Positions 1 through 64,000 of a stretch of 64,000 nt of DNA are shown here, in pieces. A program made the translations under genes and the position numbers. The notes below the pieces were generated by a model. The model ran no database searches. It saw only the letters and a list, made by a program, of their open reading frames with translations, and was not told the DNA's origin. How positions within the stretch are numbered: position 1 is the first letter of the stretch; the number at the start of each line of letters is the position of its first letter. The stretch spans positions 1 to 64,000 of the forward strand of contig KZ538526.1 in assembly GCA_000934665.2 (NCBI GenBank). The letters are read 5' to 3'. This DNA is from Catajapyx aquilonaris. Its lineage: Eukaryota.

Positions 1-81
1 AATATCCCCCTCAGCCCGCTTATTCCGATGCCATGCATTGGTAAGCATGCACACACCCTTCGTCCCAGCATCAATCGCTAC

Positions 82-128
82 CTGTAAACAGTGGCAATGA
101 CAGAAAGAACGCTAAGCACTCTCCACAT
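82..128 (-). CDS. possible first coding exon (signal-peptide-like MWRVLSVLSVIATVY) of a gene running off the left edge
   Basis: ATG at 128, short hydrophobic ORF, ends AG|gtagcg donor-like; no further support in window. Confidence 0.25.
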
Positions 129-561
129 GACGATGTCCGAACACGACCAGTTGCCAGGTAACGCCAAAGTCGTTGTTTACACTTGTTATATGCTATTGTG
201 TCCAGCACTGTACCAATCACCCTGGTCAGAACCCACACTCAATTATTTAAAACAGTTTGTTCTCTCACTAAACCATTGGTATTCGAATAGTCAACATCAT
301 TCAAATTTTGGTCGTGGAATGGCAGCCCCAGTTGCAAATTTTAAATGATCTCAGCAGGGATCCGATGACTCCATGAATGAGCTACGACTTACATACTGAT
401 CCATGCAAATAACAACATTTCATGTTATAAAATATAAATTGAACATTTAATAAGCATTCAGTTGAATACATTTATGGAAATTTGTGTAAAATCAGTTGAA
501 TGGGTGATAATTTGAAAACCACCTGTAATATTTTCAACCGATCTAATCTCCAAATATCCCG

Positions 562-674
562 TTAAGGGCCAGCTGCATGAAAGCAAATTAGAGAAATCAT
601 CTTATTATGTCTATGTGCATACCCATACATAATTTGAGCTCTGTGCTAATTTGCTCTCATACAACCAGCCTTAA
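562..674. mobile_element. short foldback MITE flanked by TTAA
   Basis: ttaa-gggccagctgcatgaaagcaaattag ... ctaatttgctctcatacaaccagcc-ttaa; imperfect terminal inverted repeats. Confidence 0.5.
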
Positions 675-816
675 GCATGTCACACTCCTTGGGGAAATTA
701 TTTGTACTTAATGTTGCCAAGCATTGAGATTCTGAAACATTTCTTCCCTGGATTAAGGTTTTAAAAATCAGAAAAACTGCAAGAACACACACACTTGAAT
801 TACACAAGGACATGTT

Positions 817-1006
817 CCTACCATGAGTAATGTACTATCGGATTCAAATACTATTGGCCACTTTATCCTGGTCTTGAAGCAACCCTTCGCACACACACAC
901 ACACACCTCCTTAACGTGGGGTCTGTGGGAAGGGTTGCTTCAAGACCGGGATAAAGTGGCCAATAGTATTTGAACCCAATAGTACTGAAGTTACACTCAT
1001 AGTAGG
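817..1006. mobile_element. hairpin/MITE with near-perfect ~48-bp inner arms around a (CA)n-containing loop
   Basis: ttcaaatactattggccactttatcctggtcttgaagcaacccttc pairs with gaagggttgcttcaagaccgggataaagtggccaatagtatttgaa. Confidence 0.75.
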
Positions 1007-1239
1007 TCAGCTCTCTCAACTAATCCATGTTGTAAACTATCTTTGCTTCCTAAGGGTTCATAAGACCTCACAATTATTGATCATTTTAACAATCCAGTCA
1101 ATAAAACAACAAACACTGATGTTATCCAAAAGGGAGAAGGCAAGTGCAATGGCCACATGTTGGAGTTGACCTTGCACTAAATGGTCAGAAATTAACACAC
1201 AGGAATTCTAATTCTAATGAACAGCATTGTGATTGCATC

Positions 1240-4200
1240 TCACTCTGAAGGCTCAGCATCATTTGGCTTTGTCTTGGTCAGAGCCTGAACCAGATTGTTC
1301 AAGATTGCATTCCTTTCACTGGCTATTCTCTCTATAGTGCTTGTTAACTCCCGAAGTGACTTCTCATCCCATTCCCTGTCCTCCCTCCTCCACGCCTCTA
1401 GTCTGTCAATGAGAGTCTCCACAGGTAGCTTCTTCGATGCCAGTGTTCTAGGAGACTCTTGGCTGCTGCGTTTCTGCGCTAATGAAGTGACACCACTTAT
1501 CCAAATACCCGAGTCCTCTCTGCTCTCTTCACTTGTCCCAACCTCCATTGTGTGGCCAATTACCTGTAAGACAAGGAATTGTAGCCTATACTGCGTAATA
1601 AAAACAAACCAATAACCCAACTGCATTTACGCAACTGGGCCTTAGCAAGCTACAGCAAGTTTTTTCACCTCCTCTGCATTGACAGAGGACTCCTCCAAAC
1701 ATGCATCACTGGATGATGCCACATCTGCCTTGGCTTGAGCACAAAATATCTGTTTGAGCTGGTCAAGGAAAGGCATCTTTCTTCTGAAGGGAGTGCCGGT
1801 CCTTTGCGCCTTAAGGTATGACTTGTAGAGCACTTTCAGATTGCGAAACTTTTGAAGGACCTGCGCTTCTGAGAATTGGAATCCATGCTTGGCCAGATTG
1901 GTCACCATGAGCTTCCACAGATTCTTCTGAGACTTATCCGTTGGCATCTGCTGGGCCAATCGGTACTCCTCCAGAAAGATTCGGGTTGCTCTGGCATCCC
2001 ACTGACACACTGTAAATGCGTCGGAGAAATCAGTTTTGCATAGGGAAGGGTAATGCATGCACTCCATTCTTTTTCATCCACCACAGTCACACTAGTTAGT
2101 AAAATCTTATGCCAACTTACGCTAGTAATCAGTCTTAAAAGATTTCAGATGAAGTGGCTATGCATGCTTGGTGGCAAGGGATGAATGCAGTGATGCAGCA
2201 AATAGGCTTTCTGAGAGACAGGTTCACTTTACCAAAAAGAGGTGGGGTTAACGGGGAAGGAGATAAGTTACTCACTTTCATCCGAATGGACCCCCGTGTC
2301 AGAAGGTACAGTGACATCTTCACCTACGACATTTACAGGTATGGAAGTGTCGACAGCTTCACTTGGAAGCTTTCCAGCTGCTTGTAAAATCTTCAGAGTA
2401 AGACTAGGATCTTGAATAAAAAAACAATAACATTGATAGTTAAGAACCGGATCTTGAGAAATGGCAACCTACCACTTTTCAAAGAGTGTACGAGCTTCCC
2501 ATCAACAGCAATCACAAATGGCTTTCCATCTACCATCAGACTTGCTGGGCAATCCTGCAGTTTTGGCTGGGTATTCTCCTACACACAAGACACAAAACAG
2601 GGAGAGTACTAGGTTTGCTTGTGCTGCACACATATTATATTTCAAAACAACCTTCTTGGGAGCATGCATATGACCAAGGCCATTGTGTAAATGCAAACTC
2701 AACACAGGTCATCTGACATTAGGATAACATTTTTTTTTTTTTTTTTTTTTTTTTGCAATCGGCACTAGATACCTGCTTTTAGAGTATACGTACAGGCAAA
2801 AGCACCGGTGATGGACTTTCCATTTCTTGGGTCCAAATAACCTCATGTCCGAACAGTTGCTCCAGGAGTTCCAGGCAGGGAGGTTCTTTTTTCAGATTTC
2901 CCCGTTTATGAGGCACTTGGAAATTTTTATAGCTAACTTTCAGATTGCGAAACTTATGAGAGCACTGATCTTCCGTGAAGTTGTAGCCTTTTTTTGCCAG
3001 ATGAGTAGCAACGCGTTTCCAGCTTGGGGGTTTCTTTGTGCCGTCCTGCAATAATTGCTGGAAGTTGATGTAGGCTTGCAGCAGCTCCCTTATGGATGAA
3101 TTGCTCCACACTAAAAGTAAAAAGGCAGGATTACAGGAATGTCCAAGAAGTCTGCTTTCACCATTACACAATACAACACAATAATTTTCAAGGTACCACC
3201 TAACAATAATTCCTTATGTCACATGTCATATAAAAATTTCAAAACTTTAAGCTTGATAAATATTCTGGCACCATTACCTTGCTCTGTTCCGATTTTTGAA
3301 TCTACCTCATTAGTCAGCTTTCCTGCTGCTTCTATGATCTGCATTGCAAGCGATGGATCTGAAACACAATGTACCAATGACACACTCTTTTCAAAGGAAT
3401 TCACTGCAATTGCTTCACCTTCCTGCATTGTTTTGGCCAGGGACTTATCAACTTTTATAATGACTGGCTGTTTCTTCCTCGTTGGAGTGTTGATGGTTTC
3501 ATCCTGTTAAGAAAAAGTTGCAATTTAATTATAAATATATATTACATTATAACAAAAAATTTAATTGGGCAGTAAAGTACAAGATGCACAGAGAAATGTG
3601 GAGAAAGAATTGAACAAGCCTTCAGGACCTTTTAATCATGCATGAGTGTTCACCCCACAGCAAGAAACTTATTTCAAGATAATAAGCGCCAACCATTTGG
3701 TGGGATTCTCTCTTTAATCATACGCTCTATCTGCTTGATTCCTCTAAACTGCTTAGGGATTAACTCCATGGACTCCCGTAGATCGGCGATGTGAAATGGA
3801 CAGAGCTACGATGAATTTTTTTTTTAATTGGTGTAACTCACCACTTCAATAGCTAGAGGATCCTCTTCTTCAACTGATCCTGGTACATGGAGCCCAAATA
3901 TCTCCCTCAGCAAACTAAAACAAGGTGGTTCCCTCCTGGGCCTCCCTCCACCCTGCCTAGGCTTGTTCAGGCTATCTTCCGCACCCAACTGAAGATATGC
4001 CCTGTAGCGTACCTTCAGGTTACGTAACTTCTGGGAGCACTGTTCCTCTGAGAAGTTGTACCCCTGCTTCTCCAAAGATTCCGCAACTCTCTTCCAGATT
4101 GCCTTTGAAGGCTTCCCGTCACTCTGATTGCGTATGCCCAGGTAAGTGTCCAGGAGAAGTTTTGTGGCAGATTTGCTCCACGAATCTGTCAGTGCAAAGA

Positions 4201-4762
4201 ATGGCATAAATGGAAGGGTTCAGTCATTTGGCAAATATCAGAAAAAAATAGGGTTCATAACACATTCAAAAAAGATCTATTCCATGGTATATACAGGGTG
4301 AAGGGAAACTCCTGGACAATCGCCAGGTAGACGGATAGTACTCGTAAAACTAATATAGGGAGCGGGTAGCGAGGACCTCCTCGTTATCCGCTGGAACCCT
4401 AATATTATGTTTTGGGAAAAGCTGTGATGTATATATGAATGAATATGTTGTTGTTGTTGTTGTTGTTATTATTATTATTATTATTATTGTAGCTGAGGTT
4501 ATGCACAATGTCCTTTAAGTAAATGTAATGCCACAGTCTGACCCTGTTCGATTTATCCTTTCCACTAAACTTCAGAAACGACGCTGGCAGTGCCTAATAT
4601 TCCTTTGGTCCTCATCCACCAAACATTCCAAAGTGTTCCAGACTCACTCTTGAACAAGTCGTACTCGTCGTCGTCAGTCGGGCTGAGGCTGGAGAGGTCT
4701 CCCGTCAGTTCCCCGACACCCTCCGGGTCCACCTTCAGCTGCTCCTCAGCCGTCGTCGTCAT
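1240..4762 (-). CDS. protein with three Myb/SANT-like (trihelix, MSANTD-type) DNA-binding domains and a C-terminal coiled coil; exons 4762-4648, 4185-3842, 3503-3419, 3358-3278, 3110-2794, 2578-2473, 2410-2276, 2009-1669, 1563-1240
   Basis: three copies of W....T..LL..Y ... W..VA..L...GY.FSE.QC..K(F/L)RNLKV.Y ... P.L..L..IF; all GT-AG junctions phase-consistent. Confidence 0.85.
4447..4489. repeat. (GTT)n/(ATT)n microsatellite
   Basis: direct reading. Confidence 0.9.
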
Positions 4763-5320
4763 CTTTTGACAGACCTTCTATTTTTCGAACGGATCGCTTT
4801 CGAACACCTCGCTTTTATTCGTTCGGCTTGGCTTTGCGGTTTGCTTGTGTTCCCGAATCGGGTTGGGGGGGGCGGTACCCACAAAATGGCGTCATCACGT
4901 TCCACTCGCACACCGTTGCCAAGTCGACTGCAAACAACGGTTTACACTAGCCAGCTGCTGAATTTCGATCGGTGTGATGTGCTCATTCACTGTCTCTTGT
5001 CCAATCGAAAAGGAGTGACTGGCACGTTCAACCTGAGCAATAATGCAATTAATATAGTCGTTATCTTTAATTTCGATTAGTATCGGGTTTAAAATAATTA
5101 ATGTGGATGTCAGGGCATGGCTTCAGATTAAACTTGTTGGGCATTGCAGGAAAGGTGGAATGTGCGATCCGTTGCGATCACTGCGACGTGCCGATGTTCG
5201 AAAACCGAATAGTGCAACGTGCATGTCTGAACACGGACTCGTGTTTCCTCCGCTGATCGGCCCTAGTTCTGGCGTCAAACCTCTGGGGAACCAGTTCTGT
5301 TACATGTAGATATCTTGCTG
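4763..5320. promoter_or_regulatory. CpG-enriched, probably bidirectional promoter between the Myb/SANT-like gene (-) and the BTB gene (+)
   Basis: head-to-head genes; raised CpG density; YY1-like AAAATGGCG at ~4883; putative non-coding first-exon donor ctg|gtatgt near 5321. Confidence 0.55.
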
Positions 5321-5904
5321 GTATGTATATTAATAATAGAACCATGAGGATGGAGGAGTAACATTTTTAGAAAAGTACGTGGAACATGTTAAACACAGGC
5401 TAAAGATACACGAGTTCGATGAACCCAAATGGAACGATATGTGGAACCCGAAGAGCATAATAATATTCCAAGCTCTTTTGAGCTTACCCTCCTGGTCTGT
5501 TTATAGAAGTTTTAAACATGCTGTGTGTGTTTCAAATGGGCGAGTGGTGTTTTCTAATGCTGATCAGCAAAATTGCTGTCCATTCCACAGCACCAATGAC
5601 GCTATTCCATATTGCGTCATATCGCAATAAGAATTTTAAGTATACAAAGCTCACAACAGTCTGGAGTGAATGATTAACATTTGTTTTAGTAATATCATAT
5701 GCAACTCTCGTTGGTGAAAGAGTTACAAGAGGCAACAAGCAGCAAACAAGCAGTTGCGTAATGTAACGTAATCAATAATCATGAGTAATTTTAATAAGTA
5801 CACATTTAAAGTGGAGTGATTAACCCCTCATCATCAGTAATAATGTATTTATAATGAGTTTTTTTTTGCCTGTTGCTTTTCAGCTAGTTGGATTTTGTGC
5901 CAAC

Positions 5905-8362
5905 ATGCCACTAATTAGGGCTCGAGGCTACTGGCAGCAGACTATGAAAGTTCTGCTAGAAGATGATGGTACCTGCTACCGTGACTTGGTCTTTGCGTGT
6001 AAAGATGGGAACGTGAAAGCGCACCGTTTTGTCATGGCTGCAGCTTTTCCATTTTTTCGACAATTGCTACTACCTGCTGAGTCAAGCTCCTCTGCCCACA
6101 TCGTGATGCCTAAGGCCAAGTTATGCATCATCAGAGCTATTATCCGCTTTGCCTACACTGGGCTACTGCAAGCACCTGATGACCTTTACGATGAGCTTCT
6201 TGACTGGCTGAAGGAGCTGCGTATTGATCCAAAAAATATTGCTTATATGAAACCTCGTACGTTGATTGGTGACTTTTCATCATTGCTAATTTGTTGCGAC
6301 CAATAGGGTTTTAGACAAAATTTTTATAATCCATGCAAAAAAATCAACATTATCCTCTAATGAATACTGCGCATTTAATAAAGTTCATGTAAGCTTTCAT
6401 TTGCTTTTGTGACGTGGTCAAAGATGATATTTTTTGACACATGGTAATGGCATGCCATTTTCATTGCATAGTAGCGATGTCAAAATATGTGCTATGATGT
6501 CATACATGCCACGTTTGATATTATCATAGTGCCTTGCAGTGCAACTTGGGTACTCAACTTTAAAAAACAGTGAAATGAATTAACATGTTGACATACTGTA
6601 CATTAACCTATGCAACTAATGTATAACACCATTCTGTAGCTCAGTTTCACCACTCAAAATGTGATGTTTTGCTTTTACAGGAGAGAAAAAATATTCAGTA
6701 GCAGAAAGCACCCAGAGTGAACCACATCTCAGTATGTCAACAGAGCAGTCATTGGAGTCGAGCCCTGCAAATTCTGCATGTCTGACCCCACCGGAGTTGT
6801 CTCTACACAATAACACGCCAGCAGATTTACCCAATGTCTCCAATTCATCCAACGTCCCGACGTCACTACCAGAACTGAGCCTCTATTGCCTCAACCATGC
6901 CGCTAGCTCAATGAAGGAACCATCCCCTCTAAAGCGTGGCTTTAGTGAACCTGTGATGCCAACTACTACATTTCAGCTGCCTCCGAGGTGCCAAACTCCT
7001 CCCCCGCCAGTGTCAATGACAGAAGCTCCTGTGACGAGGGGAAGCCCAGCAGCCTTCCGTTGTCCCATTTGCCGTGCACCTTTTCGTAGCCAGGTGCTGT
7101 ATGATGACCATGTGGAGAATCTTCATCCAAAACTATTGGCTCAGTTGATTGGGGATGTTCCTATGAAAGAGTCTAGTCCAGTGGCTGTTCCGATTGTTCC
7201 TTCATCACCCCAAGAAGTACTTCCACCAACAAGGGACAGGTTCAGGTCGATTTCATTTCACAAGAAGCATGGCAGTGCTCTAGTAGGGATAAGATGCAAA
7301 TCGTACTGTGTGTTGTGCTTTCGTTTTTTATGCTTCCGTCACTCCGTGTGTCCGTATCATCAGGTCAGGTACAAGGTTGGTGTGTTGAAACACTACAAGT
7401 CACTTATTTGAAGCTGCTGTGATAGTGTTGTAAGAGATATTTTTATCAACTCCTTCAAAGTTATGCTCCGTAACTTTTGTTAGTGCTGTTGTGCACGATT
7501 AATATGGAGCTAATTTGGTTTTGTTCATGATGTTTCTTTGATATGTTGTGTTCCCAAGATACTTTCAGATGTAAAATTCATTTGTTTCATGTTTACTCAG
7601 GAACAGGGAAGATATTTATTTATTTGAGAAGGAGAATGACTCGGGTTCTTCACCAATTTGGGCCAGCTTGGAATTCAGTAAGAAGTGCAGATTGTTAATA
7701 GATGTGTTAATACGCCTGATGCAGTCAAGCTCAATGTTTTTTTTTGTGTGTGTGAAAATGAGATTGGATGCTGCTGAGATTCTTACTGAATCCTACTTGG
7801 TCCTTGGGAAGGATTCACCTGATGTATGTAGTAATATGCTGTGTTCATATGTTTTTGTTAATTATTTTTGACAGCTAGAAAATATCTAGCAGTATGAAAC
7901 ATGTAAAACAATATGTAGAATTAGTTGATTTTCAGGAGTTTAATGTTTTCTTGTAATACACACTGAGCTAAAATATGTGTTTTTTTTTTCTTCATTAATG
8001 TACTGGGTGGAAATAAGCTACCTCAAATCCAAAGGGTTGCCTCACCTAATAATGTGGCTGAGAGTTGTGTTTAAAGCATGTTAAATAACTTTCCAATGGT
8101 TTATACATGGTGTAGCTACCAAGTGTGAGATGTGGGCGGATGTTGACATTCACAAGATTTGTACAGGCACTGATCTGAGTTAATTTATGTTTATTTCTGT
8201 CTGAAATATTGACTTTGTGCTCTAAATTCCATCATGATTCCTTTCTTATTACGCACCAGTGGCAATCACGACCAGGCAACGACTCCGAATCAGAAAAGGA
8301 AGACACCTCTAACTGAGTACGACACCAAAAAGAATGGTCGTTGTTGGACGAAAAATAAATAA
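5905..8362 (+). CDS. BTB/POZ-domain protein with one C2H2 finger; exons 5905-6256, 6681-~7239, probable terminal exon 8260-8362 (3' structure uncertain; exon 2 can also read through to a stop at 7411)
   Basis: BTB signature DLVFACKDGNVKAHRFVMAAAFPFFRQLL...IIRFAYTG; finger FRCPICRAPFRSQVLYDDHVENLH; phase-1 junction C|GA; AATAAA at ~8354. Confidence 0.8.
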
Positions 8363-8867
8363 ATTCATATTCAACGCCAAAAGACGATGGTATCGAGTGT
8401 ACATTTCACTCCGAAAATTTCTAATTAAACAGGTGACAATTGGATAAATAAGCTTTGATTTAAGGCGAAGTATGCCGCGCAGTGTATACCCAAATGCATG
8501 TAACTATGAATTTTCTGTGAATTTGGGCTAAACGCGAAACTAGCGCTACACAGTCCGGTGGCCACTAGTCGAAACTGCCATTCTCGTAATGTGCTCGTGT
8601 GTAATGCACACGGCTATTTGAGTACCTTTGAACTGTACCTTTCTTGCTCCATGAGGCACTTCACAGGCCCCTGAAAATTGTGTCAAGAGTTGGCCACCCC
8701 CCTGTCAGGCGTCAGATTGGCGGTGGCGGTTTGAGCTCGGAAGGTAAAGTACACCACTTGTACAGCCAGCCAATAATGCCAGAAACCTGAGTAAGATATC
8801 ACATTTACTGAGTGGTATAAATATAAGGTTTATTATTTTCATCTGATTGTTTCAGAAACACATCAAG

Positions 8868-10405
8868 ATGCTGTCCCTCTTTCACAACTTGTGCCAAAGA
8901 ATATCTGCTGGCCTCGGACCAGGAGCCATGAATGCGTTGGGTACGTATTAGCAAGAGCTCTTGGTAATTAGGCATTTCCAGAATAAGTGAAGCACTTGCT
9001 GTTGGTGTTGTGGGATTGGCGAACTGGTTAATGATGCCTGTAGGAGTGTGACTGGAGCAGAAGTAAACCATTGTGAGACAATGTATAATTAGGAATTGCA
9101 TAGGACATGATTAATTATGAGATCATTTTGGTTTAGGTGCTGTCAAACGGGGTAATCCTGGATGGATGGGGGTAATGCTGAACAAAAAGGGGGGGAAACT
9201 TTTCATATCCCTATGTGAACAAAATTAGAATGTACATTCGAAATTATAGCTTGCACTGTAGCTACATAGTCTTATACTCTTTATAGTATTGTTAACATTT
9301 GTTCATTTGAATCTTCAAAATTTATTTATTTTAATCATTTAGGTACACCTAGTTTAGTTCAATTTGGCAACACTTGATTGTTGGGCAAGTTACGCATACT
9401 GTGAGGCTACTGAGGCAGCCCCCCACAACTCCCTCTCTTTTCCCGTGCCTTTAGTAAGTCCCCTATCCCTGGATGTGGAGCCCTGTACCAAATCATATTC
9501 TGTTGCTGTGGATCTGCAAACTGGAACTGATGAGATTTGAAGCTTTAGGTAGGTTCAGAACTGTTCGTAAGTCGTCGGCCCGAATGCGTTTTGATACAGG
9601 GCTCCACACGCAAGTATTCGGACTCCACATCCGGGGATAGGGGACTTGCTAAGCGCACGGCCTTCCCCATGTGGCTAGAGAGGGAATTGCGGGGGGCTGC
9701 TATGAGGACACTTATTTAAGAGTGTTTTCTAATTAATTTTTCTACTTCTATTAATAAAAATAGCCTATGATTGCAGACCTTGAAAAACTCTGTTGTCATC
9801 TCTTCGCCCCTAGAGCTCTTTGTCCCCTACAAACTAATGTGTTGATGGTACTGATAATCTCTCTACCATCAGCAGTGTAGAGGAGTGCTGATATGTAAAT
9901 GGGAAACTTATTACCTTTGTCTAAATCTGCCTTTATTCTGATGATTAAGATTTTTAAACAAGCTCTGATTATTACCAGCCTGTTCTCAGTACTGCTTTGT
10001 TCACCACAAACAGATCGTTTGGCCACCTTGCCTGGTACTGTTATACAGCCCAGGCCAATCCTATATCGAGCCATGGCCACACTATTGGAAATGCACAAGA
10101 GAGGCCCACACATTAAGGTACGACCTCCCCGCCAGCCACTTGATGGCCACCCCTTCAAGAAGGGTGTAGTGCTGAAGACACTCATCAAGAAACCTAAGAA
10201 GCCCAACTCAGCCAACCGCAAGTGTGTCCTGGTCCGCCTCAGCAATGGAAAGGAGATGATAGCCTATGTGCCAGGAATTGGACATAACTTGCAGGAACAC
10301 AATGTGGTTCTGGTACGAGTAGGACGATGCAAGGACGTACCTGGCGTTAAGCTGAAGTGTGTCAGAGGAAAGTTTGATCTCCCGCATGTGGTTAAGAATA
10401 AGTGA
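8868..10405 (+). CDS. MRPS12: mitochondrial ribosomal protein S12 (uS12m, tko orthologue); exons 8868-8940, 10014-10405
   Basis: [37 protein letters not shown] motifs; upstream exon gives presequence-like [16 protein letters not shown]; phase-1 junction G|AT. Confidence 0.95.
9415..9700. mobile_element. foldback MITE in the MRPS12 intron
   Basis: gcagcccccc...agtcccctatccctggatgtggagccctgta inverted against tacagggctccac...ccacatccggggataggggact...ggggggctgc. Confidence 0.7.
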
Positions 10406-10620
10406 ATTGTTTCATGTTCTGCATTGTGGGAGTCATTATGTAAAGGTAACAAATTTTATAGTGTTATAAAAAAAATTGAAGTTATTTCACTTCCAGTATC
10501 ATAACGCCATACTTTGGGGATAAATAATGATTGAGACTAAAGGTCGTTTGTTTCAGACTCCCTGATGTTTTGAGAAGGGGAAAATAACTGCCTGCAGTAG
10601 TCATACTGCTTTTCGAGGTA

Positions 10621-10900
10621 GGGCGACACAGTGGCGGAGTGGTTAGCACCTCAGCCTTCCACCTCTGAGGTCCCGAGTTCAATCCCCGGGTCGGGCGGAG
10701 GATACTTATGTGGATAGAGTTTTGATGGGCTCTCTCCGTGTTCGCGTGGGTTTTCTCAGGGTTCTCCCATTTCCTCCTGCAATCAAAATCTATCACAGCG
10801 CAGGCAATTATTAAAGACGGCCAATTAAAAGATGATCCCGTAAGGGGTCCAAGGAGGCCTATCACGGGGTATCCATTTAAAAATAAAAATAAAAATAATA
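10621..10900 (+). mobile_element. tRNA-derived SINE with V-domain-like core
   Basis: A box gtggcggagtgg, B box gagttcaatcc, core ctccgtgttcgcgtgggttttctcagggttctccc, A-rich tail, 12-bp TSD gcttttcgaggt (10608-10619 / 10903-10914); second copy at 55080. Confidence 0.85.
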
Positions 10901-13129
10901 CAGCTTTTCGAGGTTAACCCAGACTTACAGGGGAAAGGTGGATGTAACGTGACAGGTGAGGTCTTGGCGTATGATGTCACCTATGACAGAGGAAGTTTAA
11001 ATATTTTGCGCTGTGCAAAATAATATAGATGTGGGGTCAAGGGACTTGCGGCCTGGCGCAAACAAGGAAATGTGGGAGGCAGGCAACGTGCATGCATAAT
11101 CCAAGTATTCATGTTGCCTGCTAATGAGTACAAGTGTCATGGCCCAGCCCAACCAAGCGCAGCATGCCCAAATTTCTTGCATGCAAGAAATCTGCAAGCG
11201 CAAGTTGCCCCAAGGGAGCACATGCGCTGTGCCATCCTGGGTTGGTGAGCAAGCAATAAGTTGCTCCCAAATTTCCTCATTTGCGCCAGCCCTAAGGGAT
11301 AGTTTTGCTTTTTCCTCAACTATATTTTTCCAACACCTTTAAATCACCAACGGGTGAAGTGTTTTTCACTCTTAGCATTGAACCATTGGCTATTAAAATA
11401 TTTAAATAATTACGGTTGAGCGCCATCAGTGCAGGGTGAAGAATCTTTACAGGAACATTAGGCCTATTCTCTACTAGCAGGTTATGGGCCTTCCCCGAGG
11501 TTTCTATAAGGGACAAACAAACTCTCATCCTTATTTATAGATATAGATATAGAAGACAAGGAAGGGTTTGCGGGAAGGGAGATGGCAATGTAACTATGTA
11601 TCCTTGCTCAATAGTTTACATGAGGTCCATTTTATCCAAAAATAGGTCAGTGGCCATAGCATGTCAGAGCCTGTGTGCTGTGGTGGGCTGTGCTTTGTTA
11701 TGCTGGCAGTGGCCTCATGTAAGCAAGCTTTTATCGAGTTGGGTGGATAATTGACAATTGCACCTGAAATTAAGCTAGATATACAAGTCTCCTAATCAGA
11801 GACCTTGAAATTTAACCCATGTCATTTCTGCCCATGGCATGGGAGCAAATTTTTATGCCGTTCCTCTTCACATCCTCAATGATAGCCACAATATGTAGTG
11901 ACAGAGGGTGTTCCAAATAGGTGAGTTTCTTTAGTTATGGGAAATCTCACCCAATGCTGTTATTTTATTGTAACTTGTGCACCCTCATCCAGGTGCCTGA
12001 TTTTATAGCAACTTTTATAATATTTGACCACCTCGAAATAATTTGCCATGCAACAAGCTATTTTCAAAAAACCATGTGGGTGATATTAGAGATAACTGAA
12101 ATACCTGCATGGAACACACTGTGTATGTCAAGTCAGTGCATGAGGGTGTACAAAAGCTTGTATCATTAGTCGATAATAAGATTTGATAAGATTTCATCAA
12201 AAACCACCCATTTTTTTGACATAGGATGCATATGGAATATCATGTGTACCATCAGCAATTTTATCCTTATTCAGTTTAAAACACAATCAAATTCATACTC
12301 TATACTCTATAGTACAGTACCCTGCCGATATCGCCTATATCAACGTACCCAGACTCTCACAAGGGGAAATGTTGCAAGATCAATGTTGGTAAAACCCAGA
12401 AATCTGCATGAATTTTGCATATGCTGACTTCAATTTGCGCAAACACCATTCATTATGATAATTACTGCAAATGAATACTTGGTAACAGGTTTGCTGGTTA
12501 ATTTATTGAAATATACTGGATTAACAAACCATACTTGTCCACCTGTTCATGAATCTGTTGTTATTATTTTTTAATGGCAATAATTCATTCACAATCCATC
12601 ACAACCTCGACTGGTTCTGATTCCGATATGTGGAACCAATCAATGAAATAAATTGGCATATAAGGGGTTAAGGGTTAACTATATAAAAATTTCATTTCTC
12701 CGTGCATGCCACTCCTCCAATAAAACATTTAGGTTTCCATCACATGAACAACCACTTTATTGAACCAGCAAGCATCACTTTTTTAATCACTTGACATTTG
12801 GATGGCCGGCCCCCCTAATCGCCCCCCAATCCATATCCGATAATCCCCGTTCCTATCGCAATGCCCAAAATTTTTGATCGACTTTTCCCCTTCTCTGGAA
12901 ATCCGATCCGCGTGAACAGGGTGTGATCAGCCATCCGACCAATCAACATGGCTCTGCAACAAACGTCCGCAAAAAGGACGCCCATTTTATTCCCCCTCCC
13001 CAAACAGTAGTCGTCCCACTTTTTTTTTTTTTTTTTTTGAAGAGACATGAACTAGTATAGTACATATGAAAAAAAAAAAAGTAGGGCAATTAATGCACCG
13101 TACAGTACAAGCCGGTGCAAGCCCCCCAA

Positions 13130-13930
13130 GGGAGCGCCGCCGCATACTTTCACGAAAATCCCGTTGGATTAACCCGGATGCAAACTGGACTCAAAATGGC
13201 GGCGGATTGCAATGAACATTCGGAGCTAAAAAATCGAACACCCAAGCGTCCTCCCCTGTTCTAAAATGCGGGCCAGTTCGACCCTCCTCCTGATATCCTG
13301 CCTGGGGTCGGCCCATGGGCTGCCCCCGGGGCTGGCCCCCACTGCAATCGGCTGCGGTTAACGGTGTTCTAATCTGCATCGATAGTATCGGTAGGGGAGT
13401 AGGCGTCCGAAGCGAGCTTCCCCCCGCCCTGAAGTAGGGCTCGCAGAGGCAGGGCAACAAAGGAAGTGTCCCGCTGGCTGGTTGCGTCCGTCCGCGCGTC
13501 CCCCCTGGATAAAGAACATGGGCGTCCGGCCGTGTGAGTATGGGACATGGAGGGGGAATGGAGAGGCTGTGTGTGGGGAGAAGAGACTCTTCCCTTTTTG
13601 GGGGCCGGGGTAGAGGAAGCTGGGCGGGCGGGCTGTGGAGGCGGGTNNNNNNNNNNNNNNNNNNNTGTGGAGGCGGGTTGGTCGGGGGTGGGTGGTGGGT
13701 AGGTAGCGAAAAAGGAGAGTCGGGATGGGGCGTTGGGGTGGGGTTGGGGCGCCTTTTGCTTACGAAAAGGTGGCCGCCAGCTGGAATCGGGGTCAGCAGC
13801 CTAACCTTTTATTTGCGATGATTCTGTTCATGATAGGGGTGGGTCATCCTGCAGGGGCCTAATGCCATGGGGAGGGACGCCTGCCTGCCAACCCCCCTGG
13901 GGAGAAGAAGGGCGGGGGCAATGAGGGACC
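13130..13930 (+). promoter_or_regulatory. GC/CpG island, probable promoter and first exon of the zinc-finger gene; contains a 19-N assembly gap (13647-13665)
   Basis: YY1 consensus CAAAATGGCGGC at ~13192, donor gtgagt at 13534, dense G-runs downstream. Confidence 0.55.
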
Positions 13931-14507
13931 TGCAGAAAGTATGACCCATCATTTGCTAAAGGTCATGGGTGTCATGTTATCACAGAGCCATTTTGTTGGC
14001 AAGGAAGCTGAAACATCCACTGGAAGCCCAACATAACACCCTGTGTCATCGTTACAAACTGAAAACATGACACTGCACAAGTAATAAATCCACAATTACA
14101 GATAATACCATTGCGTGTGTTAATGCAGAACGCTGGTTGAAGGGACCCAGAGAGAAACTTGGACAAACTACAGTTTAGGCTTATTAGGAAGGAGCCAAAG
14201 CGACTATGGCTATCTGGCTATTAGAAAATACAAAGGTGGGACGGATAGAGACAGAAATGAATAGAAAAAATAAGATAGAAAGACTGGTGTATCTCTTAAG
14301 CTGCGTTGCACCGGCTCCTGGATAAATTTTCCGGGAGCCGGTGCTAACAGGCCTTAGTCTGCGTCCTATCCCAAAGACCTGTCTAACTAGGGTGACCCTG
14401 CCAGTAGACGAATCTGCCGCAAAACACAAGCCCCCACCACCACATCAAGGTGACGATACCATCAGGGGGTGGACAAACTACGTTTTGTAGCCTCTGTCAT
14501 GCATGCG

Positions 14508-14756
14508 AATTGGACTGTTATGCAATAATGAGTCAACCAACATGAAAACAGTTTTGAGAAAAATGGCTTTGAAAGTCATACCTGTGAAATTAATTCAGTG
14601 TTTTTTTCCTGGTCATTTGTGGCAGAAGTATGCAGATTTCGCCACCTTGATTTTAACTGAATGCAGTACTATCCTTTGGGTGTATGTTCATGGGCTTAAC
14701 TCAATAATTTTGACATTTTTGTAGGTTGACCCATTATTGCATAACACCATCCAATT
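14508..14756. mobile_element. ~240-bp MITE family copy 1 (opposite orientation to copies 2 and 3)
   Basis: TIR aattgga..gttatgcaataatg.gtcaacc; shared internal sequence with 36609-36853 and 50911-51146. Confidence 0.8.
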
Positions 14757-15608
14757 GGCAGGGAAGCCTAGCATATGTTGCATTAGTAAGGGAAAATTAA
14801 GTGTAGCGTAGTGGTGGCATGTGACACTGTCATGAAGGGCGGGCAATTCACCCTGGAATAGGTGCTTGGGTTGATTGATTGAGTGGAGAGAAGCCGAAGC
14901 AGCTAGGGCTCTCCGGGTGCAAGATCATTGAGCAATACATGGGGGACCTAAAAAGGCCCCTGCCAGGCCTCCAAATGGGGTATGAAAATAAATAAAGAAA
15001 TATATAGATAAACAAACAAACAAACAAACAATACATGGGGAGACAGGACAAAGGCAGCATTTATCTCTGGGAGACCCTACATGTTGCCAAATGAAAGAAC
15101 TCAGTGTGATACTAAATTTGTTGTTCCCTTTCGACAAGGAATTTTTCATTACACTCCCAATGTTCTGTATGGATTGTCATTGCAAATTTCCACTTACGAT
15201 TGTTTATGTGGCTATCCATCAAATTTTAAAATGTAGTCATCTCAATTGGCACCAAAAGGGCCTGAAGACTGTGTAAAATTTTCATACAACTTATACAGGC
15301 TAAAAATGCCTGATTCAAGTCCTGAAAATGGATACGAATAAATTTTGATGTCAAGGAGTGAATATAAAAATAAACTTTTCCATTCTCCCAAGCAGCATAG
15401 GCTTTTAGCAAGGCAAGGCAGGGGATCTGTAGCTTACTAGCATAGAAATTTTGCCTTTGGCACAAATTTTGTGGTGCAAAAAGTGCATATTAGGGTGAAT
15501 TAGAAGAATGAAATCTGGATTACACACACACACACACTGATAATAACGGAGCTCTGGGTTTTAAAAATGGTTAATCTGTAATTTTTTTAAGTGTCAAATG
15601 GCCGCCAA

Positions 15609-15776
15609 TACAGTGTGTTTCAAGTATTTGGGTCCTTATAGTTGTCGCAAATTTTACCGTAAATTATTTTTGTGTAGTTTTTGGCACCTCAATCAGGGCA
15701 CAAGCTACAGAAAAGTAACAAGTTACGCTAAAATTTGTGATAACTAAAAGGACCTCAATACTTGAAACACACTGTA
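15609..15776. mobile_element. Tc1/mariner-type MITE (TA-CAGTGTG...CACACTG-TA)
   Basis: tacagtgtgtttcaagtatt / aatacttgaaacacactgta inverted termini, TA flanks; centre shared with 28066-28301. Confidence 0.75.
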
Positions 15777-16305
15777 CATGGACAGTGTCCAAATTTTGTC
15801 ACATTCATATCAGTTAAAAGTTTTTGGCTGCTTGCCCCTGTGGACTCGCCTTTCAGTTTGGCATGAAATTACTTGTTCTGATTAACAGTCCACACACACA
15901 GATTATGTAACTTCCACACTTACAATGTATTAGAGGTGAGGTGACAGGAGAGCCAATGATATTTTTACAGGCTCTGATGCAAGCTCAATTCAGAAACAGT
16001 GATAAACTGGACTGGGATAATGCACTGAATGGCTTACTATCATGTTACTCCAAGTGTGACTGTTATAAAAGGAAAATGCCATTTTTATCAATCCAGTCAT
16101 GAAGCCCATTTTACCTTTCATATAACTTACTAAGGAATAAACTTTTATGCATTCCCAGGTTGGAGAGTTTTTCTATGGTGCTCATGGTCCACACACAGTG
16201 TGTGCCTATGAGTCAGAGGGCCTAGTGGCAGAACAGAAGTGAGGACAAGAGTGCAGTGCATTTCTATAAGTGCAGTGGGAAACCACCTAGACCCACACTA
16301 CTTTG

Positions 16306-19300
16306 ATGGAGGGTGGAAGTGCTTGGGTCCTCCGGCGGGAGCAGGAGGCTCTGGCACATCTGTTGGCGGAGAGAGCGGGCTTCTCCCTGGAAGTAAAGCA
16401 CTTTCTCGCTGCCAAAGATGAAGCCAGTGCCACTGCTGCTGCCACTGCAGCTGCTGTCGTGGCAGCTGCATCTGCTGTGCCCACCTCCAGTGTACAATCC
16501 ACCACTGTGGCACTTCCTGGCACTGTCACTGTTCCACTTTCAATCCCTGTGCCGGGGACCTCTGAAATGGAGGATGACAACCTGCTCATGAAGGTAAGGC
16601 TCTTCCATGCAGGGTTTGCTGGTGTAGTCATAGTGGGTTGAAAGCCACGTGGTATTGCCTTGGTTTGATTTGTCAGGGTCAGAGGTCCGTCATATTGACC
16701 AAGCTAAGTGCCATGAGTACAGTTTATGGTGCAGCTGTACAAATTGGCCATCATACATCCTTCATGCTGTTGGATGCACGGGATGAAATTATTTACTTAT
16801 GGTGCACCGACTTACACAGTATAGACACGTATGATATAGTAAGAGTGTCTCACAGCCACACGTGGAATGAGGTTTATAAAAATGTAGTTCAATCTTTTGG
16901 TCACTACTTCTAAAACACTGACCAAGAGGAAACCTGCCTTGGAAAAATCTTAGGTGTCACTTTATGCAAGAAAGGAGTAAAACTTTCTACGGGGATTAAG
17001 CAGTGAGTCAGACTCAGCCTGTGAGACATACTTGTATTTTTTATTTGCCACACCTGCTGTACATCTCACTATACCATATTTTTGTTCAAGAGTGTCATGC
17101 TGCTAAAGTCAAAGATTACCAAATTTTAGTAAAATTCCCCCCTGGTGGCTACCAGCATACCAGATTGGGGTATGCTCGTAGAGGGTGTAGTTTGTAGGTA
17201 TTTTAGCTACTAAAAATATATGTATGGTAGTAATAGCCAGTTGTACAAATGCAAATGAAGGGAAATTTAGTTGGCACATAATCTAGGATGAACAGGAATT
17301 TCTGCCTGAGCACAATTGTCTCAACTCTCACACAAATGCCCTGAATTACATCCACTTCCAGACCTTTTTCCTCAAACGCCCCTGTATGAAGACACTGCAT
17401 CTTTTAAGGTTGTATTTCTTGTGAATTGGCAATAATAATGGCCCCAATAATATTGTAGCCAGGCTGTACAAAGGTTGAGGGGACAGTTTAAGAAGTCCTG
17501 GAGTGAAGCTGACCCAAAAAGAGTGACACATCTTGAGGAAAACTGCCCCTCTCAATACTTTTAGGATGGATAACCTGAGATATACCTGCCTCTGCGTCAC
17601 TCTCATTTTATACTGGCATCCCACTGTATGTGCAAAACCATGCTACTGCTCTTCACTCTCAATTTGGGTGCCATGATGGTAAAAAGCTGCAAAGACTGAA
17701 TCATAATGGCACAATGATGTTACGCCAGCTGCAGCCTTGAGCTTCTGCTGTTAGCATGCCATATGAGACTGAACATGCATATGTTGGAATGAGAATTGAG
17801 TACTTTACAACAACTTGTTTGAGTTTGAGGCGTTAGGGGACAGGGAGGTAGATGCAATACATGCTTTGAAAAATACCTAATCAATTGGCCAGTAAAAATA
17901 CTTACATAACTCTTAACGACATGCAGCAAATTTTTGTAACGATTTGTCAGCTGTATGGCTGAAGTTCCTTGCAATGGAGCAGTGTGTAATGAGGACACCA
18001 AAAGTATTGATTTTATACATCTGTTAAATTGAATACCTGAACCTGTGATGTGGGGTGGGCGAGGAGTGAGGGTTGTAGCCATATTCAGATTTAAAAGTGC
18101 TTTAGGTTTCACAAAATTCTTGTTGGAGAGTATGCTACCTTTTGTGGATAGTTGGTCAGGGGTGAGGAGGGGTAGGCACCAAGACTCCTGTAGTACAGGT
18201 GGGTGAGGGGTGTGGCCAAATGCAGGAAGCTGTAGGAGGACATAGACTCTGGTCACTGTACATTTAGCAAACGAAGTGATCGGTTACTCCTGGATTTACT
18301 TCAAGTAGGACTATTTCTTGACGTCTTCTAACTTGTAAGACCAAATTTTTCCCCAGAATTTTGTCTGGGATGCATTGTTATGGCATGTGATAGTAAGTTA
18401 CATACCTTTGCACTGTATATCACAGCACATGTCTAGCAACACTTGTGCAATTTGTAGTAGTCTCTGCAGAATGTTCCCTACATTGGCAGTTAATCAAACT
18501 TACATGACCTTCAAAAAGCAGGCTGGTGAAAGTCGTAAATTTTTTGGGGCACACGAAAATGGAAAGTATGAAGTTTGAATCTGGCCTGAGAAAGTGGCTA
18601 TTTAAGACTCACTTCAAAATTGGAGGCTTTGCTTTTGTTGGTGTGGGATGTGACTATATCCAATGGGAAGGATCACAGATAGCTGGGTAACCCAGGAAAG
18701 GCCCAAGCCCTCATCGGACACTTTGGGTCACATACTAGCAAGCTTGACTGCAAATCTGGGTGCTCGTGAAGGTCCATGACTAACTTGGTAGACCTAGGAA
18801 AGAGCAACGTTGTCGATTTATGAGCCCAGTCTGAGATCTCTCCAGAAAGGAAAGCATGGTTCTCTGAAGGTATCATGTGGCAATCATAACCATGTACCTT
18901 CTCATCTTTGCCTCACAACGTATTTCCCATGGATCCATAGACACACTAGAGATACTGTAGCATCTCCAGTTGAAGTGCAACAGTCATATTACCTGCCAGT
19001 ACTTTGGTAGTGGTGCTAATAATTAAAAGATAGCCAAGTTGGACTCATGCACTGGACAGACTTTCAGGTTTTAGAAAAGCACACTACACGTTAGAATGAA
19101 GATATCTTGGCAGATTATTAGAGCTCTGCCTGTAAATCTGCTTCCATGTCCAATTTAACTAGCTTTGCGCTTAAGCATGGAATTAGTGATTTCAAGTTCC
19201 TCTGTTCATACCAGTGATAGATGCCAATGGCAAGGTATTCTTTCCTTGCCTTGTACGGTTAGTATATGACATCTGCAGCTTGTAGTTGCATCCACGACAA

Positions 19301-22300
19301 TTGGAGTCTTGGTGCTGCCTGCAAGAGGTAAGTTTCATCAAGGACTGATATTAACTTGAAATATGCGGGGCATGGAAATCCACTGATAAATTATTATGTT
19401 GAATAATAATATTCGGCATTGATTGAGTTTACAAACTGTTCACAGAATATGTTCACCTGACGCCAGCTCTCTTTCACCTTTCCTGCACCTGTTTCTATCC
19501 TGCAACCTTCATTCTGAATATTGAACTAGTGAATTTGATAATGAAATCTTGCAAAACAGTATTTTACCCATATGAGCCGGGGATAGGTTCCCCTGAAGAT
19601 GAAGATGCTTGCAACCATAGATAATACTGATACATTTATAATACAGGTTTTAAAATCATGTGTGCACACCTCTGAAACTATTTCACAAGTTGTACGCATT
19701 AATCCATCAACAAAAATAAACAATTGAATAGTTATAACTATACTTTATTGCTGTAGCACAAAATTGATGCATTTCAAACATTTTGCAATTTTGAATTAAA
19801 TATTTTAATTAGATATTTATGTAATGTTTTCAAACCTCAGATAACAGAAATTGCAGCTGATGGACTTACAGATAAGGGGTATACTGTTTATTAGATATGA
19901 AAGTGTCGCCGGTTATAATTATCTAAAGTGTAACATTTCATTGTCGCAAAAAAACATTGGAATCTTGACGTTGGTTTATTATGCATGGGATTATTCCTCA
20001 AATAAGACATTCCTTGAAAGAAGCTGTGAACATGAATTTGCTGTGAAATTTTCCTTGCATACTTTGATACCAAATTGACAGGCATGCATTTCGCTCCTGT
20101 TCCCTTTGCCTTTCCTTCACTATCCCTTGTAAATGGGCATTATTTGTGAATAGATTTGCATGAAAATTGTATAGCACTTAGGACATTGGAAAATCACCAA
20201 AAATGATTTTACATAGGATGTTCTCTGGTTATAATTTTTTAAATAAAATACCTGATGCATGTGATGCACTGTCATCATCAGTGTACAACATGTATTGCTC
20301 AATTACTAAGCATCACACGATATTTCCCAAATATTTATATTTGGTGTGTGGTAATCATGGACATCATGAATCGTGTAAGTGGCACATTTCAAGTTCATGA
20401 CATACCTTTTGGGATGAAAAAAAATATGGGCACCATGGTACTACTTATATGAAGCTGTTTACTGTGGCCTTGGAAGTTGCATTTATTCTGACCCCACCCT
20501 CTTAAGAGATTACCTGTGGAGCTAATAATGTAATGGGCACATTTGATTAACATACATTAAAGTTAGCCCCCTTGAGATTTGGACAGTTATAAACATAGAC
20601 AGAAATATTCTCCAGAAGCATTGGTCCCGTTCGTGGCCACAGGTGGAGGTGGTGCTGCAAGAGGACAAAGCAGCAGCAGCATCCAAGGCAACAGCAGCAG
20701 CAGTCGCAGCCGCAACCGCAGCCTCCCGCAAACATTTCCAGTGCCCCATCTGCCACAAGGTGTTGTCCCTCAAGCACCCTGAGCGCCACAAGCGCATCCA
20801 TACAGGCGAGAAGCCCTTTCAGTGCCAGGTGTGCCTCAGGCCGTTCTCCCGAAAGGTATGCTCATGCTCTTATTTATTATCTTGCTTTCAGACATCGTGG
20901 ACAAGATAGAGATTTATTAAGGAGATAACAAATACTTGTTGCTAAAATTGGTTGATGTTTATCAGAACTTGAGAGTGCAATTGACACGATTCAGTCAATC
21001 CCGTACTGAACCTGATACTGCCCATTTATTGTCTCAGGAATGAGACTTGCATTGTATTAACTCTCCCTGGCCTGCCCTCATATCCCCTTCTCTGTCAAAA
21101 CCTGGTGTCCAATCATGGTATCCAAACATTGTTATTCCATGGTATACAAGGATGAGAGATCTACTTCTGACCCAGAAACAAAGGAAACTTCAATGGCTGC
21201 ATCCTTCAGCCACAACAAACGGAAGTGCCTACTGTGGGAAGGGTGACAGTCTTAGTTACTAGCTGATTTTATATTTCTTCCTGCTCATTTTTCCCACTCT
21301 GCATTCTTAGACAAGTAAATCCCTTGAGTCATCGAATGCGAGATGAGAGTCGCATTGAGTGGGTAATCCATTTTTATTTGAAAAATGTGAGATTCTAAGT
21401 ATATATATTATGTAGAGTGTTTGTGGGAGACCAATGTTACACTGACTGCTTGCTATATTACACTAAATCTATGGGTGAGATCTCCTCCCTGCTGTCAAGA
21501 AGAATATGGCAATTGAGGGTGATTGAAGGGATACAAAGGGATATCAACTTTGATACACAAAAATATACTAAACTATGTAACACTGCCACCTCTTGCTCAT
21601 GAGCTTTTGCCTGATATCTGCTGATGTAGTACTTCCTTCAATATTACCCATGAGGCAGCGAGAATGTTGCATTCATTTTCAAGTTCCCAACCAAGTGAGT
21701 ATTCATAACTGTTGTTTAGGGACCAGGGTGAACATTGCCTTCATAGGTTATAAATGGTCAATTCCTAATCCCTGAAAGTATGCATCCTGCTTCCTGCCGC
21801 GCAATTACAAATACTCACTTGGGTGGTTTATTCTTGTCTGCTTCGTACCCCACAAAGACCTTCCTGGCTTGGGTGACCATACGAGTAGATACGGAGCCAC
21901 TGACATAGCTCTCAGGGCTGTCGCAGCACAAAAGCCCAGCCACCATGACAAGGGGAGATGCCGTGGGAGTAGGGGTACCAAGGAGGGAAGGGGATGGGAC
22001 ATGGCAACTAATATTCGACATCAAGTGCATCTAATACGTACAATAACTTGTTATGGACAGGCCATGACCTGGCCATCACAGTTGTGTTGACAAATATTGT
22101 TATCTGATTCAAGCCGATAACTTTGTCAAGTATATGCCTCATGGCTTGGAATGACTGGCAGCATTATTTTTTATAGAATCTGTAAGCTTTTCTTGAAGTC
22201 TTATATACTCATGAAAAAAAAAAGGGCAGAAAATTACGGAAATGTCACTGTTCTACAAAAAAAAAAAAATTTTTTTCCTTTTTCTGAAATTGTGAATAGC

Positions 22301-25300
22301 TAATATTATTGTATATTTCGCGCTGAATCTGAATCTCTGCTCAGAAGGCTTCTGTCAGGCACAGTTTTTGAGATATATCGTTTTAAAGTTTGGACCGGTT
22401 TACTAGGGGTCTTTCCGAATCAAGTGGGCCGAAATCTTTATACATCATCTCGGATCTTGGTGAAAATAATCACAGATGTACAGACAAATGCCATAATGCT
22501 GCATATCCCGTCTCAGCCACATTGCGCAATACCATTGGGAGGGGAAAAATCGAGAAACTTGGAAAATGGCTGTGTCTGAACGAGTGACTAATGAAATGTA
22601 AAATTAAGTTTTTGTTACATTTGAGAGAAAAACTAATTCCATGGGCGCATTCTGCTGGTGTTTATCTTACTTTTGATATATATGTTCACTGGGTTTTGAC
22701 CAATTCCACTAACCGAAAAATATTCTCCATAGAAGGCATCATTTTCGGCCATTTCCCAAGTTGCTCGGTTTTCCCCCTCCCAATGGTATTGCGCAATGTG
22801 ACTGAAATGGGATGTGTAGCATTATGGAATTTGTCTGTACATCTGTGATTATTTTCACCAAGATCCGAGATGATGATGTATAATGATTTTGGCTCACTTT
22901 ATTTGGAAAGACCCCTAGTAAACCGGTCCAAACTTTAAAATGATATATCTCAAAAACTGTGCCTGACAGAAACCTTCTGAGCAGAGATTCAGATTCAGCG
23001 CGAAATATACAATAAGATTAGCTATTCACAATTTCAGAAAAAAAGAAAAAAATATTTATATTGTAGAACAGTGACATTTTCCGTAGTTTTCTGCCCTTCA
23101 TTTTGGGCCTTATCTCGTAAACAGTGCAAGGTATCACAAACGTAACGAAATATTGGCCCAAAGGGCCACACTTTCCTGTGTTCAGGTTAAGGAAGTGTAC
23201 CTGCGCCCTAAAAAGTGACAACCCGAAAGTGATTTGAGGTCACCTCAGATACGCCCCTCGCGGACCCCATTACAGATGACTCACGTGACCCATATTTTTC
23301 ATGTCATAAGGATCACCCAGCACAACTTTTTTTCACTCTTGCATTACAACTTAAATTAAAATTTTTAAAAAATCGGCCCACCCTATTGTACATGCCTGGC
23401 TAGTCCTTAGTGTCTTACAATTTTCTGTGGAAGTTCATTAGCCATTTTGGCTGTGACAGTGTGATTGTGGAGAAGCTTGAAGGTCTCGTCTCATGCCAAC
23501 TGCCTCGCTTCACAGGTGTAATTCTATGTCATTACTCTGATTCTTGCACCATACATATAATTGGTTATTCAGATGTTGCTATATTTATATATGCAGGATT
23601 AAATTGCCACCTAGTATTAACTAATATGGATTATTGATTGTGTAATAATTAATACACCCATGTAAGTTTATTCATTTTTGTATGGGTTACAGGAGCATCT
23701 TCAACGGCATGAGCGCATCCACACAGGCGAGAAGCCTTTCCCATGCCTCTTCTGTGATAAGCGCTTTGCAAGTAACTACAAATTGAAGCGACATGAACAG
23801 GTCAGTTTCTCGTTTGGTGTGTTAATAGTTGCAAGATAAAATAAGACCTGTTGGCCAGTGTATTTGTGAACTGCATCTCATCTGCTATACGTGCAGAAAC
23901 CAAATTTAATCCAAGCATTTTAACAGAATTGTCATGATATTGGCCAGTCAAAAAGGGATACTGTTCAGGTTGAATTTGCTATTATAATAACTTTTGTTAT
24001 TTCTTAAAATATTCCTATTAATTTGTCCTAACAGATCAGTAATTTTTCCTTTTTTACATGTAATTGCCATATCAATTAGAAGAGTTTAAAATGTACAATT
24101 TGCAAGCAATAATTTAGAAAAATTCCTATTATTATTATCACCTTATGTGTCAGTAGTAATGCAGTCTGCCTAAATGAATTTGGCGTATATGATGGTTTGG
24201 TGTTTTGTGTAGTCCCGGGAGGTTGTCTGCACTGTATACAGTATTATATTTTTATAAAAACATCCATACAGGTCACTTTTAAAAAGAACTAGGGGAAAAG
24301 TAATCGCAAAATGCTGCTGCTGCTTCAACAGCAAACCCTTCATGCTGAGCATTGCTTAGAGGCACTGAACGAAGTTTTTTTAAAATTCCCCACGAACAAA
24401 ATGTGGGCATTGCCATTCCTCATGTATTGGCATTAAAGGTGTTGAAGGAAGCAGTGACTAGTGTTATAACACTAATAATTTTATGTGCTCATTTGCAGGT
24501 GCATACGGGTGAGAAGCCATATGCATGTGTCTACTGTGAAAAGAGATTTGGCAGCAATTACAAACGGAAGCAGCATGAACAGGTTTGTGACATTAAAAAT
24601 ATCTTTAGCTTTTTTTTTTTTTTTTTAATGCAAGTGCCATAAATCTTAAACTCTTTGAAAACCTTTATATTGTTGGTGCATATGTAGTGCAAGACATTAA
24701 AAGCAGCAAGTGTCAGATATACCACATGAGTGTTTTATTGAACTTAATTTGTTTGTTTTTTCTCAGCAACCATGTTTATAAAAAGTGGCAAATTTTTCAA
24801 CCATTGACTGCTTTGCAAAAGCCCATTCTCAGATGTCCCAATTCCTTTCTGCTCCAGTGTAGGAATACTTATGCAGGGGGGAGATTTGAGATCGTCATGC
24901 ATGTGTGGGAATGGTGTGTCTCCTCACCTTGGTCACATAATCTCTTCCTACCTGGAGGCTAGTTTATATGGGTAGTATGCTATGTATAGGCAGGCCATGC
25001 TAACTTATAAATGACGTCATCATTTTGTTTACCAATTTCTAGTCAACGGAAACATGCTGAGCACACCCTTGGAACCTCCCACTTTTGAAGTTTCCGTGGA
25101 GATGCCCTCATGCAACAATTGACGTAAAAATGTGGCAAAAATTACCAAAAGAATACCGTAATTATTGCATAAGGGCATCTCCATGGAAACTTGAAACGTG
25201 GGAGGTTCCCAGGGCGTGTTCGGCATGGTTCTGTTGAGTAGGAATTCGCAAACAAAAGGATGACATTATTTAGAAGTTAGCATGGCCTGCCTATACTATA

Positions 25301-28300
25301 ACACACAAAAAGATTGTCGCACTGTAACCATGTGGTGTCCGCGACACGTTGTTTATCCTGGGTGTTGCCAAGTTACAGGTGTTTATTTGGCAATATTCCA
25401 GAATCCACACCACGTTACTGACTGGTCATTCGGTCCCATGGCCACACAGTCTGGTCGAGGTCGCTGCCGAACACACCTGTGGTACCTCCGACTTTTTCCA
25501 TGGAAATACCCTCACACAGCAATAGGAGTAAGCAGTGTCGAAGTATGCTCTTATTGTTTTATGAGTTCATTTCCATGGAAACAGGAAAAGTGGGAGGTAA
25601 AGGCAATGGATTTCTTAGAGTGAACTGCTGGGCCCATGGCCCCGCCCCCAAACAAACTTCTCTCCTCCCTCCTCCCTCCTCCACAACTTCTCCCCCCCAC
25701 CACTTTGGCACCATGACAACATGTATCCCTCCGCCAGAGCCTTATTCCGATGGTGCTTATGCGCGCCGAAAATAAGTGAAAAGAAGAAATTCGAACACCG
25801 TTGCCGTGGATTCGAACCTGATTCGAACGATGCTTCGAAATTACGCGGGCACGGATCCCGATGCTCTTTTGTCTCTCGCCTTGAAAGTAGTCCCCATGTG
25901 GCAACGTTGCTGATTTTAATTTTTCGCGTAAGTAACTAATAACGCTATTCTAAGTAATGCTTTAGTGTTCATAAATTATGTCAGAACCAAATAATTGATA
26001 TGCGTCGAATTCCTTTTTAAAATACACCGTCAATTACATTTATGTATTTTCACCTGGCAACCTTCCTGTGACGCACGGTCATACAGGCGATCCCATTGGT
26101 TCGCCCGGGGGGGCGTGTCTGTTCACTCTAATACAGGTGATCCCATTGGTTCGCCCAGGGGGGCGTGTCTGTTCACTCTAAGAAATCCGTTCCCTATACC
26201 AGAGGTGTGTTCTGTAGCGACCCGGACCAGACTGTGTGGCCATGGGACCAAATGACTGTCAGCAAATTGGTGTGGATTCTGAAATATCGCCAAAGAAACA
26301 CCCTTAACCTGGCAACACCCAGGATAAACTACATGTCACGGACACCACGCAGATACAGTGTGACAATCCTGTTTATACATGTTATAGTACAGATTAAATT
26401 GATACCAGTCTGTGACATTTTGGGATAGAGCAGAGAATCTTCTTATTACCTAGTGTTTGGGATACAGTTAATGCTGTGTAAAAAATTCCTGATTATTAGT
26501 AAAAATTGTGTCCTTTTGCACAGTTACGATGTTCTAAATATGTTTTTTATTTATGTAGGTGCATACAGGCGAGAAGCCATACGCATGTGTCTTCTGTGAA
26601 AAGAGATTTGGGAACAACTACAAACGGAAGCAGCATGAACAGGTCAGTCTTAATTTTTGCTATCAAATTTTTGCCAAGAAGACTGTGGTAGGATTAGGGT
26701 ATTATCAGTTTTGAGCCACAGTGTGTCTGGGAAAATAATTCATATTGCTCGCCAAAATATTTACGGCCTGGAAAATTGCAAGTTCTGTGCAGGAACCTTT
26801 ATTGTGTGATGTCAAAAGTGGAAAATGTCTTGGAATGGACTAGACGCACTCAGGGCAAGCACTGCTTTAAGTGTGTACCCATCTGAAGTCTTGTCAGACA
26901 TGTGACAAGATGTTAATTTAAAAAATCGACCATTGGGAGTGGAGGTGATGGAAGTGAGAGCAGATAAAAATTGTCTGTATGTGCACTGGTTGAGAGTTTG
27001 GCTTTCAATTGGCCATACATGCATGAACATTGAATGTAGGTTGAAGGAATTATTACTTGATGTCAGCTTAATTTTGTAATGAGACATTGAAGTGTCGTTA
27101 AATGAATTTCTGGAATCCTGAAAATATGTAGTCAAATTGCTACATTTATTCAGTGTAACCCATTTATTTGAAATAATGCCATAAGTAAACTGTCACCACT
27201 GGGAATGACATTTGGGACATGCATTAAGTTTCATTACTAACTAATTTTTTTAAACGCATCCACTCGTAACAGGTAACACAATGCAGTGATAAATGGAGGA
27301 CATAAATGTGAGCAGAAGTTGTGCCTAGTTATTAATTGCTCACTATAACAACTATTTACATAGAATTTAAATAGTTTTAGGTATTAAAACTAATCTAGAG
27401 GTTTGGCAGAAGCCATCTACGCTGAAATCGGGAATTAAAGGTCAACAGCAATTTTTTGCTGAATTTTTAAAAATATTGACAGAAATGCTTGACATCAAAC
27501 CATTTTGAGCCTAAATTGGTGCAGCATTTTGTGGTTATAAATTTATCTCATGGTAGAAAAGTGACAAATCCATACAAACCATGTTACTTGACGGGAAAAC
27601 ACTCGGGTATTGACAACATTTTTGCCCCTGCTTCTATTGTATACATGCTTTGCCCATCCTATCCAGATATGAACAAGTCATGTGAGAAGCAATGGACGGA
27701 AATAATTGCCAAGATTCACTGTATGTTTTCGTGTGAACTCACTGATTGCTGTTTTTTAAATATCACATCACCTAATATCAGAAATAGATCCTCATTTCTG
27801 AGCTTAAAATATGCTGGAAATGATTAATTTACAATAGGATTATTTAGTAAAAACATTGTAAGCTGCTCGTGAAATTCTTGTTATTCTAGTCATGTGATTG
27901 GTGAGATTTTAATAATTCTGCAATGAATGCAAAATCACAATGATCAGGAAATTATGCCTTTTATTATGCCTTTGAAAAATTTAAAATTCTAGCCATTTCT
28001 GAAGGATGCATTTGTTACTACCGCTACACATATTCAAACATGACAACTCATGTTAATGTGGAATATACAGGGTGTTCCACATTTGTGGGTCGGTTTTTTA
28101 TAACTGATGTTGCCCGATAGCAGTTATATTTGTGTAGCTTGCTGTGCCCTGATCCAGATTCCCCATTACTCCCAGGGGGTCGAATATAGCAGTTTCTATA
28201 GAATGAGGCACCTGATTAGGGGCACAACAAGCTACAAAAAATAACTGCTATGAGGCAATATCATTATTTAAAAATTACCCACGAAAATGGAACACCCTGT

Positions 28301-31300
28301 ATTTTGATGTAAGCATGAACAAACATACGAGGAAGCTAAAACCTGTGAATTTTATGCAGGTACATACTGGCGAGAAGCCTTACGCATGTGTCTTCTGTGA
28401 AAAGAGATTTGGCAGCAATTACAAGCGGAAGCAACACGAGCAGGTCAGTCTCGTTTCTTCCCCTTATATTATGTCAGCTCCAATGTTTGAAAATTTCTAT
28501 TAAGTTACATTGCACTTCTAAGAGATAACTGATAATTAGCTAAAATATTTTGCAAGTCTGCCATGTTTTTAGGATCGCTGTAGTAACTTTTTAATAACGT
28601 GGCAAATTTCCTAAGCCTTGTGCCTTACAGATATAGAAAATTTTGGAAGTATGATTGGGTAGGGCACAAAGAAGTTCCTGATCATTTGCTAAATAAACCA
28701 ATTATTGGTTATGAATTTACACCTAAATTATTCTATTGAGAAGTCATTTCCAGGCAACTTAAGTCTTCATGAGCTTCATGATATCTGGATTCATGAGTCT
28801 AATAATATTATTTAAAGTATCCAGAGAGCATGTTTTTTTTTTCCAGTTCAGCTTTAGAAATGAGGATTGATGCAGAATTTGAGAGAGTGATCCTGAATAC
28901 ATCTTATTTTTAAAAAAAGATTCTTGTTCCAAAACTCATCATTTTTGTCATTAAAACGGAGGGCTTAGGCAGAATACTTACATATCACATTATTTGTGAC
29001 TATAAACACGTAATGTTGGCCAGGTTTTTTGTATTTTTCTGCGTGTGTCCAAGGCTCATTTCTCTCGAGAGCCTGATATGGAACAATGTAATGTTCCACT
29101 AATGATGGTAGGATTAATGTTCTCAGCAAATTACATTTATCAAACATTTTGATACAAATTTTGACAAAGCCTAGGCATAAAACAAGTGAGGTTGCTGATT
29201 TAATTCAAGTAGTAACAGGTGAAATCATGAGGAACTTGGCAGAGACTGAGTTCCTGGCGACAGGCGTTTGAAGCTAAAGGGCAAGGAATGTCTCCTTCTA
29301 GTTGCCTTCCAGTTTCTAGTGGTCTCAAAATTTTTAGAAGCCTGTCACCAGGAACTTGGTCTCCCACAACTTCCCCCAAGTTCGCTGTGTTAAGGGGGTA
29401 TCCTGTGATGGTGAAGAACATAATGATGACCCTTTCCCCTTTACCTGATATATGCACCATATGATACTTAATATTTCATTGCCACTATTGCCAAGTTTAT
29501 GACAGCAACTGTTGCTAATTAGTAATGAGGTGTAATGTCTTCAAGACTTTTCAGTCTTTACATCTGTGGATATGTCCATACCTGGTGTGGCGTTCACTCT
29601 AAACTCTAAATAATCATGATGAGTTTTTCTGGCGAGCTGGTGCACATTCATTGAATGGATAACTTAGCATTCTTCTGAAAGCATAATATGATTTGACTGC
29701 ATTGAACAACCTCTATAATATTACAACCTGTGCACTCCATGCAGGTTCATACTGGCGAGAAGCCATACGCGTGTGTCTTCTGTGAAAAGAGATTTGGCAG
29801 CAATTACAAGCGGAAGCAACACGAGCAGGTCAGTCTCGTTTGTTCCATCCACAACTGCAGTATTTCGAAATTATTTTGCTGTTCAGGTGACAACAATAAT
29901 ATGAAATTAATTTTAATGTTGTAAAGTATTGATGCTGGAAAATGGCAATTAATTAGTAATAATTGAATTTTGTTTGCTGAGAAGTAGTAGACACATATAG
30001 ACCCCTGGGTTTAAGATATGGCTGCAAATTTTAATCTTTGAAACTCGTAATTTCTAAAAGACCACTCATGAATTTGACAAGGCCATCTGGCATAACGTCA
30101 TTTTAAAATGTGCGCACTCTATTCAGGTGCATACGGGCGAGAAGCCATACGCGTGTGTCTTCTGTGAAAAGAGATTTGGCAGCAATTACAAGCGGAAGCA
30201 ACACGAGCAGGTCAGTCTCGTTTTCTTCCCTATTTCATGTTTAGAGCCATGGAATTCCATTCTCTTTAGTTGTTCCAAATCAGACAACTTTTTTGTGAGT
30301 CCTGCAATCCTAGATCACGTGTGTTCTGCTGCATATTTAATTCATTACATTTGACTGCTACATTTGCTATTCAGGAAGAGTCAGCTGGTCTTAATTATGA
30401 AGTAACCTTGCTGTTTGGGAATTTTATTCATTTAATCTGGCCTTGGATCTAGAAAACGAAATTGATCGTATGGATCTCATGAAGTGTACCAGATATTGCC
30501 TAGGGATTATTGGGTTGAACCAACATAGTGAAGAAAATTATTCCAATCATTGTTGGGGAGGCTCTTCAATATACACCTGAAATCACTAGAATGCTCGAAC
30601 AAGTAAATCTGGGGAATTTTTCATTCAGATGTCAGTTAAGTTAATTGTATGAACAACCAACACGTTTCAAATAGTAGGTATCTTTTGCTGCATTGCCATC
30701 CTATGTCATCGTGAAGTAAAAGTTTTAGTGATGGTCGTTCTACCATCAAAATTAATGTGGATACTGGGTGTACCAAAGGTGGTGGACTCCACAAGTCCAA
30801 AGTCCAAGCAGGGTGTACAGTTGGATGGAGATTAGCTGGATTACATACTCTGTGATGCAGATGTCTTTTAGGCGGTCCCTCATCATCAGTTTAAGCGTTC
30901 AGGTGATTTTAGGATATTCCAATGTGACAGTATACCCAAGTAACAGTTTTAGCAGTTATCAGTTTGGTTGAACCACATCCCTATTTTAAGATGAAAGTTG
31001 AACCTTAATTAACCAGCCATGTATGATAACAGTTGAAGGAGGAATTAAAGGCAATGTTTTGATAGCTAAATCAGACTACCATTATATTATTAATTTTTAT
31101 TAATTGTTTTGTTCTTCATTTAATGATCTTGCAGCACTGCTGCAGTATCAAGCAATAACTTTTTTTCCCCATCTATTGAATCAATTTTCCTCCAGATACA
31201 AGATTTATGCAATAAAATTATCAGTAAGAACTGCTGGTCCTAGGATGCAGGCTCTTGCAAAGAAGTTGAACATATAATTGTTAACGCCTATTTTTTGATG

Positions 31301-34300
31301 TTCGTTATCCTAATATTAATATTGTAATCTGGTTAAATTTCTGACTTCAGTGACATCAAAGTCAATATTAATATCACAAATTTGAAATATTCATTTTCGT
31401 AAATACTGTAGAACTTATAACTTACCAGAAATTTATGGCTTTTTTTCTCAAAATTCGGAAAAGATTCAACATGAAAGCCCCATTTAAAATGCAGTAGTGA
31501 AATGTTTCAAGAGTTAACAGAGACTTAATTTTTAATATGTAAAGTTTTATAATAAATCAGAGGTTCATTCGTTCATCATTTTTGAAGCTGTTGTCAGCCA
31601 TGAAGAAACAGTGGGAGAGTCATCTTATGTTTATGAGAAAGTAGGAAAATATGGAAGTATATTTTGTATGTAGGGGAAGATAACTTCTATGATTTAATTG
31701 AGGAAAAGTTTTGTGGAACTGATACTTTATTTTCTAAATTACCTTTGTTATTAATTAATGTCTGCGTGCTTCAAAATATTCATTAAATATATCAAAGTTT
31801 TTTTGAAATATCATTTTGGGAGGGTTTTTTCCTCACTTTGAAACATATGTACAGTGTGCACTATCATTGAATTGGCAAACTTGTCAGGTGACATTGTGGT
31901 CACAATATGAACAATTTTATGCTCAGGTCTTAATATTAGCCTGCACTGTAATAGTCACTATAAGTCACTTGAATTGTGTTCAATGCCTGTCTTCAATATT
32001 GTTACTTTTTCTGCCATGCCCAATAATATGGTGTACCCACGATATCAACAAAAACTTGTGGGAACAATTATGCTTGAATTTTAAGGGGGCAAACCTACAT
32101 ATCTACAGCCTTGTGGTGAAAATAAAATATCTTGGTATCCAGTGGCAGTGCCAATCGAGATTTGAATATTAAATTTTCATTAGTGACTACATGTTCATCT
32201 TGTAAGTTTGGTCAGTTCAGTTAAGAAACACTCTGAACATACAAACTTTTTTCTGGGACTCTAAATGAACTACACTGAAGTAAGTTTAATGAACTTGAAT
32301 AGAATGGCAAAATGAAAGGGAACAAAATGCTTTATTGCATTTAGAGTTATTTCTTTATGGCATACAAGGCTGAACCAAAAACTGAACCACCTTGTTTTGA
32401 TTAAAGCGTGTGCACTCCCGGCAGGTGCATACAGATGACAAACCCTTCCCATGTATCTTCTGCGAAAAGCGCTTTTCCAACAATTACAAGCGGAAGCGAC
32501 ATGAGCAGGTCAGTCTCTCCTTCCAGTCTCATCCATTCCAATCAGGTCGCCAAATTTTCCTCACTGTAGTCATCTAAACCCAGAGGTCTATATGGCTGTA
32601 TTGTGTTAATAGGTGTTTGTAATGATATTGATCTGAACGCTAGGGGAATTAAGGTAAATGCATTCGATTCAGGTGCACACGGGTGAGAAGCCATATGCGT
32701 GTGTCTTCTGTGATAAGCGATTCCGGAACAATTACAAACGGAAGCAACATGAACAGGTCAGTGTCTTACATTATTTTTACAGTCACTTGTTCACTTCAAA
32801 ATTTACTCTTTCCCAGTCAGTGTTTCATGCGTGGACATTACTGGCAATAAATGTAATTTTAATGGCAGCAATGGGTAGCTGCTACCAGATAAGGGCTATT
32901 TGGTGTCCGAAGTTATTGTTGGACGTATGCTATTATTTAAAAAATACAACCATATTGTGTAGTTTTGTCATGATTAGCAATTTTTCATATTCATATTCAG
33001 TAAATAATAATGCCTAGATTCGTAGGCTGCATTAATTTGTGACATTCCAGAAGTACATTAGTAAGAGCAATAAGATGTAATTTACCAAATGGTTCACAAT
33101 TCCATTGTGAGTGTTATGCCTGTAGTGCATTATTACTTATGAACTGTTTAATATAATGCAAAAGATAACATACAATATTGTTGCTTTTTTCAAGTCATCA
33201 TGCTAATCTTACAATGTATGCTAGTTGACTCCAGAGACATGGAAAACTGTTGCATAGTCATAAAAATGGTAACTTGTAAATGTCTACAGAATGTCACTAG
33301 ATTACTGTGCTAAACTCTGTCATTTGGTTTATGCTTCAAATAGAATTACTGTATGTAGGTAAGCCAAGAACAAATGGCAGTCAAAAGCCATGCATTATGC
33401 TAATCCCTCATCAAACCAAGTGAAATATTGGGAAGATCAGGTCCGGTCAGTCACATGGACTTGCCATGAAGCACATAATTTACGTGAATGAATACTTTAT
33501 AGGCATAACATGGATTTACTGCACTTCATTATCCTGAGAAATCTTGTGGGTGAATTTAGTGAAATCAAAGATTCATCTGATGCAGATGATCATTAGGGAC
33601 TTATGACACTTACATTAGCACCTGGTTAATGTTAGTAGTTACGCTAAGCAACTACTGCACATGGAGGATATCAGTACTTTTTTAAGGCAAATTTAAAATG
33701 TTCAACATGTATGACTTGTGATAAATAAATTTTAAAATGCCACACATGTTTAGACGGATCTGGGTCATTCCATGTCTTTTCAGTCAGGTTTGGACCCTGC
33801 AGCCAATTTGATTGATATTCTTGGTTTATAATGGCATCGTGGTCTAACGCATTGTATCAAAGCATTTTGAAAATGTTTGATTTTTTACCAGATTGGGGGT
33901 GGGGGGGGGGGGGGTTAATTTGGAGCCATTTCATTGCAAGCCCTTCTGCCCTAATCAAGATACTGACGTGCTTTTGGTCTCCATTTACTTGTGGAAGCTT
34001 CATAAATAGCATGTCAGGGTCACATTTGAAATTGTTAAATTGCGTTAAAAATTGGCCACTTGGAATATAATTCAAACTGGTCACATCAGGTCCAAACCTG
34101 GCCTAATTGGCGTGGCATGCTCCATCTGATGATTCTGAGAGTTACGTAGCACTGTAATGTTCACTTAGATGTAAAGATATATGTATTTAGCTGGTAAATC
34201 ATTAATATTAATAAGATGTATGTTATGCAGAGGTTTAGTTATCACATATATGTACCTTTTAATATATGCATAATTGAAATTTACATGGATCATAATTGCA

Positions 34301-37300
34301 TACAAAATAATGACACCAACAACTGACAATGAGTTCATGAAAGTTCAGTTCTGGTGGGATTGAATAATAATAAAGTTACTTTCTTGACATGTCCACTTTT
34401 TGCACATACATGTAGCTCGAACATTAGTTTCGTAATGAATGTTGTTGTGATGACACTGTTTCTTGAGGAAAGTAAATAAGTTATGACAAGTAATTGGCTG
34501 AATGAGAGAATTGAGGAGCCTGGAACAAAGTAATGTTGCGCAAGGAGAGATTAAACTGCAAACGCTTCATGCAGGTGCACACGGGTGAGAAGCCATATGC
34601 GTGTGTCTTCTGTGATAAACGATTTGGCAGCAATTACAAGCGGAAACAACATGAACAGGTCAGTCTGTCCCATTCCCATTTCCTGTGTTTTAATCACGTT
34701 TGAATTTCCTTCATGAACATTGTCAGTATGGTTTCGTGTCAAATGCTAGTTGTCCAGGTCAAAAATAGATAGTGAATAAATTTAATTAGTCCTGGGTTTA
34801 AAGAGAATGCAGATGTGCACAAAATCCTGCTGGATATCCTACAGGTGACGGTGAATTTGGAAAATACTTTTGTAATATATTGCACTCAGCCAGTCACATT
34901 TGTCATCATCTGGAAATTGACCTTTGACACAATGGTAGAGTGACTCTCAAATTGTTTATAACTGGGACACACTTTAATCGTGGCATGCCTCTCCTCCCAC
35001 ATACACATTCATACACACTTTGCATAGCAGTGGGAGCCATGCAGAGGAGTGATGTCCAGAGCCACTGTTACCATAATGAAGTTTTATGGAGTAAACTTCT
35101 GCTAGGCCAATGTGCAGTGTATTCTAAGTACTTGCATCTTTTTAGTTATAACTAAAAAGATCCAAGTACTTAGTAACAACTTTGGGCAAAATGTGCTACT
35201 TATAGCACATTTTGCCCATAGTTGTTACTTTCATGTAGTTTTTTTTGTACCCCAGTTGAGATGCTCAATTCTTCCCAGTTATGCTCAAATATAGCAGCTC
35301 TATTTGGGTGCAGAAAGCTACACAAAAGTAACAACTTCAGACAGACAGTAACTAAAAATTACCAAAATGCTTGGAATACACTCTTTACCAAATTACAGCC
35401 TCCCACACCTAACTTGCCTAAAAGAATGGGGAACTAGCCTTGGTCTGGGATTTGGGATTTTTGTTCATAACTAGCTAGCCCAGGCCTGTAAACATACATT
35501 CCATCACTCTGTTGCATCAAAATGACATTACTGGATAAATTACGACACATTTAAAAGTGCCTTCAAAATTGGCGGGAAAAACGCGGAGGCCAATCGAAAG
35601 GGTACACCGAAATGCCTGGTTGACTGCGAGAGATGAGGAATTTGACTTTGAATTAACCGCGGACGCGACGGAAAGCATTCGCAAGGCGGCTGTAGGCCAT
35701 CGAGGTGGAGAAAAGGGGCCTTCATGTGCCGAATTCGGGTGACAGATAATTCCTACCAGTTGGCACCACTGCCAGCCCCTTAGCTGATTGAGCGGCGTGA
35801 AGTAAAAACGTGCCCCGGCCGCTATCTTGCTCACGGAATGGGACGGTTGCTAACAACAGCGAAGCATTTTACAACAATGACAGGGCGCGTTCTATAACAC
35901 CATTTTTGCGTTCATTTCACTTCGCGTGACGTCAACATTTTCTAGGGAAACAGTGACGTCACCATTTCCCTACATAAAAACCCCAATTACTCCGGAACGG
36001 GAACTGATATCTTAAAACGGAATATGCCAAAAAAATCTAAAAAATATGGGCGAATTTATTATGTAGTTTCCAAAATGAAGGCTAGTTCCCCATTGTGAAA
36101 AGTTCATGTTTGTAAATGTCCGTTTTTTGCATGTTTAGATTAATTTCTGGAATGTGATGCTTATGCAGTTCTAATGCATATTGAGACTTGGTTTATACCA
36201 GACCTGAAAAAGTGAAGGGCAAGACACCTGTTGGTTTGTCTACCATCATTCCAATACATTCATTCCGTACCTGCAACAATCACATATACCAGTTATAAAT
36301 GCAGCAGTAGTGGAACTCAGGCACATATTAGCACTAAAGTTTGAGTATAGTAGTATTTATTTTTTCACCCATAAGTGGTGCTTTAGGGAGAAAGTATGGC
36401 AGTACCAGTGTACACTATGTATATTTATTTTAGTGATTATTATATTGTCTAATAATTATACTTCATTATTACTGTATTATAAGAGCTTACATGCAGTTAG
36501 GGAAAGTCACCAGGTTTTTTTTTTAAATGGTTATTGTGTTTCTTGCCAAATTTTACAAAGCCCTCACAAGACATTTAAGCTGTCAACATAGATGCTACAG
36601 TCAATATATTTGGATAGCGTTATGTAATAATGTGTCAACCCACAATAATGCCAAAATTGAGTTAAGCCCAGGAGCATATAGCCTACCCAAAGCTTGTGCT
36701 TCATTCAGTTAAAATCAAGCTGGCGAAATCTGCATACTTCTGACATAAATGGCCCAAAAGGACACTGAATTAATTTCACAGGTGTGACATTCAAACCCAT
36801 TTCTTTTCAAAACGGTTTTTGTGTGGGTTGACTCATTATTGCATAATACAATTCATTTAACTCCCAAGTTTACATCTTGAAATAATTAGATAGTGTGCGA
36901 AACTAAATGTAGTGCATACAGTGAACTAGTAAATGCTCATTGCTCTCTAGACTCTAGAGAAAGGTAACAATTTAGTGACTGAATGTATGGTAGATATTAA
37001 TATATCAGTAGTGATGCAATCATAGTTCTCACTGCCAGTAGCTGGTGAAAAGAGGATGAAAGGTCATGCCGGGCCTTCCTCGTTAAATATTTTAATTTAA
37101 TCAAGTAGCTGGTGAAAGGAACTTGACCTTACCACAGGAAAAAATTAATTCCACTTTGTCTGATTAGTGTTCTGGACTACAATGCCAGTTTGGCACAGGC
37201 TTTGTAGCCATGTAACATAAAATAAAAATCATTTGAATCTCTATTAATTTGTCACTTCAGATATGCGTTACGTTTGGAGTGATATTATAAGGGGAGTTTG

Positions 37301-40170
37301 AATACATCTCCATGCCAGTCTCTCATTAGCAATTTGTGTGACTTTAAATTTTCCTGTGACTGTTTGGTTCCCATATCCAATAGGTGTAGTACCTCATAAT
37401 TGAGTGTACCGTGACTGACATACGTATTTTATGTGGTAAGAAGCAGGCTCATTCCATGAAGTGTTGAATTACCAAATAACATATGTTACTATGCACTGGC
37501 TTCATATAATTTTTCTGATAACCAGCAAAGGGTAATTTTGAAAAATAAATTCCAAGCTGTAAAATTACCACTATATTTGTATTGAGTTCTTCAAATGCAG
37601 TGTCTGATTACTGCACATAGCCCTGCATTATCTGTTTTTGACCCATCACACAATAAACGAAGTCAAGCTTCAGCTTATTGCTATAATGTAGAAAACTTTA
37701 TGCAGGCGACTCCACTTGGAATTTAGTGCCATCGTGTATCAGAGACTATGAATTTGTTTCTGAGGAGAATTTTTTGTAATAATTATTCATTTAATACTAG
37801 TGTCATTCTTGATTCTGTAAAGAACGGTCCATAAATTATATGGCATAAAAGTCATTCCAAAAGTCACCTTCAATTTTGTATCAGCATTAAAAATCAATTT
37901 TGAAAGTTCAGTGGTTTGGGGAAGGCATGTTGTGGAGACAAATAAAATGGGTCTCTTTTAACCCAGGGCTATTATGTAACATTTCACACCAATGGGTTTG
38001 AGCCGTGGTTTGAGCTATATATAAAAAAAGATGGGAATACAGAATGGCATCATTTATTGGTGGTTGTGGATGTGCATTGGGTTTGTATTATGTTTAAGCT
38101 AATTACCAAGTGGGATTGGATGTTTAGTCAAACCTAATGGTAAAGTAATAGCATTGAACTTCAGATGAAAGCAGAATTTAATCAGGTGGGAGTTATTGAT
38201 TCTGTAAATATTTTGCATGGCTCCGATTCAATGTTTAAATGCGGATGTGTGTGTCCCAGGTTAGAGATGACCAGAAAATTGAGTTCTAATCACACTACCT
38301 GAAGTTATAAGTAGACTAGTAACTAAATTGTAATTAATAAATGCAAACTCAATGCAGACTACTTGTAGTAATTAATAAAAGCATGTCTTGCAGTGCCTTA
38401 AAACTGACAGGACAAAGTTCATCAAAAATACTCGTATATATGGTACCAGAGTTGGATTGTGTGTTTTGTGGCACATTATTTTTTCTTACTGCTTATTTTT
38501 GCATACCAGTGCACATGTGGTTGCTAAATTATTGACTGTGATGATCACACAGGTCCATACAGGGGAGAAGCCATTCCCATGTGTATTCTGCGACAAGAGA
38601 TTTCGGAACAATTACAAGCGGAAGCAGCATGAGCAGGTCAGTTTTAACATTTGACCATTTTCATTCAGTTATTCAGTAATGTCTTGCGTTTCAATGGAAT
38701 GTGAAATTGAAGAGAGAGAAAAATGTAGTCCATTCCGTCACTTTCCACCATCCATTTCTTTGCATCACATTTCTGAATCATCACATGCAATTAATTGCAA
38801 GGTTTTATGGGAAAAAAAAAGGGCAGGTGGGCTTCTTGAATTACAGGCCATGTTAGTCAAGATTCCTTGTTGCTCCAAAATTGAGCCAGGGCTGTACAGA
38901 TATTGACTGTGTACCGTGAAAATTTTGAATCATGTGGAATATTATTAGAGATAAAATTGCACAGCCTTTGATGAATTCATGTGTGAAGGAACTGTTAATT
39001 AAACTGAAATGTTTCCAACAGGTACACACAGGTGAGAAGCCGTTTGCATGTGTCTTCTGTGATAAGCGATTTCGCAACAACTACAAACGGAAGCAACACG
39101 AGCAGGTAAGTTTTTCTTCCAGTATATTCATGGTGTGATGTGATACCAGGGTTTTCTGCAGTAATGTTGGTCCAGTTTACTTAGTCACTGTGTAAATGCC
39201 TCATTTATTGAACTTGGTTGTGGTCTGGACTAGATCAACTTTTCTTCTCGCCATGTAAATGGCCCTTGTTAACAGCATTACATTGACATCCTCATACATG
39301 TACCACTTGGAGAGTTTTAAGATACATTATGCTGACCTTTGTTCTGACCTTTTCTGTGGGACAGGTCCATACAGGAGAGAAGCCATACCAATGTGCTCTG
39401 TGCCAGCGTCGCTTCCGTGAGAAGAGCAAGCTGAATCGCCATAGTTGTGCTGCCACCTGTGAGCGCCTTCTCCCCTGCAGCCTATGTGGACGCCCAGTGA
39501 AACTCAAACTCACAGAGCATACTGACCTGCAACGGCGGCCATTCTTTGTGTGTACCGTATGCCGACGACGAGCAAGGCAGCAGCCCGCACCCACCATACA
39601 GACAGGTGAGGGGCCAGCGGTCCGATTCAGTAAGTGCTCACATTTTTACCTCTTCACATTTTTGACAGTTGTGATGACATTGTTTGAGACATTTATCTTC
39701 TCTTGCTAGTGGTTGCACCGACAGATATTCTGACTCGTCCAAAGCCCTATGCCTGTCCTCAATGTGGGAAGTCCTATCGCACAGAGCGTAAACTTCATAT
39801 GCACACATTGACCCAACATGCACCGCACTCCGTGGCTGGAACCATGGTACCCCATTCAGCTGCTGCAGCGGTAGTAGCTGCTGCCGCCCACTCCTCCTCT
39901 GTGGTGGCCACACATTCTTCAGTGGTGGCTGCCCACTCATCTGTGGTAGCCGCACATTCGGCAGCTGTCATTGCAGCACATGCAGCACCTCCAGGATCTG
40001 CCATTGTGGTGCCACATTCAGCTGCAGTAGTGGCTGCTGCAGCTGGCCATCACCCTGGGGTCGTAGCACCCCCCATCACCATCCCTGCCGCAGTTGTGTC
40101 TGCTGCACTGGCCATACCAACCATGCCCATTGTCACCACCAGTTCCACTGGTGGTATCGGGAAGAACTGA
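16306..40170 (+). CDS. multi-C2H2 zinc-finger transcription factor, up to ~716 aa / ~15 fingers if all exons are used; exons 16306-16593, 20643-20855, 23693-23800, ten 84-nt exons (listed separately), 39365-39605 (alternative donor 39629), 39710-40170
   Basis: TGEKP linkers, C-x2-C-x12-H-x3-H spacing; junctions phase-consistent (MK|VE, RK|EH, EQ|VH, final phase 1); Ala-rich N- and C-terminal regions; in-frame stops upstream of ATG 16306. Confidence 0.85.
22222..23098. mobile_element. large foldback element, ~350-bp inverted arms (22222-22570 / 22748-23098)
   Basis: e.g. gtatatttcgcgctgaatctgaatctctgctcagaagg vs ccttctgagcagagattcagattcagcgcgaaatatac. Confidence 0.9.
24499..24582 (+). CDS. 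ZF micro-exon E1 [28 protein letters not shown]
   Basis: ttgcag|GTG...CAG|gtttgt, 84 nt, phase 0/0. Confidence 0.9.
24985..25295. mobile_element. foldback MITE, ~130-bp arms
   Basis: tataggcaggccatgctaactt ... aagttagcatggcctgcctata. Confidence 0.85.
25312..26368. mobile_element. ~1.05-kb non-autonomous DNA element with ~170-bp TIRs, an internal small hairpin and a ~40-bp direct repeat (26090-26180)
   Basis: gtttatcctgggtgttgcca...ggtcccatggccacacagtctggtc vs gaccagactgtgtggccatgggacc...tggcaacacccaggataaac. Confidence 0.8.
26559..26642 (+). CDS. ZF micro-exon E2 [28 protein letters not shown]
   Basis: atgtag|GTG...CAG|gtcagt, 84 nt, phase 0/0 (this frame is absent from the ORF track). Confidence 0.9.
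28066..28301. mobile_element. Tc1/mariner-type MITE (TA-CAGGGTG...CACCCTG-TA)
   Basis: tacagggtgttcca / tggaacaccctgta termini, long imperfect arms. Confidence 0.85.
28360..28443 (+). CDS. ZF micro-exon E3 [28 protein letters not shown]
   Basis: atgcag|GTA...CAG|gtcagt. Confidence 0.9.
29745..29828 (+). CDS. ZF micro-exon E4 [28 protein letters not shown]
   Basis: atgcag|GTT...CAG|gtcagt. Confidence 0.9.
30127..30210 (+). CDS. ZF micro-exon E5 [28 protein letters not shown]
   Basis: attcag|GTG...CAG|gtcagt. Confidence 0.9.
32425..32508 (+). CDS. ZF micro-exon E6 [28 protein letters not shown] (most divergent copy)
   Basis: cggcag|GTG...CAG|gtcagt (absent from the ORF track). Confidence 0.85.
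32673..32756 (+). CDS. ZF micro-exon E7 [28 protein letters not shown]
   Basis: attcag|GTG...CAG|gtcagt. Confidence 0.9.
33762..34123. mobile_element. degenerate MITE
   Basis: gggtcattccatg..tcaggtttggacc vs ggtccaaacctgg..cgtggcatgctcc. Confidence 0.5.
34575..34658 (+). CDS. ZF micro-exon E8 [28 protein letters not shown]
   Basis: atgcag|GTG...CAG|gtcagt (absent from the ORF track). Confidence 0.9.
36609..36853. mobile_element. ~240-bp MITE family copy 2
   Basis: gttatgtaataatgtgtcaacccaca ... tgtgggttgactcattattgcataa; aligns with 50911-51146. Confidence 0.75.
38553..38636 (+). CDS. ZF micro-exon E9 [28 protein letters not shown]
   Basis: acacag|GTC...CAG|gtcagt. Confidence 0.9.
39022..39105 (+). 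CDS. ZF micro-exon E10 [28 protein letters not shown]
   Basis: caacag|GTA...CAG|gtaagt. Confidence 0.9.
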
Positions 40171-41024
40171 AGCCACTTGCACAGCACCTGCATGTATGTG
40201 CACCATTTGTAATAACTGCCTACATTGCTCTCCCCACCATTTCTCTGCCCTGCCATTACACGAAGAGTGGGTCCATTATAAATCGTGAGTGACAAAAGAA
40301 GGATCGTGATTCTGGACGACATAGTGTTGCCAGCAATTTTTGTTTATTTTTATGTTAAGAGGTGGACAGAGACTTTACCTGTGTTCTACAAGTGTGTGTG
40401 TGCAGGGTGGGAGTGAAAGCATGCATTTTTTTACAGACTGTTGGGCTTTTTGGCCTTGTGAAGGCCAATTGAGATGATGTGTTCATCACCCAATGAACAT
40501 ACTTTGCTACAGAGATGAGGATAAAGTGGGAAAAAAAAGCTTCATGTCACTTCCTGTTTGTTCTTAAACCAGATTTATTGTACCAATTGTTGCAATTCTA
40601 ACCAGTAGAAAAATATACTATAAGTATACTTGTCTTTATTGAAGCCGTTATATTCACTCCACTTGACTCTTTCATATTTCAGGGCTATGTGCATGCCCCT
40701 GTAGCCAATCAGAGCATGCAGGGAAGGCACGACCCAGCTTTTACTGGAATATTTTCACTGGAATCAAATGCAGGGTTCTTCTATTCCACAAATGGAGTAC
40801 GGATGTCAATTTTGTTGGTCAAAGCAAGTGAGGTTGCCGTGCCGTGACATGGGAACCAAAACGGTTCAACTCCTGCTAGTGCAATGTAGATAGTGAAATC
40901 TTTTTGTACATATTGTATCAAGCCGTTCATTTATTTACTACTGTCCAGTCAAATATTCTACAAGTCACATGAGTAGCAAAGCTGCACAAAAAATATAAAT
41001 AGTGTGGATAACAAAATAAAAACT

Positions 41025-43255
41025 TCATTCCAAGACAATGCGGTCCCTGAAGAATGACATGTTCATGGCTTCAGAGGGGTCCAGGCGTTTCATCTGAAAT
41101 ATTAGGTTGTTAGCCATTTAAAATGATACTCTACTTCTCAAGTGTTAAGCTTCAGTGTCTAGCATAGTTACACAAATGGAAGTAAGTGTGTATGAAAAAT
41201 ATGTCACTTACTGGGTCCATGGTGAGACATCCTTTGAGGAAAGTGACATATCGAGGGTCAGCCACTCGTTGTGGGTCAGATGCGTAGCGTGGGTCTGACA
41301 GCTGGTCCAGGGTTTGGAAGCTTCTCTTGGACTTGATGTGTTCCACCATATCCCGTGCATGTTGAGAATCCTGTTAAGTGAAGCATGTTAACAAACGTAC
41401 AAATCATTATGTTTGAGTGACCTACCTTGAGCTGAGCCTGTGTAAACCAGGTTGACTCTTTCAGTGTGAAAAAAAGCTCTGTCCTTTTTCCCTCCTGAAG
41501 TAGTTTGACTGGAGGCTTCCCCAAAAGATCCACCATGAGACGTAGCTGCACAAAATTGTACCTGGATGGGAAAAGGTATTTGTCTATCCCAAGGAACAGG
41601 CTGGCCGAGAGGCATCCCAAAGCCCACATGTCAATGGCTTCTGTCACTGGAGCACCTGTCAATGAAAACATTAATTAGAAATTGGCAGATTGTGCAATTT
41701 ACTGTGAGATGAAGTGACATCAGGTAGTGTGACTCACCCAGGATAATCTCAGGTGCTCTGTATGCTGGTGGTTGTAGATCATGTCCAGTGTATTGCTCAG
41801 CTTCATCCCTGAGGAAGGACAGGCCAAAGTCACACAATTTGACCCTCCATTTCAAAGTGCTCGGATCAACTAAGACATTTTGCATCTTCAGGTCAGCATG
41901 AATCACACCTTTTTCCTGCAATATAAGATTTTGCATGTTTGAGTAAGGGTGTCACCATGCAGTGTGGTGCATTGCCATGTAACATGACAAATGGAAAGTC
42001 TAGCAGCATAGACTATACCTTGAGCCAAGAGAGTGCAATGAGAAGCTCTTTGGTGATGAGGCAAGTGAGACCCATGCAGATGCTGCCATCAGAGATCTCA
42101 TGGACAATGGTCCAGAGGTCAGTTGGCATCAGGTCAGTGGCCAAGCAGAGATGGTTCTTGTAAATAAAGTCCTCATGGATGTGGGCGATGTTCCTGTCAT
42201 GATGTCCCAGTCCCAACCCCAGTCGCTTCAATATGCTGACCTCTCGCGTGTTGAGCTCTTCCTGGACTTTGATGGCAACATCGTCCAAGGAAATGTTCTT
42301 CAGTCTCTTGCACTTGTACACTGTGGAGAAGCGACCCTTGTCGAGTGCATGCTCTACCATGTACTGCTCCTTTTTTGTCACGATGAGGTCCAGTGGACGT
42401 AGTCTTGGTGCCTGCATCAAAATTTGTATTCAATTCATTATTACCATAATAAATATTAGTAGTATGCTCAGGAAGTGATGCTATTATGAAGCATTCTAAA
42501 ATCATATAAGAATTAGTCTAATCAATGCACCATAAAATTAAAGGACTCACATTATGCATGTGCAGTCATTCATAGATTACATTCTCATATTTGGCTATGA
42601 ACCACCCCCTCTTCCTTTGTCATACTTCATTATCATTAATCTTTGGAAAACTCCCCTTCCCACAGATTTATTATGTTATCTCTCCCACAAATAAGGATGT
42701 TCATGTGCAATTCTGGAATAATAATTTGGGGTGAGACTGTGTCTATCACTGGACCCTACACATGTAACAATGATGACATGTCATAAATCATTTCCCACTC
42801 TACCAAAAAAAAAAAGTAATAAGAATACAATAGCTCATTATTGACTGTATAAAAATATTTCTGAGTATTGTTAAAGGTTCAGTCACACTGCCTGAATGTA
42901 AACAAAGTTGTTATTGGTATTTGACCTTGTGACAGGAAATTCCCCTGCGATTTGCTCAAGTGGTCCGAAACCTGTTGTTTACCTATAATGTTCCACTATG
43001 TTGCAGATACTGTTTCAAGGCCTTTTGATGGAGGTAATATTGGCACCACAGATGATCACACCTTCCAAATCAGCCAATCTTATTTAGGATTGTTGCTCCT
43101 CACTGGCTAACTTATGCAATGTAACTAGGAGGAGTGCTAGTATTACCTATGGAGCAAGAAGTCTTTCACACGTACACACGCATGCATACCTTGGGTGATT
43201 CTTCCTTGTCTGTCTTTCCCTTATCCATGAGATGATTTGCTGCTTCACTACCCAT
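41025..43255 (-). CDS. divergent HIPK/DYRK-family (CMGC) Ser/Thr kinase, kinase domain only; exons 43255-43190, 42411-42019, 41915-41738, 41655-41426, 41370-41212, 41093-41025
   Basis: VAIK, IHADLKMQN, DFG, YRAPEIILG, EAIDMWALGC, LTMDP.KRL; phase-consistent junctions. Confidence 0.85.
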
Positions 43256-43671
43256 ATTGAAACTACGGTATAATAACGTATGTGAACCAGAGAAGGTAGA
43301 AGATGCTGATGTGGATGGTCCTAATGTTGGGTAGGAAGTAACAGTGGACTAGTCAGGATAGCCATAATGAAGCACCTCTATGAATCAATGGTGAGCACCT
43401 TTGCATGAATCAGCAGTCATTACTCATGTCTTTGCCTGAGGGGCCATACTTGTCCTCTGATTGGAAAGACAGCATTCCATGAAGCTCAGAGAAATGTGAC
43501 ACAATACAACATTAGGTATCTGAATGACTCATCACATGATTCATAAGCTGCTTGTGTGTGACAATTAACTTAAAGGTTTATTTTAGTTGCAGTACAAAAA
43601 TACATACTCTGATTGTTTAAATAATTTTTTGGAGTTCTTCAGTCATGGACTTGTCAAATGCAATGGTAAAA

Positions 43672-46334
43672 TTAGTGATGTAATGCTTCAGACTTGGCTT
43701 TAATATAATTCCAAATATCCTTGAAGAGTAATCTGTAGGCACTGCGGTAGCAGCTTACTCTGAAAATAAATTCATGATCAGTCCGTGCATAATAATTTAG
43801 GACAGAAAAGGTTGCTGCGTATGAGTGAGGGCTGCTACTTATTTTTGAAAATGCAAATGCATTGGCACGTAGGCAACAGTGGCAATAACTCATTTCCTAT
43901 TATTGGTAAGGTTGACACGCATAACTTAATATCAACAAAAAAGGTATACATAGTTCGCCTCAAATAAAGCAGGATTGTCCTGAAGGTGTGTTTATCTCAA
44001 CTTCACAGAAACCTGACATAAGAAATTGCTGGTGAGCTGAAGATGCCATGTGAAAGAGAGGTTAGCTCAAGAAGAATAAATAGTAATCAAACCTGAGGTT
44101 GTAAATGATGAAGTTGAATGCAAAGTGTAAGCAATAGAAGCAAGACCCAACCAGGTAGGAAGCCATAAAACTTATATGGTGACCAAGAAGGTATACTGCC
44201 ATGAGTGGCCCAATGCAGATGAAGTAAACTGCACTCAGCATTATGAACATGTAGGTCAACCTCATCTCTCGTTTATTCAGCTGAGAAGTTGTGCTGGTAC
44301 CTACGTCACTGCAAAAGTCGAGGAAGAAATTAATTGATATGTAGTTGTAAGGAATGAAATTCAATTATGTTACATGGAGACATAATATGAACCAAAATCA
44401 CTCGTGTTAAATATCACAGTACAATATTAAAGGGTAGCTTATTGGCATTAAGATAAAAAGGTGCTTAAAATTAATTTGAAGTTGTAAAAAGATATTTTGG
44501 TTAATGTGGTATTGTACATTTTTGTAATTTAGGATTACAATACTGTTCAAGTGACTTGGATTATTTTCCCATTTCCACTGAATAACATTTACCACCACGT
44601 AACTTCTGATATCTTTGTTACACTTCTAAGCCTCCTTCATCCTTGTGGTCATCTTCATTAAAAATAGTACAGTGAAGCATATCTATGACAGACCCTGGAT
44701 GCCGCATAAAATGTGTCCGTCACAGTAGTGACAGTACCGGTGCTTTTGTTTGATCATAGTATTAGATTTTCAATGTAGTAGTTGCACAAAACAGAAACCT
44801 TTTTACCACACAATATTGCTACAGAATCGACTAATCATTTTAGACAGGTGGAGCACCAAGGTTAGTATAACAAAAAAGGAAAATTTCTGCTTTGTTATTC
44901 ATTATTGATAAAAATGACAAACCTGTGATTTTCTACACACTGACTGTGAGTTCAGTGCTCCCAGCCCTTACTGCATATTTCATGAGTCTACTAATGATGA
45001 TTCATTATATACCAGTAGTCAGATTTATATTAATAACAGATTATATATTTTGAACAATGGGTCTTGCTAAATTTGTTTTGAAAAACTATGAGCCAGTGTG
45101 AAAAATGGGGGTTCCCCTACTTACCTAATGGCATGTAAATGTGCAGAGCTGCCACGCAATTTAATCCAGATAACAAGCAGCGACAGAACTGTAACAACTC
45201 CCGGAAGCAGAGAGCCAGTAACAATGATCCATTTTGCTTTGCCCAAGGCCATGCATTGCCCCACGTTTGGGTTGTACCCAAACTCTCCTACAACCTAGAA
45301 AACAAAATTAATAAATGCTTGTAAAATAGATATTTTCTTGGACAAGTCTGATGAAAACTTTAAGGTGGTGAAATATAAAAGAATAGGCTACTGAGTTCAA
45401 TGTTCTCGGCCCTAAATGGTGCCAATAGTCAACTTTATGTTCAACTTACACCAAATAGAGGAGCCAGGAAGATCAGTGAAGCACATAACCATGGAGAGAA
45501 AGCAGCAAGGCAGCTCTGTAATGTAGTTATTCCTGAGCATGTTGATGGCCACCACAGCATTGCTAACCTGGAATAGAAAATGTATGTGACTTTGGATCTA
45601 AATAATCTTGCATAACCATTGTGAGAATCAACAACGTCTCGTGAATTGAGGACTTAGGCTTATACTAACAAAATATTCATTAACTCTTCATTACATTTAC
45701 CGTCATTCAATGCATACCTGTTAAAAGCCAACGTGGCTAAAGAAAGAAGCGAAGCCATGGACACCACGTGCCGCATGTAGGCTATGACAATGCAGGATAT
45801 ACGTCCATAGTACCAGCCATGTTGCAAGTAAGTAATTGCTGACACTGGGAGGAACAGCAAGCAGAAAGAAAAGTCTGCTGCACTCATGCTCAGAAGAATG
45901 CTGGTTGTTGAATTGTGAAGGCAATTCCTATAAATACAGAAAGTCAAGTAACTTATACGTATATAGGAAGTAACTGCACTGCACTCTATGTTACAAGCAT
46001 ACACATCACAACTTGTGGTACTGCAATACTACGATGTCAGGATAATACATACTGTATGTTCTTTTACTTACCAGTCGAGATGTTTACACTTCTGGCGAGC
46101 ATATATCAATGCAACAATGTTCAATAGATTTCCTGTTGTCCCGATCACTGATGTTAAAAGCCAAAATACTACCATGCCAGTATCCAATATGAAAGACATG
46201 TCTGGAAAACAACACTCTGGCTGCAGACCAGAATCAAAGCACAGCGTAACATTGCAAGTTTGATCATTTTCAACACGTGACAATAAGTCGAATGATCCTG
46301 AATCATTTTGATGAGGTAGAGATGAGTAGTTCAT
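43672..46334 (-). CDS. rhodopsin-like class A GPCR, Tre1/Moody/GPR84-like; exons 46334-46072, 45927-45718, 45567-45450, 45294-45125, 44308-44093, 43759-43672
   Basis: TM1 GTTGNLLNIVAL, TM2 LSMSAADFSFC, TM3 LAFNR, ECL2 GEFGYNPNVGQC, REMRLT before TM6, TM7 NFIIY, helix 8 YRSAY. Confidence 0.8.
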
Positions 46335-47701
46335 AACTGGAGAACTTGTGTGAATGCTGTAGTAATGCAGCTCCCTAGAGTGTCTGATGGAAAAATAACC
46401 TGCGAACTAGAAATCCTGTTTTCCGCACACTTCCCTGGAAGTAGGGCATCAGACTGAGCCCTAACAACATGAATATTATCAGTAGCCTCACCATGCATAT
46501 TGTGTAAACCATCCCTTTATGACCCTTTATCCGTTTATGCATGACGATTTCATAAATATTAATGCATTCATCATATAAGTTCCTAGTGCGTCATTAATGT
46601 GTATTGGCAGGTAGTTTATCACTATAATGCCACATGTGGATAGGTATTTATATAGGACCAATAATTGGCCATACATAACAATCTGTGAACACCTGTATCA
46701 AAACAATGCAATTAATAAGAGTGAAATTAGGTTTTAACATAATGTAAATCAATCTATGTATTGGAGTGCTATCCAAACCCATGTAGAAATCATTGTGCAT
46801 AATAATGTTAAATGGTACTTTCTCATATAAATCATTATTTTCATGCGGATTTTCAAAACTTTAACGTCCTTCGGTCCTTGTGGTATTAAAAGTCAATGAA
46901 AATATTAATAGCATTCAGTGGGTCTTGTCTGGCATTATGTTGCCCCAATGGACAATGGCGAGTGAAAGTTTTACCTTGTGTGCCGAATATGATTTGCCAG
47001 AGCTCCCACAGTCCGGAAGTCGCCAGTTACTCCAGAACTCGACTGTCATCCACATTGCTAGAGGATTATTTATTCGTGTTATTCTGCCCTCATAAATAGT
47101 AATGCCTTCATCACAAGCAGAATAGATTACCTCTTTTAGGGGTCTCTCAGGCACCCTTGACATGGCCTATTTGAATGATTTTCTGGGTTGATGATCCCAT
47201 TTCAATAATAAAACACGTACCAAAGAGCACTGAAAAATTAAGAATCTTTACAAAATTTTGAAGAGGTGGGTGTGGGAGTGGGGTGGTAATTTTGACCCTT
47301 TTTGTTGAAACCTATTCAACATTCTGCTGTTTCTCCGTAACTAATCAGGACACACATGTGCTTAGTGTGAAAATCTTTTAGAATTGTTTGCTTTCATCAA
47401 AGTAAAAGAAAAAGGACAAAATTTATACATTTTAAAAATTCAACAGTGAACTTTGGCCATCGAGTTGCGTTTGGCTCAGAATAATCTATGAACAGAAATA
47501 TGCTAGATTGCTTTTACATGCAGGAAAAAAAAAAATCGGAACTTTTTATCTCCCTGACATATTTCAATCCGCACCTGACAGCTACACCACTCATCTATCA
47601 CTTTCACACTATCCATCACTGCCCTCGTGTAAAAAAAATACTGCCACTTAGACATTATATGTACTTTATTAATTAATTGCTCCTTAGTGAATACAACCAG
47701 A

Positions 47702-49756
47702 TCAGTTCCTGCCATGAAATGCACTCTCTTTCGTAAAACTTAATGCTTTGTCAGTTTCTAATTCAATGGCTGCTAGTTGTGCCCTAAATTTCCGGTACTC
47801 GTTGATTGCTTTCTGGTTCAGTACTTCTTTCACCTTTTTCAATCCCTGGTCAACTACATAAATCTCTTTGGCAATTGTCCTCTTCAATTCATCATCGGAT
47901 TCTGTGGCATGCTCAGAGAGACATGCCTTTACATCTGCTGGCAGCAATGCAGTCAGCATCCGTACAAATAAATTCAGCTGGGATTGATTCCTGAAACATA
48001 AATGCAGGTTTAGCAGATTGCAAAATGCTGCTTATCAAAACTCAGCTGCCAAAATTAGGGTGTACATAACAATTTTGATTAGTCAGAGATAGACTGATGG
48101 AGAGAGTAACTGGGGATAATGCAATATTATAAACAAATTGTGATTATTTCACGAGCATGAAGACACAATATTATGATGAACCTTACTTGGCAAAAATGAA
48201 AAACTTGGTCTCCTCTGTCATGGTCACCAAAATCCATCCTCCTGCATCACTTGTAGGTTTGTAGAACACCGTCTCCTTCCCCTCAGCCTGCAGATGCATC
48301 TCCAGTTCCAGGTTCTTCATGAGGTCTTCAACATCCACTTTAGGGCTGTCACAATTCAGTGCAATGTCCAGGATTCCTTTAGTGCTCCAGGCAGCCAGTG
48401 ACAAAAAGTATTTCCTGAATCGATCTGAAGGATACATGGAATTCATTTTCTCAACATGTGGCAAAGAGTTGTCCAAGTAAAAATGGTCCAACAATAGTGT
48501 GTGATGCATTTCCTCCATGACATACGATGCTTCCCAAAATAATGTGATACGGCCAGGATCAGGTAAATCCACTTTCACTGAAATAAGTGCACGTTTTGAA
48601 GTCACATATTTGCCAGGTAGTAGAATCAATCCTCACCTGTTAAAAGAAGCATATCTCGAGTAACAACTCCTCTGCACTCTTCTAGATGTGGCAGGGACCC
48701 ATCCCATTTCAAGGTATTTGAAGTGTATATCAAATGCTTGCAATCAGAAGACATAAGAAAGCTCCTTATCTGACTTACTGCCGTAGTGGTACAAACACAT
48801 ATCTCAGCACACAAAATCCAGGACTCCGCAATCCTAAAGCTCCACGTATTCATGACATTCAAAGGAAGAACCCTTAATTCAGATAATTTTCCAGGAGAAA
48901 TTGGGCAATCGTCCTCTAAGCCAACAATGGTCACCTGAGACTGAAAAAGGAGCACGTGTAACATTATACCATGTGAAACAACTACACTATGTAAGAAGTG
49001 TAAATATTGTGAATTCAAATTCAACATTGGCACCTGAGGGAGGCCCTCATCATGGAAATTCCAAACATCACATTTTACCTCTTCAGTCATTGGGGCAGAA
49101 TCACCACCAAGAACAGATGCGAAGGATTTGATCATGTCATCTTCTTCCTCCACATCAATCAAGGTCCTTTGAAGTCCGCCTTGAATTCCCTCCAGAGTAC
49201 TTATCAAGGGATCAGATGCTGCAGTACCAGACACAACGACACTGTCAAGAGTCACATGAGGGTCCACAAAGTTCGAGCTCCCGTCCCTGTATTGCAGCTT
49301 CAACTTGTGACAACCTGTCTTCTTCGACAATGTCACCATTGCTGTGTGAGCATTTGGATACTTGTCAATTACCTGCAATGTTAGGAAAATCAGTACAACC
49401 TCATTTCAGACAAATGATCAAGACATTACCACAAGTGACACTCCTTCAACAATAAAGACTCCCTCTGTCGGTGAGACGACAATGTACACCCAGCCATCTG
49501 GAGAGTCTCTTGCCAAGGCCAAAATCCGGCTTGCATCTTTCACGCCGATGTCTGCTTGCCGTCGAATCTCCCTCGCCGCATTAATTTCATAAAGTACTCC
49601 TTCGTTGGTGCAAGCAACGCAGCAGGTACATCTCTTAGATGACCAAAAGGCCAAGCTGAAGAAGTTGGCCGCAGTGATGGACCGCACGAGAGACTGCGGC
49701 ACATACTTGACCCAATGAGGCTCCACTACGCTATCTCCAGCAGCAGAACTCGTCAT
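47702..49756 (-). CDS. uncharacterised ~550-aa protein, tentatively FANCB-like; exons 49756-49430, 49372-49034, ~48940-48637, 48577-48187, 47990-47702
   Basis: consecutive long ORFs joined by short phase-consistent introns; beta-rich N-terminus, central helical segment, C-terminal helix YRKFRAQLAAIELETDKAL; family call is from memory only. Confidence 0.65.
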
Positions 49757-50514
49757 TGCTGATCACCTACGATACATCTGGTGGAAACATTGACACTTGA
49801 AATTACTTGCGTTAATAATGTTACTGTATTTTTAAAAAACGATTTCCTTACAGAAATCCCCAAATGTGGTCACACAAAGGCACGTTGCAAGGCCAAAATC
49901 GCCATTTTTGGTCGGATATTGTACGCGCGCTTTCAGCCATAAAAAAACATTACTTTAAATTACATGCTCATATACAAATGTCACGTGCGAGTACCTTGTT
50001 TGGTAATTAGTTTATTAAATTAATCGAATTTAGGCGGGTGGAGCGAAGTTATTCCAGTATCGACTGACATCTGACCTCCAAGCACCTGACAAACGCCTGA
50101 TCTTTGACCTTTCATAAACGCTAGTGACCATCTATTATCATCCACCAACAACGTATAACTAATCCGCATAGCCAGCATAATATCTACATAATGAGCAGCA
50201 TAAAAACATGCAAAATGATAGCAATAGTTGATGGCGATTGCAGTAGTTGAGTCGGTACTGGTAATAAATCACATAACAATCACAGAAAGTACTTGAAGTA
50301 GTACACATAGAAGGCCGGAAATAGTAGCCCCGCCCTGCAGCCGTGCGTTAATAGATCATCAGACGGATCCAGCCAGTGCCAGGGAAGAATCACTGCAATC
50401 ACAATAAGGGAGGGACGGCCTTCCTCTTTACCAGTTGGCATAAGAGGTCCCAGCGTGGCAGACATCAGGAAGAGTGGTGGGGTGGAGGATGAGACAGACT
50501 CTTCTCCATGCAAC

Positions 50515-51559
50515 ATGCCTCTGCTGAACAGGGGCAGCAACAGGAGGGAGGTGGCGGAGGTCAACACGGGGTACGGGAGCAGGGCAGGGGACGGCATGGA
50601 GATGGATCCATTGAGGGAGACAGACGTTGACCCAAGGAGAAGAGGAGGGTGGGTTTCGCAGTTGCGCCAGGCGCCTACAGGGACAACATTAGTGTTTAGT
50701 TAAAACTGGCTGCATCATCAAGCCATTAATTCAGAAAAAATCACTGCATCTTGCACTGGCTTATCATTTAATGCTAATTTTCATATTTCAGTTGACTCTG
50801 GATATAACAGCGTCAGCCATAACGGACGTTCAGTTATAACAGACTCGAAATGCCGGTCCTGTCATACTTCCATAAGGCCCTATGTATTTTTTCTCCTGAT
50901 ATAACAGACTAATTGGATGGTGTATGCAATAATGGGTCAACCCACAAAAATGTCAGAATTGAGTTAAGCTCAGGAACATACACCCTACTGCATTCAGTTA
51001 AAATCACGCTGGTGAAATATGCATCCTTCTGCCGTAAATGAGTGAAAATAATACTGAATTCATTTCACAGGTATGACTTTCAAAGCCCCTTTTCTCAAAA
51101 CTGTTTTCATGTGGGTTGACTTATTATTGCACAACACCATCCAATTTTACCTCATCTCGGGTATAAGCGTATAACAGACCATTTCTTAGCCCCTACGTGG
51201 CAAAATATGTTGATTTTGATTACTCAGCTTCCTTTCCCACGTGAGAAAAGCACTGCATACTGGAGAGAGAGTGATTTGTGTATCTGTCACTGATCTAACC
51301 ATGGGATCTAACACTTGCAGAAAATCTCAAAATCATTCTTTTTTGGGGGGTCATGCGTAATTTACAGATGAACTAATTTTGCATTTTGTGAATAGTTTCA
51401 TCAATCAGTGTGCAGTTGTGTGCATTATAAACATTGGGAAAGCAGAAAATTTTGCATATTCGTTGCAAAAGTGGAGATTTGTCTGTAACAGACCTGGGTT
51501 ATTGCAGACTTTTACTTTTTTCCATGGTCCATTGAAGTCTGTTATATCCGGATTTAACT

Positions 51560-51610
<51 letters not shown>

Positions 51611-54107
51611 TTATTATTATTTACTGTATTTTTATGATATGTGAGGATAACAAGAAGCTTCTCCTACACCGTGAATGATGGTGGTGATATTATAATCCTG
51701 GTACACCCCATTATTCATAGGTCATGGTTCAACTAGAGCGGAACTATCCTAGTTCTGTGGCTGTTCTCGGTAGTGTAAACCACAAGCTGCACACTTGTTG
51801 TAACCCTGTTTCCTGTTTTGTTCAGGGTCAACCAAAACTTCCTCATGTCAGTGACTCATAATTATATCCTTGAGGCCCTGTTTATATCAAGCAACTTAGA
51901 AGGTTCACATAGTTTTTGCTTATGAGGACAGACAGTTTCTGGCGCACTGCCTTTTTAGACAGTGACAGAGCGTGGTATTCTCCTGGGCATTTGGTTACCT
52001 TTGACACTTGTGGCTGCAACTGGTTGTTATTGATATAGTGGCCATTAAGGTGCATCCATTTCCATTAAAAAGTATTTGCATGATTTTAAGCTTGACAAGG
52101 TTTTGATTGCTTATTGAATGATTACATCAGATTGTCAGATGTGCAATTCATGAGCCAGTTTCAATTATTATTTGAAACCATTGCAAGTGGCATGACAGAA
52201 TTTCAGTTGTTAATTACATGTAAATTCTATAGCTGTAGCATGCATTACACTGATCAAATCCACTGTTGGCGAGATGCTACGTATTTATGCACAGGGTTTA
52301 GCATGTAACTACGTTACTTTGCGTGATTTACCATGATTAACTCAGTCCTACTATTCTTAACGAGCATAATTAGAGGAATGTAACCCTTCACAGCAACCTT
52401 GGAAGACCAATTTTGTAATATAAATCTGCAGTGAACCAGTATTCTCTGCTGCCTCTTAAGTAATTCCATTTATAATGCTTGCCAAGACAGCATAGCTGCT
52501 CCCACATAATTCCCATCAAACTAGACCTACTTTTCCCAGATGCTCATTGATGAAATGGATAGTAACTTTTCTGGACGAATACTTATTGTACATGTTGTGC
52601 ATGTTTAGGAATACATTTTTCTGGATGTTAATTTTTATTAGGCAAATGAGTTACTCTAATATTTGAAAGAACGTGTGTAACAAAGACTTCCAGTTGTAAA
52701 GTATGTTCCTGTTTATCAGTATGCTAGTTATTTAATTGTAATAAATTTTATTAACATCTAACTGTAATCATAGTGTAATTCTGGATAGGTATGTTAATGA
52801 ACTCACAGTGTGTTAGTTCGTAACAGCTTAGTGATTGATAGGTACTTGCTTGGATAACTTCCAAAACGGACTTTTAGCTCTATTCACAGTGTGATGTTCT
52901 CCAACCTCGTCAAACAATTCTATTAAAACAATAAACATTGGGAGCCTTTCTTTGCTTTCTTTCCAAGCAGAACCTCATTTGACTTCAATAAATCTTAAAG
53001 CAATTGTTTGGTCCCGGCAATAGTTTTCTTACCAAAATAATCCTGCGTACGGTGGTGGATTATTACACACTGATAATAATTCATGCAACTTGTGACTTTT
53101 AGACCTCCAATTGCTGGCCCAGAAATGTCAGAAAATGGAGATGATACTGATGGCATGGGAATAGATGATGGCCTTCTTCCTCCATCTGGCCCAACCCCAA
53201 GACCTGCCACCCCCAGAGAGGAGCCGGAGCCAAGGGGAGGGAGGGAGAATCCATTCATTCCAGTCAGACCCGTAAGTTCATTCAGTCTGGTCTTACAAAA
53301 TATGCAATTAAAATGGCTATTATTTCTGGTTTTTCCACAAGGGTTTCATCCCAGTTGATGTGAACCTGTATGCAACCAAGAAGACAGTAGCGCAAGGGAT
53401 GATGGATCTGGCCCTTCTCTCTGCAAATGCAAACCAGTTGCGCTATGTCCTTGAGAGCAGAAGCACGAACATGTACTACTATGTGAATATTGTCCTTATC
53501 TCCATCAGCATTGCTCTGCAGGTTGGTCCGTTTCTGAAAATATGTATGGCAAAGCTAGAATCTGTCTCTGAAATCTGAGATAGGTGTTTCCATAGCTTCT
53601 TCTTCACAAAGTCAGAGGTGAAAAAGAACCTGTTTTAGTAGCAGAATATTCTATGTAAAGTTATTCACTTCTAGTGAGAGTAATTTACTACTTTTGCACT
53701 ACAGTTTTGAATAGTAGCCTAGTATTTTTTCTGAAACCTGGCATTCTGTAGTTTGCTATATTGTCTTAAAATCGAAAATTAATATTTGTCATTAAAAATA
53801 AGTTTTACATAATCATATTCATACACTGGTGCATATTCAAGAACAGCTCACAAAATGATATTTCATTTCAGAGTGTCGCAAGACTCACAAACTATTGTCT
53901 TTTCTTATTTAGTTAGCCGTTGGAGTTGGACTCATCTTGATTGGACGTTACAACCTCAATCGTGAGCGGGATGTGCCAAAGGCAGACAAAGTGAACAACG
54001 TACTTATTCTAGGAATCTTCCTAATTACTGTTATCAATGTTTTTATCTCTGCTTTTGGAATTGAAGAAGCTGAGGTTATTCCCATGCCTGGAGGAGCAGT
54101 CATCTGA
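50515..54107 (+). CDS. ninjurin; exons 50515-50648, 53103-53271, 53342-53521, 53913-54107
   Basis: NLYATKKTVAQGMMDLALLSANANQLRYVL, ISISIALQ|LAVGVGLI, IFLITVINVFISAF. Confidence 0.92.
50789..51560. mobile_element. pogo/Tigger-like non-autonomous element containing a nested MITE
   Basis: termini cagttgactctggatataacag / ctgttatatccggatttaactg, repeated (t)ataacagac submotifs. Confidence 0.7.
50911..51146. mobile_element. ~240-bp MITE family copy 3, nested
   Basis: aattggatggtgtatgcaataatgggtcaacccaca ... tgtgggttgacttattattgcacaacaccatccaatt. Confidence 0.85.
51561..51621. repeat. (TAT)n microsatellite
   Basis: direct reading. Confidence 0.95.
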
Positions 54108-54551
54108 AATTATTTCTTAAACCACATTCAAATATTGAGGTGTTCCCTATAGCAAGGCCATGTACAAAGTGAGACACTAGATGTGCTGTAGTTCCTTGAA
54201 TCTCAGCCAGTCATTACCGCTCCTGAGACTAGCCAAGCCAATGCCACATGAGACCAACGTCTACCAACGCTTATTTCATTTCAGTTTATTTTTTAATGCA
54301 GAGTCACTGGTGCCTTGTGTGTTAATCTGCCTTCCACAGTTGTGATTAGCCAGCTTTCAGCATGCTGGTAACACTTGTTTCTATTTTCAGATGTGACGCT
54401 TTTATAAACATCATAGACCTCATTTCTAACATGCATGTACTAGACTGCTAATTTTTGCAAGCATTAGCACAGAATTAGAGGCTGATTTAACTCCAAATGT
54501 GGAACAAAATAGTTCACTTAAAAAGCAGATGTCACGAGCATCTTGTAATAT

Positions 54552-55415
54552 AGTAAAACCTGTCTGTAACACAACTGGGATTGAGTGGAAATGTGTCTAT
54601 TGCAGAATTCGTCCTGCCAATGGTTTTGTTGTGTACCATATGTTTCATAATATATTAAGGTAACATTTGTATTGATAAAAATGTTGCAGACTGTTCTCTG
54701 ATCAGCTGGCAGTTCTGCATATATGCTAGACAGCAGATAAAGGGGGCCGAAATGTTTGAGGATAGGGTTTGGTCTTACCTGACAGGGTGACATGAAGGAA
54801 AGTGTGATTAAATAATAATCACCTGCGATTTATCTTTGCCTAGTACAGAAATAGTTACAAGTGTAAGTACTCCTTGTAATATTAATTCTCTGGAGACATT
54901 GTTGATGTCAATAATTATTCAACCAGTGTCACTAGCATGTCAAGCTAGGCTACATCATATGTTAAAGGGTTCCCAATTTATTGATTTAATAGAGGGCTTG
55001 CTGTCCAAACATCTCGAATTTTTAATTAATCAGAGAGCAGTCTGCAACATTTTCGCCTGTACAAATGTAACATTTATATGGGCGACACGGTGGCGTAGTG
55101 GTTAGCGCCGCAGCCTTCCACTTCTAAGGTCCCGAGTTTGGTCCCCAGGTCGGACGGAGGATACTTATGAGAATAGAGTTTCGATTGGTTCTCCCATTTC
55201 CTCCCACAATCAAAATCCATCACAGCGCAGGCAATGATTAAAGACGGTTCATGAAAAGATGATCCCCTAAGAGGCCCAGGGAGGCCTATCATGGGATATC
55301 CATTATTATTATGATTAAAATGTAACATTTATTATGAAACACATGATGTATAACACAAGCTTGTCCAACATATAATTTTGTTGAAACAGAATGAATTCTC
55401 CAGACAGGTTTTACT
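54552..55415. mobile_element. old foldback element whose right arm is interrupted by the SINE
   Basis: agtaaaacctgtctg / cagacaggttttact outer ends; aaaatgttgcagactgttctctgat / atcagagagcagtctgcaacatttt inner ends. Confidence 0.65.
55080..55317 (+). mobile_element. tRNA-derived SINE copy 2, with internal deletion in the V-like core
   Basis: colinear with 10621-10900; 15-bp TSD aaatgtaacatttat (55063-55077 / 55318-55332); (ATT)n tail. Confidence 0.85.
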
Positions 55416-57361
55416 GTAGGCTACATTGCAATTGAATTTTTATATGCATTGGTATGGAGATGACTGCCAAAAATGTATGTCGCTTATATTCAGGTTTGCT
55501 TGCGCATGCAAGAAAGATAGCACTGATATGGACCAAAGCTCATGTGATTGGTACAGTTGTTTGTAATAGTTGATTGCTTCTGTGTTCTGGTGGAGTTTGT
55601 CATTACTAGTTTTTATACAGAGATAACTGCCATACAATTAACTACTAAGGAATAATGTTCCATTCTGTGTGAGATTACTAAAATTTAATTGTAAGTGATA
55701 TTCCCATCTGAGCAGTTGTTCCACAAGTTTCTCATTAGCTTGTGTCGCAATATTGCCTCTACAGATTAGTGTGGTTTCAGACAACTGGGAAAAGGACATT
55801 TCACCAATAGACAGTGCTAATTTCTGACCCCTTCAGTGAGATGGAACAGAACATTACGTGAACTATCAGTGTAGGAAATATCCATTTGAATAACTTGAAC
55901 AATTTAAGCTTATTTGTAGGAGCTGTTCCTATGAGTACTATTGGTTACTATTGATGTGATTTCAGATAAATGGAATATGCTGCTGAAAAAGTTACAGATC
56001 TTTTGTTGAGATGTAATTCACCCAGCTGTCATTGAACCGTTATGAACCATGTGGAGACAGTAGCTCATCTTTCAAGGGAGATGGAAACTCAGGATTTACT
56101 GAATAGAAACCCTACGAGCTTTCATTCATCGAAAGAACATGATAAAAGCCTGTAAATAGAATCAGAAATTGGAAGTCATTATTTTCTTCTGGAACTGATT
56201 TCTGGGCTAATTTTAAATTGTAATACACTTCCACTTGCAAGTAGCTTCCAGCAAGTTTTAACAATAATGCTAATGTATAATATATTACAGGAAGTACTTA
56301 CGTGTCAGGGTTGTGTTATGCAAGTCACAATGCAGAGGAGAAATAGAGCTTGTTTACTCACTAAAATCACTGACATTCCCAAGGCAGATGTTGAAAAAAT
56401 ATGCTTGTTGGGTATGAAATTATTGGTGATGGTGGCAGACCATCAGGCATTCAACTTAATTTCAATGCATAATATCTGTTCACTTATCCAACAAGCTGAG
56501 TATTAAGATAATTGAGAGCTTTGAAATAATTGGTAACTATTCCTCCTGAAACTAGACAGTTGGAATGACTTCCTAACATTAGCCTACTACTGTAAAGTTG
56601 AAGTGGCAGTAAAACAAGATGAGTTGTGTGCATAAAATATAATGACGAACCTCCTGTGCATAAGTGAATATATATGTTGTGCTTCCTGCAAAAAAAAGAA
56701 AAAAAAGTTATTTGAATTCATTACTACGTCGTCACTAAGATGAATGGCAAGATGACTACAAAATGCAGCGTTGTCTTGTACACCATTACATAACTGCAAT
56801 GCTTCCACAGCATGTTCTCACAGTACCTAAATGTTGCCATGCTTGTCAAAGCAGTACCTGTACTTGTCAGTTTTGCACCTGCCAGGGGTTACTATGCATT
56901 TACATTGGTGTTGTGCAATGAAAAATTAAAGGATCTCTATAAAATACATTAATATGCCAAGCATCTGAGTATGTAATTAATATTGTAGAGGATTGTATTG
57001 AGTGTTACTAACTTTGCAAGCATAATTTTTACATATGATTATTTTGACGAGCCTATGGAGGGTCAACTGCCTTGCAAGTAGTTTATGGAATATATGCATG
57101 GGCCTAAGTGTGATGTTACTGATAATTGTGGTGCAAATGTGACCTGTTGGAAATGTTAATGGCAATCTTTGTGCAATAAGCTTGTCCTTGGTCTTAAAAA
57201 TTTAGCAGGTGGATCTCAATTCTAGATTCTCACTGGATTCCTAAGAACTTGTTAATTTCGTACTTAATACTTTACTTTTTACTTCACTATTCTTTGGCTG
57301 TGGGGAAGGATGTTACATGAACATGTAATGCCTCATGATGATAATAAACCTGTCTGTGAAA

Positions 57362-58227
57362 TCACTGCTCATAATAAGCCACGTGGTCTCCAGACTTATA
57401 CTCGTTGCCTTCCAGAATGCTCACCAGCCGTTGCACAGTTGTGTTACAGTCAAGCAAACCTCTGGCCCCCTCCTTTGACTGGGCCATGTCCATGAAGGCC
57501 TTTTTCGTGCCAGGATCAACGGTTTCTTTTACAGCACTTGCGAACATGTCAGTGTCTATGGGGCCAGGGCTGTAACTGAGCACCTTTATGGAAGGATTTT
57601 CTTCTGCTAGAACACGGAAGTACATCTCTCTGGCTGCTTTTCCAGTGCAGTAGAGACCCATGGTAGCCAGTGGTTTAACTGCAGCCAAGGAAGTCATGTT
57701 GATTATGGTGATAGTTGCAGAGCCTCCAGCAGGGAAGACACGGAGGAATGCACAAGTTAGAGACATCGTGCTGCACAGATTGGTCTGGAAAAGATTAATT
57801 TGCAGTAAATTCCTGATTTCTAACTGGAATGAGTGGATTAGCTGACCTGGAAGTAGTCCTGGTAGACATTGTCATTGTACTGGCTGCAATAGTGTGTTAA
57901 CCCACCAGTAGTTCCGGCATTGTGAACCAAAATGGCAGAGGGGAATGATTCTCCTTTGACAACCTTCGTAATAGCCGAGTGGAAGGCTTCAGTTGAGGTG
58001 TCCTTAGGAGAGGCAAGATCAACTGCAGCGAGTTCCACATGCACAGAGGACGAGACAGCAAGGACTTGGGTCCGTGTCTCCTCCAATCCCTGCTGGCTGC
58101 GAGCCATCAGGAGGAGGACAGAGCCTGGGCCCATCCTCCGTCCAAACTCAATGGCTATGGTGCGTCCTATGCCTCTGCTGGCTCCAGTCACCAGGCAAAA
58201 GGCCCGCTCTCCCCAAGGGTCAGGCAT
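57362..58227 (-). CDS. SPR: sepiapterin reductase (SDR family), copy A; exons 58227-57847, 57784-57362; 267 aa
   Basis: LVTGASRGIG, LVHNAG, YCTGKAAREM, VLSYSPGPIDTDM, YKSGDHV. Confidence 0.9.
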
Positions 58228-58723
58228 TTCTGGAGCTGCCAAAGAGACAATCGTTTCTTCTACACAAGAAGCAGAAGGGGTATCTCTGAGAAGTTGAGAT
58301 CAACCACTTGTGGAATCTGTCTTGGAAGAATGCCAAGGGTAGATAATTATCAGGTTAGGTGGCTGTGTTGCCAAATGTACTGGTCCAATGGGACCGAGGT
58401 CTCCTCACCATCTCAAGCATGCTTCCTTTGCTTGCCACATGTTAAGCACCTGTATAATATCTGCATTTTATACTCCCTCTGGGCTATTTTGGAGTCAAAA
58501 TTTTTAGTTAGGATGATGTAATCTGCAAATTGTAGAAATAAGGCATCTTGGTTCAGTCTAATGCTCACTCCTTTGCAACCTTGTTTGTCCATCTCTTCCT
58601 TGAGGTCTGCTAGATACTAATGAAATGCTTAATACTTTTCACTTCACTTTATTCTTGAGTTGTGTGCCAGGATGTTACATGGACATTTAATGGCTCGTGA
58701 TGATGATATACCTGTCTGTGGAA

Positions 58724-59630
58724 TCACTTGTCAAAATAATCCACATGGTCTCCAGACTTATACTTGTTGCCTTCTAGAATGCCAACCAGTCTCTGCACAG
58801 TTGTGCTACAGTCAAGCACTCCTCTGACCCCATCCTTCGACTGGGCCATTTCATTAAAGGCCTTTTTCATTTCAGGATCGATTGATTCTTTTCCAATGCT
58901 TCTGAACATGTCAGTATCCACAGGTCCTGGGCTGTAATTGAGCACCTTTATGGAAGGATTTTCTGCTGCTAGAACACGGAAGTACATCTCCCTGGCTGCT
59001 TTTCCAGTGCAATAGAGACCCAAGGTAGCCATTGGTTGAATGGCAGCCAAGGAAGTCATATTGATCAAGGTGACAGCTGCTGATCCTCCAGCAGGGAAGA
59101 TGCGGAGGAATGCACATGTTAGAGACATGGTGCTGTACAGATTGGTCTGGAAAATAATTACTTGCTGTGAGTACATGATTTTTGACTGGAATGAGCTTAT
59201 TCTGGTGTGTGGGAGAGATGAGTAGCGGTGGTAGCGTGTATAAGCTGACCTGGAAGTAGTCCTGGTAGACATCGTCATTGTACTGGCTGCAATAGTATGC
59301 CACCCCACCAGTAGTTCCGGCATTGTGAACCAAAATGGCAGAGGGGAATGATTCTCCTTTGACAACCTTCGTAATAGCCGAGTGGAAGGCTTCAGTTGAG
59401 GTGTCCTTAGGAGAGGCAAGATCAACTGCAGCGAGTTCCACATGCACAGAGGACGAGACAGCAAGGACTTGGGTCCGTGTCTCCTCCAATCCCTGCTGGC
59501 TGCGAGCCATCAGGAGGAGGACGGAGCCTGGGCCCATCCTCCGTCCAAACTCAATGGCTATGGTGCGTCCTATGCCTCTGCTGGCTCCAGTCACCAGGCA
59601 AAAGGCACGCTCTCCCCAAGGGTCAGGCAT
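58724..59630 (-). CDS. SPR: sepiapterin reductase, copy B; exons 59630-59250, 59146-58724; 267 aa
   Basis: same motifs, VLNYSPGPVDTDM, SGDHVDYFD; exon lengths (381+423) identical to copy A. Confidence 0.92.
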
Positions 59631-60003
59631 TTCTGGAGCTGGTAGAGACACCGGTTTCTTCTGCACAAGAAGCAAACGTATCAACCTGAGGTTCAACCAC
59701 TTGTGGAATCCTTCCTGGAATAATGCCAAGTAGATTATATAATCAGTGTGGCGGCTGTTGCCAAATGTACCTGTCCACAGGGTGCGTCCAAAAGGAAGCA
59801 TGGATGCCAACTGGCCTGAATTTTGTGTTGGTCACCCTGCGTAAATCTCATGAAATCAATACATGAAAGAATATTTCAGTACAAAATTTATTCCAAAGAA
59901 CCATGGTACACCATTTGGATTGCGGCTCAATCCACACCATAACTTTTTTCTTTGTTTCCTTATAAAAATTGAACACAGTGTGTAAAATACGAAATCAGGC
60001 GTA

Positions 60004-61985
60004 TCATGAGATGTCCTTCATGACACCTAGAATGTTAATCCCGGATGGCCCGAGATTCATCCTCCCCAGCATTCCCTTCTCCTTTGCTTTGACCCAGTGC
60101 AGGAACAGAAGCACAGCGTGGAAAAGGTTGTTGGCACCCTTCGGTACATCCACCACTTCCCCTCCCACTGCCAACTTGAACACAGGCGGATCAGTCTCTG
60201 CTTGGTAGATGACCATCGATGGCTCCTGAGGCGAGGGTGTCCCTTGCGGCGAGGTGGGCTCCCTCTGTGGTGTCCATGGATGACGCTTGTAGTACTTGCT
60301 GGAAAATGGCTTGGCTTGCTGACCCATGCACTGAGGTGATGGGAGGCATGCATCAAGGTATGCTGCCAAGAAATGCATCACAAGGGTGGAGTCAGCAGGC
60401 AGGTCGTGTGTCCACGGCTTTCCCCTGTAGTTTCCTCCACGATTCCAAGCATATGCACCCATACATCCTCCACCAGACAGCTCCTTAATCCTCCCCACGA
60501 GGTACTCCTGATGCTGAGGAGTGACATCCAAAAATGGCAGCAGCTGGGGAAGAGTGGGCAGCATCTGTACGGATGACGCAACTTGCTTCAGTTTGTCCAG
60601 AGGGCATCGTCCAATTTGGGTGTCTGGGAAACCCAAGCGCTCTAGGTGTGAGTTGGCTGACTCGATTTCAACAAGGAGTCGCAGCAAAATAGTCTGGGAT
60701 ATCCAGGTCCGTAGATTCTGAGTCCACTGCACCAGTATATTTGGGGAAACCCCCAAGCGGGTCCACATCTCATTGCGATCCTCAGGGCGGCGAGTTGCAG
60801 CATCCGCAGTGCGACTGGATGGCTTCCCTGGACTCGATACCGAGAGCACATAAACCTGTGAAATGAGCAAAGTTCAGTTAACAACCTATCCCAGACAAAT
60901 ACGCATGGCAAGTGATCATAACAAAGATTCTAATGCGATAAAATGCTATCTGCTGTAATTCACAGCACCTGCTTGCGCCCTCTGTCCCCCAAGTATGAGT
61001 TGAATGAGGCATTTGCAGCATGTCGGCCTGATTCCTCCTGCAACAGTTTCTTTTCCAAAAGGTCCACCTCCTTCAGCAGACGATTCAGACACTCAGTTTC
61101 ATCTCTAGCAGGAAATGCGACTGGTGGTGCTGTTCGACTGCGACGATGTCTGGCACTATCATCAGGCGATGGTCTGTAGTACATCCACGAGGAAGAGGAG
61201 AGGGATGCATTGGGGCTCGACAGATACGACCCATCTGAAAGCCAACTGCATGACTGGTTGATGGGTGTTGTTGATGTGCTGGGTGGCCCAGAAGGTCCAG
61301 GTGTTGTGGGTGTGAGGAGGAGGTCTGATATATTGAGGGGATTTGGAGGAGGTGATCGCATAGGTCTGGCAGATGTGGGTGGAAAGGCAGGGTCATCTGG
61401 GGATATGCCTAGCAGCTGGCGCTGTTTTGGTGACAGAGTGATTGGAACAGGAACAGCCTGTGGCACTCCAGAAGTACAGGAAGCAGGTGATATGTTCACC
61501 ATATCTCCAGCATACATGTAGGTGTACAGGTGAACGCAGAGGTTCAGAATCAGACCAAAAGCCAAGGCCCATTCCAAGTACCAGAGGAGGAGAACACATC
61601 CAGGAGACGGCCAGCGGGACAAGCTAAATCAGAAATGTCTGTATGTTACATCATAATTGTGACAGTTGTAATCTATTTATTGCTATATGGCATTATGAAG
61701 CACAGATTACGCACACTGCCACTGCTGCAGAAAAAATGCATATCTCAAAATTTTGGCTACCACTTTACAATTAATTAATGCAACCAGTAATAATTTCCAA
61801 GTGAATTCATCTTGACATCATTTGTCATACTCAACTAAAAGAAACACATCATGGCATATTTACATGTCAGTGACGACAATGGTAAGGCCCCATCCATTGC
61901 AGAAGCACCAAAACAGGCTCCCACGTGATTTTTCCAAAGATTGCCTGTGGTTCAAGACCATCTCCACCACTGGGCTGCACTGCAT
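60004..61985 (-). CDS. TMEM209: transmembrane protein 209 (nuclear envelope); exons 61985-61864, 61623-60969, 60855-60004
   Basis: LWYLEWALA TM segment, LSPKQRQLLGI, WTQNLRTWISQTIL, QEYLVGRIKELSGGGCM, KPWTHDLPADS, GANNLFHAVLLFL, GMLGRMNLGPSGINIL. Confidence 0.92.
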
Positions 61986-62333
61986 CACTGGAAACACAAC
62001 AGCAAAGTCAGTATAACACGACATCACATACCACTGTCAGCACACCAGTGTGCCTGAAACCCAAGAAAACATGCAACAGCAATAAAAACCAAAATCATGA
62101 CAAGACCATAGTCATAAACTGTTGCACTAGCAGCTGAAGCGGTTCTCCGCATGGCTGTTTCCATGGTAAAAAGGCAGTTTGCTTGCCCTGTGTACGGGTA
62201 TGAAATGGGTGTGAAACAGGTATGAAACCAACCCTTAACAAACTTTCCCTCCACTATTATAATAAAATTTTTATACTAAAAAAAATCATTGAAAATTATA
62301 ACATGTGACCAGACTCCTGTGTCTGTGACCCTC

Positions 62334-62393
<60 letters not shown>
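62334..62393. repeat. (AAT)n microsatellite
   Basis: direct reading. Confidence 0.95.
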
Positions 62394-62397
<4 letters not shown>

Positions 62398-63001
62398 CAA
62401 ACAGGCTTCAATCGTAATGTGCTTGCAGTGTTCCAAGCTTTTTTTTTTTTTTCTTCTTCTCTCCCTCTCTTTCTTATCCATGAAGACTAATCAATGTGCG
62501 GAACGATGCGATATAACTTCCCAATTTGAAGGGCCACAACCTCCCGGTTCAAGTCAAAAGCACGAACCTGCAGCTGTGATGGAGGCCAGTGCAGATGAAG
62601 ACTAGAAGACTCTGATGATGATGTCCCCAACCGACTCTTCCACTCACGCCAGCGGAGTCGCTTGAAGAAGAAGCAGGGTGGCCAACAGAAAACGTGCATC
62701 ACATTCAAATCTTAAATCGCAGGCGTCGACATTCGTCTTATTCCCGTTAATATAAATTATGAAAATTTTAAAAATATATGCATCACATATTAATTAACAT
62801 GATCGAATGTTCTATTGCAGTGGAGGCGATTGGAGTGACGTCATTTATACCCGCTTTTTTTTTTGCTTTTTAACATACTAGTCGCTATGCTACTTTCGGC
62901 CCATTGAGCACATTCGAGTTTCGAGATTGTTCGAACAACGCGGATGTTCGGTACCGGTACCTGCCGATTCCTTTGCCTGTTGGCCCGTTTTGACCTGTAG
63001 A

Positions 63002-63477
63002 ATGGCGTCAAATGCGCAGTGGTATGAAGACGAGAAGTATGACAGGTACTGGCAGCACTATCGAGAGGTGATGGACTGGTACCAGAAGCATGAGGTGGCT
63101 TCATGGAAGGCAAAGGCTGCTGCGCTGGAGTATGAGAACCGGGCCCTGCGCCAGTACATAGCCAACATGCAGGTGAGGCAAACCCTCCGTACTCTTGCTC
63201 TGCCGGTACACTCTGGCTTTTCTTCTTCAGGGAGCTGTGGCATTTAGTACTGACAGTGGCGTGAAGGAAAGTCAGTCACGTGCACCAAAAGAGAACAAGA
63301 AGATCAACAGAAAGAAGTACAAAAAAGACAAGGATGGAGAGTACATGACCCGGAAGATGAACAGTAAACATTGCGATCGTGATGAATCAGAGCATGCAGA
63401 ACCTCAGCTGCGAATGGATGTGACAGAAGACATGATAGAGTTCCTTACAAAATCACTTGCTCACCAGGAAGAGATGA
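63002..63477 (+). CDS. GEMIN8: Gem-associated protein 8 (SMN complex), 5' part; exons 63002-63172, 63231-63477, continues beyond
   Basis: WY....YDRYWQHY..VMDWYQKH and MDVTEDMIEFL..S..HQEE motifs recalled from Gemin8; head-to-head with TMEM209. Confidence 0.75.
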
Positions 63478-64000
63478 GTAAGTATTGTTTGAAGGGAATG
63501 CTCAGAATGGTGTGCCCTCAAGTAGTGTGTCACGTTGAGACGATAGTTCTTCCACTTTGTGGGTACAATATACTCGAAACCAACTAGATCTGGTGTATAA
63601 TAAGGCCACTACATAAGGGTGTGTTATGAAGTGACCTTGTATGTTCAGACTGTACTCAGGTTTCCTCATTATTGCCTTCAGATGTTGCTAGACCGATGTA
63701 CTGTACCATTATGAGAGCAGAATACAAATCAAATTTACTTGCCCTGATCTGAAAATATCGGGACACCCCCAAAAAATGGAGTGGTGGGGTTATACACAGG
63801 ATGTGATAAAAAGTTTCCATTAAGATTATCTGGACTTTAGAATGGATAATTATGAATAGTAACAATTGAGCTAGGAGGATACCAAATTTGAAGTTCATTT
63901 GACAGTTAACAACTGAAATAAATACGATTATACCTTGGACAGTGAATTTCTGTGGGGTCTGGTAAAAATTGCTGCCACTCTGTTTATTTCTTACTTAGCG

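What the first reader, a model, noticed from the sequence alone, without database searches (positions are those of the whole stretch)
23693..39105. Array of ten interchangeable one-finger 84-nt exons: candidate combinatorial zinc-finger splicing cassette
Seen: ten exons (24499, 26559, 28360, 29745, 30127, 32425, 32673, 34575, 38553, 39022), each exactly 84 nt with phase 0 at both ends, separated by introns of 164 nt to ~3.9 kb. Each begins with Val-His, which supplies the last Zn ligand of the previous finger, and ends His-Glu-Gln. The flanking exons use the same interface (23693-23800 ends HEQ; 39365 starts VHTGEKP). Any subset of 0-10 exons (2^10 exon combinations; fewer distinct proteins since E3-E5 encode the same peptide) therefore gives an in-frame protein with intact fingers. 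Known: tandem C2H2 arrays such as KRAB-ZNF and PRDM9 are usually in one exon; duplicated-exon clusters such as Dscam are mutually exclusively spliced; lola and mod(mdg4) swap whole terminal exons. Inference: finger number and identity may be set by splicing, a modular DNA/RNA-binding diversification system I do not recognise as described.
Basis: partly seen in the sequence, partly recalled or inferred. Interest (0 to 1): 0.92.

Follow-up and report, generated by a model that had tools for sequence, protein, structure and literature searches.

The report
Ten tandem one-finger exons, serially spliced
An animal zinc-finger gene carries ten copies of an 84-base exon, each encoding one nearly identical finger; the one transcript data set on hand joins them in series, not in shuffled combinations.

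Summary
Ten 84-nt, phase-0 exons lie at the stated coordinates. Each is flanked by AG and GT and encodes one C2H2 finger unit, VHTGEKP..C..C..HEQ. They are old, selected coding exons: similarity ends about 20 nt into the introns, dN/dS is about 0.06, and no decayed copies exist.

Contigs of one public run (X1, kind not on record) carry GT..AG joints: flank→E1→E2→E3→E4 and E7→E8→E9→E10→terminal exon. One joint crosses E6, which has no cover. Mutually exclusive splicing is therefore excluded. Serial inclusion is the main pattern, and E6 is the only candidate cassette exon. A joint placed as E5→E8 cannot be told from E5→E7, because those exons share identical ends.

The DNA-reading helix positions are almost the same in all ten fingers, (S/N)NYKRK(Q/R). 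Splicing could change finger number but hardly finger identity.

Splicing that changes finger number is known (Cf2, Ikaros), and so is tandem amplification of a domain-spanning exon (teleost piccolo b). No orthologue was found.

Verdict: a real and unusual architecture, a new variant of known kinds. The combinatorial reading is not supported.

The parts
16306..16590 (+). Putative first coding exon: ATG, 95 codons, Ala-rich, donor AAG|gtaagg. Its membership in the gene is inferred only.
   Evidence: ORF and splice donor read. It lies outside the stretch laid. It has no Pfam family and no real homologue: 3 of 3 hits are unrelated repetitive proteins.
20643..20855 (+). Exon holding a C-x2-C-x11-H-x3-H finger and the start of the next finger, ending ...[11 protein letters not shown].
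   Evidence: Translation. Pfam zf-H2C2_2 scores 37.8 bits against a curated cut-off of 40. A contig of run X1 lies on 20641-20836 with 0 differing letters (table 8).
23693..23800 (+). Flanking exon F0 (108 nt). It completes the preceding finger and starts a unit-like finger, [19 protein letters not shown], which keeps the canonical Leu.
   Evidence: Joint F0→E1 is GT..AG at depth 18.6. nhmmer E 2.6e-21 against the unit profile.
24499..24582 (+). E1, one-finger exon, donor CAG|gtttgt.
   Evidence: Joints F0→E1 and E1→E2.
26559..26642 (+). E2, one-finger exon.
   Evidence: Joints E1→E2 (depth 18.5) and E2→E3 (depth 23.7).
28360..28443 (+). E3, one-finger exon. Same peptide as E4 and E5.
   Evidence: Joints E2→E3 and E3→E4. 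The left side of the E3→E4 joint is a 3' end that E3, E4 and E5 share.
29745..29828 (+). E4, one-finger exon.
   Evidence: The joint into E4 has depth 20.9.
30127..30210 (+). E5, one-finger exon. Its last 75 nt are identical to those of E4.
   Evidence: Its bin has cover, but no joint specific to E5 is listed. Near-identity to E4 probably collapses the two in contigs (inference).
32425..32508 (+). E6, the most divergent unit ([28 protein letters not shown]). Open frame, zinc ligands and AG/GT are intact. It is skipped in the only data set, so it is a candidate cassette exon or a recently silenced one.
   Evidence: dN is 0.13-0.18 against dS of 0.7 or more versus the other units. The bin 31840-32506 has depth 0, and a GT..AG joint crosses E6.
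32673..32756 (+). E7, one-finger exon. Its first 44 nt are identical to those of E8.
   Evidence: Joint E7→E8 at depth 21.4.
34575..34658 (+). E8, one-finger exon.
   Evidence: Joints E7→E8 and E8→E9 (depth 30, 66 nt on the shorter side).
38553..38636 (+). E9, one-finger exon.
   Evidence: It lies whole inside the 1399-nt contig (record 7), with joints E8→E9 and E9→E10.
39022..39105 (+). E10, one-finger exon, donor CAG|gtaagt.
   Evidence: It lies whole inside record 7, with joints E9→E10 and E10→39365.
39365..39629 (+). Exon T1 (265 nt). It supplies VH to the last unit, then a degenerate finger and a Cys-rich stretch.
   Evidence: Record 7 covers 39362-39629 with 0 differing letters.
39710..40170 (+). 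Last coding exon: one more C2H2 finger and an Ala/Val/His/Ser-rich tail. The TGA stop ends at 40170. The 3' UTR runs on past 40500.
   Evidence: An 80-nt GT..AG intron, 39630-39709, is spliced out in record 7. Pfam zf-C2H2 E 4.6e-4, below the curated cut-off.

Best explanation
This is one real, expressed, multi-exon C2H2 zinc-finger gene on the + strand of an animal genome. It spans about 16.3 or 20.6 kb to beyond 40.5 kb, and the model protein has about 723 aa and about 15 fingers.

Its central array arose by repeated tandem duplication of a single symmetrical 84-nt exon. That exon starts inside one finger, at the last zinc-binding His, and ends inside the next finger. Every duplication or loss therefore adds or removes exactly one intact finger.

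The copies are old and are kept by purifying selection on the peptide. Long identical runs at exon ends suggest short-tract gene conversion.

The exons are spliced mainly in series, giving a long homotypic array. All its fingers carry almost the same recognition helix, (S/N)NYKRK(Q/R). I infer that the protein reads a long, 3-bp-periodic or otherwise monotonous nucleic-acid target, not many different sites.

Exon E6 is left out in the one sample seen. It is either a regulated cassette exon or a copy that recently fell out of use.

Shown: the exon structure, the selection, the serial joints and the skipping of E6. Inferred: the duplication mechanism, the gene conversion and the kind of target.
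For: Structure: ten 84-nt exons with AG/GT and the same finger-splitting boundary. There are no extra or decayed copies.

Age and selection:
- Similarity between units is confined to the exon plus about 5-25 nt.
- In-register flank identity drops to 0.1-0.45 beyond 20 nt, with one exception: the E4-E6 upstream flank is 0.6 in the second 20-nt window.
- Gapped scores of the 40-240-nt flanks give z from -1.1 to 3.6 in the 6 pairs tested.
- Mean dS is 1.07 over the 39 of 45 pairs where it could be corrected; the other 6 pairs are saturated. Mean dN is 0.061.
- 22 of 28 third codon positions vary, against 4 first and 6 second positions.
- Identical runs: the E7/E8 prefix of 44 nt and the E3/E4/E5 suffix of 57-75 nt.

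Expression and serial splicing:
- GT..AG joints F0→E1 (depth 18.6), E1→E2 (18.5), E2→E3 (23.7) and E3→E4 (20.9).
- A joint from an E3/4/5-type donor to an E7/8-type acceptor (12.1).
- Joints E7→E8 (21.4), E8→E9, E9→E10 and E10→T1 (30 each), and the 80-nt last intron.
- One 1399-nt contig carries E8 (66 nt), E9, E10, T1 and the last exon with 0 differing letters.
- 9 of 30 bins, all intronic, have no cover.

Homotypic helices.

A precedent for the mechanism is teleost piccolo b. There a single exon encoding a zinc-finger domain that spans an intron is amplified 8-16 times by gain and loss of single exons (PMC3484663, abstract and passages).
Against: - Only one run, of unrecorded kind, was available, and only as contigs. 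Contigs drop rare isoforms and break at the repeated exon ends.
- The joints E4→E5 and E5→E7 are not individually resolved, and no single contig spans the whole array.
- The joint out of the E3/4/5 donor has a lower depth (12.1) than its neighbours (18.5-30). I cannot explain this.
- No orthologue was found, so conservation of the architecture across species is untested.
- The ten units carry Arg where canonical fingers have the core Leu. Solved fingers mostly match only profile positions 1-18 or 1-21, not the helix. Normal folding and DNA binding are therefore assumed, not shown.
- The first exon, 16306-16590, is a guess.
Confidence: 0.68

Rival explanations
1. Combinatorial cassette splicing: each of the ten exons is independently included or skipped, giving many isoforms with different finger numbers and orders.
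For: All exons are 84 nt, phase 0-0, with the same finger-splitting boundary, so every subset is in frame. Polypyrimidine tracts are modest (9-13 of 20). Nine of the eleven donors in F0 and E1-E10 are CAG|gtcagt, with C at position +3. From memory, that is an uncommon donor base and could make these exons regulatable. E6 is skipped in X1.
Against: No joint listed skips E1, E2, E8, E9 or E10. All resolved joints link neighbours. Depth is steady along the 3' chain (30, 30, 30). The one apparent skip, placed as 30206→34571 (E5→E8), is equally well E5→E7, because E7 and E8 share their first 44 nt and E3, E4 and E5 share their last 57-75 nt. The fingers have near-identical recognition residues, so combinations would give little diversity. 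Strong purifying selection on every unit fits constant use.
Confidence: 0.12
2. Dscam-like mutually exclusive splicing: exactly one of the ten exons enters each mRNA.
For: Tandem arrays of similar exons of equal length are the hallmark of such clusters (recalled knowledge, not from a call).
Against: Neighbouring units are joined to each other in contigs: E1→E2→E3→E4 and E7→E8→E9→E10. One contig holds three units in a row.
Confidence: 0.01
3. The architecture is as described, but the array does not read periodic DNA. The very basic, Leu-less fingers (KRK in the helix) would bind RNA or proteins, or act as a charged spacer.
For: Arg replaces the canonical core Leu in all ten units. The helix has no close match among solved DNA-binding fingers: alignments mostly end at profile position 18-21 of 28. 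From memory, C2H2 fingers such as those of TFIIIA also bind RNA.
Against: The canonical C-x2-C-x12-H-x3-H spacing and the TGEKP linkers, which are typical of DNA-binding polydactyl arrays (recalled), are kept in every unit. No direct test was possible.
Confidence: 0.3
4. Dead or artefactual array: pseudo-exons, a collapsed or expanded assembly, or a non-coding locus.
For: No annotated orthologue or identical protein turned up in the protein searches.
Against: Each unit has its own synonymous differences and its own unique introns. All frames are open. dN/dS is about 0.06. Spliced contigs match the window with 0 differing letters over 1059 nt.
Confidence: 0.02

Closest known systems
Teleost piccolo b (pclob) zinc-finger exon amplification (PMC3484663; abstract and four passages read)
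   Same: A single exon encoding a zinc-binding domain is tandemly amplified (8-16 copies). The domain spans the intron, so each exon carries the end of one domain and the start of the next. Copies are gained and lost as single exons.
   Different: The Piccolo domain is a roughly 60-aa, four-CXXC finger of a synaptic protein, not a 28-aa C2H2 DNA-binding finger. Copy-number change between species is documented there and could not be tested here.
Drosophila Cf2 and other fly zinc-finger genes with finger-changing isoforms (PMC3668361 passages; PMC3245913 figure legend; the primary papers Hsu 1992 and Gogos 1992 were seen only as references)
   Same: Alternative splicing adds or removes whole C2H2 fingers in frame and changes DNA recognition. 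28 fly genes do this, 10 of them with internal fingers.
   Different: Those cases involve one or two fingers with distinct recognition residues. According to the legend, Cf2 uses an alternative 5' splice site. Here there are ten near-identical single-finger exons, and apart from the skipping of E6 no alternative use has been demonstrated.
IKZF1 / Ikaros (PMC12896614, passages)
   Same: Finger-bearing exons (4 and 6) are skipped in frame, giving isoforms with four, three or two DNA-binding fingers. Finger number itself matters for function.
   Different: Ikaros has four non-identical fingers on three exons, not an amplified homotypic exon array. No sequence relationship was found.
KRAB-ZNF / PRDM9-type polydactyl arrays
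   Same: Long tandem arrays of 28-aa C2H2 units joined by TGEKP linkers.
   Different: In those genes the zinc-finger domain is described as one exon (PMC2443715, figure legend passage). From memory, PRDM9 arrays vary at the DNA-contacting positions. Here each finger has its own exon and the contact positions are nearly invariant. No KRAB, SCAN or SET domain was seen in the exons scanned.
Dscam-type mutually exclusive exon clusters (recalled, not from a call)
   Same: Tandem arrays of duplicated exons of equal length.
   Different: Here the neighbouring exons are joined to one another in the same transcript.

Membership tests
C2H2 (Krueppel/TFIIIA-type) zinc-finger proteins | C-x2-4-C-x12-H-x3-5-H ligand spacing | tested here: met
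   All ten units, once joined to the next exon's Val-His, read C-x2-C-x12-H-x3-H. The regex scan of the six frames finds them.
C2H2 (Krueppel/TFIIIA-type) zinc-finger proteins | TGEKP-type linker between fingers | tested here: met
   HTGEKP is present in 9 of 10 units and HTDDKP in E6.
C2H2 (Krueppel/TFIIIA-type) zinc-finger proteins | Significant match to curated models or solved fingers | tested here: inconclusive
   Pfam zf-H2C2_2 and zf-C2H2 hit the flanking exons but score below the curated cut-offs: 37.8 against 40 bits, and 20.9 against 25.2 bits. The single 28-aa units were not scanned against Pfam. The unit profile matches solved polydactyl proteins (ZNF568 at 2.6e-24; 187 sequences at E 0.01 or better), mostly over profile positions 1-18 or 1-21.
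C2H2 (Krueppel/TFIIIA-type) zinc-finger proteins | Conserved hydrophobic core (Phe, and Leu at helix position 4) | tested here: not met
   Phe is present. Helix position 4 is Arg in all ten units, and Leu only in flank F0. The family consensus CX2-4CX3FX5LX2HX3-4H is quoted in PMC2443715.
Mutually exclusive tandem exon clusters (Dscam type) | Only one exon of the cluster in any one mRNA | tested here: not met
   Joints link neighbouring units, and one contig holds E8, E9 and E10.
Cassette-exon finger-number isoforms (Cf2 / Ikaros type) | Transcripts both with and without a given finger exon in the same organism | tested here: inconclusive
   E6 is skipped and uncovered in X1, but no transcript containing E6 was seen. 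No skipping of the other nine exons is listed. Only one sample was available, and only as contigs.
Tandem amplification of a domain-spanning symmetrical exon (piccolo b type) | Repeated exon of constant length and phase, with the domain split by the intron | tested here: met
   Ten exons of 84 nt, phase 0-0, with the boundary inside H-x3-H.
Tandem amplification of a domain-spanning symmetrical exon (piccolo b type) | Copy number differs between related species | not testable with these tools
   No genome is held for the window, and no eukaryote genome collection is on hand. The metagenome scans found no relative: 0 matches, and 0 of 80 loci carry the helix motif.
KRAB-ZNF / PRDM9-type arrays | Array in one exon, KRAB/SCAN/SET effector domain, variable contact residues | tested here: not met
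   There is one finger per exon. No such domain appears in the exons scanned. Contact residues are nearly invariant.

The most novel reading that the evidence does not exclude
The gene is a natural 'adjustable ruler'. It would be a homotypic chain of up to eleven fingers of one specificity, reading a trinucleotide-periodic tract such as a microsatellite or satellite. The chain length, and with it the minimum tract length bound, would be set by regulated inclusion of interchangeable one-finger exons, E6 being the first visible case. From the recalled recognition code, Gln at position 6, Lys at 3 and Ser/Asn at -1 might favour an A-G-A/N type triplet, that is, a GAA-like repeat. From memory, engineered chains of identical fingers aimed at CAG repeats show such length-dependent selectivity. 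No natural splicing-tuned equivalent appeared in my ten literature searches.
Probability: 0.1. Interest if true: 0.75.

Novelty: new variant of a known kind. Interest (0 to 1): 0.36.

Why it matters
If the architecture is as described, it is a clean natural example of how a polydactyl DNA-binding array can grow one finger at a time by exon duplication. The usual route is replication slippage inside a single large exon. The intron sits inside the finger, so every gain, loss or skip is harmless to the fold.

The invariant recognition helix is the opposite of the diversifying pattern of PRDM9 and KRAB-ZNF arrays. It points to a protein built to read a monotonous target.

The array also gives splicing researchers ten near-identical exons in different intron contexts, one of which (E6) behaves differently.

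It does not, on present evidence, reveal a new combinatorial diversification system.

Tried and rejected
- Whole genome: none is held for this window, so paralogues and copy number elsewhere could not be checked.
- Sequencing runs: no RNA holder is listed. One run of unrecorded kind, X1, held half of the sampled words. I treat X1 as cDNA-like only because its contigs carry exact GT..AG joints and leave 9 of 30 bins, all intronic, uncovered.
- Joint 24524→39367 (AT..GT, 23 nt on the shorter side): considered as a skip of the whole array. I rejected it. It lies inside exons and is non-canonical, and the contig's loose end (21 letters before 24501) does not match this gene. It is probably a transcript of another zinc-finger gene laid at 90% likeness.
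- Joint 25661→26092 (CT..AT): it lies in intronic inverted repeats and is not a splice.
- Depth sum at E8 (12.1 + 21.4 ≈ 30): considered as evidence for two isoforms merging at E8. I rejected it, because the 12.1 joint cannot be assigned to E7 or E8 (44-nt identical prefix).
- Orthologue searches:
  - Exon T1 gave 22 hits, exon 20643-20855 gave 28, and an E3 read-through gave 6. All were generic zinc-finger proteins at 27-67% local identity.
  - The N-terminal exon searched against 1.84 billion representatives gave 3 hits, all unrelated repetitive proteins.
  - A degenerate DNA pattern of the helix found 0 matches in metagenome contigs.
  - A profile scan kept 80 loci at 46-76% identity, and 0 of 80 carry the [SN]NYK[RL]K[QR]H motif.
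- ZNF384/Nmp4 (an idea from memory): rejected. That family is the Rotund/Lin-29 group with 5-6 fingers (PMC2889900, passages), and it never appeared among the hits.
- Taxon: the Atlas look-up of the TMEM209-like exon was uninformative. The MRPS12-like ORF matches mammalian mitoribosomal uS12m best (1.7e-41), so I say only 'animal, possibly vertebrate'.
- Rfam: 0 matches in the window.
- Earlier findings of this scan: nothing relevant.
- Literature phrase searches for one finger per exon or 84-nt exons returned 0 papers. This covers only the held open-access library.
- Structure and complex prediction were not run. The multi-finger protein exists only as joined exons, and single units are under 30 aa.
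Full report
**1. The observation**

The window is eukaryotic DNA, about 35-50% G+C, with 19 N at 13647-13665. At each of the ten stated starts there is an 84-nt open stretch, preceded by AG and followed by GT. Each translates to VHTGEKP(Y/F)(A/P)C(V/I)(F/Y)C(E/D)KRF..NYKRK(Q/R)HEQ.

The intron always falls after the second residue of the H-x3-H motif. Each exon therefore supplies the last His and the linker of one finger, and the two Cys and first His of the next. The upstream exon 23693-23800 ends the same way (…NYKLKRHEQ). The downstream exon 39365 begins [10 protein letters not shown]. Introns within the array measure 698, 1976, 1717, 1301, 298, 2214, 164, 1818, 3894, 385 and 259 nt. The description is correct in every detail I could check.

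**2. These are real, selected exons, not chance or decay**

- A self-comparison of 20-41 kb shows that similarity between units covers only the exon and about 5-25 flanking bases. Matches are 87-125 nt long at 76-96% identity.
- In-register flank identity falls to 0.1-0.45 beyond 20 nt, apart from the E4-E6 upstream flank (0.6 in the second 20-nt window). Gapped comparison of the 40-240-nt flanks gives z from -1.1 to 3.6 in the six pairs tested.
- Mean dS among the ten exons is 1.07 over the 39 of 45 pairs where it could be corrected. The other six pairs are saturated. Mean dN is 0.061.
- 22 of 28 third codon positions vary, against 4 first and 6 second positions.
- An nhmmer profile of the units finds the ten exons (E 1e-27 to 1e-32, by construction), the two flanking relatives (2.6e-21 and 4.6e-07) and one weak match to the finger linker of exon 20643-20855 (E 0.012). 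Nothing else falls below E 0.8, so the long introns hold no decayed copies.
- Even the divergent E6 has dN of 0.13-0.18 against dS of 0.7 or more. It has been under coding constraint for most of its history.
- Long identical runs sit beside unalignable introns: E7/E8 share their first 44 nt, and E3/E4/E5 share their last 57-75 nt. This suggests short-tract gene conversion or nucleotide-level constraint at the exon ends (inference).

**3. The gene**

My model is:
- a possible first exon 16306-16590 (ATG, Ala-rich, unverified);
- exon 20643-20855;
- exon 23693-23800;
- E1 to E10;
- exon 39365-39629;
- an 80-nt intron;
- a last coding exon 39710-40170, ending in TGA.

This gives 723 aa, with 13 fingers matching the strict regular expression plus two near-canonical ones. 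Pfam sees zinc-finger signatures in the flanking exons, but below its curated cut-offs, and finds nothing in the N-terminal exon.

Neighbouring genes are unrelated. They are a BTB ORF, an MRPS12-like ORF, a kinase, a GPCR, two short-chain dehydrogenase copies and a TMEM209-like gene.

**4. Transcript evidence**

One public run, X1, held half of the sampled words of 38500-41000. Its kind is not on record, it totals 32 million letters, and it is kept as contigs. No run on record as RNA was listed.

I laid X1 on 20501-40500. Its contigs leave 9 of 30 bins, all intronic, uncovered. They carry exact GT..AG joints at these junctions:

| Junction | Depth |
|---|---|
| 23800\|24499 (F0→E1) | 18.6 |
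| E1→E2 | 18.5 |
| E2→E3 | 23.7 |
| E3→E4 | 20.9 |
| joint placed as 30210\|34575 | 12.1 |
| E7→E8 | 21.4 |
| E8→E9 | 30 |
| E9→E10 | 30 |
| E10→39365 | 30 |
| 39629\|39710 | 30 |

One 1399-nt contig contains 66 nt of E8, all of E9 and E10, and both terminal exons, with 0 differing letters over the 1059 nt listed. I therefore read X1 as cDNA-like. If it were DNA, the joined form would be a processed copy, which would still prove the splicing pattern.

These joints exclude mutually exclusive splicing and show serial inclusion as the main pattern.

**5. What the joints cannot say**

The joint placed as E5→E8 has only 24 nt on its shorter side. The donor-side sequence is common to E3, E4 and E5, and the first 44 nt of the acceptor are common to E7 and E8. 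A short k-mer contig cannot tell E5→E8 from the expected E5→E7. I do not count it as skipping of E7.

Under either placement the joint crosses E6. The bin holding E6 (31840-32506) has depth 0, while every other unit has cover. E6 is only 77-83% identical to the other units, so no contig from them could have been laid there. Skipping of E6 is therefore the one alternative event supported.

No joint specific to E4→E5 is listed. E4 and E5 differ at two bases only, so the contig builder probably merged them (inference). The lower depth of the 12.1 joint remains unexplained.

**6. Mechanism**

The helix positions -1 to 6 read SNYKRKQ or NNYKRKQ in nine units and NNYKRKR in E6. The units differ mainly outside the contact positions: Y/F and A/P before the first Cys, E/D after the second Cys, and G/R/S after the Phe.

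Splicing could thus change how many fingers there are, but hardly which sequence each one reads.

A chain of ten or eleven fingers of one specificity is best suited to a long target with 3-bp periodicity or a monotonous composition (inference). Which target that is cannot be read from the sequence with confidence.

Two features are atypical. Arg sits at the canonical core Leu position in all ten units, while the flank finger keeps Leu. Solved fingers align mostly to profile positions 1-18 or 1-21, not to the helix. An RNA- or protein-binding role therefore stays open.

**7. Comparison with the known**

- Splicing that changes finger composition is established. Cf2 is the classic case, and 28 Drosophila zinc-finger genes have such isoforms, 10 of them with internal fingers (PMC3668361, passages). 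The male form of Cf2 gains two fingers (PMC3245913, figure legend). IKZF1 isoforms have four, three or two DNA-binding fingers through skipping of exons 4 and 6 (PMC12896614, passages).
- Tandem amplification of a single exon whose zinc-binding domain spans the intron is described for teleost piccolo b. It has 8-16 copies, gained and lost one exon at a time (PMC3484663, abstract and passages).
- In typical KRAB/SCAN zinc-finger genes the finger domain is drawn as one exon (PMC2443715, passage).
- I found no description of a C2H2 gene with ten single-finger exons. Three phrase searches returned no paper, and seven broader ones returned nothing closer. These searches cover only the held open-access library. 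From memory, some multi-exon finger genes such as TFIIIA have introns near finger borders. I could not check this here.

**8. Relatives**

No orthologue was found.
- Three word-indexed protein searches gave only generic zinc-finger proteins.
- A full HMMER search with the N-terminal exon gave three unrelated repetitive proteins.
- A degenerate DNA pattern found nothing in metagenome contigs.
- Of 80 metagenome loci kept by a profile scan, 0 carry the helix motif.

No genome is held for the window, and no eukaryote genome collection was on hand. Cross-species copy number is therefore untested, and 'lineage-restricted' is only a possibility.

**9. Verdict**

The structure is real, expressed and unusual. 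The combinatorial-splicing interpretation is not supported by the one data set available, and the near-identity of the fingers weakens it further.

I class the finding as a new variant of known kinds: domain-spanning exon amplification, and finger-number isoforms. The interest is moderate and rests on three points:
- the invariant recognition helix;
- the intron-in-finger design;
- E6 as a testable alternative exon.

Noticed in passing
window 5824-7411 (+): A BTB/POZ-domain ORF (Pfam E 1.9e-12) is followed by an ORF holding a lone C2H2-like finger (…FRCPICRAPFRSQVLYDDHVENLH…). It is probably a separate BTB-zinc-finger gene upstream, since an MRPS12-like ORF (9899-10405, +) lies between it and the finger-array gene.
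   Followed up: partly
window 1642-2073, 2779-3213, 3824-4219 (-): Three neighbouring minus-strand ORFs look alike. Each carries a ...KFRNLKV.Y- or ...KLRNLKV.Y-type motif. The first matches Pfam Myb_DNA-bind_4 (E 2.3e-9). This may be a small tandem family of Myb/SANT-like genes. Only the first ORF was scanned.
   Followed up: partly
window 57362-58299 and 58724-59831 (-): Two tandem, closely similar short-chain dehydrogenase gene copies share long identical peptide stretches in the ORF list. One was scanned and matches Pfam adh_short at E 7.9e-12.
   Followed up: no
window 35175-36508 (intron between E8 and E9): Contig depth here (71 and 47) is far above that of the gene's exons. The contigs differ from the window at 5-19 positions, which looks like transcripts of other copies of a repeat or transposon family. 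Contigs with 0 differences also lie at 36310-36563 and 37298-37641 (depth 2-3), possibly from unspliced RNA.
   Followed up: no
window 22216-23104; also 24975-25306, 25291-26392, 28062-28305, 35124-35229: Inverted repeats and palindromes sit inside the introns. The largest has arms of about 350 nt at 91% identity, about 180 nt apart (a foldback or MITE-like element), and has contig cover at depth 11.
   Followed up: no
window 23801-39021 (donor sites): Nine of the eleven donors of F0 and E1-E10 read CAG|gtcagt, with C at intron position +3, and six continue as gtcagtct. From memory C is rare at +3. The shared odd donor was probably inherited with the duplicated exon and may matter for how the exons are recognised.
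   Followed up: partly
window 39800-40170 and 16400-16470, 20660-20730: The model protein has Ala/Val/His/Ser-rich low-complexity tracts at both ends (for example [11 protein letters not shown] repeats), and a similar Ala-rich tract in exon 20643-20855. This likeness is my only reason to link the 16.3-kb exon to this gene.
   Followed up: no
window 13200-13810: A GC-rich stretch holds the 19-N assembly gap (13647-13665) and long open frames on both strands with Pro-rich translations. It looks like a CpG-island-like or repeat region, not a gene.
   Followed up: no
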